Source of the DNA: Comamonadaceae bacterium
GTDB lineage: Bacteria > Pseudomonadota > Gammaproteobacteria > Burkholderiales > Burkholderiaceae_C
Length of the DNA stretch: 64,000 nt
NCBI GenBank assembly: GCA_027483665.1
Contig: JAIXUC010000020.1
Span: 68,719 to 132,718 of the forward strand
Direction: 5' to 3'
Shown here: positions 1-64,000 of the stretch, in pieces
Numbering within the stretch: the stretch's first letter is position 1
Layout: each line of letters begins with the position of its first letter
Notes under the pieces: generated by a model
What the model was told of the DNA's origin: nothing
The model's input: only the letters and a program-made list of their open reading frames with translations
The model's database searches: none
Translations under genes and position numbers: made by a program

Positions 1-882
1 TTCGATCTCGCTGGCGCCTCGGCTGCGCGCCACCTCGAAACCCACCACGTCTTGACCGTTGAGCAGCGCAGCAGAGCGCGGCTCTGCCACGGTGTCGCGC
101 ACTGTGGCCACTTGGTCCAGGCGAATGCGCCGGCCGTCAGACAGGCTCAGCTCCAAGCGACCCAACTCTTCGGCTGATTGCACGGTGGCCAAGGTGCGAA
201 CGGGCTGCTCACTGCCACCCAGATCGACCCGTCCGCCTGCGCTTTCGGTTTGTACTTGGCGCAACTGGCGCGAGATGTCCGCAGCAGTTGCGCCGAGCGC
301 TTGCAGGCGCGCCGGGTCGAGCGCCACATCGACTTGGCGGGTGACCCCGCCAACGCGGTTGACGGCCCCCACGCCACGCTGCGCCAGCAGCAGCTTGGTG
401 ACGGTGTTGTCCACGAACCAGCTCAAGGCCTCTTGGTCCATGGAAGAAGAACGGATGGTGTAGGCCAGCACCGGCTGGCCCGCCAAGTCCACCTTGCGCA
501 CGATGGGGTCGCGCACGTCGGAGGGCAGGTCGCTGCGCACGCCCTGCACCGCAGAACGGACGTCGTCCACAGCTTCTTGCACGGGCTTTTCTAGGCGAAA
601 TTCCGCCGTCACCGTGACGCTGCCGTCCTGCACTTTGGTGGTGACGTTTTTCAAGCCCTGAAGCGGTGCCACTGCGTTTTCCAACTTGCGTGCCACCTCG
701 GTTTCCAGCTGGGCAGGTGCAGCTCCGGGCAGCGAAGCGCTGATGGTGACGGTGGGCAAGTCCAGGTCGGGGAAGTTCTGCACCTTCATCGACTGGAACG
801 AAATCAGGCCGGCGAAGGTGAGCAGCACAAACAGCATCACCGCCGCAATGGGGTTGCGGATGGACCAAGCGGAGACGTTCAT
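1..882 (-). CDS. RND (AcrB/HAE1-type) efflux permease, N-terminal 294 codons; the gene continues past the window start
   Basis: Absent from the ORF track because it runs off the edge. Manual minus-strand translation from the ATG at 882-880 gives MNVSAWSIRNPIAAVMLFVLLTFAGLISFQSMKVQNFPDLDLPTVTISASLPGAAPAQLE..., a canonical RND N-terminus. It lies 30 nt downstream of the adaptor gene. Confidence 0.85.
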   Translation of the reverse strand, partial: MNVSAWSIRNPIAAVMLFVLLTFAGLISFQSMKVQNFPDLDLPTVTISASLPGAAPAQLETEVARKLENAVAPLQGLKNVTTKVQDGSVTVTAEFRLEKPVQEAVDDVRSAVQGVRSDLPSDVRDPIVRKVDLAGQPVLAYTIRSSSMDQEALSWFVDNTVTKLLLAQRGVGAVNRVGGVTRQVDVALDPARLQALGATAADISRQLRQVQTESAGGRVDLGGSEQPVRTLATVQSAEELGRLELSLSDGRRIRLDQVATVRDTVAEPRSAALLNGQDVVGFEVARSRGASEIE

Positions 883-912
883 GGCGGGTGTCCTGGGGTG
901 GTCGTTCGGCGG

Positions 913-2049
913 TTACTTGGTCGCAGCATTGGTCGCAGCCGCGGGTGCAGCAACCACCTTGACCAAGTCGCGGTCGTTCAAAAAGGCAGCGCCTTGCGCC
1001 ACCACTTGCGCGTCTGGGGGCAGGCCTTCGGTGATCTCTACCGAGTTGCCCTGACGGCGTGCAGTGAGTACCTTGAGCTGGCGCACGCGGTTGTCAGGTT
1101 GCAGCGCAAACACATAGCTGAAACCGTCGCGCAGCACGACAGCGGCTGCCGGTATGGTGAGTGCGTCGGTGGCGCCGAGCTCGAAATCGCCGCGCGCAAA
1201 CATGCCAGCACGCAGCTGCGCTTGGGCCGCCGCAGCGGTGGGCAAGTCGACATAGACCAAGGCAGTACGGGTTTGCGGGTCGACCGTGGGGGCCAGCATG
1301 CGCACTTTGCCGGTGACGGCTTGCGGTCCCGGGCCTTGCACTTTCACGGACTGGCCGGGCTGGATGCGCCCCAGCTCAGCAGCCACCACCTCTGCACGCC
1401 ACTCCAGGCGCGACTGGCGGATCAACCGAAACAGCTCGGTGCCTGCGGGCAGCACCGCGCCCACGGTGGCGCTGCGTGCCGAGACGATGCCAGCATCGGG
1501 CGCCAGAACCAGCGTTTGCCGAAGGCGCAGTTGCTGCGATTGCACACTGGCTTGGGCCGATTCCACCCGTGCGCGCGCCGTGAGTTCTGCCGTGAGGTAT
1601 TGGTTGATTTGCTGCGCACTCAAAGCACCACTGGCTTGCAAGCTGCGCGCGCGTTCCGCGTTGGCTTGTGCTTCGGCCAGCGTGGCCTGGGCTTCGGACA
1701 ACGCGGCTCGCACTTGAGCCAGGTCCGCTTGCACCGGTTCGTCTGCAAAGCGGGCCAGCACTTGACCGGCGCTGACGCGGTCGCCCACGTTCACACGCAC
1801 TTCGGCCAAGCGCAGGCCGTTGGCTTCGGTGCCCACGCTGGCCTCTTGCCATGCGCTGATGCTGCCGTTGGCCGACAGGTTCAAGGGCAGGCGCTGCGCC
1901 TGCACACCAACCACCGAAACCGTGAGTGCCGGCTTGGGTTGCGCCGGTGCGTCGGCAGCGCGCGGCCCTTGGCTGAGCCAAGCACCAAGGCCAAGAAGCC
2001 CGATGGCGGCCAAGCTAGTGAATGCGATGGTTTGCGGATGGGGTTTCAT
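913..2049 (-). CDS. Efflux RND periplasmic adaptor (membrane fusion protein)
   Basis: 378-aa ORF with a signal/anchor N-terminus, coiled-coil hairpin repeats (ADLAQVRAALSEAQATLAEAQANAERA...) and beta-barrel/lipoyl-like segments. Sits between the OMF and RND genes. Confidence 0.9.
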   Translation of the reverse strand: MKPHPQTIAFTSLAAIGLLGLGAWLSQGPRAADAPAQPKPALTVSVVGVQAQRLPLNLSANGSISAWQEASVGTEANGLRLAEVRVNVGDRVSAGQVLARFADEPVQADLAQVRAALSEAQATLAEAQANAERARSLQASGALSAQQINQYLTAELTARARVESAQASVQSQQLRLRQTLVLAPDAGIVSARSATVGAVLPAGTELFRLIRQSRLEWRAEVVAAELGRIQPGQSVKVQGPGPQAVTGKVRMLAPTVDPQTRTALVYVDLPTAAAAQAQLRAGMFARGDFELGATDALTIPAAAVVLRDGFSYVFALQPDNRVRQLKVLTARRQGNSVEITEGLPPDAQVVAQGAAFLNDRDLVKVVAAPAAATNAATK

Positions 2050-2149
2050 GCGATGGCTCTGCAGGTGAATGGGGGAGATGAGAAGGAAAATTCAGTGGGG
2101 TTCAGGTGCGATGGCGGCTTTTGCAGCCAACTGACGGGCTCTTTATGGT

Positions 2150-2182
2150 CCCATTGCGGCCTCATTGCGGCCTCATTGCGGC
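2150..2182. repeat. 11-bp tandem repeat x3 (c[c/t]cattgcggc) spanning the stop codon of the OMF gene
   Basis: Direct reading: cccattgcggc ctcattgcggc ctcattgcggc. On the minus strand each full unit carries TGA. Confidence 0.8.
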
Positions 2183-3600
2183 CCTTCCCAGCCGCCGCCC
2201 GCTGCGCGATACAGCGCGATCCAGGCGTTGGCGCGTTCTTGGCGCAAGCCCAGCACTGCGGTTTGGGCAGACAAGGCTGTGCGGCGGGCGTCTTCCAGCT
2301 CAAAGAGGCTGCCTAAGCCGCCGCGCTGGCGCGCAGCGGTTGCCTCTAGAGACGCTTGATAGCCGGTGGCAGCAGCTTGCGCGCTGGCCAAGCGGTCTGC
2401 AGTTGATTGGAGTTGGATGAGCGCGGTCTCGACCTCGGCCACAGCTTGGCGCACCTGGCTGCCGAACTGCAGCACGGCTTCTTCGTAGCTGGCTTCTGAG
2501 GCTGCCGTGTTCGCGCGGCGCTGGCCGCCATCGAACAAAGGCACCGTGATCTGCAGCGGACCAATGGACCACACACTGCCGTTGGTGGTGATGCCGCCGC
2601 TGCGATTGGAAGCGCGGGCGATGGAGCCGGCCACACTCAACCGCGGGTAAGACTGGGCTTTGGCGTTGCGCACATCGGCACTGGCAGCCAGCACCAGGCG
2701 TGCTGCGTTCAAGACATCGGGGCGCTGGGCCAACACTTGCGTGGGCACTGCACTGGGCAGTGACAGCGCGGCATCTGGCGGGTCTGGTGGCTCGACACCC
2801 AGCTCTGCACGCAAGACGCCAGGCGTTTGCGCCGTCAACACAGACAAGCCTTGCAGCTCGACTTCGCATTGCGCGCGCTGGCGCACCTGTTCTGCGCGGC
2901 TTTGTGCGGCGCTGGCGCGCGCCAACGCTGCATCGGCTGGCGCGTCAAAGCCCGCTTCTGCACGCAAGCCCGTCAGGCGCGCCACTTCCGCACGCGACTG
3001 GGCGTCGGCATCGGTGACGCGCAGTGCGCGCTGGCAGTAACGCCAAGAGAAAACCTGCTGCGCCACCTCGGCCGCCACCGACACGCCAGCGCTGTAAGCC
3101 AGCGCCTGCGTGCCTTCCAAGCGGGCCAAGGCCGCGTCCGCTGCCGCGCGGTTGCCCCCGAACAGGTCGATTTCCCAGCCCGCGTCCAGCCCAAGCTGCG
3201 CGCTGCTGCGCACCGGTGTCGCCAATTCCATTCGGCCGCGCGACATTTGGCCCGTGGCATCGAAGGTTGGCCCCAGGGCGGCTGAGGCGGCCACACGCTG
3301 TGCACGCGACTCGGCGATGCGCTTGCGGGCGGCTGCCATGTCGGGGCTGACTTCTTGAGCCCGCGCGATCAAACGCAGCAGCGCCGGGTCTTGCCACTGG
3401 GCCCACCACTGCGCTGCGCTGCCGGTGGCACCTTGAGCACCGTACCAGGCGTTGTCAAAAGCGGACGGCGCGTTCATGGGGACGCTGCCAGGTGGGGCTT
3501 GCAGGCTGGCACATGCCGCCAAAAAAGGTAAAGCTGCTGCGGCAAGCCACAAACGCGAGCGCGCTACCCGGACAGAACAAATGGAGGGGAAAGGCTTCAT
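2173..3600 (-). CDS. Efflux outer-membrane factor lipoprotein (NodT/OprM family)
   Basis: 475-aa ORF with a lipobox (LAAC) after the signal peptide and the two-repeat TolC-like pattern. First structural gene of the efflux operon. Confidence 0.9.
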   Translation of the reverse strand: MKPFPSICSVRVARSRLWLAAAALPFLAACASLQAPPGSVPMNAPSAFDNAWYGAQGATGSAAQWWAQWQDPALLRLIARAQEVSPDMAAARKRIAESRAQRVAASAALGPTFDATGQMSRGRMELATPVRSSAQLGLDAGWEIDLFGGNRAAADAALARLEGTQALAYSAGVSVAAEVAQQVFSWRYCQRALRVTDADAQSRAEVARLTGLRAEAGFDAPADAALARASAAQSRAEQVRQRAQCEVELQGLSVLTAQTPGVLRAELGVEPPDPPDAALSLPSAVPTQVLAQRPDVLNAARLVLAASADVRNAKAQSYPRLSVAGSIARASNRSGGITTNGSVWSIGPLQITVPLFDGGQRRANTAASEASYEEAVLQFGSQVRQAVAEVETALIQLQSTADRLASAQAAATGYQASLEATAARQRGGLGSLFELEDARRTALSAQTAVLGLRQERANAWIALYRAAGGGWEGPQ

Positions 3601-3663
3601 GGTGGATGGAAAAGTTCGAGCGATACCGCTGCTGAGTGCTTTGAGATGGCGATGTGGGAATGG

Positions 3664-4416
3664 TCAGGATGAGCGCGGCGCAATCGATAGCAGATCAGCT
3701 GCACTGGCCGTGGGCTTGTTGGATCGGCCGTCGGGCAGACCGCGCCTGCGCGCCTCGGTCTCGACCATGGCGAGTGCGAAGCCCACCATGCGCTCGGCCC
3801 AAGCGTCCAACGCTGGCGCACTGTCGATCAGCTCGGGCCGGATGGCCTGGATGACGTCTCGGCCCATGAACAAAAACACACCCAGGCTGACGACAGAGAA
3901 GGCCAGCCGATGCAGGTCGTCATCCGGCTCTTCGAGTTGGAAGTGGCGGCACAAGAGCGCCGCCAGCGCCGCTTGGTAGGGCTTGATGCCGTTGTCGATC
4001 TCTTCTGCCCAAACGCCAGTGGGCTCGACCATCTCGCGCATGTGCAACCGGGTACACAAAAGCACCATTTCGCCCTGCTTGAGTGGCTCTGTGAAACCAG
4101 AGAACAGCCCGCGCAGTGCCTGCTCGAGGCTGAGATCGGGGCCGTCGAACAACGCGATGTCGTCCTTCGGGCTGCCCATGGGTTCGGTGAACACGGCCCT
4201 GTACAGGCCTTGCTTGTCGCCGAAGTAATAGCTCACTGCTGCGACATTCGCACCCGCCGCTTGGGCGATGTCGCGAATGGAGGTTCTGGCAAACCCCTGC
4301 TCGGCAAACAAGCGCAGCGCCGCCAAGAGCAAGCGCTCCCTCGCTTCGTGGCCGTCAGCGCGCTGACGGCGCGACCCAGCGGGCTCGACTGAAGGGGGCG
4401 ATGGCGGACGATTCAT
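3664..4416 (-). CDS. TetR/AcrR-family transcriptional repressor, probable regulator of the adjacent efflux operon
   Basis: HTH signature RERLLLAALRLFAEQGFARTSIRDIAQAAGANVAAVSYYFGDKQGLY. The ORF-track start at 4443 is TTG, so I prefer the ATG at 4416 (MNRPP...). Confidence 0.85.
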   Translation of the reverse strand: MNRPPSPPSVEPAGSRRQRADGHEARERLLLAALRLFAEQGFARTSIRDIAQAAGANVAAVSYYFGDKQGLYRAVFTEPMGSPKDDIALFDGPDLSLEQALRGLFSGFTEPLKQGEMVLLCTRLHMREMVEPTGVWAEEIDNGIKPYQAALAALLCRHFQLEEPDDDLHRLAFSVVSLGVFLFMGRDVIQAIRPELIDSAPALDAWAERMVGFALAMVETEARRRGLPDGRSNKPTASAADLLSIAPRSS

Positions 4417-4501
4417 GGGTTCGCATTGAACCACATGAATCAAACGTTTGATTAAAGTTGACAGCGGCTCGGGGGTTTACCCGAACCCACTCAGCCCCCC
4501 G

Positions 4502-4708
4502 TCAGTAGGTTTTGTAAGGCGGGAATTTGCCCGACAGGACCACGTTGACCCGGTCGCCCTTCGGGTCCGCTTCGCGCGTGATGTCCATCAAAAAGTCGAT
4601 GGCGCTCATGATGCCGTCGCCAAATTCCTTGTGAATCAGCTCTTTGATGGTGGCGCCGTAGACGTTGACGATTTCATACCAGCGGTAGATCAGCGGGTCG
4701 GTGGGCAC
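4502..4708 (-). CDS. Small conserved-looking cytoplasmic protein of unknown function (68 aa)
   Basis: Clean ORF with host-like GC3 codon usage (MPTDPLIYRWYEIVNVYGATIKELIHKEFGDGIMSAIDFLMDITREADPKGDRVNVVLSGKFPPYKTY). I cannot assign a family from memory. Confidence 0.5.
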   Translation of the reverse strand: MPTDPLIYRWYEIVNVYGATIKELIHKEFGDGIMSAIDFLMDITREADPKGDRVNVVLSGKFPPYKTY

Positions 4709-4740
4709 GGCGCTGGGCAGCGGGGCTCAAGGCCCCCGAA

Positions 4741-5358
4741 TCAGAGGGCTGGTACGGTGTCGACGAAGCTTGGGCGCTGCATCAGCTTGTCTTGCAACCG
4801 CGACAGGTTGGGGTGGCGGGTGCGCCAGTCGATCTGCGGGAAACGGAACTCCAGCCAGCCCAAGGCGCAACCCACCGCGATGTCCGACAAGCTCATGTGG
4901 ATGCCGCTGCAGAAAGCCTTGTCGCCCAGACCTTTGGACATCGAAGCCAAGGTGGCGTCCACTTTGCCCATTTGCCGATCGATCCAGGCGTCGCTGCGCT
5001 GCTTGGCGGTTCGGCCAGGCCATGTTTGCTCCAAGCGCGCCAAGATGGCCGCGTCCATGGCGCCATCCGCCAGGGCCTCCCAAGTCTTCACCTCGGCACG
5101 TTCACGGCCTGAAGGTGGAATGAGCTTGCCCACCGGCGAGAGGGTGTCGAGGTATTCGACGATCACCCGCGAGTCGAACACCGCCTCGCCGCCTTCCATC
5201 ACCAAGCAGGGCACCTTACCCAGCGGGTTGGAGGCCATGATCTGCGTGTCCGCAGACCACACGTCGTCTGGAACGAACTGGTAGTCCAGTCTTTTTTCTG
5301 CCATCACGATGCGCACTTTGCGCACAAAGGGGCTGGTCTTGGAACCGATCAGTTTCAT
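4741..5358 (-). CDS. Glutathione S-transferase (YibF/GstB-like)
   Basis: N-terminal thioredoxin-like fold (MKLIGSKTSPFVRKVRIVMAEK...GKVPCLVMEGGEAVFDSRVIVEYLD) followed by a helical C-domain. The track start at 5373 is GTG; the ATG at 5358 gives the typical MKLIGS start. Confidence 0.85.
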   Translation of the reverse strand: MKLIGSKTSPFVRKVRIVMAEKRLDYQFVPDDVWSADTQIMASNPLGKVPCLVMEGGEAVFDSRVIVEYLDTLSPVGKLIPPSGRERAEVKTWEALADGAMDAAILARLEQTWPGRTAKQRSDAWIDRQMGKVDATLASMSKGLGDKAFCSGIHMSLSDIAVGCALGWLEFRFPQIDWRTRHPNLSRLQDKLMQRPSFVDTVPAL

Positions 5359-5416
5359 GTGTGGCTTGCTCACTGAAATCCGCTGGCCGGAGGGCTTGGC
5401 GGGGAGCGGATTCTAG

Positions 5417-6853
<1,437 letters not shown>

Positions 6854-6887
6854 TGCGCGCGCGCATGCACTTTCAGCACCGCACGAC

Positions 6888-7448
6888 ATGGCGCTGAAGT
6901 CCATCATTTACAAAGCCAGTCTGCAGCTGGCCGACATTGACAACGCCTACTACGCAGACCACGCCTTGACGCTGGCGCGGCACCCCAGCGAAACCGACGA
7001 ACGCATGATGATTCGCCTGGTGGCGCTGGCGCTGCAAGCGCACCAGTTGCAAACGGTCTGCCAAGGTGATGGCACGCTGGCCTTTGGTGCCGGCTTGAGC
7101 GACCCCGACGAGCCCGATGTGTGGTTGCGCGACTTCACCGGCCGCACACGCGTGTGGGTGGAGGTGGGTCAACCGGAAGAGCGCCCGCTGCTGCGCGCTT
7201 GCAGCAAGGCCGACGCGGTGGTGCTGTACTGCTTTGCGCATTCAGCCGACATCTGGTGGCGCGGCATTCAGAACAAACTCACCCGGCCACGCAACCTGTC
7301 GGTCTGGCGCGTGCCGAGTGCCACCTCGGCCGAACTGGCGGGCATGGCGCAACGCAGCATGCAGCTACAAGGCACGGTGCAAGACGGCGTGCTGATGCTG
7401 GGTGACGGCCAGCGCAACGTCGATGTGGCTTGCGAACGCTGGCTCTAG
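6888..7448 (+). CDS. yaeQ: YaeQ family protein
   Basis: MALKSIIYKASLQLADIDNAYYADHALTLARHPSETDERMMIRLVALAL... matches the characteristic YaeQ N-terminus along the full length. Confidence 0.85.
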   Translation: MALKSIIYKASLQLADIDNAYYADHALTLARHPSETDERMMIRLVALALQAHQLQTVCQGDGTLAFGAGLSDPDEPDVWLRDFTGRTRVWVEVGQPEERPLLRACSKADAVVLYCFAHSADIWWRGIQNKLTRPRNLSVWRVPSATSAELAGMAQRSMQLQGTVQDGVLMLGDGQRNVDVACERWL

Positions 7449-7472
7449 GGCAGCTGGCGCTCAGCCCCTGGC

Positions 7473-7901
7473 TCAAACCCCTCTTCGGGCTGTTTTGTTC
7501 TCGGCGGCTCGCTCTGCATAACGATTGAAGCGCCACGCTTCGGCCTGCAGGGTGATGCGTCGCCACGTTTGACGCTTGGCTGCAGGGCTCAGTTCTGGCC
7601 AATGCTGAACCTCGTCAAAGGTACGCCCACAGCCTTTGCAGATGGCGTCGCCCTGGCTGGTGGAACAAATGGCGATGCAAGGCGTATCAGGGGTGCTGTC
7701 GTACCAACCACGCCAAGCCTCGTAAGCCCGAGGTGGAAAGCCGCGCTCCTCTGCCTCGTCTTCGTGGTGGTAGACCATGAGCGCGTAAACCTCGGCCAAA
7801 GCGCGCAGTTCGGGCGCCAGCGTCACACCATCGGGCGAAGGCTTGCGCTCGCGCCAGAAGTTGATCGCAGATTCGATGTCGGTGATGTGTATGCCTGCCA
7901 T
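7473..7901 (-). CDS. DUF3717-like N-domain fused to a DUF1289 (YdhL-type Cys-rich) domain
   Basis: The C-half carries CIAICSTSQGDAICKGCGRTFDEVQHW, the DUF1289 cysteine pattern. The N-half (ITDIESAINFWRERKPSPDG) resembles DUF3717. Confidence 0.65.
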   Translation of the reverse strand: MAGIHITDIESAINFWRERKPSPDGVTLAPELRALAEVYALMVYHHEDEAEERGFPPRAYEAWRGWYDSTPDTPCIAICSTSQGDAICKGCGRTFDEVQHWPELSPAAKRQTWRRITLQAEAWRFNRYAERAAENKTARRGV

Positions 7902-8046
7902 GAATGCGCCAAACGGCAGACGGTCGGCGTCTGCACGGGGGCGCGATCATAGCCCTGGCATCCGTCATCACGCCCACCATCGAAAAAGCCCACGCTGGCC
8001 GCTTGTGCCAGCGTGGGCTCCCATGGCTTGGAGGCGAGAGAACGGG

Positions 8047-9015
8047 CTACTTGTGTTTCGAGGACAAGTCAGCCGGCGAAGAGCGCACGCTCAGCCACAT
8101 GGTCAGCGCGAGCACGGCCACCACCACGCCCAGCGACACCGCCACGGGGATCTTGTAGATGTCGATCAACATCATCTTGGTGCCGATGAACACCAACACC
8201 ACGGCCAAGCCGTAGTTGAGGAGGTGGAACTTGCCAGCTACAGCGGCCAACAAGAAATACATGGCGCGCAGACCCAGAATGGCGAACACGTTGCTGGTCA
8301 GCACGATGAACGGGTCGCTGGTGATGGCAAAGATGGCGGGGATGGAGTCGACCGCAAAGATGACGTCGGTCAGGCCCACCAAGCAGATGACCATCAGCAA
8401 AGGCGTGGCGATTTTTTTACCGTTTTCCACCGTGAAGAACTTCTCGCCGTCGAAGTTCTTCGACACCGGCAGCACGCGGCGCAGCAACTTCAGGGCGGGG
8501 TTGTCATCCAGCGAAGGCTCTTTGCCAGCAGCCCACCACATCTTGACGCCAGTGAGGATCAGGAAAGCACCGAACACATACAAGATCCAGTGGAACTGCT
8601 GCAGCAGCCAGCCACCGATCAAGATCATGATGGTTCGCAAGACGATGGCACCGATGATGCCGATCATCAACACCCGCTTCTGGTAGGCCGGTGGCACCGC
8701 GAAGTAAGTGAAGATCATCAAGAACACGAAGATGTTGTCCACCGCCAGCGACTTCTCGATGAGGTAGCCGGTGAGGAACTCCAGCGATTTCTCGTTGGCC
8801 ACCTCGGTCGAACCCGTGCTGTCTTTGACGGCCCACCAGAACAAGCCGTTGAACACAAAGGACAGGGCGACCCATACCAAAGACCAATTCAGGGCTTCTT
8901 TAACCCCGACCTCATGCGCGCCTTGTTTCTTGAGGACCACAAAGTCCACAAACAGAGACACGAGAACGATGGCCACAAAAGTGACCCACAGCCACATGGG
9001 CGCGATGGTTTGCAT
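8047..9015 (-). CDS. TerC/Alx-family integral membrane protein, putative Mn2+/redox-associated exporter
   Basis: 322 aa, about 9 TM segments, TerC motifs (SLAVDNIFVF..., AVDSIPAIFAITSDPFIVLTSNVFAILGLRAMYF). Preceded by a yybP-ykoY riboswitch. Confidence 0.9.
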   Translation of the reverse strand: MQTIAPMWLWVTFVAIVLVSLFVDFVVLKKQGAHEVGVKEALNWSLVWVALSFVFNGLFWWAVKDSTGSTEVANEKSLEFLTGYLIEKSLAVDNIFVFLMIFTYFAVPPAYQKRVLMIGIIGAIVLRTIMILIGGWLLQQFHWILYVFGAFLILTGVKMWWAAGKEPSLDDNPALKLLRRVLPVSKNFDGEKFFTVENGKKIATPLLMVICLVGLTDVIFAVDSIPAIFAITSDPFIVLTSNVFAILGLRAMYFLLAAVAGKFHLLNYGLAVVLVFIGTKMMLIDIYKIPVAVSLGVVVAVLALTMWLSVRSSPADLSSKHK

Positions 9016-9069
9016 AAATGACCTCAGTAAAGCGAAAGGACCATGCGCTTTTGCGACATGGCAGGTTCG

Positions 9070-9204
9070 CCGAAAGGTCTTGCGGGAAGGCCTGTTGGCA
9101 GGCTCTGCGGCATCCGGGTAGCCACGCTGTTGTGGCTGCCGTATTGACGGACGGTCGCAGCAGCGCGCGGTGCTTGCCGCGCTGCTCGCTACTCCCCCTT
9201 CGGG
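9070..9204 (-). promoter_or_regulatory. yybP-ykoY (manganese) riboswitch aptamer in the 5' leader of the TerC gene
   Basis: The minus-strand RNA reads CCGAAGGGGGAGUAGCGAGCAGC...GUCAAUACGG...CCCGCAAGACCUUUCGG. It contains the two hallmark conserved blocks GGGGAGUAGC (9188-9198) and GCAAGACCUUUC (9072-9083), and a closing P1 helix (CCGAAGG / CCUUUCGG). It sits 54 nt upstream of the start codon of a TerC gene, the classic genomic context. Confidence 0.8.
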
Positions 9205-9286
9205 AAGAACGGGATTGTGGCGAAGCCGCTCATGACCGTCAAATGTTGAAGGTTTCTGGTTAAAAACCCACTGCTATGCTGAGAGC

Positions 9287-9640
9287 ATGAAACTCTTAGC
9301 GCGTTGGTTGTTGTGCGCCGTGGCCCTGTTGGCTGTGTCCCAGGTTTACAGCGGGGTGCAGGTGAGCAGCTTTGGGGCCGCGATGGTCGCGGCCTTGGTG
9401 ATGGGCCTTTTCAACGCGTTGCTGCGCCCGGTTTTGGTGTTGCTCACCCTGCCCGTGACTGTGCTCACCCTGGGTTTGTTCCTGTTTGTCATCAACGCCC
9501 TGCTGTTTTGGGCGGCAGCCAGCTTGCTGGAAGGATTTCAGGTCAGCGGCTTTTGGGCAGCACTGATTGGCTCCTTGGCCTATTCGGTGCTGGGCCTCAT
9601 CATCGACTTAGCGCTCCAGCGCCTGTTCCCTTCGAAGTGA
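9287..9640 (+). CDS. DUF360 / 'phage holin family 4' (YvlD-like) small membrane protein
   Basis: 117 aa with 4 predicted TM segments; the motif LRPVLVLLTLPVTVLTLGLFLFVINALLF is typical of this family. Confidence 0.75.
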   Translation: MKLLARWLLCAVALLAVSQVYSGVQVSSFGAAMVAALVMGLFNALLRPVLVLLTLPVTVLTLGLFLFVINALLFWAAASLLEGFQVSGFWAALIGSLAYSVLGLIIDLALQRLFPSK

Positions 9641-11149
9641 TTCGATTTGCCGCGTGCGGGTGTCGATGATCGACGCTTCGATGTGGTCCACCTGCGGCTG
9701 CCCGCGCAACAAGTCTTGGGCCGAGCGGTAGCGGTCAGCGGCTGATGCGTAGTCAAAACGCGCCGCGAAACCCTCTGCTTCGGCGCGAACGGCGCGCACG
9801 GTTTGACCTTGGGCTGTCCAAGCTTGCGACAGCAGCAACCAGGCCGCCGCGTCCTTGGGGTAGCGGCTGAGCCAAAGTTGCAATCGCTCGGACGCGGCGG
9901 CCGCGTTGCCTGTTCTCAACGACGTCTGGCCCCAGAGCATCCACTCGGGCCGAGCCGCTTCAGACAGTTGCCCCGGCGACCACAGGCTTTGCGCAAAGCC
10001 GCGCGCGGTTTCCAAATCGCCGCGCTGCAAAGCCCACTCCCAGGCGAGCAAACGCACCAGCCGCTGCGCCTGCGGGTCTGCCGCAACCAGCGGCTGCAGC
10101 GTTGAGAAATAGAGATTGACGCGCTCTGCGTCTCGCGCGCGACCGGCCGCCAGAATGCCGGTATAGAGCGCCGCGACACGGCGCACGGGGTCTGCTGCGC
10201 TGCGCCCGGTGTTTGTCGCGGAAGCTGCTGCCGCATCGGCCTCCAACACCCAGCTGCGCTGCGTGTCCGGCGTGGCTTGAGACAAGCCCCGCGCTCGGGC
10301 TGCAATGAGGGTATGCGACCAATCAACCACCTTGGGAGCGGCGCTGGCCTGCTGGCGAGTGACACCCAGGCGGGCTTGCATGTCGGCCAGCCGCTCGGTG
10401 GTCAAGGGGTGCGTGCGCAGATAGGGAAAGGCCCCGCTGTCGCTCAAGCGGTTGGCTTGGCCCAGCTTGTCGAACATGGTCACAAAGCCCAGCGTGTCGA
10501 AGCCGGCTTCGTTCATCACGACATAGCCCACGCGGTCGGCCTCGCGCTCCATGTCGCGAGAAAAGTTGAGCTGGTTTTGCGCAGCCAATGCCTGCCCGCC
10601 CGTGATGAGCGCGCCTGCTGCGTCTGGGCTTTTGCTGGCAGCCAGTGCACCCAAAATCATGGCGCCCAGCACCCAGGGTGCTTGCTGAGATTGCTGGGTC
10701 ATCAGCCTTGCAATGTGACGCTGCGTCACGTGGCTGAGTTCATGCGCCAGCACCGAGGCCAACTCGTTGCGGTTGCTCACCAAAGCCATCAGGCCTAAGT
10801 GGATGCCGAAGTAGCCGCCCGGCAGAGCAAAGGCGTTGACGCTGCGGTCGCGGCCCATCATCAGCTCGAAGGCGAAGCGCTCGGCCATGTCGGGGGTGAG
10901 CTCTCCGCGGGCTTTGGCCGCAGCCAGCAGCGGCTGCCACAGCGACTGCAAATAAGCCATGAGCACCGGGTCGTCGATGTAGTCGGGGTCGCGGTAGATT
11001 TCGCGCGCAATGCGCTCACCCAAGCGGCGCTCTGCGCCCAGCGTCATTTCCTGCCCGTCGCCCATGCTGGGCAGGTTGACTTGGGCGCTCGCCATTGCGG
11101 GGGTCAGCGTCAGCAAGGACACCAAAGAAACGGCAAGCAGAACGCGCAT
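9608..11149 (-). CDS. Periplasmic M48 zinc metalloprotease with C-terminal TPR region (BepA/YfgC-like)
   Basis: Signal peptide [33 protein letters not shown] (HExxH) and a helical-repeat C-half. The start is set at ATG 11149, which overlaps the upstream stop by 1 nt (TGATG). The track extension to 11251 lies inside the upstream gene. Confidence 0.85.
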
Positions 11150-11937
11150 CAGAAACTGTCCAGCGGCAGGTAAGCCACAGGCACGCCCGTTTGCGGGTGG
11201 ATCACCGCGGTCCACAGCAACTGTCGGCCCACCAAGGGCAGCACACGCCACTGATCGGCTGCGATTGCGCGGTCTGCCTCGGCGGCCTCGGCGAGCGCTC
11301 GGTCGATGTTGCTGGCCTCAGCCGGGTAGCGCTGGCGCAGCGTGGCAACCGGCTTGGACGCGGCCAAGACCCGCTCGCGCGATTGCGCAAAGGGTTGCCA
11401 CAAGTCAGGGCGTATGCCCAGAAACACGCCGCTGAGTTCGGCGAACATGGCCTCGGCTTGTTCGTTGTTGTTGGCAAAGGGCCGAACACCCACCAAACCG
11501 GGGCCAGCCATGGGCAACTGCCGCAAGCCCTCGGGCGCTTTGGGCAACCACTCGGCCGGTACATCGACCGCGTGCACCACGCGGAAACGGTCGCCCTCGA
11601 AAGCCATGTAGACCGGGCGCGCCTGCCAGACGGTCCACAAACCGTAGCCCAAAGCCGCCAATTGCAAGAGCCCGACCATGACCAGGTCGCGGCGCAGCTC
11701 GGCTCTGGGCTTGGCCCGGTTGAAGATGGCCAAGGTGATGAGCGGGCCCATGACCACATCGACCGCCACCACGATCATGAACAGATCGCGTCCACCAGAA
11801 ATCTCGCGGTAGGGGTAGGGATACCAAAGCCCGAAGACCAAGGCGGCCGCAGCAAGCGCAATGGCCAGGGAGATGCCGAGGTGGATGCCGGAGGCGCGCA
11901 GGCGGTCGTGCCAAAAAGCAGAGGTCGTCAGTTGCAT
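11149..11937 (-). CDS. TfpX/TfpZ (FimB)-family type IV pilin accessory membrane protein
   Basis: [110 protein letters not shown] matches my memory of the conserved N-terminal three-TM core of this family. Confidence 0.7.
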
Positions 11938-12003
11938 GTGCCTATGATGCCCAAGGCTGGTGAAGGTTCGGTAAAGACCAGCGTTTCACTTGGTTTCACG
12001 CCC

Positions 12004-12537
12004 ATGGCAACAGCTTCCACCCCGTCTTCCCTGCCTGCATCCGCTGCCCCTGAGAGCGATCAGCCAAGCCTGACGCATTTCAACGCACAAGGCGAGGCGC
12101 ACATGGTGGACGTGTCAGACAAACCGTCGACGCGCCGCACGGCGGTGGCTTTCGGGCGAATCCACATGCAGGCGGCCACCTTGACGACGGTGGCAGCAGG
12201 TCATGCGCGCAAGGGCGATGTGTTGGGCGTGGCCCGCATCGCTGGCATTCAAGGCGCCAAGCGCACGGCAGATCTGATTCCCCTGTGTCACCCCTTGGCG
12301 CTCACGCGCGTCGCGGTGGACCTGTGGGCAGACGAGGCCACGCTGTCAGTCTGCTGCGAAGCCACCGTGGAGACGGTGGGGCCGACTGGCGTGGAGATGG
12401 AGGCGCTGACTGCCGTGCAAGTGGCGCTGCTCACGGTCTACGACATGTGCAAGGCGGTGGACCGGGGCATGGTGATTGGGGATGTGCGCCTGCTGGAAAA
12501 GCACGGGGGCCGTTCGGGTTCTTTTGTAGCTCGCTGA
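12004..12537 (+). CDS. moaC: Cyclic pyranopterin monophosphate synthase
   Basis: [27 protein letters not shown]...[29 protein letters not shown]...[29 protein letters not shown]. The internal ATG at 12004 is used; the long track ORF from 11095 is a spurious extension. Confidence 0.93.
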
Positions 12538-12596
12538 TGGGGCTCGTTGATGGGGCGCACTGAGCGCCGACCGAGCGTTTGCTTGCGGCCGGCGCG

Positions 12597-14210
12597 CTAG
12601 GGCTGAGTCAGCAGACCGCGCCGCTGCCGCCAAGCTTGGGCCTCTTTAGGAAAAGCCGCGTCAAAACGCGCAAGGACGGCGACGGCCTCTTGCTCTTTGC
12701 CCAGCAGCAAGGCGCTGTCCAGCAGCAACACCACCACTTTCGGCTCGGGCGAGAAATGCAGTGAACGCGTCGCCAGAGCGTGGATGTGCGCCGCGTTGGC
12801 GCGCGTCAGGTCGCTGGTGGTCAGCTCGGCAAAGTCCACCTGGTCGCGAAACAGCAGCGAGGCTTGGGCTTTGGTCAGCGTGTCGGTGCGGTAAGCCTTG
12901 GCGCGTTGCTCGGGTAGCAAGTAGAGCTGGCTGATGCGGTGGTAGTCGAACGTCAGGTAGGCCAGGAAGGCGCACCAGACAACGGCCAGAGTGGCCCCTG
13001 GCCAACGGCTTCGTGGGGTCGCTGGCTGCACCTGCCTGCGCCACAACACCATGCAGCACAAGAACGCGACCAGCTGAAACGGGCCGTACCACAGCGGGTA
13101 CTCCAACAGGCTGTGGATGCCGATCACGGCCAACAGGCCCCAGGCCATCTGGCGCAGCGGGTCGGCTTCGCGCCAAGGGCGGGCGCGCCACACCCACAGC
13201 GCCAACAGAAAACACAGGCCCAGCGTCACCGGCACGCCCAGCGTCACCGCGAGATGCAGCGGCAGGTTGTGCGCGTTGTCCAAGATGGCGCAAAAGCGCT
13301 CGCCGGGGTAGAGCGTGACGAAGTGCGCGTAGTCCAACTCGCCCCAGCCCCAACCGAGCCACGGTTTTTGTGCGATCAGGTGCAACACGTTGGACCACAA
13401 CACCAAACGGCTGCCGCAGCCCTCGTCATCGTCCAAGCGGCTCAGCGCCAGCGCCATGCCTTTGGCGTCGGCACCTGACCACTGCAGGAGCAGCGGCAGG
13501 GCCCATACCGCCGTGAGGTAGAGCGCCAACAAACCGAGGGCGGTCGCCCAGTGCTTGCGCCCCATCGTCTGCAGCCACGTGGCACTTGCGTGAGGCATGG
13601 CATCGGACGGCAGCGGCCCGGCCACTGGGAACAGCGCCACGAACGCGCCCAAGAAAACCCACTGCAACAGACCCGTGCGCGATCCGGTGGCCGCTGCGGC
13701 CAGCGCCAGCACAGCCCAACCCAGCCACAACAGTGCATGGCCCTGCCACGGCGCGCGCCAGACACGGGAAGGCTCAGACGAACGCTGCGCCAAAAGCCAC
13801 CACCAAGCCACCGCGCCCAGCACCAGCAAGGTGGCCAAGTGGTTGCGTTGGCGCAAGTTGGCATAAGCCACGCCCGATGAAGGCGCGACCCAGGGCGACA
13901 GCGCATCGGCAGCGCCGATGAGTTGCACCAAACCCGCCGCCGCGCTCAGCAGCGCGGCTAGGGCCAAGCCAAGCACCCAGGGCGTGAAAGCGGTGGGGTA
14001 AGCCACTGCGGGCGAAGCAACCGCGGGGGAATGAACGCCGGGAGGTGCGGACACCGACCCGCGTCCAAGCCCTGCCAGCAAAGCCGCCATGGCAGCTGCT
14101 GATAACAGCCACTGCAACATCGGCGCGCTGGGGCCAAAGGTCCAAGGCACCAACCACGGCAAGGCGGCGACCGGCAGCCACAGCCAAGCCAAGCGGCGAG
14201 CTGGGCTCAC
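12597..14210 (-). CDS. PglL/TfpO-type O-oligosaccharyltransferase (Wzy_C O-antigen-ligase fold + C-terminal Wzy_C_2 region), paralogue 2
   Basis: Polytopic membrane protein with YANLRQRNHLATLL, SRTGLL and the periplasmic loop WGWGELDYAH...DNAHNLPLHLAVTLG...HSLLEYPLWYGPF. The start is proposed at GTG 14210, in frame with track ORF 12597..14537 at residue 110. It overlaps the upstream stop as GTGA. The Arg/Cys-rich first 109 codons of the track ORF lie inside the upstream gene. Confidence 0.8.
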   Translation of the reverse strand: MSPARRLAWLWLPVAALPWLVPWTFGPSAPMLQWLLSAAAMAALLAGLGRGSVSAPPGVHSPAVASPAVAYPTAFTPWVLGLALAALLSAAAGLVQLIGAADALSPWVAPSSGVAYANLRQRNHLATLLVLGAVAWWWLLAQRSSEPSRVWRAPWQGHALLWLGWAVLALAAAATGSRTGLLQWVFLGAFVALFPVAGPLPSDAMPHASATWLQTMGRKHWATALGLLALYLTAVWALPLLLQWSGADAKGMALALSRLDDDEGCGSRLVLWSNVLHLIAQKPWLGWGWGELDYAHFVTLYPGERFCAILDNAHNLPLHLAVTLGVPVTLGLCFLLALWVWRARPWREADPLRQMAWGLLAVIGIHSLLEYPLWYGPFQLVAFLCCMVLWRRQVQPATPRSRWPGATLAVVWCAFLAYLTFDYHRISQLYLLPEQRAKAYRTDTLTKAQASLLFRDQVDFAELTTSDLTRANAAHIHALATRSLHFSPEPKVVVLLLDSALLLGKEQEAVAVLARFDAAFPKEAQAWRQRRGLLTQP

Positions 14211-16162
14211 GGCTTGGCGCTGGTTGTTGGCGATTTCGCTGGGGCTGCTTCGTCGACACCGGCACCGGCACCTGCACCGCCCTCGCCGCCCACACCGCTG
14301 CCCGCTGCAACAGCGCCGGTACCAGCCCTGGCGTCGATCGCGTTGCGGCTGCCTTGCGTGGCAGAGGCTTTGCGCAACACGTCGCGGAGCGCCAAGAAGG
14401 GGTCGGGCGGGCTGCCCGGCGGCGGTGCGCCCAACTCCGGCACCCAAGGCAGGCGAGGGAAGTCGGGCTGAAAGTGCTGCTTGCGCTCCCACAGCATGCG
14501 ACTTCCCTGGCAGTTGGCGAGTGAATTCAACTCGCACAAGAGACGCATCCAGTCCCGCGCTTCGTCGTCGCGGCCCAAGCGCGCCTCGCCTTCGGCCATG
14601 GCGCTCAAGGCGCCTGCCGAAGGAAATTTCTTCGCCCAGATGCGCATTTGCGGCATCTGCTCACCCGTCGGGTCTTCCTTGGGTCGGTAATTGGCCAGCT
14701 TCAATTGCGCTTGCAATTGGTCAAACAGCCAAACATCCGGCACGTCGGGCCTGCCCAAGGTGCCAATGTTGGCGCGGTCAAAACGCATTTGGAAAAAGCG
14801 GGCTTCCAGGTCGGCGTACTCGACCACGGCGAGCAACAAGAACCCAAAAGACAAACCCACCACGCCCCAAGAGACCGAACGCGGCATGGCCCACAGCACC
14901 CGCTGCGGCTGGCGCGCCAAGGCCCCGCCCAACATCAAGGCGGCAGGAAATAGGAAATAGCCGTAGTACAGCGGGTACTCCAACATGGCGTGGAACAACA
15001 CCGCCATCAGGCAAAACCAAAGAATCCACTCCTCGGTCGTACGAATGGCACGCAAGCGCCGCACCGTCCAAACCCCAGCTACCACGATCATCGTGCCGCC
15101 GATGGGGATGCCGAAGATGAGGAGGGTGTCTAGGAGGAGGTTGTGGCTGTTGGAGAAGTGTCCTGGAAACCCTCTGGGGCCGATTTCCAGCATGGCGATG
15201 TGCGCATCCCCAACGCCTTCCCAGCCGTAGCCAAACCACGGTTTGGCCCAGATGGCGTCGAGGAACATAGACCAGGCCCGCCAACGAACGGGGTCATTGG
15301 GTTCAGACAGAACCCGTCCCACCACACTGAATGGGTCTCCACCAAACAAGGAGTCCGCCAGTTGGTTCGCTAACCAACCCACCACCACCATGAGGCCCAG
15401 CATGGCCGTCCAACGCCAAAGCCAAATGCGCTGCAAGTGGGCTGGACGCCAAACCCACAGCGCAGCGGCCGCTCCCCACAGAAAGTATTGGGCTGTACGC
15501 GAGCCGCTAAGAGAAATTCCCAACACCAAAAAAATAGCGATGAACGTACCGCTGGACACCGACACCGCCTGGCGGTGCATCGCCCAAGCAAGCGCACCCA
15601 AACCCCAGACCAACAAGGTCGCCAGGTGGTTCGGCTGCCCCAAGTTAGCGAAAGGTCGACTACCAACAGGCGGCTGGCCGAAAAACTCGGTAAGCCAGTT
15701 GGTTACAGAGCCCGTCAACCCCAGCCATTGGAAAACCGTGATGCCAACAGACCCGACAGCCGCCAATCCGATCCCTGCAAAAAGCCAATCCAGCAAATGG
15801 TGAGGCTGCTGCTTTTCAAATAGTCTGGCGGTCACCAGCCCAACAATGAAAAGCAAAGCAAAACCTGCCGATAAAAGAACGTCCCCCCGAAACAGCATCA
15901 ATCCGGCGCCCCACTGGCAAACCAGCACAGCCGCCACCATGATCAGGGCAGCCTCTACCGCGCCAAACTCCAGCTGCGGGCTAAATCGCCAAAGGGCTAA
16001 CGCGGTCCAGCCCGTCAAGACAAACGCAGCCAGCGCCTCACCATGAAATGCCAGCCACGGCGGGTGGTGATAGACCACCAACCAGGCTGCGCCGGTCAGC
16101 AGCATCAAGGCCGCAGGTGCGGCGATGCTGGCGAGCTTTCCGGGTTGGCTGCTAAAAAGCAC
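14207..16162 (-). CDS. PglL/TfpO-type O-oligosaccharyltransferase, paralogue 1, with Gly/Ala-rich C-terminal tail
   Basis: It shares motifs with paralogue 2 (FANLGQPNHLATLL, SGSRTAQ, YGWEGVGDAH...SNSHNLLLDTLLIFG...HAMLEYPLYYGYF). It lies immediately downstream of pilA, as tfpO/pilO does in group I Pseudomonas pilin loci. The start is uncertain: GTG 16162 just after the pilA terminator, or ATG 16105. The track start at 16285 overlaps pilA. Confidence 0.8.
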   Translation of the reverse strand: MLFSSQPGKLASIAAPAALMLLTGAAWLVVYHHPPWLAFHGEALAAFVLTGWTALALWRFSPQLEFGAVEAALIMVAAVLVCQWGAGLMLFRGDVLLSAGFALLFIVGLVTARLFEKQQPHHLLDWLFAGIGLAAVGSVGITVFQWLGLTGSVTNWLTEFFGQPPVGSRPFANLGQPNHLATLLVWGLGALAWAMHRQAVSVSSGTFIAIFLVLGISLSGSRTAQYFLWGAAAALWVWRPAHLQRIWLWRWTAMLGLMVVVGWLANQLADSLFGGDPFSVVGRVLSEPNDPVRWRAWSMFLDAIWAKPWFGYGWEGVGDAHIAMLEIGPRGFPGHFSNSHNLLLDTLLIFGIPIGGTMIVVAGVWTVRRLRAIRTTEEWILWFCLMAVLFHAMLEYPLYYGYFLFPAALMLGGALARQPQRVLWAMPRSVSWGVVGLSFGFLLLAVVEYADLEARFFQMRFDRANIGTLGRPDVPDVWLFDQLQAQLKLANYRPKEDPTGEQMPQMRIWAKKFPSAGALSAMAEGEARLGRDDEARDWMRLLCELNSLANCQGSRMLWERKQHFQPDFPRLPWVPELGAPPPGSPPDPFLALRDVLRKASATQGSRNAIDARAGTGAVAAGSGVGGEGGAGAGAGVDEAAPAKSPTTSAKP

Positions 16163-16167
16163 AGGCG

Positions 16168-16192
16168 AAAAAAAACGCCCCCGAAGGGGCGT
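16168..16192 (-). terminator. Rho-independent terminator downstream of pilA
   Basis: Minus strand reads ACGCCCC-UUCG-GGGGCGU followed by U8. That is a 7-bp GC stem with a UUCG tetraloop and a U-tract, starting 15 nt after the pilA stop. Confidence 0.85.
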
Positions 16193-16206
16193 TTGCGTAA
16201 TCAAAC

Positions 16207-16659
16207 TCAGGAGATCGAGCCGCGGCAGCTGGCTGGCAAGAACTGAGCTGGCATGGGGTTGACTGGTGCAGGACCACAGACCCAAGCAACAGTGCCGCCT
16301 GCTTGAACCGTGCCGCGCATCGCGACACCGCGGTTGTTCGCTTGCGCGTTGACCGCTTGTGCAACTGCAGTGATTGTTCCGACTGACAAGCTGTCCCGAA
16401 CGTAAGCGACGCTCGCGACGTATTGGGTCGTCTGGGTTGCGATTGAGACACTGGCGTTGTCGGGCATCACACCCTCAACCGATGCAGATTCAGCCAGGGT
16501 GGTCCGAGCGCCAGACAGGGCCAGAACGACTTCAGAAATCTTAGCGCGGGCCGTGTAATCGTTGTAAGCCGGCAGTGCGACTGCGGCCAAGATGCCGATG
16601 ATGGCGACCACGATCATCAGTTCGATGAGGGTGAAGCCCTTTTGGATGGTTTTCTTCAT
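16207..16659 (-). CDS. pilA: Type IVa major pilin (prepilin), C-terminal disulfide loop, terminal Ser
   Basis: [43 protein letters not shown] is the class III leader with G-1/F+1/E+5. The C-terminus is [23 protein letters not shown]. An AGGAGAG RBS lies 6 nt upstream. Confidence 0.95.
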
Positions 16660-16704
16660 GAGGTTCTCTCCTAGGAGGTTGGGGGGATAACAGAATCAGT
16701 ATAG

Positions 16705-16719
16705 GCAGGTTCCATGCCA
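16705..16719 (-). promoter_or_regulatory. Sigma-54 (-24/-12) promoter of pilA
   Basis: The minus strand reads TGGCATGGAACCTGC, against the consensus TGGCACG-N4-TTGC. The invariant GG and GC are exactly 10 nt apart, and the element lies about 45 nt upstream of the pilA ATG. Confidence 0.7.
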
Positions 16720-16789
16720 AGTTGGTGACGTGTCTGGGCGGCCTCGGGGTGTGATTTACCGCACGGCTGGCGCTGGGTTGCTGGACAGT

Positions 16790-16845
16790 TTTGTCACCTG
16801 GCCGGTTGTTTGCCGGCTGTTGGCCGACATCTTTGTCACCCGGCC
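16790..16845. promoter_or_regulatory. Two 14-bp direct repeats TTTGTCACC[T/C]GGCC, 42 bp apart; candidate enhancer-binding-protein (PilR-like) UAS
   Basis: Repeats at 16790-16803 and 16832-16845 (13/14 identical), 75-130 bp upstream of the sigma-54 element. The spacing is four helical turns. Confidence 0.45.
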
Positions 16846-16940
16846 TGAACCATCCGACGTTTAACGCGCCGTACACCGGCCGCATGCCCGCCTCGTGCCC
16901 GCGGCAAACCCGTTGCCAACCCGCTCTTGCTGCCCCAGCT

Positions 16941-19361
16941 TCACTTGATACACACCGATCGCACCTGCTTCAAATCGGTCAGGCCCATCATGATTTTTTC
17001 CATGCCGTCCATCTTCAGGGTGTGCATGCCGGCTTCCAGCGCTGCTGCAAACAACTCGGCCACGCGGGCGCGCTCTTGAATGAGTTTTTTCGCGGCGTCG
17101 TCGGCAATCAGCAATTCGTGCAGACCCACTCGGCCTTTGTAGCCGGTGTTGCCGCACTTGTCGCAGCCCACCGAGCGGTAGAAGCTGAGGCGGCCGTCCT
17201 TCCCATAGCGGTTCATCCAGCCCTCCAGCAGCTTCTTGGCTTCTGCGTTGGCGTCGGCCTTCCAGGGGCTGGTGTGGCGCAGCTCTTCGGCGTATTCGGT
17301 GACGAAGGATTTGATTTCTGCCGCATCTGGCGTGTAGGCCTGCTTGCACTCGCCGCACAGGCGCTTGGCCAGGCGCTGCGCCAAGATGCCCAGGAGCGCG
17401 TCAGCAAAGTTGAACGGGTCCATGCCCATATCGAGCAAACGCGTGATCGACTCTGGCGCTGAATTGGTGTGCAGCGTGGAGAACACCATGTGGCCGGTGA
17501 GCGAGGCTTCCACGCCCATGGACACAGTTTCTTTGTCGCGCGATTCGCCCACCATGATGATGTCCGGGTCAGCCCGCAGGAAGGCCCGCATGACCAGCGC
17601 GAAGTCGATGCCGGCCTTCTTGTTCACCTGCACCTGGCGCAGGCCCTTTTGCGTGATTTCCACCGGGTCTTCAGCGGTCCAGATTTTGGTGTCTGGCGTG
17701 TTGAGGAACTTCAAGATGGAATGCAGCGTGGTGGTTTTGCCAGAGCCGGTCGGGCCGCACACGTAGAACAGGCCGTAGGGCTTACTGATGGTTTTCTCAA
17801 GACGCTCTTTGTTGTGCGCGGTGAGGCCCAGCTTCTCCAGAGGAATGGGCTCGCCCGAAGCCAAGATGCGCATGACCACGTCTTCGACGCCGCCTGCGGA
17901 AGGAATGGTGGCCACTCGCAGCTCGATGTCCAGCGGGCCGTATTTCTTGAATTTGATCTTGCCGTCTTGCGGCTTGCGGCGCTCGGAGATATCGAGGTCG
18001 CACATGATCTTCAGGCGCGTCACCATGGCCTGGCGAAACTGCGCGGGTACCTCCACATAAGGCATCAGGGTGCCGTCGATGCGAAAGCGGATGCCGGTTT
18101 TGGCTTTGCCGGGCATGGGCTCGATGTGGATGTCCGAGGCCTTCTGATGGAAAGCGTCCACGATGACTTTGTTGACGAACTTCACCAGCTCGTTGTCAGC
18201 GGCGGCAGACTCCAGAGAGTCGTCCAAAGCGCCCTCGTCGTCCAGCGGGCCGTCCATGCCGGCCAGCATGTCGTCGACGCTGCCCATGTCGACCGCCACG
18301 CCAAACAGCTGGTCCAGCGTGGCCTCGAACTCGGCGCGCGTGCTCACGCGGTAGGCGAACTTGGACAACCTGGGAAACACCTGCGGCAGCATGCGCTGCC
18401 CGCGCACTTGCTCAGGGTCCAGGCACATCACCACCAAGCCTTGGGGCGAGTCTTCCAGCGCAATCCAGCCGTGCTCTGCCAAGAACTCCCGCTTGAGCGC
18501 GCCATGCAGCATTTCGCTGCGGATACGCCCTGAGTTGAACGGCTCGTAAGGCACACCAAAAAACGCGCCCAGCGACTTTCCAATTTGTGCGGCACTCAGT
18601 TTGTGGCGCGCCAACAGCACCGACTCCAGCGACTGGCCCTCCTCGCGCGCTGCTTGCACGGCTTCGGCCAGTTGTGCTGACGTGATCAGCTGCGCCGTCA
18701 CCAACCCGTCGTAAGGCGTGGCTTTGCGGCGCTGGTCGTCTTGCGCGCGGTTGATGCGCTGGCGCATGGCCGTGGCGAGGGTCTTGCAAAGCTGCGTGGC
18801 ACCTTCGACCTCCAGCTTGCCAAAAGGCTGACCGCTCTTGTTGTTGATAACTTGCAGCACGCCATGCAAATGCTCGCCCTCGACGATGGGCACCACCAGC
18901 ATCTGCGTGGTGCGGTAGCCAGAGCGCTTGTCGACTTCCTTCAGGTAAGTCAACTTGGGGTGGATGCGTTGCAGCGCCGCTTCGTCGTACACGTCGGCGA
19001 TGTTGAGCAACTGACGGCTGAGCGCCGCATAGCCCGCCAAACTTTGCGGGCCGATGGGCAGCTTCAACTCGCGCGCCGTATTCAACCCGGTCTTTACTTT
19101 GGAGACGATGGTGGTTTGGTCTGGCGACACGGCGTAGAGCGTGAGGCGATCTGCGTTGAGCAGGCGGCAAATGTCTTGGCTGGCCTCCAGCATGAGCTGG
19201 TCTAAGTTCTCTGTGTCGTGGATGCGCGTGCTGACTTGTTGCAGTTGCCGAAAGAACAGCGCCTCGAAGCTGACGCCGCGTTGGTCAGGCGGCAGGTTTT
19301 GCGTGGCAAAGAAGGCCTGCGTGGCTTCGGTGTCGAGAACAGAGGTGGTTGCAGCGTTCAC
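16941..19361 (-). CDS. GspE/PilB-family secretion ATPase with N-terminal GAF domain and T2SSE_N (MshEN-like) domain (806 aa)
   Basis: GAF-like region at about residues 40-200 (LDQLMLEASQDICRLLNADRLTLYAV...GYRTTQMLVVPIVEGEHLHGVLQVINN). Walker A GPTGSGKTTT, Asp box, Walker B DPDIIMVGESRD, His box TGHMVFSTLHTN, and tetracysteine CGEC...CDKCGNTGYKGR. Confidence 0.9.
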   Translation of the reverse strand: MNAATTSVLDTEATQAFFATQNLPPDQRGVSFEALFFRQLQQVSTRIHDTENLDQLMLEASQDICRLLNADRLTLYAVSPDQTTIVSKVKTGLNTARELKLPIGPQSLAGYAALSRQLLNIADVYDEAALQRIHPKLTYLKEVDKRSGYRTTQMLVVPIVEGEHLHGVLQVINNKSGQPFGKLEVEGATQLCKTLATAMRQRINRAQDDQRRKATPYDGLVTAQLITSAQLAEAVQAAREEGQSLESVLLARHKLSAAQIGKSLGAFFGVPYEPFNSGRIRSEMLHGALKREFLAEHGWIALEDSPQGLVVMCLDPEQVRGQRMLPQVFPRLSKFAYRVSTRAEFEATLDQLFGVAVDMGSVDDMLAGMDGPLDDEGALDDSLESAAADNELVKFVNKVIVDAFHQKASDIHIEPMPGKAKTGIRFRIDGTLMPYVEVPAQFRQAMVTRLKIMCDLDISERRKPQDGKIKFKKYGPLDIELRVATIPSAGGVEDVVMRILASGEPIPLEKLGLTAHNKERLEKTISKPYGLFYVCGPTGSGKTTTLHSILKFLNTPDTKIWTAEDPVEITQKGLRQVQVNKKAGIDFALVMRAFLRADPDIIMVGESRDKETVSMGVEASLTGHMVFSTLHTNSAPESITRLLDMGMDPFNFADALLGILAQRLAKRLCGECKQAYTPDAAEIKSFVTEYAEELRHTSPWKADANAEAKKLLEGWMNRYGKDGRLSFYRSVGCDKCGNTGYKGRVGLHELLIADDAAKKLIQERARVAELFAAALEAGMHTLKMDGMEKIMMGLTDLKQVRSVCIK

Positions 19362-20149
19362 AGCTCGAACTCCTGACCCGCGCGCAGCCAGCGGATGTCG
19401 TGGGTGACGTTGGGGCCGAGGGCTTGGGTGAGGTCAAAGCGCTGCACCTCCTCCATGATGGTCTGCGTCTCGGCCGGCTTGGTGTGCGTGATGTAGATCG
19501 GATAGATCTTGTCTTTGTCGATGCAGTCGAGCTCATCAGCCAACGCGCTGGGCGACAGGTGCAGGCTGAGGCGAGCCAGCTCTTTCTCGCGGTTGCTGAA
19601 AGCGGTCTCGATGACCAGCATGGCCACGCGCAACTGGTTCACGCGCTTCCAAAACGCAGGGTTGCGCTCGGTGTCGCCTGAGAACACCCAACAGCCCTGG
19701 CCTTCGGTGATGGCATAGCCCACAGCGGGCACGGTGTGTACGGCGGGCAGTGGCTCGATCACGCGGTGGCCTACCACCTCGGAGCGGCCCACGGCAATCG
19801 CCTCGTAGCGCATGAACGGCGCTTGCTCCGAGGGGATGCGGCTGAAGTCGGGCCAGATGGTGTTGTTGAAGATGTGCTGCTGCAGCGCTTCGATGGTGCC
19901 GGGCAGCGCATGCACGGTGATGGGCGAGGTGCGACGCGCGGCGATGGAGTCGATCATCAAAGGCAAGGCCGCCACGTGGTCGAGGTGCGAGTGCGTCAGG
20001 AACACGTGCTCGATGCGCGCCATTTCATCGAGGGTGAGGTCGCCCACGCCGGTACCCGCGTCGATCAAGATGTCTTGGTCGATCAGGAAAGACGTGGTTC
20101 GGCAGTCTCGTGCGATGGCGCCAGAGCAGCCGAGTACGCGGATCTTCAT
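19358..20149 (-). CDS. Class II 3',5'-cyclic-nucleotide phosphodiesterase (metallo-beta-lactamase fold, CpdP-like)
   Basis: MKIRVLGCSG...FLIDQDILIDAGTG...HVFLTHSHLDHVAALP (HxHLDH) ...GYAITE...WVFSGDT... Its stop overlaps the ATPase start by 4 nt. Confidence 0.85.
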   Translation of the reverse strand: MKIRVLGCSGAIARDCRTTSFLIDQDILIDAGTGVGDLTLDEMARIEHVFLTHSHLDHVAALPLMIDSIAARRTSPITVHALPGTIEALQQHIFNNTIWPDFSRIPSEQAPFMRYEAIAVGRSEVVGHRVIEPLPAVHTVPAVGYAITEGQGCWVFSGDTERNPAFWKRVNQLRVAMLVIETAFSNREKELARLSLHLSPSALADELDCIDKDKIYPIYITHTKPAETQTIMEEVQRFDLTQALGPNVTHDIRWLRAGQEFEL

Positions 20150-20162
20150 CAGGGTCTGACTT

Positions 20163-22412
20163 TCACTTGGAATCGAAGTTGGTGGCGCCGTCCCACTCGG
20201 GGTCGAACGGCAGCTGCCGCATGGCGCTCACCCGTTCACTGTAGAGCTGGTAGAGGTATTTCTTGGGGTTGCTGCGCTGCAAGTTGAGCAGGCCCACGTC
20301 GCAAGCGTCCCAGTCTTGCGTGCGATAGGCTTTCAAGAACGCGGCCCATTGCTTGAGCTCGGACGTGAACTCCGCATCCACCCGCGCGGCGGGCGCAGCA
20401 GGCCAGTAAATGGCAACGGCTTGGGCTTTGCCTTTGACGCGCACGCGGTCCAGCTCTTGCCAGGCGAAGTCCGTGGCGAGCTTGCGCGTGGCGTCGCTGG
20501 CGACGATGTCCACGCCATAGACCTTGCACAAACCCTCCAAGCGCGAACCCAGGTTCACCGCGTCACCAATGACGGTGTAACTGCGGCGAATGTCCGAGCC
20601 CATGTCGCCCACGCACATGTTGCCGGTGTTCAGACCAATGCCAATGCCGATTTCAGGCAGGCCTTTGCTACGGTGCTCTTCGTTGATGGCGCGCACCGAG
20701 TGCGCCATTTCCATGGCGCTTTTGACCGCGAGGTAGGCGTGCTCTGGCAAGTCCACCGGCGCACCCCAAAAAGCCATCACGCAGTCGCCCATGTATTTGT
20801 CGATGGTGCCGCGGTTGCCGCGAATGAGGCCGGTGAGGCGGCTGAACACGTCGTTGAGCAAGGCTTGAAGCTGCGTGGGCTCCATGGTCTCGGACATCTT
20901 GGTGAAGCCGCGCATGTCGCAGAACATCACCGTGAGGTCTTTGTTGGTGGCCTTCATGCTGTAGCTGTCGGGGTCTTTGACCATCTCATCGACCAGCTCG
21001 GGCGGCACGTAGGTGCCGAACAGATGCGCCAGTTCGCGCTTGGAACGGCTCTCCACGAAGTAGCCGTAGCTCATGTTCAAGGCAAAGGCGGTGAGTGCCA
21101 TGGTGAGCGCTGCGGCCAGAGGCAGCACCAAGCCCGCGCCCAGGTAGAGCCAGGTGTTGAGCGCCAGCAGAAACCCGATGACAACCGCACTCAGCGCCAC
21201 GGCACGCACAGCCGACAACAGCGGCAAAGCCACTGCCAACAACACACCGGCCAAGACCAGCAGCACCACTTCGTAGCCCACGGCGTAGTCGGGCTTGACC
21301 AAGCCTTTGCCATCGAGCAGACCTGAGATGACGTTGGCGTGTACCTCGACCCCGGGATACGTCTCGCCCACCGGCGTCACGCGCAAGTCGAGCAGGCCGG
21401 GTGCGGTGGTGCCCAACAGCACGATCTTGCCCTTGAGCGCTTGGGCTGCGGGCCGATTGGCCAGCACATCAGCGGCTGAGACGTAGCGGTAGCTGCCACC
21501 GGTGGGGCCGCCAGGGCCGCGAAACTGCACCAGCGTGGCGACGCGGTTGTCCACGGGAATGGCCAAGACTTTGTCGCCCTGGCGCAGCTGGATGCTCTCC
21601 AAGCCTTGATAAGAGCGCGACAAAAAACGATCCTGCGGGAATCCCGGGCTCACCTCGGGCAGCCCGACCAAAGCACGGAACATGGCAAGTGCCAAAGCCT
21701 CGTAGTAGGCACCTTTGTGCTCGGCCACCAGGGGCACGGAGCGCACCACGCCATCGGCGTCGGTGACGGAGTTGAAAAAGCCCCCCATCGGTGCAGCGCG
21801 GGCCAGTGGCTCGATGTTCGAGCCAAAGCCGTTCCAGCTGGTGAAGCGGATGGGGCGGCCTTGCAGCGCGGTGGCCTGCATCACCGGTGCAGGCAAGACA
21901 CCTGCTGTCAGGCCATCACGGTCGCTGGACAAGTAATAGCCCAAGACCACGGGCCGGTTGCGAAGCGATTGTGCAAACAGCTGGTCGTAATCGAGCCGGC
22001 CTTGCAGCTGCCCGAGCCGGTCTACAAAAGCGGCCTGGTCTTTCAGCTCGCCTTGTGCAAGCTGGCGCAGCTGACGCAGGCCCGAGCTGTCGTCCGGTTC
22101 GGCGAACACCACGTCCATGCCCAAGAGCGCGACCTGGTGCTGGTTGAACAAGGTATCGACCAACTCGGCCATGCGGTTGCGGCTCCATGGCCAGCGCCCC
22201 ACCTCGCCCAAGCTTTTTTCATCGATGTCCACGATGACGATGCGCTCATCGAGCGTGCCCGGCATCGTTGCGCGCAACCTGGCGTCGTAGATGATGTCAT
22301 CGAGGCGTTGCAGCACGCCCAGCTGGAGCACGCTGGTGGCGTGCAGCAACGCAAAAACCAAAGGTATGCAGGTAACCGCTATGCGACGCCAGTGCTTTTG
22401 CAGAGCAAGCAT
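20163..22412 (-). CDS. CHASE2 sensor-domain class III adenylate/guanylate cyclase (749 aa)
   Basis: N-terminal CHASE2 (IVIVDIDEKSLGEVGRWPWSRNRMAELVDTLF), then three or more TM segments. Catalytic domain motifs: LTVMFCDMRGFTKMSE, DKYMGDCVMAFWGAP, IGIGLNTGNMCVGDMGS..RRSYTVIGDAVNLGSRLEG. Confidence 0.9.
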   Translation of the reverse strand: MLALQKHWRRIAVTCIPLVFALLHATSVLQLGVLQRLDDIIYDARLRATMPGTLDERIVIVDIDEKSLGEVGRWPWSRNRMAELVDTLFNQHQVALLGMDVVFAEPDDSSGLRQLRQLAQGELKDQAAFVDRLGQLQGRLDYDQLFAQSLRNRPVVLGYYLSSDRDGLTAGVLPAPVMQATALQGRPIRFTSWNGFGSNIEPLARAAPMGGFFNSVTDADGVVRSVPLVAEHKGAYYEALALAMFRALVGLPEVSPGFPQDRFLSRSYQGLESIQLRQGDKVLAIPVDNRVATLVQFRGPGGPTGGSYRYVSAADVLANRPAAQALKGKIVLLGTTAPGLLDLRVTPVGETYPGVEVHANVISGLLDGKGLVKPDYAVGYEVVLLVLAGVLLAVALPLLSAVRAVALSAVVIGFLLALNTWLYLGAGLVLPLAAALTMALTAFALNMSYGYFVESRSKRELAHLFGTYVPPELVDEMVKDPDSYSMKATNKDLTVMFCDMRGFTKMSETMEPTQLQALLNDVFSRLTGLIRGNRGTIDKYMGDCVMAFWGAPVDLPEHAYLAVKSAMEMAHSVRAINEEHRSKGLPEIGIGIGLNTGNMCVGDMGSDIRRSYTVIGDAVNLGSRLEGLCKVYGVDIVASDATRKLATDFAWQELDRVRVKGKAQAVAIYWPAAPAARVDAEFTSELKQWAAFLKAYRTQDWDACDVGLLNLQRSNPKKYLYQLYSERVSAMRQLPFDPEWDGATNFDSK

Positions 22413-22468
22413 CGGGTTAGGGCCTGTTCACACGGGTCGCGCGGTGCAACTGCCCCCGCTGCGCCTTT

Positions 22469-23107
22469 TTAGGTCTGTACAAACTGCATCTGGGTACCTG
22501 CCAACTCCAGAACGTCGCCGTCCTTGAGCATGATCGGCTCTGCACCGACAGCCGAGCCGTTGAGCGTAGGCTTGCCAGAGCCTTCGACGTGAGCCACCAC
22601 AAACCCATTGGGACGCTTCGTGATGGCAGCCACCGCGACGCCAGGCTTGCCGATGGTGGTGACCACTTTGACCAGGGCCACTTCACGGCCTGCTGCTGCC
22701 CCAGATAGCACCTTGATGACACCCGATATGGCATGGTCCAGAGGCGCTGGCGCTGGCGCATGACCTGCAGGAGCAGCAGAGCCGGCCCGCATGATCATGG
22801 TTTTGTCGTAGTTGGCTGGGGCGTCAGCGACGAATTTGATCTGGTACTTGCCGATGTCGATCGTGTCGCCGCCCTGCATCAGCTGCTTTTTGATGGCCTT
22901 GCCGTTGATGTACGTGCCGTTGGTGCTGTTGAGGTCTTCGATGTAGACCTCGTTGCCCATCATCTGCAGCACCGCATGCTCACCACTCACTGCGAGGTTG
23001 TCGATGACGATGTCGTTGTAGGGCCGTCGGCCGAGCGTGGTCCGGTCCTTCGTCAACTGGACCTCCTTGATCACGACACCGTCGATCGATACGATCATCT
23101 TCGGCAT
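22469..23107 (-). CDS. FHA-domain protein with a canonical N-terminal FHA and a degenerate C-terminal FHA-like module
   Basis: N-module: TTLGRRPYNDIVIDNLAVSGEHAVL...IEDLNSTNGTYINGKAI (G-R...S-x-x-H...NGT). A Pro/Ala linker follows, then the C-module ...TTIGKPGVAVAAITKRPNGFVVAHVEGSGKPTLNGSAV. Confidence 0.85.
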   Translation of the reverse strand: MPKMIVSIDGVVIKEVQLTKDRTTLGRRPYNDIVIDNLAVSGEHAVLQMMGNEVYIEDLNSTNGTYINGKAIKKQLMQGGDTIDIGKYQIKFVADAPANYDKTMIMRAGSAAPAGHAPAPAPLDHAISGVIKVLSGAAAGREVALVKVVTTIGKPGVAVAAITKRPNGFVVAHVEGSGKPTLNGSAVGAEPIMLKDGDVLELAGTQMQFVQT

Positions 23108-23158
23108 GGCCGACTCCTGTTCATGAATGCTGTTCTTGTAATTGCCGCCATCGTCGGC

Positions 23159-23944
23159 TTATTTCCCTAGGAAGCGCGCGATCAACCCCGGCTTGCGCAC
23201 CACGGCTTGCGCCTTGACCAGCAACACCGAGATGTTATCGCGCCCTCCGCTGGCATTGGCGGCCTCAATCAGCCGCGTCGCCAGACCCTCTAATTCCACC
23301 TCTTCGAACAAGATACGGGCAATGTCGGCGTCTTGCAGCATGTCGGACAAGCCGTCTGAGCACATCAGGTAGAGGTCGCCTGGCTCGACTCGGTGTTCAT
23401 TGACTTCCAGCAAAACGTTGTCTTCGACACCCAAAGCGCGGGTGACCAGATTTTTGTTCAGCGAAGTCGCCGCCTGCTCGGCCGTGATGAGGCCCGCGTC
23501 CAGTTGCTCTTGCAACAGTGAGTGGTCACGGGTGATCTGCGACAACTCGGCCCCGCGCCAGCGGTAACAGCGCGAGTCGCCAATGTGGCCCAGCATCAGG
23601 CGGGTGTCTTGAAACACGCCCACCACCAAAGTCGTGCCCATGCCCGTGTATTGGGTGTTGGAGTTGGCGGCGTGGAAGATGGACCTGTTGGCGTTGTCCA
23701 CGCAAATTTCCAAGGCCCGGCGCACCACCTTGGCCGTTGCGCTGGGTCCTGCTTCACTCAGCCAGCGGCTCATTTCCGACTTGATGAAGGCCGTGGCCAT
23801 GCCGCTGGCAATTTCGCCTGCGTTGTAGCCGCCCATCCCGTCAGCCAGCACGCCCAAACCTGTGCTGGCTTCGAATCCGACCGAGTCTTCGTTGTTCTCA
23901 CGAGCCAGACCCGGGTCGGTCTGGGCACAAAACGTGTAATTCAT
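23159..23944 (-). CDS. PP2C-family Ser/Thr protein phosphatase (Stp1/PppA-like)
   Basis: TDPGLARENNEDS..., LADGMGGYNAGEIAS, LMCSDGLSD and GGRDNISVLLV are the metal-binding PPM motifs. Confidence 0.92.
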   Translation of the reverse strand: MNYTFCAQTDPGLARENNEDSVGFEASTGLGVLADGMGGYNAGEIASGMATAFIKSEMSRWLSEAGPSATAKVVRRALEICVDNANRSIFHAANSNTQYTGMGTTLVVGVFQDTRLMLGHIGDSRCYRWRGAELSQITRDHSLLQEQLDAGLITAEQAATSLNKNLVTRALGVEDNVLLEVNEHRVEPGDLYLMCSDGLSDMLQDADIARILFEEVELEGLATRLIEAANASGGRDNISVLLVKAQAVVRKPGLIARFLGK

Positions 23945-23962
23945 GTAGGCAATGGCCGGGGT

Positions 23963-26689
23963 CTAGAGGGAAAGGTCGGTATTGTCGCTGCGGCCCGTGC
24001 CAGCGCTGGCGCTGGGGTTGGGCACTGCGCGCCCGGGAACGGTTTGATCAAAAGCCGGTGCGGACACCGACATCTTCTGGGTGGTGTCCATCGGATCGGT
24101 GGGCTGGGCTGCGGCATTGGGTCGGACATCGGCTTGGCTGGCCGATGCAGGGCTTGCGCCTGCGGACCGGTCGCCCATGACCTGCAGCAAATCGTTGGCG
24201 AACTGATCGCCGTCTTGGTAACGGGTTTCTGGCCGCTTGCTCAACGCGAGCGCCACCACGTCTGCCAGGCGTTGCGGTATCTCAGCTCGGACGATGCGGA
24301 TGTTGGGCGCTTCTTCGTTGGCAATCTTGTACATCAGCTCAGCCATCGAGTCGCCCCGGAAAGGCAACACGCCCGTGAGGAGCTGATAGAGCATGACGCC
24401 CAAGGAGTACAGGTCCGATCGGCCGTCGACCTTTTTGCCAGCAATCTGTTCCGGCGACATGAAGCTGGGGGTGCCCAGCACCAAGCCCGTTTTGGTCTTG
24501 CTCGAGTCGGTGATGCGGGCAATGCCAAAGTCGGTCACCTTCACGGTGTCAGACTCATGCTCGTACATGATGTTGGCGGGCTTGATGTCGCGATGCACCA
24601 CGTTTTGCCGGTGCGCGTAAGCCAAGGCTTGCGCGACGCGCGCCACGATGGACACCACACGCTCGATGGGCAGCAACTGCCCACCGCGGCCGTAATCCGC
24701 CAAGTCTTTGCCCTTGAGAAACTCCATGGCGATGTAGGCCAAGTCGTGCTCTTCGCCGGCGTCAAAAATCGTCACGATGTTTTGGTGCTGCAGCCGGCCA
24801 GCCGTTTCGGCTTCGCGGAAGAAGCGCTCGCGCGCATCGTCGAGCTCACCGCCTTCGAACTCTTGGCTGAGCGCCATGGTCTTGATGGCCACCACGCGCC
24901 CGATCTTGGGGTCGCGCCCCAGGTAGACCACGCCCATGGCACCTTTGCCCAGCTCCTTCTCTACCTGATAGCGCCCCAGCATCGGCTTCTCTACGGCACC
25001 GCCATCGAGCAGCATGGTGCCGCCCGGGTGGGTGCTGCCGCCGCCGAGGATGACCGTCTCGGAGAGGTTTTTGGCGCGGTTGAGCTTGGACTTCAGGTCT
25101 TTGAAGTTGGGGTTGTAGGTAGCCATGTACTCGTACACGGCCTGCACCTTGTTGAACTGGCGCTTGCGCTCAAAGTCGAGCGCCAGGCTGTTGAGGTTGT
25201 CCATCACTGCATCGGCCAGCGGCACGCGGCGGAAGCGGTCGAAAGCTGCGTCGAGCTGGCCCTGGCCTTGCAGCGCCAAACCCATCATGCGGTTGGTCTC
25301 GGCCGACTCTTCGTCAGAGCGAACTTTGCCCGCCTCGGTGACCAAAAACCGCTTGGTCGTGAGCGCCAGGTGACCGATGAGCAGCAAGGCCGCCGGGAAC
25401 ACCAGCGGCAACCACAAAGACGCGCCCGAGAGCAAACCGAACTCGGTGCCCAGCAACACGACGAACAAGCCACCCGTTACAGCAGCGCCCGTTCCAGCGG
25501 ACAAACGCGGCAGAGCGGCGATCAGATAGGCGCTGATGACAAGAAACGCACCCAAAGAGGCCCACAAGCCCCAGCCGGGCTGGGTGATGAAGTGCTCGCT
25601 CAAGATGCTGGAGGTGATGTGCGCGATGGTCTCGGCAGGCGACAAGCCGGGGTAGCCAGGGGTGGGGAACTGAACACCCACGCCGGCAGCGGTGGCACCA
25701 ATGATGACGATCTTGTCGGCGTACTTCGCAGCCGGAATCTTGCCGCTGATGACGTCGTAGAAGGAATCGACCGCAAAAGCCGGTTTGCCGTCGACCGGAC
25801 GGTAGAACTGCGGGCGCATGCGCGCCGACTCGTCGGTGGCCACGCGCAGCTTGCCGATCTGTACCGACTCGCCCGGGTTCAGGCGGATGTCGGCCGACGA
25901 CAGGTTCAGGCTGTTGGCAGCTGCCAACAAAGCCAGCGATGGCACGGCCTTGCCGTAGTAGTTGACCAACAGCGGCTCTTCACGCACTGCGCCGTCAATG
26001 TCTTGAAACTGGTTCAGGTGCGCAACACCTGCGGCCGCTTGGCCGATGGCCGCCATGGGTTGCTGGCCGCGCACCGCTGGTACGGAAAAGCCGCTGGTCT
26101 CATCGACCGCGCTCTTCAGCGCGAAGTCGGGCAGAGGCTCGTCTGGCCGGCCTAAAGGCTCGCCCAGCGTGAACACCGAGGGAATGAGCACGTTGCGGGC
26201 GCGCGCCATGCTGGCGGCCAGCTTGGCGTCGGTGTCCAGTGCCACTTCGGCCTCGGAGATGACGCCCAACAATTGCTGCGCCAAGTCCGAGCCGCCTGAG
26301 GACGAGTCGGCCGCCGGCACCAACACCTCTTTCATCTTGCGGATGAACCCCAAGCCGCGGTCGGTTTGCGGCTCCAGGAAAAACGCGGTGTGGACGATCG
26401 TCTTGGCCTTGGCTGCAGACAACTGATCGATCATGGCCGCGTGGACATCCCGAGGCCAGGGCCAGCGGCCAATGTTGGCAATGCTTTGGTCGTCGATGGC
26501 GATCACCGCAATGCGGTCTGACGGCTGCCGCGCTGAGGCGGTGCTGCCAAAGTCATAGAACTTCCTCTCCAGCGCGCCGATGAAGTCGGTGGCTTGGTGC
26601 AGCACGATGACGGCCAGCACGACGAGCACGCCAACAACCCAGTCCGCGCGCCAGATAGCGCTGCGTTTGGATGAATGAGATGTGGCCAC
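23963..26689 (-). CDS. CHASE2 sensor-domain Hanks-type Ser/Thr protein kinase (908 aa)
   Basis: N-terminal CHASE2 (IAVIAIDDQSIANIGRWPWPRDVHAAMIDQL) and a TM block. Kinase domain motifs: LGKGAMGVVYLGRD, VVAIKTM, VVHRDIKPANIM, DFGIAR, GTPSFMSPEQ. Ser/Ala/Pro-rich tail. GTG start with an AAGGGA RBS. Confidence 0.9.
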   Translation of the reverse strand: MATSHSSKRSAIWRADWVVGVLVVLAVIVLHQATDFIGALERKFYDFGSTASARQPSDRIAVIAIDDQSIANIGRWPWPRDVHAAMIDQLSAAKAKTIVHTAFFLEPQTDRGLGFIRKMKEVLVPAADSSSGGSDLAQQLLGVISEAEVALDTDAKLAASMARARNVLIPSVFTLGEPLGRPDEPLPDFALKSAVDETSGFSVPAVRGQQPMAAIGQAAAGVAHLNQFQDIDGAVREEPLLVNYYGKAVPSLALLAAANSLNLSSADIRLNPGESVQIGKLRVATDESARMRPQFYRPVDGKPAFAVDSFYDVISGKIPAAKYADKIVIIGATAAGVGVQFPTPGYPGLSPAETIAHITSSILSEHFITQPGWGLWASLGAFLVISAYLIAALPRLSAGTGAAVTGGLFVVLLGTEFGLLSGASLWLPLVFPAALLLIGHLALTTKRFLVTEAGKVRSDEESAETNRMMGLALQGQGQLDAAFDRFRRVPLADAVMDNLNSLALDFERKRQFNKVQAVYEYMATYNPNFKDLKSKLNRAKNLSETVILGGGSTHPGGTMLLDGGAVEKPMLGRYQVEKELGKGAMGVVYLGRDPKIGRVVAIKTMALSQEFEGGELDDARERFFREAETAGRLQHQNIVTIFDAGEEHDLAYIAMEFLKGKDLADYGRGGQLLPIERVVSIVARVAQALAYAHRQNVVHRDIKPANIMYEHESDTVKVTDFGIARITDSSKTKTGLVLGTPSFMSPEQIAGKKVDGRSDLYSLGVMLYQLLTGVLPFRGDSMAELMYKIANEEAPNIRIVRAEIPQRLADVVALALSKRPETRYQDGDQFANDLLQVMGDRSAGASPASASQADVRPNAAAQPTDPMDTTQKMSVSAPAFDQTVPGRAVPNPSASAGTGRSDNTDLSL

Positions 26690-26859
26690 CTAGCGTCCCT
26701 TGCCCGTTTGGTCAGAGGCGCCCTGGCGGCGCGCCCGTACAGATGAAGTCAGAACGCCATGGTGAGCGTTCTATGACATTTGCCACGGTAGCAGACGCCT
26801 CGCTGCCTCGCAAGGCACTTTCGCACGGAAGAACCCGTGACCTCAACAAGCCGGCGGTG

Positions 26860-27591
26860 TCAGACGGGAGCCGGGGGCTGTGGTCGGCGACTCTGCAGCC
26901 ACTTGCCCAGTGCATACACCAACAGTGCGCCAGCGACCCCAGCGCCGTAACGCAACGCATCCGAGGCGGGCAGCTTGGGCATCCACGGAACAACCGCTGC
27001 ATCGACCAAAGCGGGGTCGGTCACGGCCATGGTGCCCGCTATCCAGCCCAGCAGCATGCCACCGGCCACGATGATGATGGGGAAGCGGTCCATCAGTTTG
27101 AGCACCAACTGGCTACCCCAGACGATGATAGGAATGCTGACCAGCAGGCCGAAGATGACCAAAGCCAGTTGATGCTGCTCACCGGCGCTTTGCGCCGCAC
27201 CCGCGATGGCGATCACGTTGTCCACGCTCATCACCAAGTCGGCCACGATGACGGTTTTCACGGCAGACCAGAGCTTGTCGCTGCTCTGGATGTTGGCGTG
27301 CCCGTCGTCTGACTCTGGCAGCAACAGCTTCACGCCGATCCACACCAGCAGAAGGGCCCCGACCAACTTCAAGAACGGCACCGACAGCAATGCCAAGGCG
27401 AAGGCGATCAAGATCACCCGCAAAACGATGGCGCCGATGGTGCCCCAGATGATCCCCTTGCGCCGCTGCTCTGGCGGCAGCGATCGGCAAGCCAGCGCAA
27501 TGACCACCGCGTTGTCGCCGCCCAGCAAGATGTCGATCATGATGATCTGACCGACTGCTAGCCAAAAGTGGGCGGTCAGAAACTCTTCCAT
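26860..27591 (-). CDS. TerC-family (YjbE-like) integral membrane protein, second paralogue
   Basis: IMIDILLGGDNAVVIALACRSLP and VIVADLVMSVDNVIAIAGAA are the duplicated TerC motifs. 40 nt downstream of sucD on the same strand. Confidence 0.85.
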   Translation of the reverse strand: MEEFLTAHFWLAVGQIIMIDILLGGDNAVVIALACRSLPPEQRRKGIIWGTIGAIVLRVILIAFALALLSVPFLKLVGALLLVWIGVKLLLPESDDGHANIQSSDKLWSAVKTVIVADLVMSVDNVIAIAGAAQSAGEQHQLALVIFGLLVSIPIIVWGSQLVLKLMDRFPIIIVAGGMLLGWIAGTMAVTDPALVDAAVVPWMPKLPASDALRYGAGVAGALLVYALGKWLQSRRPQPPAPV

Positions 27592-27631
27592 GGGCGGTCC
27601 TGGGGGTTACAGACGTGGTTGGCCCGGCGGG

Positions 27632-28525
27632 TCAGAGCATGGCTTTGAGCAGGCGGGCCATTTCCGATGGGTTGCGCGTGATCTTGAAGCCGCACTCTTC
27701 CATGACCGCCAATTTCGCGTCAGCCGTGTCTGCGCCGCCGCTGATGAGTGCGCCCGCATGGCCCATGCGTTTGCCCGCAGGGGCGGTCACGCCAGCAATG
27801 AAGCCCACGATGGGCTTTTTCATGTTGGCCTTGCACCAGCGAGCTGCTTCGGCCTCGTCGGGGCCGCCGATTTCGCCAATCATGATGACGGCATCCGTGT
27901 CGGGGTCATCGTTGAAGGCTTGCATCACGTCAATGTGCTTCAGGCCGTTGATCGGGTCGCCGCCGATGCCCACGGCGGTGGACTGTCCTAGACCGATTTC
28001 TGTCAATTGCGCCACCGCTTCGTAGGTCAGCGTGCCGGAGCGGCTGACCACGCCAATGCGGCCTTTGCGGTGAATGTGGCCGGGCATGATGCCGATCTTG
28101 ATCTCTTCGGGGGTGATGAGGCCGGGGCAGTTCGGGCCCAGCAGCAACGTCTTCTTGCCGCCGGCAGCCTCTTTGGCCTTCATCTTGTTGCGCACTTCCA
28201 GCATGTCGCGCACAGGAATGCCTTCAGTGATGCAAATGGCCAAGTCGAGGTCGGCTTCGACAGCCTCCCAAATGGCGGCTGCCGCGCCTGCTGGCGGCAC
28301 ATAAATCACGCTCACCGTTGCACCGGCTTGAGCCGCGGCTTCCTTCACGGAGGCGTAAATGGGGATGTTGAAGATGGACTCGCCAGCCTTCTTCGGGTTG
28401 ACGCCCGCCACAAAGCAGGCTTTGCCGTTGGCGTATTCCTGGCACTTCTCCGTGTGGAATTGACCGGTCTTGCCGGTAATGCCTTGGGTGATGACGCGCG
28501 TGTTTTTGTTGATGTAGATGGACAT
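27632..28525 (-). CDS. sucD: Succinyl-CoA synthetase alpha subunit
   Basis: [28 protein letters not shown]...[10 protein letters not shown]...[11 protein letters not shown]; full-length match. Confidence 0.97.
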
Positions 28526-28534
28526 ATGGGCTCC

Positions 28535-29698
<1,164 letters not shown>

Positions 29699-29867
29699 GG
29701 GGGTCTCTCTGTAGACGGGGTGATGGGGGCCCGCTGGTGCAGCTTGGTGCGCGCATGCGTGGGTTGCGCTCAAGGCAACCGCGCCGAAATGTATCATGCT
29801 GCATCGCACAAAAACCGATCACGGGTGCAGGCAACCAATGCCGCCCATACGCCGCATAGGGCTTCGC

Positions 29868-30779
29868 ATGAACCACATCTTCATAGACGGCGAAGCCGGG
29901 ACCACCGGGCTGCAAATACGCGAGCGCCTGACCGGTGAGCCTTCGGTCCAGCTCCTGAGCATTGCCCCGGATTTGCGCAAAGACCCGCTGGCCAAGAAGC
30001 GGCTTTATCAACAAGCCGATGTCGTGGTCTTGTGCCTGCACGATGAGGCGGCCCGCGAGGCGGTGGCCCTGGCTGACGAGCTGGGCGCAGACAGCCCAAG
30101 GCTTATTGATGCCTCCAGCGCACACCGCACGGCCAGCGACTGGGTCTATGGCTTCGCGGAGTTGGCCCCTGGACAAACCGACGCCATTCGTACCGCGCGC
30201 CGCGTCTCCAACCCAGGCTGCTATGCCACCGGTGCCATTGCGCTGATTCGCCCCTTGATCGAGGCTGGGTTGCTGACACCCGATACCCCTTTGGTTCTGC
30301 CATCGGTCAGCGGCTATAGCGGCGGCGGGCGCAGCATGATCGAGGCTTACGAATCGGGCCAAGCGCCGGCTTACGAGTTGTACGCCTTGGGTCTTCAACA
30401 TAAACACCTGCCAGAAATCATGGCGCACACAGGCTTGCGGCAGCGCCCGCTCTTCGTGCCTGCGGTCGGTAACTTTCCGCAGGGCATGTTGGTGCAGGTG
30501 CCGCTGCACTTAGACACCCTGCCCGGCCAACCCAAGGCACAAGCGCTTCATGAGGCACTAGCCCAGCACTATGCCGGCGCGCGCTGGGTGCAGGTGCTGC
30601 CCGCCACTGCAGACGGCAAGCTCGACGCCGTGGCTCTGCATGGGCAAGACAGCATGGAGTTGCGCGTCTATGCCAACGAAGCCACGCGCCAAGCGGTGCT
30701 GGTGGCGCGCCTGGACAACCTAGGCAAAGGCGCCAGCGGCGCTGCGGTGCAAAACCTGCGGCTGATGCTGGGCTGGTAG
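29868..30779 (+). CDS. argC: N-acetyl-gamma-glutamyl-phosphate reductase (type 2)
   Basis: [21 protein letters not shown]...[18 protein letters not shown]...[14 protein letters not shown]. Confidence 0.92.
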
Positions 30780-30806
30780 TTGGCGTGCGCTTTTGCCCGC
30801 GTTGGC

Positions 30807-31703
30807 TCAGGCCACCGGGTGTTGCGCCATGTGCTCCAGCGCTTGCACCAAAGCGGAATGGTCTGAATCCTTCAAGCCCAGCGCAGTACAGGTTTGCATG
30901 AGCTGGGCCACGCCGGCGGTTTGAGGCAGCGCCACACCCAGTTCGCGCGCACCGGTCAGCGCCAGGCTGAGGTCTTTCTGGTGCAGCCCCATGCGAAAGC
31001 CGGGGCTGAAAGTGCGCTTGATCATGCGCTCGCCGTGCACCTCCAAAATGCGCGACGAAGCAAAGCCGCCCATCAGCGCTTGGCGCACCTTGGCCGGGTC
31101 TGCACCGGACTTGGCTGCAAACACCAAAGCCTCGGCCACCGCCGCGATGTTGAGTGCCACGATGATCTGGTTGGCCACTTTGCAGGTTTGCCCGTCGCCG
31201 TTGGCACCGACGTGGGTGATGTTCTTGCCCATGAGCTGAAGCAGCGGCAACACGCGCTCGAACACAGATGGCTCTCCGCCCACCATGATGGCGAGGCTGG
31301 CCGCTTTGGCGCCCACTTCGCCACCCGAGACCGGCGCGTCGAGATAGTCGTGCCCAGCCTCCTCAACGGTGCGTGCGAAGCGCTTGGTTTCTTGCGGCGA
31401 GATGGAGCTCATGTCCACCACCACACAGCGTCGGCCCTGTGGCACTGCGCGCAAACCTTGCAGAACGCCGCCCGGTTGCAGCAGCACGCGCTCGACATCG
31501 GGCGTGTCGGGCAGCATCAGAAAAGTGATGTCGGCCCCCTCGGCCACAGCCGCTGCCGAGGGCAGCACCTGCGCGCCGGCCTGCACCAGCGCCGCTGGTG
31601 GTTGGCTGCGCGTGTGCGTCAGCAGCGTGTGGCCTGCGGCCAGCAAGTGCCCAGCCATGGGCGAGCCCATGGTGCCCAGCCCGATGAATCCCAGAGTGCT
31701 CAT
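30807..31703 (-). CDS. garR: 2-hydroxy-3-oxopropionate (tartronate semialdehyde) reductase
   Basis: MSTLGFIGLGTMGSPMAGHL...DAPVSGGEVGAKAASLAIMVGG...CKVANQIIVALNIAAVAEAL...FRMGLHQKDL; collinear with E. coli GarR as I recall it. Confidence 0.88.
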   Translation of the reverse strand: MSTLGFIGLGTMGSPMAGHLLAAGHTLLTHTRSQPPAALVQAGAQVLPSAAAVAEGADITFLMLPDTPDVERVLLQPGGVLQGLRAVPQGRRCVVVDMSSISPQETKRFARTVEEAGHDYLDAPVSGGEVGAKAASLAIMVGGEPSVFERVLPLLQLMGKNITHVGANGDGQTCKVANQIIVALNIAAVAEALVFAAKSGADPAKVRQALMGGFASSRILEVHGERMIKRTFSPGFRMGLHQKDLSLALTGARELGVALPQTAGVAQLMQTCTALGLKDSDHSALVQALEHMAQHPVA

Positions 31704-31794
31704 GTTGGTCGTGTCCAGTGAGTTGAAGCGAAGTGCGCCTGGGCGCAGAGGCGCAGAGACGTGGAGGTCTTCAGGCGCGTTGGCCAGCAAACGC

Positions 31795-32577
31795 TCAGGC
31801 CCGGTAGCGGTCGATCAGCGCTTGTGTGCCGCTTCTGAACACGCCCAGGTCACTGCCGACGGCGACGAAGCTGGCGCCCATGGCCATGTAGCGCCGCGCG
31901 TCGGCCTCTACCGGCGCCAAGATGCCCAGCGGCTTGCCAGCGGCCTGCACCTGCTCAAACACTGAAGCAATCGCCGCTTGCACTTCCGGGTGCGCCGAGT
32001 TGCCCAAGTGCCCCATGGCGGCAGCCAAATCCGATGGGCCGACGAACACCGCGTCCACGCCATCGACCGCTGCAATCTCGCGCACAGCGTGCAGGCCATC
32101 TTGGCTCTCGATTTGCACGATCACCGCAATTTGCTCATTGATGTGTTGCAAGTAGTCTTTGACCGCGCCGTAGCGGTTGCTGCGCTGCGACACCGACACA
32201 CCGCGAATGCCTTGCGGCGGATAGCGCGTAGCCGCCACGGCGCGGCGCGCGTCGTCTGCGCTTTCCACGAAAGGCACGAGGAAGTTGTAGAAGCCCGCGT
32301 CCAGCAGGCGCTTGATCTCCACCGCGTCGTTGCTGCTCGGGCGCACCACCGGCGCACTGGCGCTGTCTTTCAGCGCCATGAGCTGCGGGATGAAGGTGGT
32401 CACGTCGTTGGGCGAGTGCTCGCCGTCGAGCAAGACCCAGTCGAAGCCGGCCACGCCCAGCACCTCGGTGGTGATGGGGCTGGCAAGCGAGGCCCAGCAG
32501 CCGATCAGGGTTTTGCCGGCACGCAGGTCGCGCCTGAGGCTGTTGGGGAAGGGCTGGTACGGGGTGGTCATGGGCAA
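31795..32577 (-). CDS. garL: 2-dehydro-3-deoxyglucarate aldolase (HpcH/HpaI family)
   Basis: [35 protein letters not shown]...[29 protein letters not shown]...IVQIES...[10 protein letters not shown]; located between garD and garR. Confidence 0.85.
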
Positions 32578-32598
32578 CGGGTGGAAGTAGGGAGGATT

Positions 32599-34182
32599 TC
32601 AGGTGACGGGGGCTGGGTTGAACAGCACCAGGTCGTTGTGCAGGCGCCAACGCTCGGCCCAGGTTTTGCGCCGTCCGCTGGCGACTTCCAGCACCAACTG
32701 GAACAGCGCCCAACCCATGTCTTCGATGCTGGCCTCGCCGTCGGCAATCAGCCCGGCATTCAGGTCCATCAGGTCGTGCCAGCGGCGGGCGAGTTCGGTA
32801 CGGGTGGCGACCTTGATCACCGGGCACTCTGCCAAGCCATAAGGCGTGCCGCGACCGGTGGTGAAGATGTGCACGTTCATGCCGGCGGCCAGTTGCAACG
32901 TGCCGCAGATGAAGTCGCTGGCTGGTGTGGCGGCATAGATCAGGCCGCGCTGCGTCAAGCGCTCGCCGGGTGCCAGCACGCCGTCGATGGGCAAGCTCCC
33001 CGATTTGACGATCGAGCCCATGGCTTTCTCGACGATGTTGGACAGCCCGCCCGCTTTGTTGCCTGGCGTGGTGTTGGCGCTGCGGTCCACCTGGCCGCGC
33101 TGCAGGTAAGCGTCGTACCAAGCCATTTCGCGCACCATGGCCTGCGCCACTTCCGGGCTGGCAGCGCGTGCCGTGAGCTGGTCGATGGCGTCGCGCACTT
33201 CGGTGGTCTCGGAGAACATCACGGTGGCACCAGCGCGCACCAGCAAGTCGGTGCAAAAACCCACGGCGGGGTTGGCGGTGACGCCGCTGAAGGCGTCGCT
33301 GCCGCCGCACTGCACGCCCACCACCAGCTCGCTGGCGGGCACGGTTTCGCGCCGCCGCGCATTGAGCCGCTCCAGGTGCGGCACGGCGCGCGCGACGATG
33401 GCGTCGATCATGCTCATGAAGCCGACATGCGCGCTGTCTTGCAGGCACAGCACGTCCAGCGGCTCGGACTGAACCGACGCACCTGCAGTGGCAGACGCCA
33501 CAGGAATGCTTCCCGGCGGCAACAGCCGCTCGGGTTGCAGCTTTTCGCAGCCCAGGCTGATGACCATCACCTCGCCGCCAAAGTTGGGGTTGCGCGCGAT
33601 GTGGCGCAGCGTGCGGATGGGGATGATGGCGTCTGGCGCGTCGATGGCCACGCCGCAACCGTAGCTGTGTTCCAGGCCGACCACGTCGTCCACGTTCGGG
33701 TAGCGCGGCAGCAACTGCTCGCGGATGCGCTGCACCGCAATCTCCACCACACCAGCCACGCATTGCACGGTGGTGGTGATGGCGAAGATGTTGCGCGTGC
33801 CCACACTGCCGTCGGCGTTGCGGAGGCCCTCGAAGTGGTGGCCTTCCAGCGGCGGTGGCGCCTGGCGCACAGCCCCGGCCAAAGGCATGGGCAGCCCCTG
33901 CAGCCCACGTGCGATCGGCAGGCTCAAGCGCCGCTCGTGTACCCAACTGCCAGCAGCGATGTCGGCCAGCGCAGTGCCGATAGACACGTTGTAGCGGCGC
34001 ACCGAATCGCCAGCGGCGATGTCTGCCAGTGCAACCTTGTGCCCTTGCGGCACCCGTTCACGCAGCACCAACCCGTCGGGCAACACCACGCCCTCGGCCA
34101 AGCCGCCATCGTTGGCCACGATGGCCACGTTGTCGGCCGGGTGGATGCGGATCAACACGGGCTGGGTCATGACTGTCAGCAT
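32599..34182 (-). CDS. garD: Galactarate dehydratase (UxaA/GarD family, SAF N-domain)
   Basis: [21 protein letters not shown]...[14 protein letters not shown] (SAF domain), plus the large UxaA C-domain ([10 protein letters not shown]..., [16 protein letters not shown]...). 527 aa, in a gar context. Confidence 0.85.
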
Positions 34183-34209
34183 GGAGCCGTCGTTGTGCGC
34201 TTCTAAGCC

Positions 34210-35493
34210 TTACAAACCCAGAACGCGCGGCAGCCACAAAGAGATTTCGGGTACGTAGGTCACGATACCCAGAACGATCAGCAGCAGGCCGAAGAAAGGC
34301 AACAACGCGCGCACGACCTTCTCAATCGGCAACTTGCCCACGGCAGACCCGACAAACAGCACCGAGCCCACAGGCGGCGTGATGAGGCCAATGCCCAGGT
34401 TCACGATCATGATCATCCCGAAGTGCACCGGGTCCACGCCCACGGACACCACCACCGGCAGCAAGATGGGTGTGAGGATCAACAGCAAAGCGGCCATGTC
34501 CATGAGAGTGCCCAGCAACAGCAGGAGCACGTTGATGAGCATCAGAATGGCGTAGCGGTTGTCAGTGAAGGCAGTCAGCGCTGTGGTGATCTTCAGCGGG
34601 ATCTGCATCAAGGTCATGATGTAGCCGAAGCTCGCTGCAAAGCCGATCAGGATCATGACGATGGCCACGGTCTTCACGGTGCGGTGCATCAGCCGCGGCA
34701 GATCGCGCCACTTGTAGTCGCGGTAGATGAACATGGTGACAAAGAAGGCCCACAGCACCGCGATGGACGCTGACTCGGTGGCCGTGAACACACCGCTCAA
34801 GATGCCGCCCAGAATGATGACCATGGTCATCAGGCCCCAAAGCGCATCGACCGTGATGCGCAGCGCCTGCTTCAGTGGAATGACCTCGCCCTTGGGGAAG
34901 TTGCGCTTCTTGGCAATCCACAGGCAATAGATCGCCAGCGTCGCGCCGAGCAACAGCCCGGGGAACACACCGGCCATGAACAGCGCTGCAATGGAAATGG
35001 ATCCGCCTGCCGCCATGGAGTAGATGACCGCGTTGTGGCTCGGCGGAATCAGCGTGGCCTGGATGGAGCCGCTGACCGTGAGCGCGGTCGAGAAGTCGCG
35101 TGGGTAGCCCTTCTTGACCATCTCGGGAATCATCACCGAGCCGATCGATGCGGTGTCGGCCACGGAGGAACCTGAGATCGCACCAAAGAAGGTGGACGCC
35201 AAGATGTTCACCAGCGACAAGCCACCTCGGATGAAGCCCACCAACACGCCGGCAAAAGCCACCAATCGGCGCGACATGCCGCCCTCGGCCATGATGGCGC
35301 CGGCCAGCACGAAGAAGGGAATGGCCAGCAAAGAGAACTTGTTGACGCCGTTGGCGATCTGGATCATCACCGCCTCAATCGGCAGCTCGATCCAGACCGC
35401 GCCCACCAAGGCCGCCAGTCCCAGTGAATAGGCCACGGGCATGCCGATCGCCACCAGCAGCGCGAAACTGCCCAGAAGAACGAATGCGTCCAT
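34210..35493 (-). CDS. TRAP transporter large permease (DctM family)
   Basis: 427 aa, 12 TM, typical DctM N-terminus MDAFVLLGSFALLVAIGMPVAYSLGLAAL. Confidence 0.92.
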   Translation of the reverse strand: MDAFVLLGSFALLVAIGMPVAYSLGLAALVGAVWIELPIEAVMIQIANGVNKFSLLAIPFFVLAGAIMAEGGMSRRLVAFAGVLVGFIRGGLSLVNILASTFFGAISGSSVADTASIGSVMIPEMVKKGYPRDFSTALTVSGSIQATLIPPSHNAVIYSMAAGGSISIAALFMAGVFPGLLLGATLAIYCLWIAKKRNFPKGEVIPLKQALRITVDALWGLMTMVIILGGILSGVFTATESASIAVLWAFFVTMFIYRDYKWRDLPRLMHRTVKTVAIVMILIGFAASFGYIMTLMQIPLKITTALTAFTDNRYAILMLINVLLLLLGTLMDMAALLLILTPILLPVVVSVGVDPVHFGMIMIVNLGIGLITPPVGSVLFVGSAVGKLPIEKVVRALLPFFGLLLIVLGIVTYVPEISLWLPRVLGL

Positions 35494-35496
35494 GGC

Positions 35497-36021
35497 TCAG
35501 GCTCCCTGTTCTTCGGTGAGGTGTTCGAAGATGACCACGGGGCGCATGGTTTGCGGGCCAAAGGCCAGCTTTTCCAACACGAACAGCAGCGTGACCAGGC
35601 CGCCCAGCGGCACCGGCATGTAGGTGTAGCCCACCGGCAACCAAGGAAGTGCGGTGAGGGTTTGGTTCATGGTCTCCAAGCACAGCTTGGCGCCGTAGAC
35701 CAGCATGAAGAGGCTGGTGATCAGCATGAGCACGTCCACCGCTTTACCGCACAGGCCTTGCAGTGGCTTGGGGAGTCGGTCGGTGAGCATGGCCACCGCA
35801 ATGTGTGAGCCTGCGCGATAAGCCACCGCACCGCCCAGGAAGGTGAAAACCACCATCAACAAAATGGCAATGGGCTCTGGCCACTGGGCACCAAAACCCA
35901 GCACGTAGCGGGCGAACACGCCCATGGGGATGATCAGGCTCATGACCACGATGGACAGGCCTGCGATCCACATGCAGGCCAGGTAAACGATGTCCAGCGC
36001 GCGGGGGATGGTGTGTTTCAT
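35497..36021 (-). CDS. TRAP transporter small permease (DctQ family)
   Basis: 4-TM protein directly upstream of dctM. ATG 36021 is preferred because the GTG 36048 of the track ORF lies inside the dctP-dctQ hairpin. Confidence 0.85.
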   Translation of the reverse strand: MKHTIPRALDIVYLACMWIAGLSIVVMSLIIPMGVFARYVLGFGAQWPEPIAILLMVVFTFLGGAVAYRAGSHIAVAMLTDRLPKPLQGLCGKAVDVLMLITSLFMLVYGAKLCLETMNQTLTALPWLPVGYTYMPVPLGGLVTLLFVLEKLAFGPQTMRPVVIFEHLTEEQGA

Positions 36022-36030
36022 GGGGGTAAC

Positions 36031-36064
36031 AAAAAAAGCCGCCGACACAGCCTGTGCCGGCGGC
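36031..36064 (-). terminator. Intra-operon hairpin + U7 between the TRAP binding-protein and permease genes (attenuator/partial terminator)
   Basis: Minus strand reads GCCGCCG-(13-nt loop)-CGGCGGC followed by UUUUUUU, 11 nt after the dctP stop. Confidence 0.6.
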
Positions 36065-36074
36065 GAAGGTGGGC

Positions 36075-37064
36075 TTACTTGACGGCGGCGATGCGGCCCA
36101 TCAGCTCCGCATAAGGCGCGCCGTACTTGGCGCGCACGGGGGCGGTGGCGTCAAAGAAAGGCTTTTGGTCAACCTGGATGAACTCAACCCCGGCTGCCTT
36201 GAGCTTGGCCGTGTAGTCGGCCACGCTCTTGTCCCACAACACGCGCTGCTCCATCTGCGCTTCCCGGCCCAGCCGCTTCACCAGCGTCTGCTCGGCTGGT
36301 GTCAGCCGGTCGTAGGCCACTTTGGACATGACCACCAGTTCGGGGATGATGAGGTGGTTGGTTTGCGCATAGAACTTCGCACCTGTGGTGTAGTGGTTCG
36401 AGGTGAACATGCTGGGCGGGTTGTTTTCTGCGCCGTCGATCACGCCGGTCTGCAAGGCGCTGAACACCTCGCCGTAGCCCATGGCGATGCCGTTGCCGCC
36501 CAAGGCGTTCATGGTGTCCACAAACAGCGGGTTGCCCATCATGCGGACCTTCTGGCCCTTCAAGTCAGCGGGCGTGCGCACCGGCTTTTTGGTGTACAGG
36601 CTGCGCGAGCCGCCGTCTTGCCAAGCCAGTGCAACCAAGCGCGCTGGACTGGCGGTGATCTTGTCCAGAATTTCTTGGCCGATGGGGCCGTCGATGACGG
36701 CGCGCATGTGCGCTTCGTCGCGGAACACGAAGGGCATGTTGAACACGTTGACTTCAGGCACCACGGCACCGACCGGGCCCAGCGACGTGCGCAAGATCTG
36801 GATGGCACCAATCTGCGTTTGCTCGATCATGCTTTTTTCGTCACCCAGCACGCTGCTGGGGAACATTTGCATCTTGAATTTGCCGTTGGTCGCGGCTTCG
36901 AGCTTCTTGCCCATGTTCTCTGTGGCGACCACGGTGGGGTAGCCGGGCGGGTGAACGTCAGCCGCTTTGAGGACGGTCTGCGCGGTGGCTGCCAATGGCA
37001 GTGCCAGGCTTAAAGCGGCAACAGTGGCTGCTGCGCCTGCGATCAGGTGTCGGCGAAAGGTCAT
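36075..37064 (-). CDS. TRAP transporter substrate-binding protein (DctP family), probably for uronate/aldarate
   Basis: Signal peptide then LKAADVHPPGYPTVVATENMGKKLEAATNGKFKMQMFPSSVLGDEKSMIEQTQIGAI; DctP fold. Confidence 0.9.
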   Translation of the reverse strand: MTFRRHLIAGAAATVAALSLALPLAATAQTVLKAADVHPPGYPTVVATENMGKKLEAATNGKFKMQMFPSSVLGDEKSMIEQTQIGAIQILRTSLGPVGAVVPEVNVFNMPFVFRDEAHMRAVIDGPIGQEILDKITASPARLVALAWQDGGSRSLYTKKPVRTPADLKGQKVRMMGNPLFVDTMNALGGNGIAMGYGEVFSALQTGVIDGAENNPPSMFTSNHYTTGAKFYAQTNHLIIPELVVMSKVAYDRLTPAEQTLVKRLGREAQMEQRVLWDKSVADYTAKLKAAGVEFIQVDQKPFFDATAPVRAKYGAPYAELMGRIAAVK

Positions 37065-38125
37065 GGTTTGTCTCCTTGAGTGACCGGGTGGGTTTGGTTG
37101 TTTGCCGATACCTTCGGCGGAGGGAACTGGGAAAACTTGGGCTCTGGCACACCGGCCACCGACACCTCGCAGGCCATCAACAGGCCGCTGTCACCCACTG
37201 GCGCAACACTGGCCGGCGGCTGGATGGAAGTGACGAACAAGGTGCGCAGATCGGGGCCGCCGAAGCAGCACATGGCGGGCTTAGGTAAGGGCACTGGGAT
37301 CGATTGCAGCAACTCAGCCGAAGGCGAGAAGCGGTGGATCTGCCCAGCGTCGTTGCCGCAGATCCAGTAGCAGCCCTCGGCGTCCAGCGCTGCGCCATCT
37401 GGCCGGCCCGGCAGGTCGCGCATCTGCACCCAGACGCTGCGGTCGTGCAGTTCGCCCGTTGCCGGGTTGCGTTGAAAGCGCCAAATGGTTTGCACCGAGG
37501 GGTGCGAGTCCGACTGCCAGGCGCTTTGACCATCGGGCGAGAAGGCCAAGCCGTTGGGCGTGATGAGCCCTTGCACCAAAGGCCCGCGCAGGCCGGTGCT
37601 GTCCAGGCAATACAGGCCGCCCACGGCTGCGGCCAGCGACATGTCCATCACCATGGTGCCCACCCACAGGCGGCCATCGGGGTCGCAGCGGCCATCGTTG
37701 AAGCGCATGCTGGGCTGCGGGTGGTCGATGGCGGCCAGCAAGCGAACGTCAGCACTGCCCAAGGTGCGGACGGCGTGCGCTGAAAGGTCGCCTGTCGAGC
37801 CATTGACGGGTTCGCAGTCCTGCAAGCTCAACTCGAAGATGCCTGTTTCCATGGCCGCAATGACCGTGCCGCGCGTGCTTAAAGCGATGCAGCCTGGGCG
37901 CTCGGGCAAGCGCCATGACACCGTGCGTCCGGACGCCCCATGGTGGCGGCGCAACAGCCTGCCTTCGATGTCCACCCAGTACAAGCTGCCGCTGCCTGCG
38001 TCCCAAACCGGGCTTTCGCCGACGCGGTCGCGCAGGCCCTCAGCGCTGATGTCGCCCACCACGCGCCACGGGCTGTGCGCCACATGTGCGGTGGTGACTG
38101 GCGCGGCAGCAACGGCTGTGTTCAT
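37061..38125 (-). CDS. SMP-30/gluconolactonase/LRE-family lactonase (probable uronolactone/aldarolactone hydrolase)
   Basis: GESPVWDAGSGSLYWVDIEGRLL...RFNDGRCDPDGRLWVGTM...PNGLAFSPDG... are six-bladed propeller motifs. The ATG at 38125 overlaps the udh stop (ATGA). Confidence 0.85.
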   Translation of the reverse strand: MNTAVAAAPVTTAHVAHSPWRVVGDISAEGLRDRVGESPVWDAGSGSLYWVDIEGRLLRRHHGASGRTVSWRLPERPGCIALSTRGTVIAAMETGIFELSLQDCEPVNGSTGDLSAHAVRTLGSADVRLLAAIDHPQPSMRFNDGRCDPDGRLWVGTMVMDMSLAAAVGGLYCLDSTGLRGPLVQGLITPNGLAFSPDGQSAWQSDSHPSVQTIWRFQRNPATGELHDRSVWVQMRDLPGRPDGAALDAEGCYWICGNDAGQIHRFSPSAELLQSIPVPLPKPAMCCFGGPDLRTLFVTSIQPPASVAPVGDSGLLMACEVSVAGVPEPKFSQFPPPKVSANNQTHPVTQGDKP

Positions 38126-39003
38126 TCGAAAGGGCCTTGGCGCACGAAAGCGCCGCCTTGGTAAATCGCAGTGGGGTCGTTCAAGTCGGGGGCCGCGGTG
38201 CGGGCATAGACCGCTTCGCGGAAAACGTCGGAGCTGTCTTGCGGCACAAAGCCCACGTGCCGCGCCAAGCGGTTGTCCCACCAACTCACCGAGTTGTTGG
38301 AGGTGGCGAACACGATGGTGTGGCCCAGTACCGGCGTTGACAGGCAAGCCACCACGACCCGGTGCAGGTCTTCATAGCTGAGCCAGGTCGCCAACATGCG
38401 GCGGTCTTTCGGCTCCGGGAAGGAAGAGCCAATGCGCACACAAGCGGTCTCGATGCCGTAGCGGTCGAAATACAGGCGCGACAGATCTTCGCCAAAGGCT
38501 TTGCTCAGGCCATACAACCCATCGGGGCGGGCCGGTGCTGCTGCATCAATCGTTTCGCTCTGGCGGTAAAAGCCTGTCACGTGGTTGGAGCTGGCAAACA
38601 CCACGCGCTTCACGCCGTGCTTGCGCGCCGCCTCGTACAGGTTGTAGGCGCCGACGATGTTGCCCTGCAAAACCGCCGCCCAGGGCGACTCCACCGATAT
38701 GCCGCCCAGATGCACGATGGCATCAACGCCTTCCACCATGGCGTGCACCGCTGTGGCGTCGCCCAAGTCAGCCAGAACAATTTCTTCGCCTGCCTGCGCT
38801 GCGCCCAGCTCAGCCCGGTCACTCACGCGCAACACAGCGCAGTTGCCGCCAAGGCGTTGGCGCAAGACCCGGCCCAAACCACCCGCCGCGCCCGTCAACA
38901 AAATTCGGTGGTGCGTGCGGACTGCGGTGTGAGCGCTGTTGGCCCCGCCCGGCGCTGCCGCTGGGCTGGCGTCTGTGCTCGACGGTGGATGGGCGCTGGA
39001 CAT
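38122..39003 (-). CDS. udh: Uronate dehydrogenase (NAD-dependent SDR/epimerase fold)
   Basis: ILLTGAAGGLGRVLRQRL...IVHLGGISVESPWAAVLQGNIVGAYNLYEAARKHGVKRVVFASSNHVTGFY...ARPDGLYGLSKAFGEDLSRLYFDRYGIETACVRIGS is collinear with Agrobacterium Udh as I recall it. Start taken at ATG 39003. Confidence 0.85.
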   Translation of the reverse strand: MSSAHPPSSTDASPAAAPGGANSAHTAVRTHHRILLTGAAGGLGRVLRQRLGGNCAVLRVSDRAELGAAQAGEEIVLADLGDATAVHAMVEGVDAIVHLGGISVESPWAAVLQGNIVGAYNLYEAARKHGVKRVVFASSNHVTGFYRQSETIDAAAPARPDGLYGLSKAFGEDLSRLYFDRYGIETACVRIGSSFPEPKDRRMLATWLSYEDLHRVVVACLSTPVLGHTIVFATSNNSVSWWDNRLARHVGFVPQDSSDVFREAVYARTAAPDLNDPTAIYQGGAFVRQGPFE

Positions 39004-39119
39004 TGACCTGATCTTTGCTAGAGTTCGCCGACTGGGCCCAACGTTGTAGGTTGTCTGATGACTTTGGGCATTCTGAAAGTTGGCCGCTTGGGCTGTCAAG
39101 CGGGTTTCCCTCGATCTAC

Positions 39120-39881
39120 ATGCAAACCCTGAGTGACCCGTTGAGCCCCGTTGTGCCCCGCCGCCAAGGGGGCCGTGTGGCGGTCATGGTCGAGCACCTC
39201 GGTGCAGCCGTGCGCGAAGGCCAGCTGCGCCCGGCCGACAAGCTGCCGACCGAAGCCGAACTGATGGCCCGCTATGGCGTCAGCCGCACGGTGGTGCGCG
39301 AGGCCATTTCGCAGCTTCAAGCCAGCGGCTTGGTCGAAACCCGCCACGGTATCGGCACTTTCGTGCTGCCGCCCGCCGACAGCGGCAACTTCAGAATAGC
39401 CCGACAAGACCTGGCCACTGTGGCCGATGTGATCTCGGTGCTCGAGCTGCGCATCAGCCTGGAGACCGAAGCTGCCGGCTTGGCTGCCCAACGCCGAACG
39501 CAGCACAACCTGCAGGCCATGGCCCAAGCGCTGCAAACCTTTGACGAAGCGCTGCGCAGCGAATCCGACGCAGTGCCTTCTGACTTTCAGTTCCATATGG
39601 AAGTGGCCCGCGCCACCGGCAACCGGCACTTTGCAGACCTGATGACTTACCTGGGCACCATGATCATCCCGCGCACCCGGGTGAACACGCCGCGCAGCGC
39701 GCCCGAGGGGCGGCTGGCTTACTTGCAGCGGGTGCACGGCGAGCACGAGAACATTTACCAGGCCATTGACAACCAGGACGCCGACGCAGCCCGAGCCGCC
39801 ATGAGGACGCACCTCTCCAACAGCCGCGAGCGCCTGCGCCGCGCCCAGTTGGTCGAAGCAGTGCCCCCGCCGAGCTGGTGA
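39120..39881 (+). CDS. GntR/FadR-family transcriptional regulator
   Basis: [41 protein letters not shown] winged helix plus an FCD C-domain. Divergent from udh; start at ATG 39120. Confidence 0.88.
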
Positions 39882-39931
39882 GGCAAGCGCCTTGGTTGTA
39901 CGATGACTTGGTACTTACACCGTCTTTTTTC

Positions 39932-41305
39932 ATGAGCTCCACCACTGCTGCACCTTCTGGCGCGTCCAACGCCAAGACCCATAACACCCCCGTCATCACA
40001 GCGGTGCGCGTTATTCCAGTGGCTGGCCACGACGGCATGCTGCTGAACCTGAGCGGCGCGCACGCGCCGTTTTTCACCCGCAACCTGCTGCTGTTGACCG
40101 ACTCCTGCGGGCACACCGGCGTCGGCGAGGTTCCGGGTGGCGAGGCCATTCGCCAGACCCTGGAAGAGGCGGCCCCCTTGGTGATGGGCCAGCCTCTGGG
40201 CCGTCATGCCGCGGTTTTGCAAGCCATGCAAGCTGCTTTTTCCAACCGCGACAGCGGCGGTCGTGGGCTGCAAACCTTCGATTTGCGTGTGGCCATCCAC
40301 GCCATCACCGCCATGGAGTGCGCCCTGCTCGACTTGCTGGGCCAGTTCCTTCGAGTTCCGCTGGCGGCTTTGCTGGGTGACGGCATTCAGCGTGAACGGG
40401 TTCGCATGTTGGGCTACCTGTTTTACGTGGGCGATCGTCAGCGCACCGACCTGCCTTACTTGAGCGAGCCCGGTGCCGACAACGCGTGGCATCGCCTGCG
40501 CCACGAACCCGCCATGGACACAGCAGCCATCGTTCGCTTGGCCGAAGCAGCGCAAGAGCGCTTTGGCTTCGCTGACTTCAAGCTCAAAGGCGGCGTGCTG
40601 CGCGGCGAGGAAGAAATGGAGGCCGTGGTGGCGCTGGCCGAGCGTTTTCCGCAAGCGCGCATCACGCTCGATCCGAACGGCGGCTGGCTCTTGGCAGACG
40701 CGATTCGCTTGTGCCGAGACCGCCACCGTGAGCTGGCCTACGCCGAAGACCCCTGTGGCGCTGAAGGCGTGTTCTCGGGCCGCGAGGTGATGGCCGAATT
40801 CCGTCGCGCCACCGGTTTGCCCACCGCCACCAACATGGTCGCGACCGACTGGCGCGAGCTGGCGCACGCCATCACGCTGCAAGCCGTCACCATTCCCTTG
40901 GCCGACCCGCATTTCTGGACCCTGCAAGGCTCGGTGCGCGTGGCGCAAACCTGCCAGCAGTTCGGGCTGACCTGGGGCTCACACTCCAACAACCATTTCG
41001 ACGTTTCGCTGGCCATGTTCACGCACGTTGCGGCCGCCGCACCCGGCCAAGTCACGGCCATCGACACGCACTGGATCTGGCAAGAAGGCCAGCGCCTCAC
41101 CACAGAGCCGCTGCGCATCGAAGGCGGTGAAGTGGCGCTGCCCATGAGCGGCGGCTTAGGCGTCACGCTGGACATGGTGCAAGTGGAAGCAGCGCACCAG
41201 CTGTACTTGCGCCACGGCCTGGGCGCACGCAACGACGCCATGGCTATGCAATACCTGATGCCCGGCTGGGCCTTCGACCCGAAGAAGCCTTGCTTGGTGC
41301 GATGA
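39932..41305 (+). CDS. gudD: Glucarate dehydratase (enolase superfamily)
   Basis: [50 protein letters not shown]...FKLKGGV...TLDPNGGW...AEDPC...[16 protein letters not shown]. Confidence 0.92.
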
Positions 41306-42339
41306 CGGCACCGCTCACATTGGCCGTGGTGGGCGCTGGCATGGGCAGTGCGCCGCACTTCGCCGCACTGGCTGACTTGGCCCGCACGTCGCCCGTGGTG
41401 GCCCGCGTGGCTTGGGTATGCAGCAGAGACCCGCAGCGCCTGCAAGCCGCCCAAGCACGACCCGATTGGCCGGCCGGTGCAAAGCCCACCACCGAGTTGC
41501 AACAAGCCCTGGACGACCCCGGCGTAGACGCCGTGTTGGTGCTGACCCCGCCCGACACGCACCGCGCAGTGGTTGAGCAAGCCGCCCGCGCTGGCAAGCA
41601 CGTGCTGGTGGAAAAGCCACTGGCGGCCTCACTGGCGGACGCGCAGGCTCTGGTGGACACCTGCGCTTTGCAAGGCGTGCGGCTGGCGGTCATGCTGCAG
41701 CACCGGCTGCGACCAGCGTCGCTGGCGCTGGCTGGGCTGCTGGCCGATGGCAGTTGGGGCGATTTGGTCAGCGCTTCTGCCAGCGTGCGTTGGTGGCGCC
41801 CGCAGAGTTACTACGACGCACCTGGGCGCGGCACCCTGGCGCGTGACGGCGGTGGCGTGCTCATGACGCAAGCCATCCATACGCTGGATTTGCTGCTGCA
41901 GTTCACAGGCCCGCCGGTTCAGGTGCACGGGTTTGCCGCCACCAGCCCAGTGCACCGCATGGAGTGCGAAGACACGGCGGTGGCCATTCTTCGATTCCAA
42001 GGCGGCGCAGTGGCCACAGTGGACGCCACCACGGCAGCAGCGCCCGGCTACCCGGAGTGCATCACGCTCAACGGCACCCGAGGCAGCGCCACGCTGCAAG
42101 CCGGTGGCCTGCACGCATGGGTTGAAGACGGCGCTGGCGGCTGGCGCGAGCTGCGCGCAGGTGCCACGCACGCCAGCGGCGCTGGTGCCAACCCCATGGC
42201 CTTTGATCACGCGCCCCACCGCGCGGTGATCGCTGACTTTCTTGAAGCCATCAAGCAAGACCGTGAGCCATTGGTCAGCGGTGCTTCTGCGCTGCTGGTG
42301 CAACGGGTTATCGGGCAGATTCTGGGGTCCGGTCCTTAA
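41302..42339 (+). CDS. Gfo/Idh/MocA-family NAD(P)-dependent oxidoreductase
   Basis: [15 protein letters not shown]...[33 protein letters not shown]. The ATG overlaps the gudD stop (ATGA). Confidence 0.8.
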
Positions 42340-42424
42340 CACCTTGTTCGCCCCGAGGCAAAACGCCGTGCGCCCTGAGCTGGTCGTTGGGCTGGTCGAA
42401 GACGCTGGCGCCGCTCTCCAAACC

Positions 42425-42990
42425 TGGGCGGTGCCCGGCGGCGCGGGATCCGTTCTCCCGGCCTGCCTCGCGGGCGGCTGCTTTGGATGCTCAGGTGTTG
42501 CTGCGTGAACGCCTTTTGTGGCGTTCGCACGTGCTGGCAACCGCGAATGAGGCCTCCGCCCGGACACCCGCACCACCGGGCTTTGCGCAGCGTTTGAGGT
42601 AGCTGGGCGAACAGCCCGTGCGTCGAGTGAAGCAGTGGTTGCGTGCGAGCGCTCTGGCGCTGCTTCGAGTCCGGCGCGCACCAGCAGGCGGACCATTTCG
42701 CCACTCACAGGGGTCGGTGGCTGGAGTCGGGCGCAGGCCCGATTCGCGGTTGCCAGCACGCATGCGTTCTACAAAAAGCGTTCGTGCAGAAACCTGAGCA
42801 CACCAAGAACAGCCGCCCGCGAGCGTGGGCCGGAGAACGAGCCGGACGCCGACACCTGGCGCGAGGTCTAGGCCTGCATGAACCAAGGGCGCGGGCCGGA
42901 GAACGAACCGGACGCCGAGACCTGGTACGAGGTGCCGGCAAGCTCCTGCTGGAGGGCATCGAATCCGACACCTAGCGCGAGGTGTAGGCC
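42425..42990. repeat. Composite repeat cluster: about 135-bp inverted-repeat pair (42425-42560 vs 42730-42865) plus three copies of a 23-24-bp hairpin unit (42851-42874, 42917-42939, 42967-42990)
   Basis: By-eye alignment of the reverse complement of 42425-42560 to 42730-42865 gives roughly three-quarters identity (e.g. ATTCGCGGTTGCCAGCACG..., CAGCCGCCCGCGAG..GGCCGGAGAACG). Each arm has its own internal hairpin (GAACGCC-N7-GGCGTTC). The unit GACACCT[G/A]GCGCGAGGT[C/G]TAGGCC recurs. Confidence 0.8.
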
Positions 42991-43056
42991 AGCACCGGCA
43001 GGAGCACAAACAAGCCAACACCCATCACAAGAACCAGTCCATCGCCGCCCGTCAGA

Positions 43057-44178
43057 ATGACAACGCCAGACGAACCCCGCAGCGCATCGTTTCACCTACC
43101 ACTGCCCATGACCAACCCCGCACCCGCCTCACCCGCCGACAAATCCAACTCGGCTGCACCTGGGCCCATCCTGCGCACCCGCTTCACAGAGCGCTTTGGT
43201 TTGACCACGCCCGTGGCGCTGGCGCCGATGGCTTTGGCCTCGGGTGGTGCGCTCACTGCCGCTTGCGCCAACGCAGGTGCTTTGGGATTGCTCGGTGGCG
43301 CTTATGGCGACTTGGCTTGGACGCAGCGCGAACATCGGCTGGCGCTCCAGGGCGCGACCGAGCCGGGCCGCCCGCGCATGGGCGTTGGCTTCATCACTTG
43401 GAAGCTCGACGAGAGCGCATCAGCATTGGATTGGGTGCTCGATCTGCCGATGGATGAGCGCCCGCGCACCATCATGCTTTCCTTTGGCGACCCCAGTCCC
43501 TACGCGCGGCGCATCCAGCAGGCGGGTTGCGCGCTGATTTGCCAAATTCAGCGGCTGGAGCAGTTGCCCAGGGTGTTGGGGGCAGGGGCCGATGTCGTCG
43601 CAGCGCAAGGTGGCGAGGCGGGTGGCCACGGCATGGACGCGATGCATGGCCGCGCCACCTTCACCTTGGTGCCCGAGTTAGCCGACGCCCTGGCCGCGCA
43701 GTCGCCGCAAACGTTGCTGTTGGCAGCCGGAGGCGTGGCAGACGGGCGCGGACTGGCGGCGGCGCTCATGCTGGGGGCCGATGGCGTGTTGGTAGGTTCG
43801 CGCCTTTGGGCTGCGCAGGAAAGTCTGGCGGCCAAGGGTGCCGTGGACATGGCGCTGGCGACCAATGGCGACGGCACGGCGCGCACCGGTATCTTCGATA
43901 TCTTGCGGCGCAAAAACTGGCCTGCGCCTTATGACTTCAGGGCCATCCGCAACGCCTTGCACCGGTCTCTCGAAGGCGACGTGGCCGGCCTGCGCGCCCA
44001 GCCCGAAGAAGCCCGTGCCGCCTACGACGCCGGTGTGGCCGCCGGCGACTTCAGCCGTGCCCACGCCACGGTCGGCGAGGGCGTGGGGCTGATCAAGGAT
44101 GTGGCGCCTGCAGCCGAGTTGGTTGAGCGCATGACGCGGCAGGCGCAGGCGCTTCTCTCTGGCAGGGTTGGACGTTGA
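43057..44178 (+). CDS. Nitronate monooxygenase / NMO-family FMN oxidoreductase
   Basis: FGLTTPVALAPMALASGGALTAACANAGALGLLG..., VVAAQGGEAGGHG and LLAAGGVADGRGLAAALMLGADGVLVGSRL. The true start may be the second ATG at 43108. Confidence 0.85.
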   Translation: MTTPDEPRSASFHLPLPMTNPAPASPADKSNSAAPGPILRTRFTERFGLTTPVALAPMALASGGALTAACANAGALGLLGGAYGDLAWTQREHRLALQGATEPGRPRMGVGFITWKLDESASALDWVLDLPMDERPRTIMLSFGDPSPYARRIQQAGCALICQIQRLEQLPRVLGAGADVVAAQGGEAGGHGMDAMHGRATFTLVPELADALAAQSPQTLLLAAGGVADGRGLAAALMLGADGVLVGSRLWAAQESLAAKGAVDMALATNGDGTARTGIFDILRRKNWPAPYDFRAIRNALHRSLEGDVAGLRAQPEEARAAYDAGVAAGDFSRAHATVGEGVGLIKDVAPAAELVERMTRQAQALLSGRVGR

Positions 44179-44219
44179 TGCTTCGGGCCTGAGCGTCACC
44201 CCAAGTGCCCGCTTGCTGG

Positions 44220-44834
44220 CTACCAGTCGATCTCTTTGGTGCTGTCGGCTAAGGGCTCGGCCATGGCAGCGCGGATGGATTCGCGCATCTCTGGGCTCAT
44301 CTCGTCGCCCCCAGCGGACCCCATCACCCGGCGCATGACCATAGCCACGGCAGCGCCGCTGAAACCCCGTGCAGCCAGAAAGCGCATGTGGCGGGCCTGC
44401 TCTGAAGCGGTGGCCGGGGCTTGCCCGAAGCGGCGCTGCCAGACGGCCATGGCGCGGTCAGCTTCGGTGCTGTTGAGTGAAGCGCGGGCCTGGGCGATGG
44501 CGTCAGCGTCCAGCCCTTTGCGCTGCAACTCTTGCAGCACCCGGGCGGTACCCAGGCGCGGTGCCCGGCGGTGGATGACCGACTCCAGCACGCGCTGCTC
44601 GTTGATGAAACCTTTGGCCTGAAGTTCATCGAGCACCCGTTGCAACTCACCGGGCTCGGCCTCGTGCGGCTGCAGCTTGGCTGCCAGCTCCAAGCGCGAG
44701 TGCTCGCGCGCTGCCAGCAGGCGCAGCGCGCGCGATTTCAACGAGGGGGGTCGGGCCGCTCGATTCGCTCGATTCGCTCGGTTGGCCTGGGCCGCTTCGG
44801 TGGCCTCGGCCGCTGGTGCCGCAGGCTCGTCCAT
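44220..44834 (-). CDS. recX: RecA regulator RecX
   Basis: SLKSRALRLLAAREHSRLELAAKL...VLDELQAKGFINEQRV..., 10 nt downstream of recA. The ATG at 44834 is used; the track start at 45005 lies inside recA. Confidence 0.88.
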   Translation of the reverse strand: MDEPAAPAAEATEAAQANRANRANRAARPPSLKSRALRLLAAREHSRLELAAKLQPHEAEPGELQRVLDELQAKGFINEQRVLESVIHRRAPRLGTARVLQELQRKGLDADAIAQARASLNSTEADRAMAVWQRRFGQAPATASEQARHMRFLAARGFSGAAVAMVMRRVMGSAGGDEMSPEMRESIRAAMAEPLADSTKEIDW

Positions 44835-44844
44835 TCGCGCCGGC

Positions 44845-45888
44845 TCAGGCAGCAGCCACCACGTCGGCTGGCAGCAGCGGGATGCCCAGGGAGTCGCGCA
44901 CTTTGTTTTCGATCTCACGCGACAGCTCGGGGTTTTCGCGCAGAAATTCACGTGCGTTGTCGCGGCCTTGGCCGATCTTTTCACCGTTGTAGGCGTACCA
45001 GGCACCCGATTTTTCCAGGATGCGGGCGTTCACACCCATGTCGATCACCTCGCCTTCGCGGCTGATACCTTCGCCAAAAAGAATGTCGAACTCTGCGGTT
45101 TTGAACGGCGGCGCGACCTTGTTCTTGACCACCTTCACCTTGGTCTCGTTGCCAACGGCTTCTTCGCCCCTTTTGATGGTGCCGGTGCGGCGGATGTCCA
45201 GACGCACCGAGGCGTAGAACTTCAGCGCATTGCCACCCGTGGTGGTCTCGGGGCTGCCGAACATGACGCCGATCTTCATGCGAATCTGGTTGATGAAGAT
45301 GACCATGCAGTTGGTCTTTTTGATGGTGGCCGTGAGCTTGCGCAGCGCCTGGCTCATGAGACGCGCTTGGAGGCCGGGCAGGCTGTCGCCCATTTCGCCT
45401 TCGATTTCCGCCTTGGGCGTGAGCGCGGCCACCGAGTCCACCACCACCAGATCGACCGCGCCAGAACGTACCAAGCTGTCGACAATTTCCAGCGCTTGCT
45501 CGCCGGTGTCGGGCTGGCTGATGAGCAGGTCTTGCAGGTTGACGCCCAGCTTCTGCGCGTATTGCACGTCCAGCGCGTGTTCTGCGTCCACAAAGGCGCA
45601 GGTGCCGCCTTGGCGCTGCATTTCCGAGATGACCTGCAAGGTCAGCGTGGTCTTGCCAGAAGATTCCGGGCCGTAGATTTCAATGACGCGCCCGCGGGGC
45701 AAACCACCCACGCCCAAGGCGATGTCCAGACCCAGCGAGCCGGTGGAGACGACCTGGATGTCTTCGATCACCTCGCCTTCGCCTAGCCGCATGATGGTGC
45801 CTTTGCCGAACTGCTTCTCGATTTGCGCCAGCGCGGCTTGCAGGGCTTTGGCTTTTTCGGCGTTGGCGCCTTTGACGGGTGCGTCCAT
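44845..45888 (-). CDS. recA: Recombinase A
   Basis: [15 protein letters not shown]...[19 protein letters not shown]...[37 protein letters not shown]. Confidence 0.99.
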
Positions 45889-45947
45889 GATTTGTCCTTG
45901 TGAATCAACAGGTTAGGTTAATCCGGCTGTGTGTTTACATTCACAGG

Positions 45948-45963
45948 CTGGATACGTGAACAG
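45948..45963. promoter_or_regulatory. Candidate LexA (SOS) box upstream of recA
   Basis: The minus strand reads CTGTTCACGTATCCAG, i.e. CTGT-N8-CCAG against the beta/gamma-proteobacterial CTGT-N8-ACAG (one mismatch). About 60 nt upstream of the recA ATG. Confidence 0.4.
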
Positions 45964-46106
45964 TAGTCTATGGCCTTTGCTGAAACGCGACAACACTTAT
46001 TTTGGTCAGTTTGCCTGACTGTTTGACGTATGCTCACGGCGCTTTTGCACAACCGCGCACAGGCCCATAAACAAGCCTATGCACAAGCCTGTGCACAAGG
46101 CCTCAC

Positions 46107-46613
46107 ATGAGCCCCCAGCCACCACCTCCGCCCAACCCGAGCCACGCCGAAGAACCCGACGCGTTGTGGCGCAGCACGCACTTGGGCCGCCACCTCGAAC
46201 GCGCACTGGCCAGGTTTGACGCCCAAGTGCGCCGCCACATGGCCAGCCAGCCGGAACTGCCTTTGGCTTTGTCCAACTTGGCAGCGGGCCACCACATCAC
46301 CGCTGCGCACCTGCACATCACACGTCACTTACCGCTGGAAGGCGCACGGCTGGTGGACTTGGCCCAGTTGGCGGGCATGAGCAAACAGGCCATGGGCGAC
46401 TTGGTCAACCAGTGCGAAGCCTGGGGCCTGGTGCAGCGCCAGCCCGACCGGCTGGACGCTCGGGCACGGCGCATCGTTTTCACGGCCGACGGCCTGCTGT
46501 GGTTGCAGGCGCACCGCTCGGGCGTGGCGCAGGCAGAAGCCGAGTTTCGGCAATCCGTGGGCGACGAGGTAGCGACTGTGGTGGCGCTCGGCCTGGAGGC
46601 TTACACGGGTTAA
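46107..46613 (+). CDS. MarR-family transcriptional regulator
   Basis: ITAAHLHITRHLPLEGARLVDLAQLAGMSKQAMGDLVNQCEAWGLVQRQPDRLDARARRIVFTADG is a winged-helix MarR core. Confidence 0.8.
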   Translation: MSPQPPPPPNPSHAEEPDALWRSTHLGRHLERALARFDAQVRRHMASQPELPLALSNLAAGHHITAAHLHITRHLPLEGARLVDLAQLAGMSKQAMGDLVNQCEAWGLVQRQPDRLDARARRIVFTADGLLWLQAHRSGVAQAEAEFRQSVGDEVATVVALGLEAYTG

Positions 46614-46665
46614 CGCGCAAAGGCCGCCAGCGCACAATTCAAAGCCCCGAGGAGACCACACCACC

Positions 46666-47340
46666 ATGCGCATCCTGATTGCAGAAGACGACCAGGTCTT
46701 GGCCGATGGCTTGCTGCGCACCCTGCGCGCCTCGGGTGCCGCTGTGGACCACGTGGCCACCGGGGGCGAAGCCGACGCTGCGCTCATGACCAACAACGAG
46801 TTCGACCTGCTCATCCTCGACCTGGGCCTGCCGCGCCTGCACGGCTTGGAGGTGCTGCGGCGTCTGCGCAGCCGTGGCTCGGCGCTGCCGGTGCTCATCC
46901 TGACCGCGGCAGACAGCGTCGAAGAGCGCGTGCGCGGCCTGGATGTGGGCGCAGACGACTACATGGCCAAACCCTTTTCGCTGCAAGAGCTCGAAGCCCG
47001 CGTGCGCGCCCTGGCCCGGCGCGGCATGGGTGGTGCCAGCCCCACCATTCGCCACGGCCCGCTGGTCTACGACCAAGCCGGCCGGGTCGCCACCATCGAC
47101 GGCAAGATGGTGGAGCTCTCGGCTCGCGAACTGGGCTTGCTCGAAGTGCTGCTGCAGCGCACCGGGCGCTTGGTGAGCAAAGACCAGTTGGTCGAGCGCC
47201 TGTGCGAGTGGGGCGAAGAGGTGAGCAACAACGCCATCGAGGTCTACATCCACCGCTTGCGCAAGAAGATCGAGCGTGGCCCGATTCGCATCGCCACCGT
47301 GCGCGGCCTGGGCTACTGCATGGAAAAGATCCAGGGCTGA
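46666..47340 (+). CDS. OmpR/PhoB-family response regulator (QseB/TctD-like)
   Basis: MRILIAEDDQVLADGL...DLLILDLGLPRLHGLEVL...ADDYMAKPF receiver domain, plus the LSARELGLLEVLL...VYIHRLRKKI...IATVRGLGY winged helix. Confidence 0.93.
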   Translation: MRILIAEDDQVLADGLLRTLRASGAAVDHVATGGEADAALMTNNEFDLLILDLGLPRLHGLEVLRRLRSRGSALPVLILTAADSVEERVRGLDVGADDYMAKPFSLQELEARVRALARRGMGGASPTIRHGPLVYDQAGRVATIDGKMVELSARELGLLEVLLQRTGRLVSKDQLVERLCEWGEEVSNNAIEVYIHRLRKKIERGPIRIATVRGLGYCMEKIQG

Positions 47341-47371
47341 GGGCTGGGTCGCCCGCACTTCATTACCAGCT

Positions 47372-48823
47372 GTGCTGTTCAGAATCTTCCAGCGCGAACA
47401 GCGCTCGCTGTTTGGGGAAATCCTCGACTGGATGCTCACGCCGCTGCTGCTGATCTGGCCCGTGAGCCTGATGCTCACCTGGATCGTGGCGCAAGGCATT
47501 GCCGACCGGCCCTTCGACCGCGCGCTCGAGTACAACGCCCGCGCTTTGGCACAGCTGGTGGTGGTGAAAGGCCCTGTGGTGCAGTTCAACCTGCCACAAC
47601 CGGCTCGGGAAATCTTGCGCGCCGACGACTCCGACCTGGTTTACTTTCAAGTGCTCGGCGCGCGCGGCGAGGTGATCGCTGGCGAGCGCGACATGCCGCT
47701 GCCCGACGCGCAGGAAACGCCAGACCCCGGCGGCGGCGTTCGCATGCGCGATGCCAACATGCGCGGCACCGACGTTCGCATCGCCTATCTGTGGGTTCCT
47801 CTGCGCTTGCCCGACGCGCAACCCGCTTTGGTGCAGGTGGCAGAAACGCGCGAGAAGCGCTCGGTGCTGGCCACAGAGATCATCAAAGGGCTGATGCTGC
47901 CGCAGTTCATCATGCTGCCCTTGGCCGTCATCTTGGTGTGGCTGGCCTTGGCGCGCGGCATCAAACCCCTGCAAGAGCTGGAAGACCGCATCCGCGCGCG
48001 CCGCGCCGACGACCTGAGCCCGCTCGACGAAAAGACAGTGCCCTTGGAGGTGGCGCCGCTGGTGTCTTCCGTCAACGATCTGCTGGGCCGACTGACCGAC
48101 TCCATCGCGGCACAAAAGCGCTTTTTGGCTGACGCTGCACACCAGCTCAAAACGCCACTGGCTGGCCTGCGCATGCAGGCCGACCTGGCGCTGCGCGAGG
48201 GTGCTGATGCGCAAGAGCTCAAGCGGTCTCTGGTGCAGATTGGTCGCTCCAGCGTGCGCGCCACGCACACCGTGAACCAATTGCTGGCGCTGGCACAGGC
48301 CGAGGCTGGCAACAACGTGCGCGCGCAAGTGCCGTGCGACATCGCGGCCATCACCATCGAGGCTGTGCGCGAGAGCGTTTCGCGCGCCATGGACCGCCGC
48401 CTCGACCTGGGCTACGAAGGCGCGCAGCCCGGCGCAGAACGGGGCGTGCTCATGGGCAATCCCACCTTGCTGAGGGAATTGGTGCGCAACCTGCTCGACA
48501 ACGCCATCAACTACACCCCCACCGAGCCCGGGCCGGGCGTCATCACTGCGCGGGTTTTGGTGGACCCTTTTGGCGCGGTGATCGTGCTGCAAGTCGAAGA
48601 CACCGGCCCTGGCATCGCAGCCGCCGAGCGCGAGGCGGTGTTTCAGCCTTTCTACCGGGTGCTGGGCTCTGATGCCGATGGCTCGGGCCTGGGCCTGTCC
48701 ATCGTGCGCGAAATCGCCGTCCTGCACCAAGGCAGCGCCACTCTGGAAGACGCCCGCCCCGGTCAAAACCCGCCCGGCACCTTGGTCACGGTGCGATTCG
48801 CCGTGGGACCGGCAGCAACCTAA
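47372..48823 (+). CDS. Sensor histidine kinase (2CSK_N/TctE-QseC-like)
   Basis: Two TM segments flank a periplasmic domain. H-box FLADAAHQLKTPLAGL, N-box LLDNAINYTP, G-boxes EDTGPGI and GSGLGLSIV. GTG 47372 is chosen to avoid overlapping the regulator gene. Confidence 0.88.
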   Translation: MLFRIFQREQRSLFGEILDWMLTPLLLIWPVSLMLTWIVAQGIADRPFDRALEYNARALAQLVVVKGPVVQFNLPQPAREILRADDSDLVYFQVLGARGEVIAGERDMPLPDAQETPDPGGGVRMRDANMRGTDVRIAYLWVPLRLPDAQPALVQVAETREKRSVLATEIIKGLMLPQFIMLPLAVILVWLALARGIKPLQELEDRIRARRADDLSPLDEKTVPLEVAPLVSSVNDLLGRLTDSIAAQKRFLADAAHQLKTPLAGLRMQADLALREGADAQELKRSLVQIGRSSVRATHTVNQLLALAQAEAGNNVRAQVPCDIAAITIEAVRESVSRAMDRRLDLGYEGAQPGAERGVLMGNPTLLRELVRNLLDNAINYTPTEPGPGVITARVLVDPFGAVIVLQVEDTGPGIAAAEREAVFQPFYRVLGSDADGSGLGLSIVREIAVLHQGSATLEDARPGQNPPGTLVTVRFAVGPAAT

Positions 48824-48865
48824 GGCTCTGCCGTCGCGCTGTTGCGCTGTTGCGCTTCTATCGAT

Positions 48866-49525
48866 TCAACAGGGCTGCAAGGCCCGCCCGGCCAGCTCGG
48901 GCAGGGCCGTGAGCGAGGCCCGAGTCGCTTCGTCCACACTGGGCAGGCGCAGCACGCTGCCTTCGAACTCTTCGCTTTCCTGCACCACCGTGGCCGAGCG
49001 GATGCCGCGCGGGGCCATGCCGGCCAGTGCTGTTCGGGCCTCGGCTTCTGTGACGTAATGGCCCAGGGACAAACCCAGCTGCAAATCGGCTTTACGCAGC
49101 TCTTCAAACGGCACGCCCAGCTCGCGCAGCTCGGTCTTTTTGCGCTCCAGCAACACCGAGGTGCTGTACTTGCCCATGTAGATGATCCAGCGCGCAGGCT
49201 CTTGGGTGATATCCAGCGACCAAGCCAAGTTGGGATAGCCGCGCTCCAGTGCCGCGCGCACGGCGCTGGCCTGGGATTCACCCAGCAAAGGCGACTGCAG
49301 GCAGACGCGCTGGCGCGACGCATCTTGTGCCTCGCGCTCGGCACGCTCTGCCAAGGCCAGCTCGGGCGCAGTCAATACGCGCACCGCTTGGGGGTTGCGT
49401 TGCTCAGCCAAACGGTAGGGCTCGGCTTGCAAGACCGCAGAAGAGCTCCAAGGCCCTAGCCAGCCCTGGCTCCAGGCTGCAAAAGCCAAATTCGCCAGCA
49501 ACAGCACCAAGGCCCATGTGCGCAT
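48866..49525 (-). CDS. Membrane-anchored protein with C-terminal SPOR-like domain
   Basis: N-terminal TM (TWALVLLLANLAFAAW) and a C-terminal beta-alpha-beta-beta repeat region (WIIYMGKYSTSVLLERKKTELRELGV...LSLGHYVTEAEARTAL). Position after birA is typical. Confidence 0.55.
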   Translation of the reverse strand: MRTWALVLLLANLAFAAWSQGWLGPWSSSAVLQAEPYRLAEQRNPQAVRVLTAPELALAERAEREAQDASRQRVCLQSPLLGESQASAVRAALERGYPNLAWSLDITQEPARWIIYMGKYSTSVLLERKKTELRELGVPFEELRKADLQLGLSLGHYVTEAEARTALAGMAPRGIRSATVVQESEEFEGSVLRLPSVDEATRASLTALPELAGRALQPC

Positions 49526-49526
49526 A

Positions 49527-50366
49527 TCAGGCCACCTCATGGCCAGAAGAGGCTGCTGCAGCCGGCGCCGCCTGCAGCGGCCGCACGCTGACCTCGCTGC
49601 TGACCACCCGCTTCAGGCCACCCGCAACCTGCACGCACAACGCACCCTGTTCATCCACGCCCTGGGCTTGACCTTGCCAGTCACCCTCGTGTGCCACACC
49701 AGGTTGCGCCACGACTTCGACGCGTTGTCCACGCAGGGCGTCACGCGCTGCAAAGCGGGCCTGGAAAGGTGCAAAGCCCAAGCCCTCAAAAGCCTTCACA
49801 CTCCGCAGCAAAGGCAGCACCAGCAAAGCCAGCGCGTCTGGAGCACTCAAGCCCATGGCCGCCTCCGCCAAGCCCACCGGCGCTACCGTCGCGCCTTGAA
49901 CCTGGGGCGTGCGGATATTCAAGCCGACGCCAATCACCACGTGTCTTTGCTCGCCCAGATGCACCGTCTCGATCAAGATGCCGCCCAGCTTGCGCCCGCA
50001 CCACCACAGGTCGTTGGGCCACTTCAGCTGCACCGGCGGCTGGGTGGGCAGCGCCTCGGCCAGGGCCACGCCCACCGCCAGCGACAAACCCAGCCAGTCT
50101 TTGGGGGCCAAGGGCAGGCCCAGCGAGAAGCTCAGGCTTTGGCCTGGCGGCAGAGCCTGCCAGTCACGCCCGCGGCGCCCGCGCCCGGCGCTTTGGTGCT
50201 CTGCGACCAGCAAGGTGGGCTCGGTGCGGCCAGTTCTGGCACGGCGCAGCAGTTCACTGTTGGTGGAGTCCAGCGTGGGCAGCACCTCGACGTTGAAAGC
50301 GGGTAGCAAAGCGCTGGCTTTCTCCCAGATCGCCTCAGCGGGCCAGTTGAGCGCCAGGCCAGCCAT
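49527..50366 (-). CDS. birA: Biotin-[acetyl-CoA-carboxylase] ligase (no N-terminal HTH)
   Basis: LDSTNSELLRRA...VAEHQSAGRGRRGRDW...LKWPNDLWWCGRKLGGILIE. Start taken at ATG 50366. Confidence 0.88.
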   Translation of the reverse strand: MAGLALNWPAEAIWEKASALLPAFNVEVLPTLDSTNSELLRRARTGRTEPTLLVAEHQSAGRGRRGRDWQALPPGQSLSFSLGLPLAPKDWLGLSLAVGVALAEALPTQPPVQLKWPNDLWWCGRKLGGILIETVHLGEQRHVVIGVGLNIRTPQVQGATVAPVGLAEAAMGLSAPDALALLVLPLLRSVKAFEGLGFAPFQARFAARDALRGQRVEVVAQPGVAHEGDWQGQAQGVDEQGALCVQVAGGLKRVVSSEVSVRPLQAAPAAAASSGHEVA

Positions 50367-50370
50367 GGGC

Positions 50371-50868
50371 TCAGCGCCGCTTGGGGACCAGCAGCGTGCC
50401 CCGGCAGCTGGGCGCACCACACCAGCAGGGGTACTGGGCCTTCAGCTTAGGGGTGTAGCGCTCGTCGATGGTCAGGCCGTAGTCGTAATTCAGCTCTTCG
50501 CCGGCGGCGATGTTGCGCAAGGCCTTGACGAAGACCCGGCCGTCTTCTTCGTCAGCTTCGCAGTTGGGCTCGCAGGCGTGGTTGATCCAGCGCGAAGCGT
50601 TGCCGCCATGCTTGGCATCGATCACCCGGCCGTCTTCGATGGAGAAATAGAACGTGTGGTTGGGGTCCTTGGGGTCGTGCGGGTGACGACGCAAGGCTTC
50701 TTTCCAGGAAATGCGCTCGCCGGTGTATTCGACGAGCGTTTCACCTTCAGCAATATCGGTCAACGCAAAGACGCCCTTGCCATGAACCCCGGAACGTCTG
50801 ACCTGAATGCGCCTGCCAGAGCCTGCCGGACGCTGGGTGGCGAGGGGCGCGACTGGGGTTTTTGACAC
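50371..50868 (-). CDS. SET-domain protein (putative protein-lysine methyltransferase)
   Basis: RRSGVHGKGVFALTDIAEGETLVEYTGERIS..., RWINHACEPNCEA and EELNYDY, with the post-SET motif CWCGAPSCRG. Confidence 0.88.
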   Translation of the reverse strand: MSKTPVAPLATQRPAGSGRRIQVRRSGVHGKGVFALTDIAEGETLVEYTGERISWKEALRRHPHDPKDPNHTFYFSIEDGRVIDAKHGGNASRWINHACEPNCEADEEDGRVFVKALRNIAAGEELNYDYGLTIDERYTPKLKAQYPCWCGAPSCRGTLLVPKRR

Positions 50869-50988
50869 GTCAAAGATTTTTGGTATGTTGAATCAGCGGG
50901 TGTGCGCGTGGGCGCGTGCCCGCATGTGAGCGAGCGTGCGCACCAGCGCGCACGTTGGCGCGCGTACACACGGAGCGGGATTGTAGAT

Positions 50989-53900
50989 ATGAAAACATTG
51001 GTGATTGCAGAGAAGCCGTCGGTGGCGCAGGACATCGTTCGCGCATTGACGCCGGTGGCTGGCAAGTTCGAGCGCTCGGAAGACCATTTCGAAAACGAGC
51101 GTTATGTCGTCACCAGCGCAGTCGGCCACTTGGTGGAAATTCAGGCGCCCGAGGCCTACGACGTCAAGCGCGGCAAGTGGAGTTTTGCGCAACTGCCCGT
51201 CATTCCGCCGCACTTCGACCTCAAGCCCATTGACAAGGCCAAGAGCCGGCTGTCGGCCATCGTCAAGCTGGCCAAACGCAAAGACGTGGACGCGCTCATC
51301 AACGCCTGTGACGCCGGGCGCGAGGGCGAGTTGATCTTTCGCCTGATTCAGCAATACGCCAAGGTGAAACTGCCGGTGCGCCGCTTGTGGCTGCAATCCA
51401 TGACGCCGCAGGCCATCCGCGACGGCTTCGACACCTTGCGCAGCGACGCGCAAATGCTGCCGCTGGCCGACGCCGCCCGCTGCCGCTCGGAGGCCGACTG
51501 GTTGGTGGGCATCAACGGCACCCGCGCCATGACGGCTTTCAACTCCCGCGACGGCGGCTTCTTCCTGACCACCGTGGGCCGCGTGCAAACGCCCACCTTG
51601 TCGGTGGTGGTGGAGCGCGAAGAAAAGATTCGCCAGTTTGTGAGCCGCGACTATTGGGAAGTCCACGCCAGCTTCCTGGCCGAAGCCGGCGAGTACCCGG
51701 CGCGGTGGTTCAACCCCCAACATCAGCGTGACGAGACTGACGCCGAGAAAAAACCTGAACGACTGTGGAGCCAGCGCGAGGCCTTGGCCATTGCCGAGGC
51801 GGTGCGGGGCAAGGCAGCCTCGGTGAGCGAAGAGTCGCGCCCCACCACGCAAGCCAGCCCTTTGTTGTTTGACCTCACCAGCCTGCAGCGCGAAGCCAAC
51901 GGCAGGTTCGGCTTCTCAGCCAAGACCACGCTGTCTTTGGCGCAGAGCCTGTACGAGCGCCACAAGGCCCTCACCTACCCCAGAACCGACTCGCGCTACC
52001 TGCCCGAAGACTATCTGCCCGTGGTGAAACAAACTTTCGAGATGCTCGCCGACGTGCACAGCCATGGCATGCGCCACCTGGCACCGCACGCGCTGACCGG
52101 CCTGAACAGCGGATACATCAAGCCCACGCGGCGCGTTTTTGACAACGCCAAGGTGTCGGACCACTTCGCCATCATCCCCACGCTGCAAGCGCCCAGCGGC
52201 CTGAGCGACGCCGAGCAAAAGCTCTACGACTTGGTGGCTCGCCGCTTCATGGCGGTGTTCTTCCCGTCGGCTGAATACTCGGTGACGACGCGCATCTCTC
52301 AGGTCGTGGGCCACCACTTCAAGACCGAGGGCAAGGTGCTGGTCAAACCCGGCTGGCTGGCCATCTACGGCAAGGAAGCGCAGGAGGAGTTGGGCTCGGA
52401 AGGAAAAGACAGCAGGGAAGGCAAAGAGGGCGAGCGCCAAGGCGTGCTGGTCCCCGTGAAACCCGGCGAGACACCGCGCACTGAAACCGTCGAGCCGCGC
52501 GGCCTGAAAACCCGCCCGCCTGCGCGCTACTCCGAAGCCACGCTGCTGGGTGCCATGGAGGGTGCCGGCAAAACCGTGGAAGACGACGAGCTGCGCGAGG
52601 CCATGCAAGAAAAAGGCTTGGGCACACCGGCCACGCGCTCGGCCATCATCGAAGGGCTGATCGCCGAGAAGTACATGCTGCGCGAAGGCCGCGAGCTGAT
52701 TCCCACGGCCAAGGCCTTTCAGCTCATGACGCTGCTGCGCGGCCTGGGCGTGGAAGAGTTGTCCAAAGCCGAGCTGACCGGCGAGTGGGAATACAAGCTG
52801 GCTCAGATGGAGCAGGGCCAACTCAGCCGCGACAGCTTCATGGCCGACATCGCCGCCATGACCGAGCGCATCGTGCGCAAAGCCAAAGAGTACGACCGCG
52901 ACACCGTGCCGGGCAACTACGCCACGCTGGCCACGCCCTGCCCCAACTGCGGCGGCGTGGTGAAGGAAAACTACCGCCGCTACGCCTGCACCGGCCCTGC
53001 CCGTGCAGCGGGCGATACAGCGGACGGCGCTGCAGAAGGCTGCGGCTTTTCCATTGGCAAGTCGCCCGGTGGGCGCACCTTCGAGTTGCCCGAAGTAGAG
53101 GCTTTTCTGCGCGACAAGCGCATTGGCCCACTGGAGGGGTTTCGCTCCAAAGCCGGCTGGCCCTTCACCGCCGAAATCGCACTCAAGTTCAATGAAGAAG
53201 ACCAGAACTGGAAGCTGGAGTTCGACTTTGGCGACGACGCGCGCGAGGCAGAAAGCGGCGAGATCGTCGAGCTGCAGGGCGAGGCGCTGGGCACCTGCCC
53301 CAAGTGCGGCTCTGGCGTGTTCGAGCACGGCAGCAACTACCTGTGCGAGAAGTCGGTGCCAACCACCGCGCAGCCCACGCCCAGCTGTGACTTCAAGACC
53401 GGCAAGATCATCCTGCAGCAGCCGATCGACACCGAGCAACTCGCCAAACTGCTGACCACGGGCAAGACAGATCTGCTGGAGAAGTTCATCTCCAACAAAA
53501 CGCGCCGCGCCTTCAAGGCCTATCTGACGTGGAGCGCAGAAGAAGGCAAGGTCGTGTTCGGCTTTGAGCCGCGCACGTCCAAGTTTCCACCGCGCAAAAC
53601 CGCAGGTGCCGGGCGCACCGCTGCCGCACCAGCTGCGAAAAAGGCCGTTGGCAAAGCAGCCAGCCCAGTGGCGGCCAAGGCCAAGAAAGGGGCAGCGCCT
53701 GTGAAAGCTACTGCAAAAGCGGCTGGCGAGGCCCCCGGCAAGACCGCCGTCAAATCTGCCAAGCCAGCTTCCAAAGCAGCAGCCAGCCTGAAGCCCAGCG
53801 CCGCCTTGGCGGCGGTGATCGGGCCAGAAGCCACCTCGCGCACCGAAGTGATGAAAAAGCTGTGGGACTACATCAAGGCCAAGGGCCTGCAAGACCCCAA

Positions 53901-54009
53901 GGACAAGCGCACCATCCTGGCCGACGCTCCGCTCAAGGCGGTGTTCGGTAAAGACAGCGCGGGCATGTTCGAGCTGGCCGGCATCATGGGCCGGCACTTG
54001 CAGGGCTGA
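50989..54009 (+). CDS. topB: DNA topoisomerase III with Zn-ribbon region, Lys/Ala-rich H1-like linker and C-terminal SWIB/MDM2 domain
   Basis: Toprim domain [16 protein letters not shown]...[11 protein letters not shown]; type IA core [12 protein letters not shown]...[10 protein letters not shown]...[11 protein letters not shown]. Cys clusters (CPNCGG, CPKCGS). KA-rich segment 53590-53784. SWIB-like [48 protein letters not shown] (53785-54006). Confidence 0.9.
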
Positions 54010-54014
54010 CTGGC

Positions 54015-55055
54015 GTGAAGAGTTGGCCCACAACCACGGCTTTGGCTTTGTGCCTTGGCATGCTCAGCGCGGCCTGCTTGGCACAACCCAGCGCACCGCG
54101 CTGGCCCACGCTCAACGGCCAGGCCCCTTTGGTGATTGGCCACCGGGGTGCCAGCGGCTACCTGCCCGAGCACACGCTGGAGGCTTACCGATTGGCGGTG
54201 GAGCAAGGCGCGGACTTCATCGAGCCCGACTTGGTCGCCACCAAAGACGGCGCACTGATTGCGCGGCACGAACCCAACATCAGCGCCACCACCGATGTGG
54301 CTACCCGCCCGGAGTTCGCCAGCCGCAAGACCCGCAAAACCATCGACGGCGCAGAAGAAGAGGGCTGGTTCGCCTCGGACTTCACGCTGGCGGAGATCAA
54401 AACCCTGCGCGCGGTGCAGACCATGCCGGAGCGCGACCAAAGCCACAACGGCCGCTACGCCGTGCCCACGCTGCAAGAGGTGCTGGCGCTGGCGCGCCGC
54501 TTGAGTGAGCAAACCGGCCGAACCATTGGCATCTACCCCGAAACCAAGCACCCGCGCTGGCACCGCACCTTGGGCCTAGGCCTCGAAGACCGCTTGCTGG
54601 CTGCACTGGCACAAGCCGGGCTGACACAGCGCGACTCGCCCGTGATCCTGCAGTCGTTCGATCCGGCCAGCTTGCAAGCCATGCGGGGCCGCAGCGCCGT
54701 GCGCATGGTGCAACTGTTGGCGCCCGGCGCGTCCAACCTGGGGGCCGCCGCAACTTCAGGGACTGGCCAAAGCCGCCCGCTCAGTCCACTCAGCCCACAG
54801 ACTTTGCGGGAGATCCGCGCCTACGCCGATGGCATCGGCCCCTTCAAAACCGATCTCTTGCCGCCCAGCACGCTGCTGCGCGATGCGCACGCCGCCGATC
54901 TGTTCGTGCACGCCTACACCTTCCGCAACGAAGCGCGGCGCGTGGCAGCCCCGTTCCAGGGCGACCCGCTGGCCGAGTACCGGGCGTTCTATGGCTGGGG
55001 CGTGGACGGCGTCTTCAGCGACTTCCCCGACACCGCGGTGGCTGCGCGCCGCTGA
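54015..55055 (+). CDS. Periplasmic glycerophosphodiester phosphodiesterase (GlpQ-like)
   Basis: Signal peptide then [45 protein letters not shown] and [11 protein letters not shown] start. Confidence 0.85.
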
Positions 55056-55117
55056 TCCGTGGTGGGCCTTCGCTGAAGGGTTCGTTGACGGGGGTGGTTC
55101 GTGGCTTGCCGCCAAAG

Positions 55118-56203
55118 TCAGCGCAAAGCCAGCGCTTGCGCCACGCGCTCGGGCGCGATGTCATTCAAGCAGCGCGTGTGGCCCAGCGGGCATTCGCGCT
55201 CGAAGCAGGGCGCGCAGTCCAGCGGGGGCTGGTAGGACGGGTCGTCTTTGAGCCAAAGCACCTGCGCCCGGTCACTCAGCGGGGGCGTGTGCTTCGGGCT
55301 CGACGAGCCAAACACCGCCACCTGCGGCACGCCAAAGGCAGCGGCCACGTGCATCAGGCCAGAGTCGTTGCTGACCACGCTGTGTGCTTGGGCAATGAGC
55401 GCCAAGGCGTCGATGAGCGAAGTAAGGCCTGCCAAGTTGCTGCAAGCGTGCGGCCTGGGTTGGGCGGATTCAGGCTGAGATGGGTCGTTTTTTTGCGCAC
55501 GGAGGTTGGAGCGCATCGACTGCGCAGCCTGAGCAATTTCTTCGCAAAGCGCAGCTTCTTTAGCCGAGCCCAGCAACAACACCGGCTGGTCCAGTTGAGC
55601 AGCCAGCGCCGCGAAGTGCTGTGCTGGCCAGCGCTTGGCCGGGCCAAATTCCGCACCCGGCGCGAACACGGTGTAGCTGTGCGGCTGCAGCTGCTGTTGG
55701 CTCAATGCAGCTTGCAAAACATCGGCTGGCAGCTTCAGCTGTGGGCGATCACTCTCAACGCCAGCCTCGCCGCTGAGCGCGGAATAGAAAGCCACCATGG
55801 GCGGCTTGTCTGCGCCGTGACCACGGGCCGGGTTTTTCAGCCGGTGCGTCAACAGCCCCACCCGCGCTTCGCCCAAATAGCCCACGCGCTTCGGAATGCC
55901 CGCCAGCAGTGGCAGCAGCGCGCTCTTGAGTGAGTTGGGCAGCACGTAGGCCACGTCGAAGCGGCCCTCGATCTGCCGCGCGATGCGCCTGCGGGCTTGC
56001 AACTGCAGGCCACCATGCGCAAAGGGCAACTCGATCACCTCCCTCACCTGCGGCATGGCGCGGTAGACCGGCGCCACCCAGGGCAACGCGGCCACGCTCA
56101 AAACTTCGCCCCGTGCTGCCAGCCGCCGCAGCAGCGGCTCGGTCATGACGGCGTCGCCGATCCACTGCGGGGCGATGACCAGGGCGCGGGTGGCGCCCGT
56201 CAT
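55118..56203 (-). CDS. waaF: ADP-heptose:LPS heptosyltransferase II
   Basis: ALVIAPQWIGDAVMTEPLL..., VFAPGAEFGPAKRWP and VVSNDSGLMHVAAAFGVPQVAVFGSSSP. Start taken at ATG 56203. Carries a short low-complexity insert (QSMRSNLRAQKNDPSQPESAQPRP). Confidence 0.85.
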   Translation of the reverse strand: MTGATRALVIAPQWIGDAVMTEPLLRRLAARGEVLSVAALPWVAPVYRAMPQVREVIELPFAHGGLQLQARRRIARQIEGRFDVAYVLPNSLKSALLPLLAGIPKRVGYLGEARVGLLTHRLKNPARGHGADKPPMVAFYSALSGEAGVESDRPQLKLPADVLQAALSQQQLQPHSYTVFAPGAEFGPAKRWPAQHFAALAAQLDQPVLLLGSAKEAALCEEIAQAAQSMRSNLRAQKNDPSQPESAQPRPHACSNLAGLTSLIDALALIAQAHSVVSNDSGLMHVAAAFGVPQVAVFGSSSPKHTPPLSDRAQVLWLKDDPSYQPPLDCAPCFERECPLGHTRCLNDIAPERVAQALALR

Positions 56204-56216
56204 CCCCCGCTGCCGC

Positions 56217-56453
56217 TCAGTGCCCGTGGCCGACGTGCTCACCAGCTTGGAGGCGGTAGACCGTGCCGCAATAGGGGCAGCGGGCTTCGCCGGTGCGGGC
56301 CACGTCCAGGTAGACCTTGGGGTGGTTGTTCCAGATCTTCATGTCGGCCTTGGGGCTGGGGCAGAACACGCCGCCTTGCGGGTTCAGGTCTTTGGCCAGC
56401 AGCTCCACGGCTGCAGAGGCAGGCTTGGCCGGCTGAGGCTGGGCGGGCGACAT
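56217..56453 (-). CDS. Small zinc-finger (zf-CHCC / NDUFS6-like) protein
   Basis: GGVFCPSPKADMKIWNNHPKVYLDV...ARCPYCGTVYRL; conserved position between ilvE and waaF. Confidence 0.7.
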   Translation of the reverse strand: MSPAQPQPAKPASAAVELLAKDLNPQGGVFCPSPKADMKIWNNHPKVYLDVARTGEARCPYCGTVYRLQAGEHVGHGH

Positions 56454-56455
56454 GC

Positions 56456-57397
56456 TCAGACCTTCGACAGCCAGTGGCTGTATTTGGGGTTGCGGCCGTT
56501 GACGATGTCGAAGAACCCGGTCTGGATTTTCTCGGTGATGGGGCCTCGGCTGCCAGCACCGATCTCCAGCCGGTCCAGCTCGCGGATAGGCGTGACTTCT
56601 GCTGCGGTGCCGGTGAAGAAGGCCTCGTCGGCGATGTAGACCTCGTCTCGGGTGATGCGCTTTTGCACGATCTCCAGCCCCAGGTCTTTGGCGATGTGGA
56701 ACACCGTGTTGCGGGTGATGCCGTTGAGCGCACCGGCCGACAAGTCGGGCGTGTAGAGCACGCCGCCTTTGATGACAAACAGGTTCTCGCCAGCACCTTC
56801 ACTGACGAAACCGCTCGGATCCAGCAGCAGGGCTTCGTCGTAGCCTTCGTCGGTGGCCTCCATGTTGGCCAGGATGCTGTTGGTGTAGTTGCTCACCGCC
56901 TTGGCCTGCGTCATGGTGATGTTGACGTGGTGGCGGGTGTAGCTGCTGGTCTTCACGCGGATCCCGCGCTTCAAGCCTTCTTCGCCCAGATAAGCGCCCC
57001 AGGCCCAGGCGGCCACCATCAGGTGGATGGTGTTGCCCTTGGGGCTGACGCCCAGTTTTTTGTCGCCAATCCAGGTGAGTGGGCGGATGTAGCCACTGGC
57101 CAGCTTGTTGGCCTTCACCACATCTTTTTGCGCCTGCATCACCTGCTCTGGCGTGAACGGGAGCTTCATGCGCAAGATCTTGGCGCTGTTGAAAAGCCGC
57201 TCGGTGTGCTCTTGCAGGCGGAAGATGGCGGTGCCGTCCACCGTGTCGTAGGCCCGCACGCCTTCGAAAGCGCCGCAGCCGTAGTGCAGCGTGTGCGTCA
57301 GCACATGGATCTTGGCCTCACGCCAATCGACCATGTGGCCGTCCATCCAGATGAAGCCATCGCGGTCGGCCATGGAAGCGGGGATGACTGGGCTCAT
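56456..57397 (-). CDS. ilvE: Branched-chain amino acid aminotransferase
   Basis: MADRDGFIWMDGHMVDWREAKIHVLTHTLHYGCGAFEGVRAY...EGAGENLFVIKGGVLYTP...GITR. Confidence 0.95.
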   Translation of the reverse strand: MSPVIPASMADRDGFIWMDGHMVDWREAKIHVLTHTLHYGCGAFEGVRAYDTVDGTAIFRLQEHTERLFNSAKILRMKLPFTPEQVMQAQKDVVKANKLASGYIRPLTWIGDKKLGVSPKGNTIHLMVAAWAWGAYLGEEGLKRGIRVKTSSYTRHHVNITMTQAKAVSNYTNSILANMEATDEGYDEALLLDPSGFVSEGAGENLFVIKGGVLYTPDLSAGALNGITRNTVFHIAKDLGLEIVQKRITRDEVYIADEAFFTGTAAEVTPIRELDRLEIGAGSRGPITEKIQTGFFDIVNGRNPKYSHWLSKV

Positions 57398-57469
57398 GAG
57401 GGGTCCTTGTCTGAGGAGGGAATCGGGGGAGGATCGGGGGGGGGGCTGGCGAAAAAGCTGGGCCGAAGG

Positions 57470-57952
57470 TCACTCGGGCGTGGCTCTGATTTTAGGCAGC
57501 GCCTGCGGGTCGTCGGCTTCGGTGTTCGAGGCTGTCGCTGGGACGTCGGCCAGGGACACCAGCGCCTCTGGTCGCCACAGTGCCCAGCTCTTCAGACGCC
57601 CGTCGCGGAACTCGGCCGTGACATGCGAGCCGCCTTCGTCGGTCCAGCGGTAGACCTCGGGCTGGGTTTCAGGCTCGGACTGGGGCTGGCCCAAGGCCCG
57701 GGTGAGCGCCAGCACGTGCAGCAAGTTGAGGCCTGCGCTCAGGCGCGCGTTGAGCATGACGGCGCTGTCCACGTGGCCGATGGGCCTGCGCGCAGCGCGT
57801 TGCATGACCTGAATGACACGCGTGATGTGCAACAAACCCCACATCACCAAACCCCCGGTAGCCGCAGCCACGCCGCCCCAGCCATAAGCCCGCCAGGCCA
57901 GCAGCAAGACCAACACGCCCACCAAGGGCACCCAGATGTTGCGTGGGTTCAC
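57470..57952 (-). CDS. Hypothetical two-TM membrane protein
   Basis: 160-aa ORF with host-like codon usage; its start overlaps the radA stop by 4 nt. I recognise no family. Confidence 0.55.
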   Translation of the reverse strand: MNPRNIWVPLVGVLVLLLAWRAYGWGGVAAATGGLVMWGLLHITRVIQVMQRAARRPIGHVDSAVMLNARLSAGLNLLHVLALTRALGQPQSEPETQPEVYRWTDEGGSHVTAEFRDGRLKSWALWRPEALVSLADVPATASNTEADDPQALPKIRATPE

Positions 57953-59337
57953 GGCAGGCCCCGCACGATGTCCAAGGCTTCGTCGATGCGCTCGACCGGG
58001 TGCAGCGTCAGCCCTTCCAGTTCACGACCCGCTTTCTTGGGCAGGTTGGCGCGCGGCACCAGCGCCACAGAAAAGCCCAGCTTGGCCGCTTCGCGCAGAC
58101 GCTCTTGGCCGCGCGGCGCAGGCCGCACTTCACCGGCCAGGCCAACTTCGCCAAAAGCAATGAAGCCGCGTGGCAGCGGCTTGTTGCGCAGCGAAGAGGC
58201 CACCGCCAGCATCACGGCCAAATCGGCAGCGGGCTCGCTGATGCGCACACCGCCTACCGCATTCACAAACACGTCTTGGTCCATGCAGGCCACGCCGGCG
58301 TGTCGGTGCAAAACCGCCAGCAGCAGCGCCAGGCGGTCGCGCTCCAGCCCCACGCTCAAGCGCCTGGGGCTGGGGCCGCCGTTGTCCACCAGCGCTTGGA
58401 TTTCCACCAGCATCGGACGCGTGCCTTCAAGGGTGACCAAGACGCAGCTGCCGGGCACGGGCTCGCGGTGCTGGCTGAGAAAAATCGCGCTCGGGTTGCT
58501 CACACCTTTCAAGCCGCGCTCGGTCATGGCGAACACGCCGATTTCATTGACCGCACCGAAGCGGTTTTTGATGGCGCGCACCAGCCGGTAGCTGCTGTGC
58601 GTGTCGCCTTCGAAGTACAGCACGGTGTCCACCATGTGTTCCAACACGCGCGGGCCAGCCAGCGCGCCTTCTTTGGTGACGTGGCCGACCAGCACCATGG
58701 CCACGCCGCTGGCTTTGGCGGCGCGCGTCAGGTGCGCAGCGCATTCGCGCACTTGAGCCACCGAGCCGGGTGCGCTGGTGAGCGCATCGGAATACACCGT
58801 TTGAATGGAGTCGATCACCACCACTTGCAGCGGTCGCCCGCCGGGGTGGGCAGCCAGCGTGGCCAAGATTTTTTCCAGCTGAATCTCTGCCAACACCTGC
58901 ACCCGCGAGCCATCAATCCCGAGTCGCCGCGAGCGCAGCGCCACTTGCGCGCCGCTTTCTTCGCCGGTCACATACAAGGTGTTCTGCCCGGCGCGTTGCA
59001 ACGCATCCAGCGCCTGCAGCAGCAAGGTGGACTTGCCGATGCCGGGGTCGCCGCCGATCAGCACCACGCCGCCCTCGACCATGCCGCCACCCAGCACACG
59101 GTCCAGCTCTTCCAAGCCGGTGGGCGTGCGCTCGACATCCGAGGCTTCGATGTCGGCCAGGGCCTGCACCGCCTGAGTGCCCGCCAAGGATGCGAAGCGG
59201 TTTTTGCTGGTCGCGTTGGGCTCGCTGGCTTGCTCCACCAAGGTGTTCCAAGCTTTGCAATGCGGGCACTGGCCCAGCCAGCGCGGGCTGTTGCCGCCGC
59301 ATTCGCTGCAAACGTAGGTGGGTTTGTCTTTGGCCAT
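57949..59337 (-). CDS. radA: DNA repair protein RadA/Sms
   Basis: N-terminal Zn finger YVCSECGGNSPRWLGQCPHCKAWNT, Walker A IGGDPGIGKSTLLLQ, KNRFG motif and a Lon-like C-domain. Confidence 0.97.
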   Translation of the reverse strand: MAKDKPTYVCSECGGNSPRWLGQCPHCKAWNTLVEQASEPNATSKNRFASLAGTQAVQALADIEASDVERTPTGLEELDRVLGGGMVEGGVVLIGGDPGIGKSTLLLQALDALQRAGQNTLYVTGEESGAQVALRSRRLGIDGSRVQVLAEIQLEKILATLAAHPGGRPLQVVVIDSIQTVYSDALTSAPGSVAQVRECAAHLTRAAKASGVAMVLVGHVTKEGALAGPRVLEHMVDTVLYFEGDTHSSYRLVRAIKNRFGAVNEIGVFAMTERGLKGVSNPSAIFLSQHREPVPGSCVLVTLEGTRPMLVEIQALVDNGGPSPRRLSVGLERDRLALLLAVLHRHAGVACMDQDVFVNAVGGVRISEPAADLAVMLAVASSLRNKPLPRGFIAFGEVGLAGEVRPAPRGQERLREAAKLGFSVALVPRANLPKKAGRELEGLTLHPVERIDEALDIVRGLP

Positions 59338-59390
59338 GGGCTATTGGTGAAGGCCGAGGATGTTGCCACAGCACCTTCTGCGCGCCTGGG

Positions 59391-59515
59391 GGCGGCACGG
59401 GCTACTCCTTGGCGGTGTCCGTCAGAGACGGCGGCTGCCCCAGGGGGCGGCACGGGCTACTCCTTGGTGGTGTCCGTCAGAGGCAGCGGCTGCCCCAGGG
59501 GCGGCACGGGCCATA
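59391..59515. repeat. About 55-bp tandem repeat, 2.3 copies
   Basis: Units begin at 59391, 59446 and 59500 (GGCGGCACGGGCTACTCCTTGG[C/T]GGTGTCCGTCAGAG[A/G]C[G/A]GCGGCTGCCCCAGG). Units 1 and 2 differ by 3 substitutions and 1 indel. Confidence 0.85.
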
Positions 59516-59552
59516 CCATTACGCCGCCCCTGGGGCAGCCGCTGCCTCTGAC
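59476..59552. repeat. Perfect 30-bp inverted repeat (hairpin) with 17-nt loop
   Basis: GTCAGAGGCAGCGGCTGCCCCAGGGGCGGC (59476-59505) / GCCGCCCCTGGGGCAGCCGCTGCCTCTGAC (59523-59552). The left arm is part of tandem unit 2. Confidence 0.9.
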
Positions 59553-59657
59553 TCTTCTGTCGCGGGGGTTGGTGGGGCATTGGCGGCTGTCGTGCGGCCA
59601 CTGCGCTCTGCTAGGCTGCGCGGCCTAACCAACCCTCGCCTTACTGCCCCAGTTTCA

Positions 59658-60287
59658 ATGACCACGGCCCAGGCAGAACGCATCGCCCCGGACAGCCGCG
59701 CTGCTTGGCGCGCTTGGCTCGCAGCGCACCACGGGCGGCGAGATGGCGTTTGGTTGGTGCTGCCGCGCAAAGGCAGTGGTCTGCCAGGCGTGAACCTGGA
59801 AGAGGCGATTGGCGAGGCGCTGTGTTTTGGCTGGATCGACAGCAAACCCGCCAAGCTCGACGCGCAGCGCAGCCTGCTGTGGTTTGCGCCCCGCCAACGC
59901 GGCACGGGGTGGTCTGCGCTGAACAAGCGACGCGTCAGCGCACTGATGACCGAAGGCTTGATGGCAGCACCCGGATTGGCGCGCATCGAAGCAGCCCAAG
60001 CCGACGGGTCTTGGCAAAAGCTGGACGCGGTGGGTGCTCTGGAAGTGCCGCCTGATCTGGCTCTGGCGCTGGCCGCGTGGGCCGATGCGCAGCGGTACTT
60101 CGATGCCTTTCCACCCTCGGCGCGGCGCGGCATTCTGGAGTGGATCGTGCAGGCGCGCCGCCCCGAAACCCGCGCCCGACGAGTGGCCGAAGCGGCGCGC
60201 TTGGCGCAGCTCAACCAGCGGGCCAACCAGTGGAAGCCCAAGCCCAAAGCGCAGGCCAGCTCAGCGGGTCAGCAGTCAACCGAGTAA
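59658..60287 (+). CDS. YdeI/OmpD-associated family protein (DUF1801-related)
   Basis: WRAWLAAHHGRRDGVWLVLPRKGSG...EEAIGEALCFGWIDSKPAKLDAQRSLLWFAPRQRGTGWSALNKRRV...FDAFPPSARRGILEWI. ATG 59658 is used; the upstream part of the track ORF is repeat DNA. Confidence 0.75.
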   Translation: MTTAQAERIAPDSRAAWRAWLAAHHGRRDGVWLVLPRKGSGLPGVNLEEAIGEALCFGWIDSKPAKLDAQRSLLWFAPRQRGTGWSALNKRRVSALMTEGLMAAPGLARIEAAQADGSWQKLDAVGALEVPPDLALALAAWADAQRYFDAFPPSARRGILEWIVQARRPETRARRVAEAARLAQLNQRANQWKPKPKAQASSAGQQSTE

Positions 60288-60294
60288 GCGCCCC

Positions 60295-60984
60295 ATGACT
60301 CTGCTTGAAGGCATTCCCACCCTGGTGCTGGGCATCTGGAGCGTGGCAGCAGCCGGGCTTGTGTTCGGGCTTTGGCTGCGCTTGCAGCGCCTGCGCCGAC
60401 AGTCCTACATCCGCCATGCGCCGCTGCCGCGCGGCTTGTATGCGCAGGTGCAGTTTCGCCACCCGCAGCTCAGCGCTGCCGACTGCCAGTTGGTGGCGCG
60501 CGGCCTGCGCCAATACTTTCTGGCCTGTCTGGCGGCAGACCGCGCCATGGTGTCCATGCCGTCGCAGGTGGCCGATGACCTGTGGCACGCCTTCATCTTG
60601 GACACGCGCGCTTACGCCGACTTTTGCCAGCGCGCCTTTGGTCGCTTTTTGCACCACACGCCCGCGGTGAAGCTGGGCGACGACCGCACCCGCAACGCGG
60701 GCCTGCGCCGCTGCTGGGCGCACACCTGCAGGGAAGAAAACATCGACCCGCGCCAGCCTGCTCGGTTGCCCTTGCTGTTTGCGCTGGACGCCAAGCTGAG
60801 AATTGCCGGTGGTTTCGTCTACGCGGCAGATTGCAGCGGCTTGCGCCGCCAAGACAACGGCAATGCCGTGCATTGCGGCGGCGACTTCTCCAGCAGCTCC
60901 GTCGATGGTGGCACCGACGGCCTGTCCGATGGCGGTGGCGACGGGGGCGGAGATGGCGGCGGCTGCGGGGGCGGTGGCGACTGA
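60295..60984 (+). CDS. N-terminally anchored GRDP-like (DUF1399-type) protein with (DGGG)n/Cys C-terminal tail
   Basis: One TM (IPTLVLGIWSVAAAGLVFGLWL). Core MPSQVADDLWHAFILDTRAYADFCQRAFGRFLHHTP resembles the WH..H/IL...Y..FC...G...HH motif of glycine-rich-domain-containing-protein-like families. The tail is ...DGLSDGGGDGGGDGGGCGGGGD. Confidence 0.6.
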   Translation: MTLLEGIPTLVLGIWSVAAAGLVFGLWLRLQRLRRQSYIRHAPLPRGLYAQVQFRHPQLSAADCQLVARGLRQYFLACLAADRAMVSMPSQVADDLWHAFILDTRAYADFCQRAFGRFLHHTPAVKLGDDRTRNAGLRRCWAHTCREENIDPRQPARLPLLFALDAKLRIAGGFVYAADCSGLRRQDNGNAVHCGGDFSSSSVDGGTDGLSDGGGDGGGDGGGCGGGGD

Positions 60985-61009
60985 CATTCAGCAACAGAGG
61001 AAAGCGCTC

Positions 61010-61747
61010 ATGCACAAACTGGGATGGATTTGGCTGGCACTGGCCTGGCCTGGCGTTTGGCTGCTGGCATCCGCCATGGCCCCTTTGATCTTGGCCTCGC
61101 TCCCTGCAGACCCGCCGCCACCGCCACTGTCTGATTTGGTGCTGCTGAGCGGCGCGCAAAGCAGCTTCATGTTGATCTTGGCGGCTTTCGTTGGGGCTCG
61201 CTTGGGGCCTTCGGTGGGCTTGGGCAGCCCGGTGATTCAGGCGCTGCTCGAGCGAAAGAGCGTGGGGGCTCTCATAGGCCAGCGCTGGCGCGCCACGCTC
61301 ATGGGCGGCGTGGCTGGTGCCTTGCTGATCAGCGGCTTTGCGCTGGTGCTGCCAGCCATGGTGCCCGGTGCCAGCACCACGCCGGCACTGCCTTTGCCCA
61401 TCCGCATGTTTTATGGCGGCATCACCGAAGAAGTGCTGCTGCGCTGGGGGCTGATGACCGGCCTGCTGTGGCTGCTGTGGCGGCTGGTGCAAAACGGCCA
61501 GGGCAAACCTGAGGGTGTGTGGGTGATGCTGGCCATTGCCTTGAGCGCCCTGGCTTTTGGTGCCGGGCACCTACCAGCAGCGCAGGCCATGCTGGGGCCC
61601 CTGCCGCCCAGCGTGGCCTTGGTGATCATCTCTGGCAACGCCTTGTTTGGTTTGGTTGCCGGTTGGCTGTACTGGCGGCACGGCCTGGAAAGCGCGGTGG
61701 CCGCTCACCTTCTGGCGCACCTGCTGGCCGCCACGGTCACGGGTTGA
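61010..61747 (+). CDS. CPBP-family (CAAX/Abi) intramembrane glutamic endopeptidase
   Basis: Multi-TM protein with motif 1 GGITEEVLLRWG (EExxxR), motif 2 FGAGHL (FxxxH) and motif 3 AAHLLAHL (HxxxN/H-like). Confidence 0.75.
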   Translation: MHKLGWIWLALAWPGVWLLASAMAPLILASLPADPPPPPLSDLVLLSGAQSSFMLILAAFVGARLGPSVGLGSPVIQALLERKSVGALIGQRWRATLMGGVAGALLISGFALVLPAMVPGASTTPALPLPIRMFYGGITEEVLLRWGLMTGLLWLLWRLVQNGQGKPEGVWVMLAIALSALAFGAGHLPAAQAMLGPLPPSVALVIISGNALFGLVAGWLYWRHGLESAVAAHLLAHLLAATVTG

Positions 61748-61806
61748 AGGCCGGTATCGCTGGAACCGATTGCCACAGCAGAAAAAGCACCAGCAAACCC
61801 AAGACC

Positions 61807-62376
61807 ATGCAGCACAACCCATCGCGAACTTTGGCCTGCAGACTCCGGCCACAACTGCGCCTGCCATCTCGCCAGCCAGCACGCGGGGCCACGCTGTTGC
61901 TGGCGGCTGTGTTGGGCTTGAGTGCCTGCTCCGAAGGCGGCAGCATCGGCCGCTTTAGCCAAGCCCTGCGCGACAAACTGAGCACGGACAAGCCCGCCGA
62001 GGTGGACTTGGCCCAAGTGGGCAGCGTGCGCTGGGACAGCCTGTACATCTTCGACGCAGGCACCCAGCAGGCCGCCAACTGCGCCTTGCTGCGCTTGGGG
62101 TTTTTCGAATGCCAACTCAGCCTGCCACGCGTCGTGAAAACGGGCGAAGCGGTGCTGGTGTTCATGCGCGAAGGCCAAGTGGCCCATGCCGAGCGCCATG
62201 CATTGGCGCATGGCGATTTCGGGCCGCTCATGGCGGGCGGCGCAGCCACCCGGCCCCAGCCCGTGCTGCGCACGACGGCGCGGTTCGAGGTACAGGTCAG
62301 CCCAGGCAGCCCAACCGGCACGGCCAGCGCAGCAGTGCCCGGCTGGCGGCTCCAATACAAAGACAAAGGGCGTTGA
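61807..62376 (+). CDS. Hypothetical lipoprotein
   Basis: Lipobox LLLAAVLGLSAC after an Arg-rich N-region. I recognise no family. Confidence 0.5.
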   Translation: MQHNPSRTLACRLRPQLRLPSRQPARGATLLLAAVLGLSACSEGGSIGRFSQALRDKLSTDKPAEVDLAQVGSVRWDSLYIFDAGTQQAANCALLRLGFFECQLSLPRVVKTGEAVLVFMREGQVAHAERHALAHGDFGPLMAGGAATRPQPVLRTTARFEVQVSPGSPTGTASAAVPGWRLQYKDKGR

Positions 62377-62654
62377 GCGTTGCCCTGGTCCAGGTCAGAC
62401 GCGCCGATGTCGCTGACTTGCCGCATCTGACACCGCTGTTCGACGCTTGCCGCCAGTTCTACGAGCAGCCATCCGACCCGGCCCTGGCCTTGGTGACCGC
62501 AGCCCGCTAGCACGCACAGCAAGCCGGCAGCGTGCACATGGACCTCAGCAACACCCGCAGCAACGCCCAGCCCCAAGCACTCTACGAATCGCTGGGCTGG
62601 GTGGGCGACGAGGTGTTTTGGGTCTACAGCTTGGCGCTCTTTCCCGGCAAATAG
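62373..62654 (+). pseudogene. Decayed GNAT N-acetyltransferase: internal deletion plus in-frame TAG
   Basis: One frame reads (L)[91 protein letters not shown]. The N-terminal beta1-alpha1 and the C-terminal ...L.T...N..A..LYE..GW..D..F..Y.L are present. The central acetyl-CoA-binding part (about 70 aa) is missing and there is a stop at 62508-62510. Confidence 0.55.
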
Positions 62655-63778
62655 CGGATAGGGTCTGAACGTGACGCATCCCACTCGTCCACCCGCACCG
62701 GCACCCGCTGCGCCAAGGCGCACATCAATTCGTAACCCACGGTTCCTGCTGCTGCTGCTGGCTCGTCGATGGACAGCACCGCGCCGTTGCTGGCTTGGCC
62801 CCACAGCACCACCTCGCTGCCGATGCCAGCCTGGGAATGGGCGCTCAGGTCGACGCACAGCATGTCCATGCTGACGCGCCCCAGGGTCCGGCTGTGAACG
62901 CCCTCCACCAACACCGGGGTGCCGGTGGGGCACAGGCGCGGATAGCCGTCGGCGTAGCCGCAGGCCACGATGCCGACGCGCATGGGCTGCTCTGCGGTGA
63001 AGCTGGAGCCATAACCCACGGTGTCGCCCACCTGCAGGTCTTGCGTGGCGATGATCTGCGCGCTCAGCGTCATCGCGGGTTGCAGGTCCCAGTGCGCGGC
63101 GTCGTTCTGTGGAAAGTCTGGTGAGCTGCCGTAGACCGCAATGCCGGGGCGCACCCAGTCGGGCTTCAAGCCCAGCGCTTGCGCGTGGCGCAAGGTGGCT
63201 GCGCTGTTGCTGAGCGTGCGCTCGCCGGGCAGGTCTTGCGTGTGCGCTTGAAACACCGCCATTTGATGCGCCACGCCGCGCGGCCCGTCGGCGTCGCTGA
63301 AGTGCGTCATGAGGCTGATTTCATCGACTTGCGGCAGCACGTTCAAGCGCGTCCACGCGGCGCGAAAGCGGGCCGGTGGGAAGCCCAGGCGGTTCATGCC
63401 CGAGTTCATCTTCAGAAACACGCGGTGGGGCACTTGCGTTTTGTGCTGGGCCAACATGTCGATTTGCGCATCGCAGTGCACCGTGTGCCACAGCCCCAAG
63501 CGTGAGCACAGCTCCAGGTCACGGGGCTCGAACACGCCCTCCAGCAAAAGCACAGGGCCACGCCAGCCCAAGGCGCGCAGGCGTTCGGCCTCATTCAAAT
63601 CGAGCAGTGCAAAACCATCGGCACCGCGCAAGCCCTCAAAGGCGTGTTCGATGCCGTGGCCGTAGGCATTGGCCTTGACGACAGCCCAAACGCGGGTGTC
63701 GGGCGAGGCTTGGCGCACGCGTTGCAGGTTGTGGCGCAGCGCTTCGGTGTGGATGGTGGCAAGGATGGGGCGGGGCAT
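62624..63778 (-). CDS. alr: Alanine racemase
   Basis: [17 protein letters not shown]...[14 protein letters not shown] (PLP Lys) ...[10 protein letters not shown]...VGYGSSF...GYADGYPR. Confidence 0.93.
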
Positions 63779-63958
63779 GGCGAGGCGAGGTCAACGGCGT
63801 GACGAAGGCTGGTGTGCGAGGGGATTCTGTCATTGGGTGCGTGATATAAGAACTGCGCCCTGGAGACAAGACATCGTTCATATGACATCAGACGCACTGA
63901 TGCAATGGCTTCATGCAGTCCGCCTGATGCACCCTGCCGCCGCTCGCCGCCGCACCTC

Positions 63959-64000
63959 ATGAAGCGCGGCTTCTACACCATCATGTCGGCGCAGTTTTTC
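63959..64000 (+). CDS. lplT: Lysophospholipid transporter LplT (MFS), first 14 codons only
   Basis: MKRGFYTIMSAQFF... matches the conserved LplT N-terminus. Truncated by the window end. Confidence 0.5.
   Translation, partial: MKRGFYTIMSAQFF

Follow-up and report, generated by a model that had tools for sequence, protein, structure and literature searches.

The 64-kb window (the whole stretch of DNA analysed here) carries a minus-strand cluster in which a secretion-type ATPase of the PilB/GspE family is preceded by genes for a cyclic-nucleotide phosphodiesterase, an adenylate cyclase, an FHA-domain protein, a Ser/Thr phosphatase and a Ser/Thr protein kinase, and is followed by genes for a type IV pilin and two transferase-like proteins (Table 1).

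Table 1. Genes, protein domains and signals of the ATPase cluster, in order of position within the window.
Feature	Position	Strand	Evidence or remark
Two PglL/Wzy_C-type O-oligosaccharyltransferase-like genes (14207-16285 and 12597-14537)	12597..16285	-	
Strong intrinsic terminator after the pilin gene	16173..16194	-	9-bp stem, 6 GC pairs, T run (terminator scan)
Type IVa major-pilin gene, 150 aa; leader MKKTIQKG, mature N-terminus FTLIELM	16207..16659	-	Pfam Pilin and N_methyl
Sigma-54-type promoter-like TGGCAT-N5-CTGC, upstream of the pilin gene	16705..16719	-	Consensus match only
GAF-MshEN-T2SSE ATPase, PilB/GspE-family paralogue	16941..19361	-	806-aa ORF, GTG start; Pfam domains
T2SSE ATPase core, residues 388-800	16962..18200	-	Walker A/B, Asp and His boxes, Cys4 site
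MshEN/T2SSE_N C-terminal half, residues 268-355	18297..18560	-	Pfam PF05157
Degenerate MshEN_N four-helix bundle, residues 215-267	18561..18719	-	Without c-di-GMP-binding residues
GAF domain, cNMP-binding type by sequence, residues 53-198 (fold about 30-212)	18768..19205	-	Pfam
MBL-fold class-II-type cyclic-nucleotide phosphodiesterase, 263 aa	19358..20149	-	Pfam PDEase_II, Lactamase_B_2
CHASE2-sensor class III adenylate cyclase, 749 aa	20163..22412	-	Pfam CHASE2 and Guanylate_cyc
FHA-domain protein, 212 aa	22469..23107	-	Pfam FHA, E = 1.1e-22
PP2C Ser/Thr phosphatase, 261 aa	23159..23944	-	Pfam PP2C_2
CHASE2-sensor Ser/Thr protein kinase, 908 aa	23963..26689	-	Pfam CHASE2 and Pkinase

The ORF singled out by an earlier, sequence-only reading of this DNA is real, and a scan with Pfam models places a GAF, an MshEN (PF05157) and a T2SSE domain in it, all above their cut-offs and as that reading had laid them out; the same GAF-MshEN-T2SSE layout is found in more than 120 homologues of 76-80 % identity. 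The T2SSE match (PF00437) is complete (E = 5.5e-115, 384 bits against a cut-off of 24.9), and the motifs that had been quoted are all present, namely Walker A (GPTGSGKTTT, residues 536-545), Walker B (DPDIIMVGESRD, residues 598-609), the His box (TGHMVFSTLHTN, residues 622-633) and an extension-type tetracysteine zinc site (CGEC, 669-672, and CDKC, 733-736), all four Cys of which are invariant among 44 homologues. With the Asp box (ERRKPQDG, residues 460-467) added to the Walker and His motifs and to the domain score, the 806-aa protein has every feature that defines the T2SSE superfamily. Among solved structures, its core is nearest to Thermus PilF and PilB (340-349 bits), followed by GspE (319-328 bits).

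Between the GAF domain and the core lies an MshEN domain spanning approximately residues 215-355. The segment formerly described as T2SSE_N-like (residues 216-264) proves to be its four-helix MshEN_N half, just upstream of the PF05157 match (32.3 bits against a cut-off of 23.1), and it aligns with the first c-di-GMP-binding MshEN-type (GSPII) domain of Thermus PilF. MshEN domains that bind c-di-GMP contain two tandem 24-residue motifs, RLGxx(L/V/I)(L/V/I)xxG(L/V/I)(L/V/I)xxxxLxxxLxxQ (PMC5013675). The degeneracy suspected at the outset is greater than had been supposed, as RLG has given way to T-P-Y (T-K-Y in the family) and S-L-E in the two half-motifs, the turn Gly to Q224 and H253, and the terminal Gln to A238 and F267. 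The NCBIfam c-di-GMP_motif model (NF053729) reaches 25.4 bits, under its 38-bit cut-off, and a relaxed version of the published motif, used as a pattern without positive control, matched nowhere in the 806-aa protein and in 0 of 75 orthologues, 0 of 120 close homologues and 0 of 28 distant representatives. Judged by the residues at these positions, the c-di-GMP-binding site of MshEN is lost in every family member examined, and we infer that the ligand input may, in the course of evolution, have been swapped from c-di-GMP to a GAF ligand.

The cyclase predicted two genes upstream of the ATPase is indeed there, and it combines all of the hallmarks of a class III adenylate cyclase: a PF00211 match (Guanylate_cyc, 85.6 bits), the metal-binding Asp residues D499 and D543, the transition-state pair N620/R624 and the adenylate-specific pair K539/T613. 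Its closest solved natural-sequence relative is CyaB of Pseudomonas aeruginosa (3e-30), which has the same Lys/Thr specificity pair, while the guanylate cyclase Cya2 has Glu/Gly; in relatives' cyclases whose sequences match the surrounding motif patterns, the Lys is kept in 46 of 46 and the Thr in 29 of 29. By these residues, the neighbouring enzyme looks like an active adenylate cyclase. The gene between it and the ATPase, which had gone unmentioned, encodes a probable phosphodiesterase of class-II type. Its PDEase_II match (PF02112) scores 57 bits against a cut-off of 23.7, covering only profile positions 82-147 of 340, and the NCBIfam model for cyclic-nucleotide-degrading phosphodiesterases aligns over its full length with just 36.9 bits against a cut-off of 400; the protein also carries THSHLDH, an HxHLDH signature, and yeast PDE1 (4OJV) is its best solved relative (E = 1e-9), the match taking in THSHLDH and the motif after it. 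Since the phosphodiesterase stop and the ATPase start overlap by 4 nt (GTGA), with a GGAG ribosome-binding site, the two genes are, on the evidence of the junction, translationally coupled.

The ATPase operon recurs in Burkholderiales, Rhodocyclales and Nitrosomonadales. Relatives of the ATPase occur in at least 596 species genomes, and 175 clusters formed at 50 % identity are matched with E ≤ 1e-30. Among environmental Betaproteobacteria, the family is widespread, and its sequence is conserved. When only relatives with enough flanking DNA for each gene are counted, the phosphodiesterase lies directly upstream of the ATPase in 57 of 74, and a cyclase is present nearby in at least 43 of 66. Together with the Lys/Thr pair of the cyclase and the phosphodiesterase in between, this makes the tie to the neighbouring cyclase, whose product the sequence-only reading had proposed as the GAF ligand, closer than that reading could tell. 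The association reaches far into the family, as a 41 %-identical relative still has an MBL gene directly upstream and a 37 %-identical relative with a double GAF has a class III cyclase two genes away. In the group of less than 66 % identity, a cNMP_binding-rhodanese gene (17/23) and a GAF-HD-GYP gene (20/24) are frequent companions, the latter being, in distant relatives, the next gene downstream of the ATPase; the 64-kb window itself has no GAF-HD-GYP gene.

The N-terminal GAF claimed by the sequence-only reading is confirmed by a significant PF01590 match (E = 2.4e-11, 44.8 bits against a cut-off of 22.4), by the GAF_2 and GAF_3 models, which also exceed their cut-offs, and by a single-sequence search of solved structures, in which Anabaena CyaB2 (1YKD) came first with E = 3.8e-24. 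When a family profile was used instead, CyaB2 rose to 2e-38, 20 orders of magnitude ahead of the runner-up, the GAF of 4MCW (3.6e-18), and 18 of the top 19 matches were cNMP GAFs (PDE2/5/6/10 and CyaB2), the other being 4MCW. The cAMP contacts of CyaB2 GAF-B are R291, T293, I308, D356 and N359 (PMC4411481), and these align with R72, T74, V89, D144 and S147, so that the Arg, Thr and Asp are kept; across the family, the I308 position is V or I and the N359 position is S or T. In 75 orthologues of 58-80 % identity, R72, S107, G110, D144, G148 and R150 are invariant and residue 74 is T or S, and the pocket residues are mostly retained in representatives of 27-45 % identity. By its closest relatives and the conservation of its contact residues, the domain thus falls in the cyclic-nucleotide-binding GAF subfamily. 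As for which nucleotide, the position of CyaB2 R291 is Ile in the cGMP-binding GAF-B of PDE2A, which would favour cAMP over cGMP, although isolated CyaB2 GAF-B binds cGMP too (PMC4411481) and specificity is therefore not readable from sequence alone.

On homology and gene neighbourhood, the best explanation is that the protein is an accessory type IV pilus extension ATPase in which cAMP, by binding to the GAF domain, probably exerts direct control over activity or over docking onto the pilus machine; that the conserved operon includes enzymes of its own for making and for degrading cAMP suggests such a direct switching of the motor. In this scheme, the CHASE2 domain of the adenylate cyclase would sense an extracytoplasmic signal, the cyclase would raise cAMP, and the class-II-type phosphodiesterase, translationally coupled to the ATPase, would keep the signal short-lived. 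The nucleotide would occupy the pocket formed by R72, T74, S107-x-A-G110, D144 and G148-Y-R-T151, and the resulting change might travel along the long C-terminal helix of the GAF domain (approximately residues 182-210) to the MshEN four-helix bundle, with its lost c-di-GMP site, and from there to the hexameric motor. The full-length structure model (pLDDT 53) is too poor for any coupling path to be read from it. By analogy with CyaB1/CyaB2 and PDE2, activation of the ATPase by cAMP seems more likely.

The main challenge to direct cAMP control, one we consider unlikely, is that the GAF domain does not bind cAMP, serving instead as a ligand-free dimerization or scaffold module or as a receptor for another small molecule (cGMP or a metabolite), and that the cAMP of the operon finds its receptors elsewhere, for instance in a CRP-type regulator or in the cNMP-binding-rhodanese protein of distant relatives. 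The AlphaFold2 model of the domain (pLDDT 91; TM 0.65-0.77 to GAF structures, query-normalized) has 4MCW as its top fold match, but fold matching is blind to ligand class, in that the GAF of PtsP (TM 0.77-0.84) and bilin GAFs fit about as well as cNMP GAFs. Furthermore, the NKFDE motif is incomplete, with N174, K175 and F180 conserved and the D-E positions occupied by E184 and V185, which vary in the family, and the separate cNMP_binding protein of the distant operons could be the true receptor. In addition, 14 loci with at least 4.5 kb of upstream flank (about 15 by eye), mostly of Rhodoferax type, do without the cyclase and phosphodiesterase and yet have an identical GAF pocket, which means that the adjacent cyclase is not the sole source of ligand or that the ligand may differ. 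What speaks against this alternative is sequence, which places the domain far nearer to cAMP-binding CyaB2 than to any non-nucleotide GAF (5e-7 or worse in the profile search, PtsP included), and the contact Arg, Thr and Asp and the phosphate-binding S-x-A-G and G-Y-R-T elements, which are so nearly invariant in the family that an empty pocket is hard to explain.

Beyond the cyclase lies a second set of signalling genes that the earlier reading did not consider and that is as conserved a partner of the ATPase as the cyclase and phosphodiesterase. At least 51 of 63 relatives have an FHA gene on the upstream side of the ATPase, separated from it by the cyclase and phosphodiesterase in loci that contain them, and the CHASE2 domain of the kinase is related to that of the cyclase (25 % identity, E = 9e-17). 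A second input to the motor would probably come from this paralogous CHASE2 kinase together with the PP2C phosphatase and the FHA reader of phospho-threonine. It could even be argued that Ser/Thr phosphorylation is the main control, with the ATPase being licensed when the FHA protein recognizes a phospho-threonine that the kinase and phosphatase have set, and with cAMP and GAF secondary or lineage-specific. In the group of at least 66 % identity, FHA (42/42) and PP2C (35/37) are indeed at least as steady companions as phosphodiesterase (34/50) and cyclase (28/45), FHA stands directly upstream of the ATPase where the latter two are missing, and the PP2C gene passes the NCBIfam Stp1/IreP equivalog cut-off (242.8 bits against 230). 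Nevertheless, we judge such primacy improbable, because the invariance of the GAF pocket would be left unexplained and no phospho-site was found on the ATPase, the candidate T50 (T-E-N-L) being invariant only in close homologues and variable in distant ones; moreover, phosphorylation is compatible with cAMP-GAF control rather than exclusive of it.

A further question is whether the ATPase is simply the ordinary PilB of its clade, in which case the GAF domain would be a lineage-typical decoration of no special regulatory meaning. The GAF-ATPase layout is very common in Comamonadaceae and beyond, as the genome count above indicates, and the major-pilin gene lies directly downstream. However, the PilB equivalog TIGR02538 (NCBIfam), although the best-scoring model, reaches only 472.6 bits against a cut-off of 675.65, the GspE NCBIfam model (433.8 bits) likewise stays below its own cut-off, and orthologues are labelled in RefSeq only as 'GspE/PulE family protein'. 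Neither pilC nor pilD is among the Pfam-scanned ORFs of the 64-kb window or in the flanks of relatives, whose ATPase loci have the same housekeeping, non-pilus surroundings as here; the prospect, raised by the sequence-only reading against itself, of a standard PilB with pilC/pilD adjacent has thus not materialized. In the Ramlibacter genome paper, the Ramlibacter tataouinensis orthologue Rta_37350 is listed as GAF-PilB, and three PilB paralogues are reported, with pilD in a separate pil cluster. The ATPase is a paralogue of PilB and distinct from the standard one, and the decorative view of its GAF is very improbable. It is barely credible that the locus serves in anti-phage defence as a Pycsar-like or kinase-based island, with the ATPase as bystander, since the PADLOC models PycC (98.8 bits) and PD-T4-6 match the cyclase and kinase only at the generic level of class III cyclase and protein kinase folds, the cyclase has the purine (ATP) Lys/Thr pair, a Pycsar-type effector is absent, and the flanks of the cluster (sucCD/TerC and M48 peptidase) are the same across genera, unlike those of a mobile island.

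Set beside known systems, the ATPase resembles Vibrio cholerae MshE, Thermus PilF and Myxococcus PilB in its MshEN domain and N2/C-terminal ATPase body, with motifs and Cys4 site intact, and in having an N-terminal module that would sense a second messenger. It departs from them in its extra N-terminal GAF and in lacking the Arg-Leu-Gly, turn Gly and Gln for c-di-GMP (motif in PMC5013675), and from PilB also in its genomic setting and equivalog score. With CyaB1/CyaB2 (1YKD) and the GAFs of PDE2/5/6/10 it shares the fold, the ADR-x-T, S-x-A-G and D-x-x-S-G-Y-R-T pocket elements and, as modelled, a GAF placed N-terminal to the effector with a long helix between; in contrast to those, it has one GAF instead of two in tandem, NKFDE ends in E-V rather than D-E, and the effector is a hexameric secretion-type ATPase rather than a cyclase or phosphodiesterase. 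PmGH (4MCW) and the Leptospira cAMP-binding GAF-GGDEF protein Lcd1 (5W10) are likewise bacterial GAF proteins coupled to second-messenger enzymes, but what they control is the turnover of c-di-GMP and not a motor ATPase.

Type IV pili serve in twitching, surface sensing, DNA uptake and biofilm formation. Their motors are under post-translational control by c-di-GMP (through MshEN, FimX and PilZ proteins; FimX-PilB is the case in P. aeruginosa), while cAMP, as far as is known, acts via transcription factors, as it does in Pseudomonas through Vfr. The CyaB/CpdA/Vfr and Pil-Chp systems of P. aeruginosa also tie a class III adenylate cyclase and a cAMP phosphodiesterase to pilus function; here, by contrast, the sensor is fused to the motor and shares an operon with the cyclase and phosphodiesterase, which implies direct post-translational control. 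The second branch recalls, by analogy, the threonine-phosphorylation pathway of type VI secretion (PpkA kinase, PppA PP2C phosphatase and Fha1), with a membrane Ser/Thr kinase, a PP2C and an FHA protein beside a component of a secretion-type machine, although here the trio accompanies a pilus ATPase instead of a type VI apparatus and the kinase sensor is CHASE2.

No functional study of a GAF-MshEN-T2SSE ATPase was found in the literature and, to our knowledge, post-translational action of cAMP on a type IV pilus motor has not been described before. If true, an extension ATPase that reads cAMP would represent a new, fast layer of control, especially with a dedicated cyclase and phosphodiesterase, and the locus would show in a natural setting how a single kind of sensor domain (CHASE2) can channel both nucleotide and phosphorylation pathways into one machine. 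Tentatively, this might be extended to a two-branch circuit from surface to motor, in which CHASE2 paralogues drive both local cAMP, read by the GAF of a dedicated ATPase paralogue, and a T6SS-like threonine-phosphorylation/FHA checkpoint, with cAMP perhaps choosing which PilB paralogue engages a shared machine, and with cross-wiring in related lineages to c-di-GMP breakdown via GAF-HD-GYP.

Farther downstream, PglL_A, Wzy_C and Wzy_C_2 (Pfam) are found in both O-oligosaccharyltransferase-like genes, the true start of the 14207-16285 gene probably lying downstream of 16173; both genes are of the pilin-glycosylation type.

The GAF-ATPase joins GAF, MshEN and T2SSE domains in a single open reading frame (see the table), and this combination, which the sequence-only reading had reported together with ATPase motifs that were all found here, is real and far beyond chance. 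Its GTG start overlaps the stop codon of the gene upstream (ctGTGAac), with GGAG 9 nt 5' of it, and is credible because homologues of 805-807 aa align full-length. Among solved structures, the ATPase core best matches Thermus PilF and PilB (340-349 bits), with GspE slightly behind (319-328 bits).

Features of the GAF-ATPase and of the surrounding window (residue numbers refer to the GAF-ATPase)
Feature	Position	Strand	Evidence
CHASE2-Ser/Thr kinase	23963-26689	-	
PP2C phosphatase	23159-23944	-	
FHA protein	22469-23107	-	
CHASE2-class III cyclase	20163-22412	-	
MBL-fold phosphodiesterase	19358-20149	-	
GAF-MshEN-T2SSE ATPase, 806 aa, GTG start	16941-19361	-	ORF call
GAF domain	residues 53-198		Pfam E = 2.4e-11; all three GAF models over cut-off
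MshEN/T2SSE_N domain	residues 268-355		Pfam 32.3 bits, cut-off 23.1
T2SSE domain	residues 388-800		Pfam E = 5.5e-115
Asp box	residues 460-467		motif present
Walker A	residues 536-545		motif present
Walker B	residues 598-609		motif present
His box	residues 622-633		motif present
Cys pairs CGEC, CDKC	residues 669-672, 733-736		motif present
Sigma-54-type promoter-like sequence of pilin gene, TGGCAT-N5-CTGC	16705-16719	-	
Type IVa pilin	16207-16659	-	
Strong terminator directly 3' of pilin gene	16173-16194	-	
Two PglL/Wzy_C-type genes	14207-16285 and 12597-14537	-	
DNA topoisomerase, bacterial type, 1035 aa	50902-54009	+	
TerC-family membrane-protein paralogues	8047-9015 and 26860-27591	-	

The architecture is widespread. 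It is shared by upwards of 120 homologues (76-80 % identity) in Polaromonas, Variovorax, Ramlibacter and Curvibacter, all under the RefSeq name 'GspE/PulE family protein', and at least 596 relatives were found when each species was represented by a single genome. A search with the first 390 residues reaches 175 clusters at 50 % identity (E <= 1e-30), some of them double-GAF proteins about 1000 aa long. That it might simply be the standard PilB can be rejected, as it scores below the PilB equivalog cut-off and is not adjoined by pilC or pilD; indeed, neither of these nor any pilus gene other than the pilin was found among the ORFs scanned in the window. The genome paper of Ramlibacter tataouinensis describes three PilB paralogues and one pilD, the latter in a separate pil cluster, and an annotation line in its supplement for the orthologue Rta_37350 is the sole mention of the architecture found, indicating that it had already been noticed in annotation. 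Literature searches on GAF-PilB/GspE ATPases, MshEN with GAF, FHA/PP2C with PilB, and CHASE2 with pili returned no functional study. The GAF-ATPase is uncharacterized, and it is a PilB-type ATPase with a cyclic nucleotide-type GAF domain rather than a new category of protein.

Residues 216-264, the T2SSE_N-like segment of the sequence-only reading, form the four-helix MshEN_N half directly N-terminal of the Pfam MshEN match, and in Thermus PilF they align with the first MshEN-type domain that binds c-di-GMP. Binding of c-di-GMP by MshEN involves two 24-residue motifs, as defined by Wang et al. (PMC5013675). The absence of a leading Arg-Leu-Gly that had been remarked upon extends to both half-motifs, with T-P-Y in the first (family consensus T-K-Y) and S-L-E in the second (Glu invariant). 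Also replaced are the turn Gly, by Q224 (mostly G or A among relatives) and H253 (mostly F or Y among them), and the terminal Gln, by Ala and Phe, respectively. The NCBIfam c-di-GMP_motif model gives the segment 25.4 bits, below its 38-bit cut-off, and the relaxed search pattern of PMC5013675, as coded here and run without a known-binder control, has no match in the GAF-ATPase, nor, in the same coding and again without such a control, in 75 orthologues, 120 close homologues and 28 distant full-length representatives. The whole family has retained the helical scaffold of MshEN and, judged by these residues, has lost its c-di-GMP contacts.

In a single-sequence search of solved structures, the GAF domain finds first CyaB2 (1YKD), the cAMP-binding GAF tandem of an Anabaena adenylate cyclase (E = 3.8e-24), followed by a GAF-HD-GYP protein and then the cyclic nucleotide-binding GAFs of PDE2A, PDE10A, PDE6C and PDE5. 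A profile of 31 orthologues sharpens the ranking, with 1YKD at 2e-38 (135 bits), the next match at 3.6e-18, the PDE5/6/2/10 GAFs at about 1e-16 to 1e-15, and bilin GAFs at 4e-7 to 2e-4; the nitrogen-sensing PtsP type, which an NCBIfam match had raised, lies at 5e-7, trailing CyaB2 by some 30 orders of magnitude, and is rejected. The cAMP contacts of CyaB2 GAF-B are R291, T293, I308, D356 and N359 (PMC4411481). In alignment, NADRST, TKIT and IDQQNGYRT of CyaB2 face NADRLT, SKVK and VDKRSGYRT of the GAF-ATPase, giving R72, T74, V89, D144 and S147 as the corresponding residues. Across 75 orthologues (58-80 % identity), R72, S107, G110, D144, G148 and R150 are invariant and T74, A109, Y149 and T151 almost so, and the pocket signature is kept by most single-GAF representatives at 27-45 % identity. 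The NKFDE motif is partial (N174, K175 and F180, then E-V). As for cGMP, the alignment places Ile at the position of the CyaB2 contact Arg in the cGMP-binding GAF-B of PDE2A, which leans towards cAMP as the ligand. The GAF fold is canonical in an AlphaFold2 model of residues 30-212 (pLDDT 91); since comparing this model with known folds does not tell ligand classes apart, the argument on the ligand rests on sequence. The full-length model, built from a shallow alignment (44 sequences at 76-80 % identity), is poor (pLDDT 53, pTM 0.33) and was used for secondary structure only, not for inter-domain geometry; a fold search with it added nothing beyond the ranking of PilB first and GAFs next.

The genes from 26689 down to 12597 all lie on the minus strand. 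In the cyclase, the Lys/Thr pair that marks adenylate-specific enzymes of class IIIb lies within GTIDK539YMGD and YT613VIGDAVN; Pseudomonas aeruginosa CyaB, with which it aligns, likewise has Lys/Thr, whereas the Cya2 guanylate cyclase shows Glu/Gly there. The two metal-binding Asp residues are in place, as is the Asn/Arg pair. The phosphodiesterase has THSHLDH and the following motif, and among solved structures it comes closest to the class II enzyme PDE1 of yeast. The CHASE2 domains of kinase and cyclase are paralogous (25 % identity, E = 9e-17). Within the FHA protein, an Ala/Pro-rich linker leads to a C-terminal stretch of about 90 aa without a Pfam match, which by sequence looks beta-rich and could represent a further FHA-like domain in degenerate form. 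Matches in PADLOC are to generic cyclase and kinase folds, and a role in anti-phage defence was dismissed.

Much of this arrangement is conserved. Among 80 fetched loci, each gene being scored where the flank sufficed, the phosphodiesterase is directly upstream of the ATPase in 57 of 74 relatives and PP2C is present in 54 of 58, while the cyclase (at least 43 of 66) and FHA (at least 51 of 63) are undercounted owing to split alignments. Two extra genes occur in relatives with less than 66 % identity (Rhodocyclaceae, Nitrosomonadales and other Burkholderiales), one for a cNMP_binding-rhodanese protein between phosphodiesterase and ATPase (17/23) and one for a GAF-HD-GYP protein directly downstream of the ATPase (20/24). 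Locus L060 has them at 8695-9762 and 12447-14075, and loci L052-L080 (58-64 % identity) are similar; these flanks suggest a cAMP module linked to c-di-GMP breakdown. An MBL gene is still directly upstream of a 41 %-identical protein, and a class III cyclase is two genes from a 37 %-identical double-GAF protein. Around the latter were seen the class III cyclase gene (L082:7326-8648) and a second gene with cyclase and PilZ domains (L082:22856-23012). About 15 loci, mostly Rhodoferax-type (L004, L016, L031, L036-L044, L047, L051 and L074), have lost both cyclase and phosphodiesterase; FHA, with PP2C in most, is kept directly upstream of the ATPase, and the GAF pocket is unchanged.

The idea that the GAF domain had taken over ligand input from MshEN, perhaps with the product of the nearby cyclase, has held up, given a significant GAF match in a protein that is not the clade's standard PilB with pilC/pilD adjacent, and it is strengthened by the phosphodiesterase, the specificity residues of the cyclase and the distant operons. 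Regulation of the GAF-ATPase by cAMP acting via the GAF domain is moderately probable, and the best-supported reading is that cAMP gates an accessory ATPase for pilus extension. Domains, motifs, conservation and synteny were observed directly; we infer ligand binding, the direction of the effect and the coupling path. The signal would be made by the CHASE2 adenylate cyclase, limited by the co-translated phosphodiesterase and read by the GAF domain, whose long C-terminal helix (about 182-210 in both AlphaFold2 models) would relay the change to the MshEN bundle, by now devoid of a ligand, and through it to the motor or to the step at which the motor docks on the pilus platform. The CHASE2 kinase, the PP2C phosphatase and the FHA protein, which are just as conserved, may provide a second input; as a trio they resemble, by analogy, the threonine-phosphorylation pathway of type VI secretion. 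T50 (T-E-N-L), a candidate phospho-threonine, was dropped, being invariant among close homologues only.

The pilin gene, with its own promoter-like sequence and terminator, is probably transcribed apart from the ATPase operon. The pilin ends in CRGSIS, a C-terminal Ser after the Cys-Cys loop, and is followed by the two genes for O-oligosaccharyltransferase-like proteins of the PglL/Wzy_C type, a layout that we take to recall TfpO/PilO glycosylation of Pseudomonas group I pilins. No Rfam match to structured RNAs or riboswitches occurs anywhere in the window, the remainder of which consists of housekeeping genes. Two minor observations are a SWIB/MDM2 domain at the C-terminus of the DNA topoisomerase and the pair of TerC-family paralogues less than 20 kb apart.
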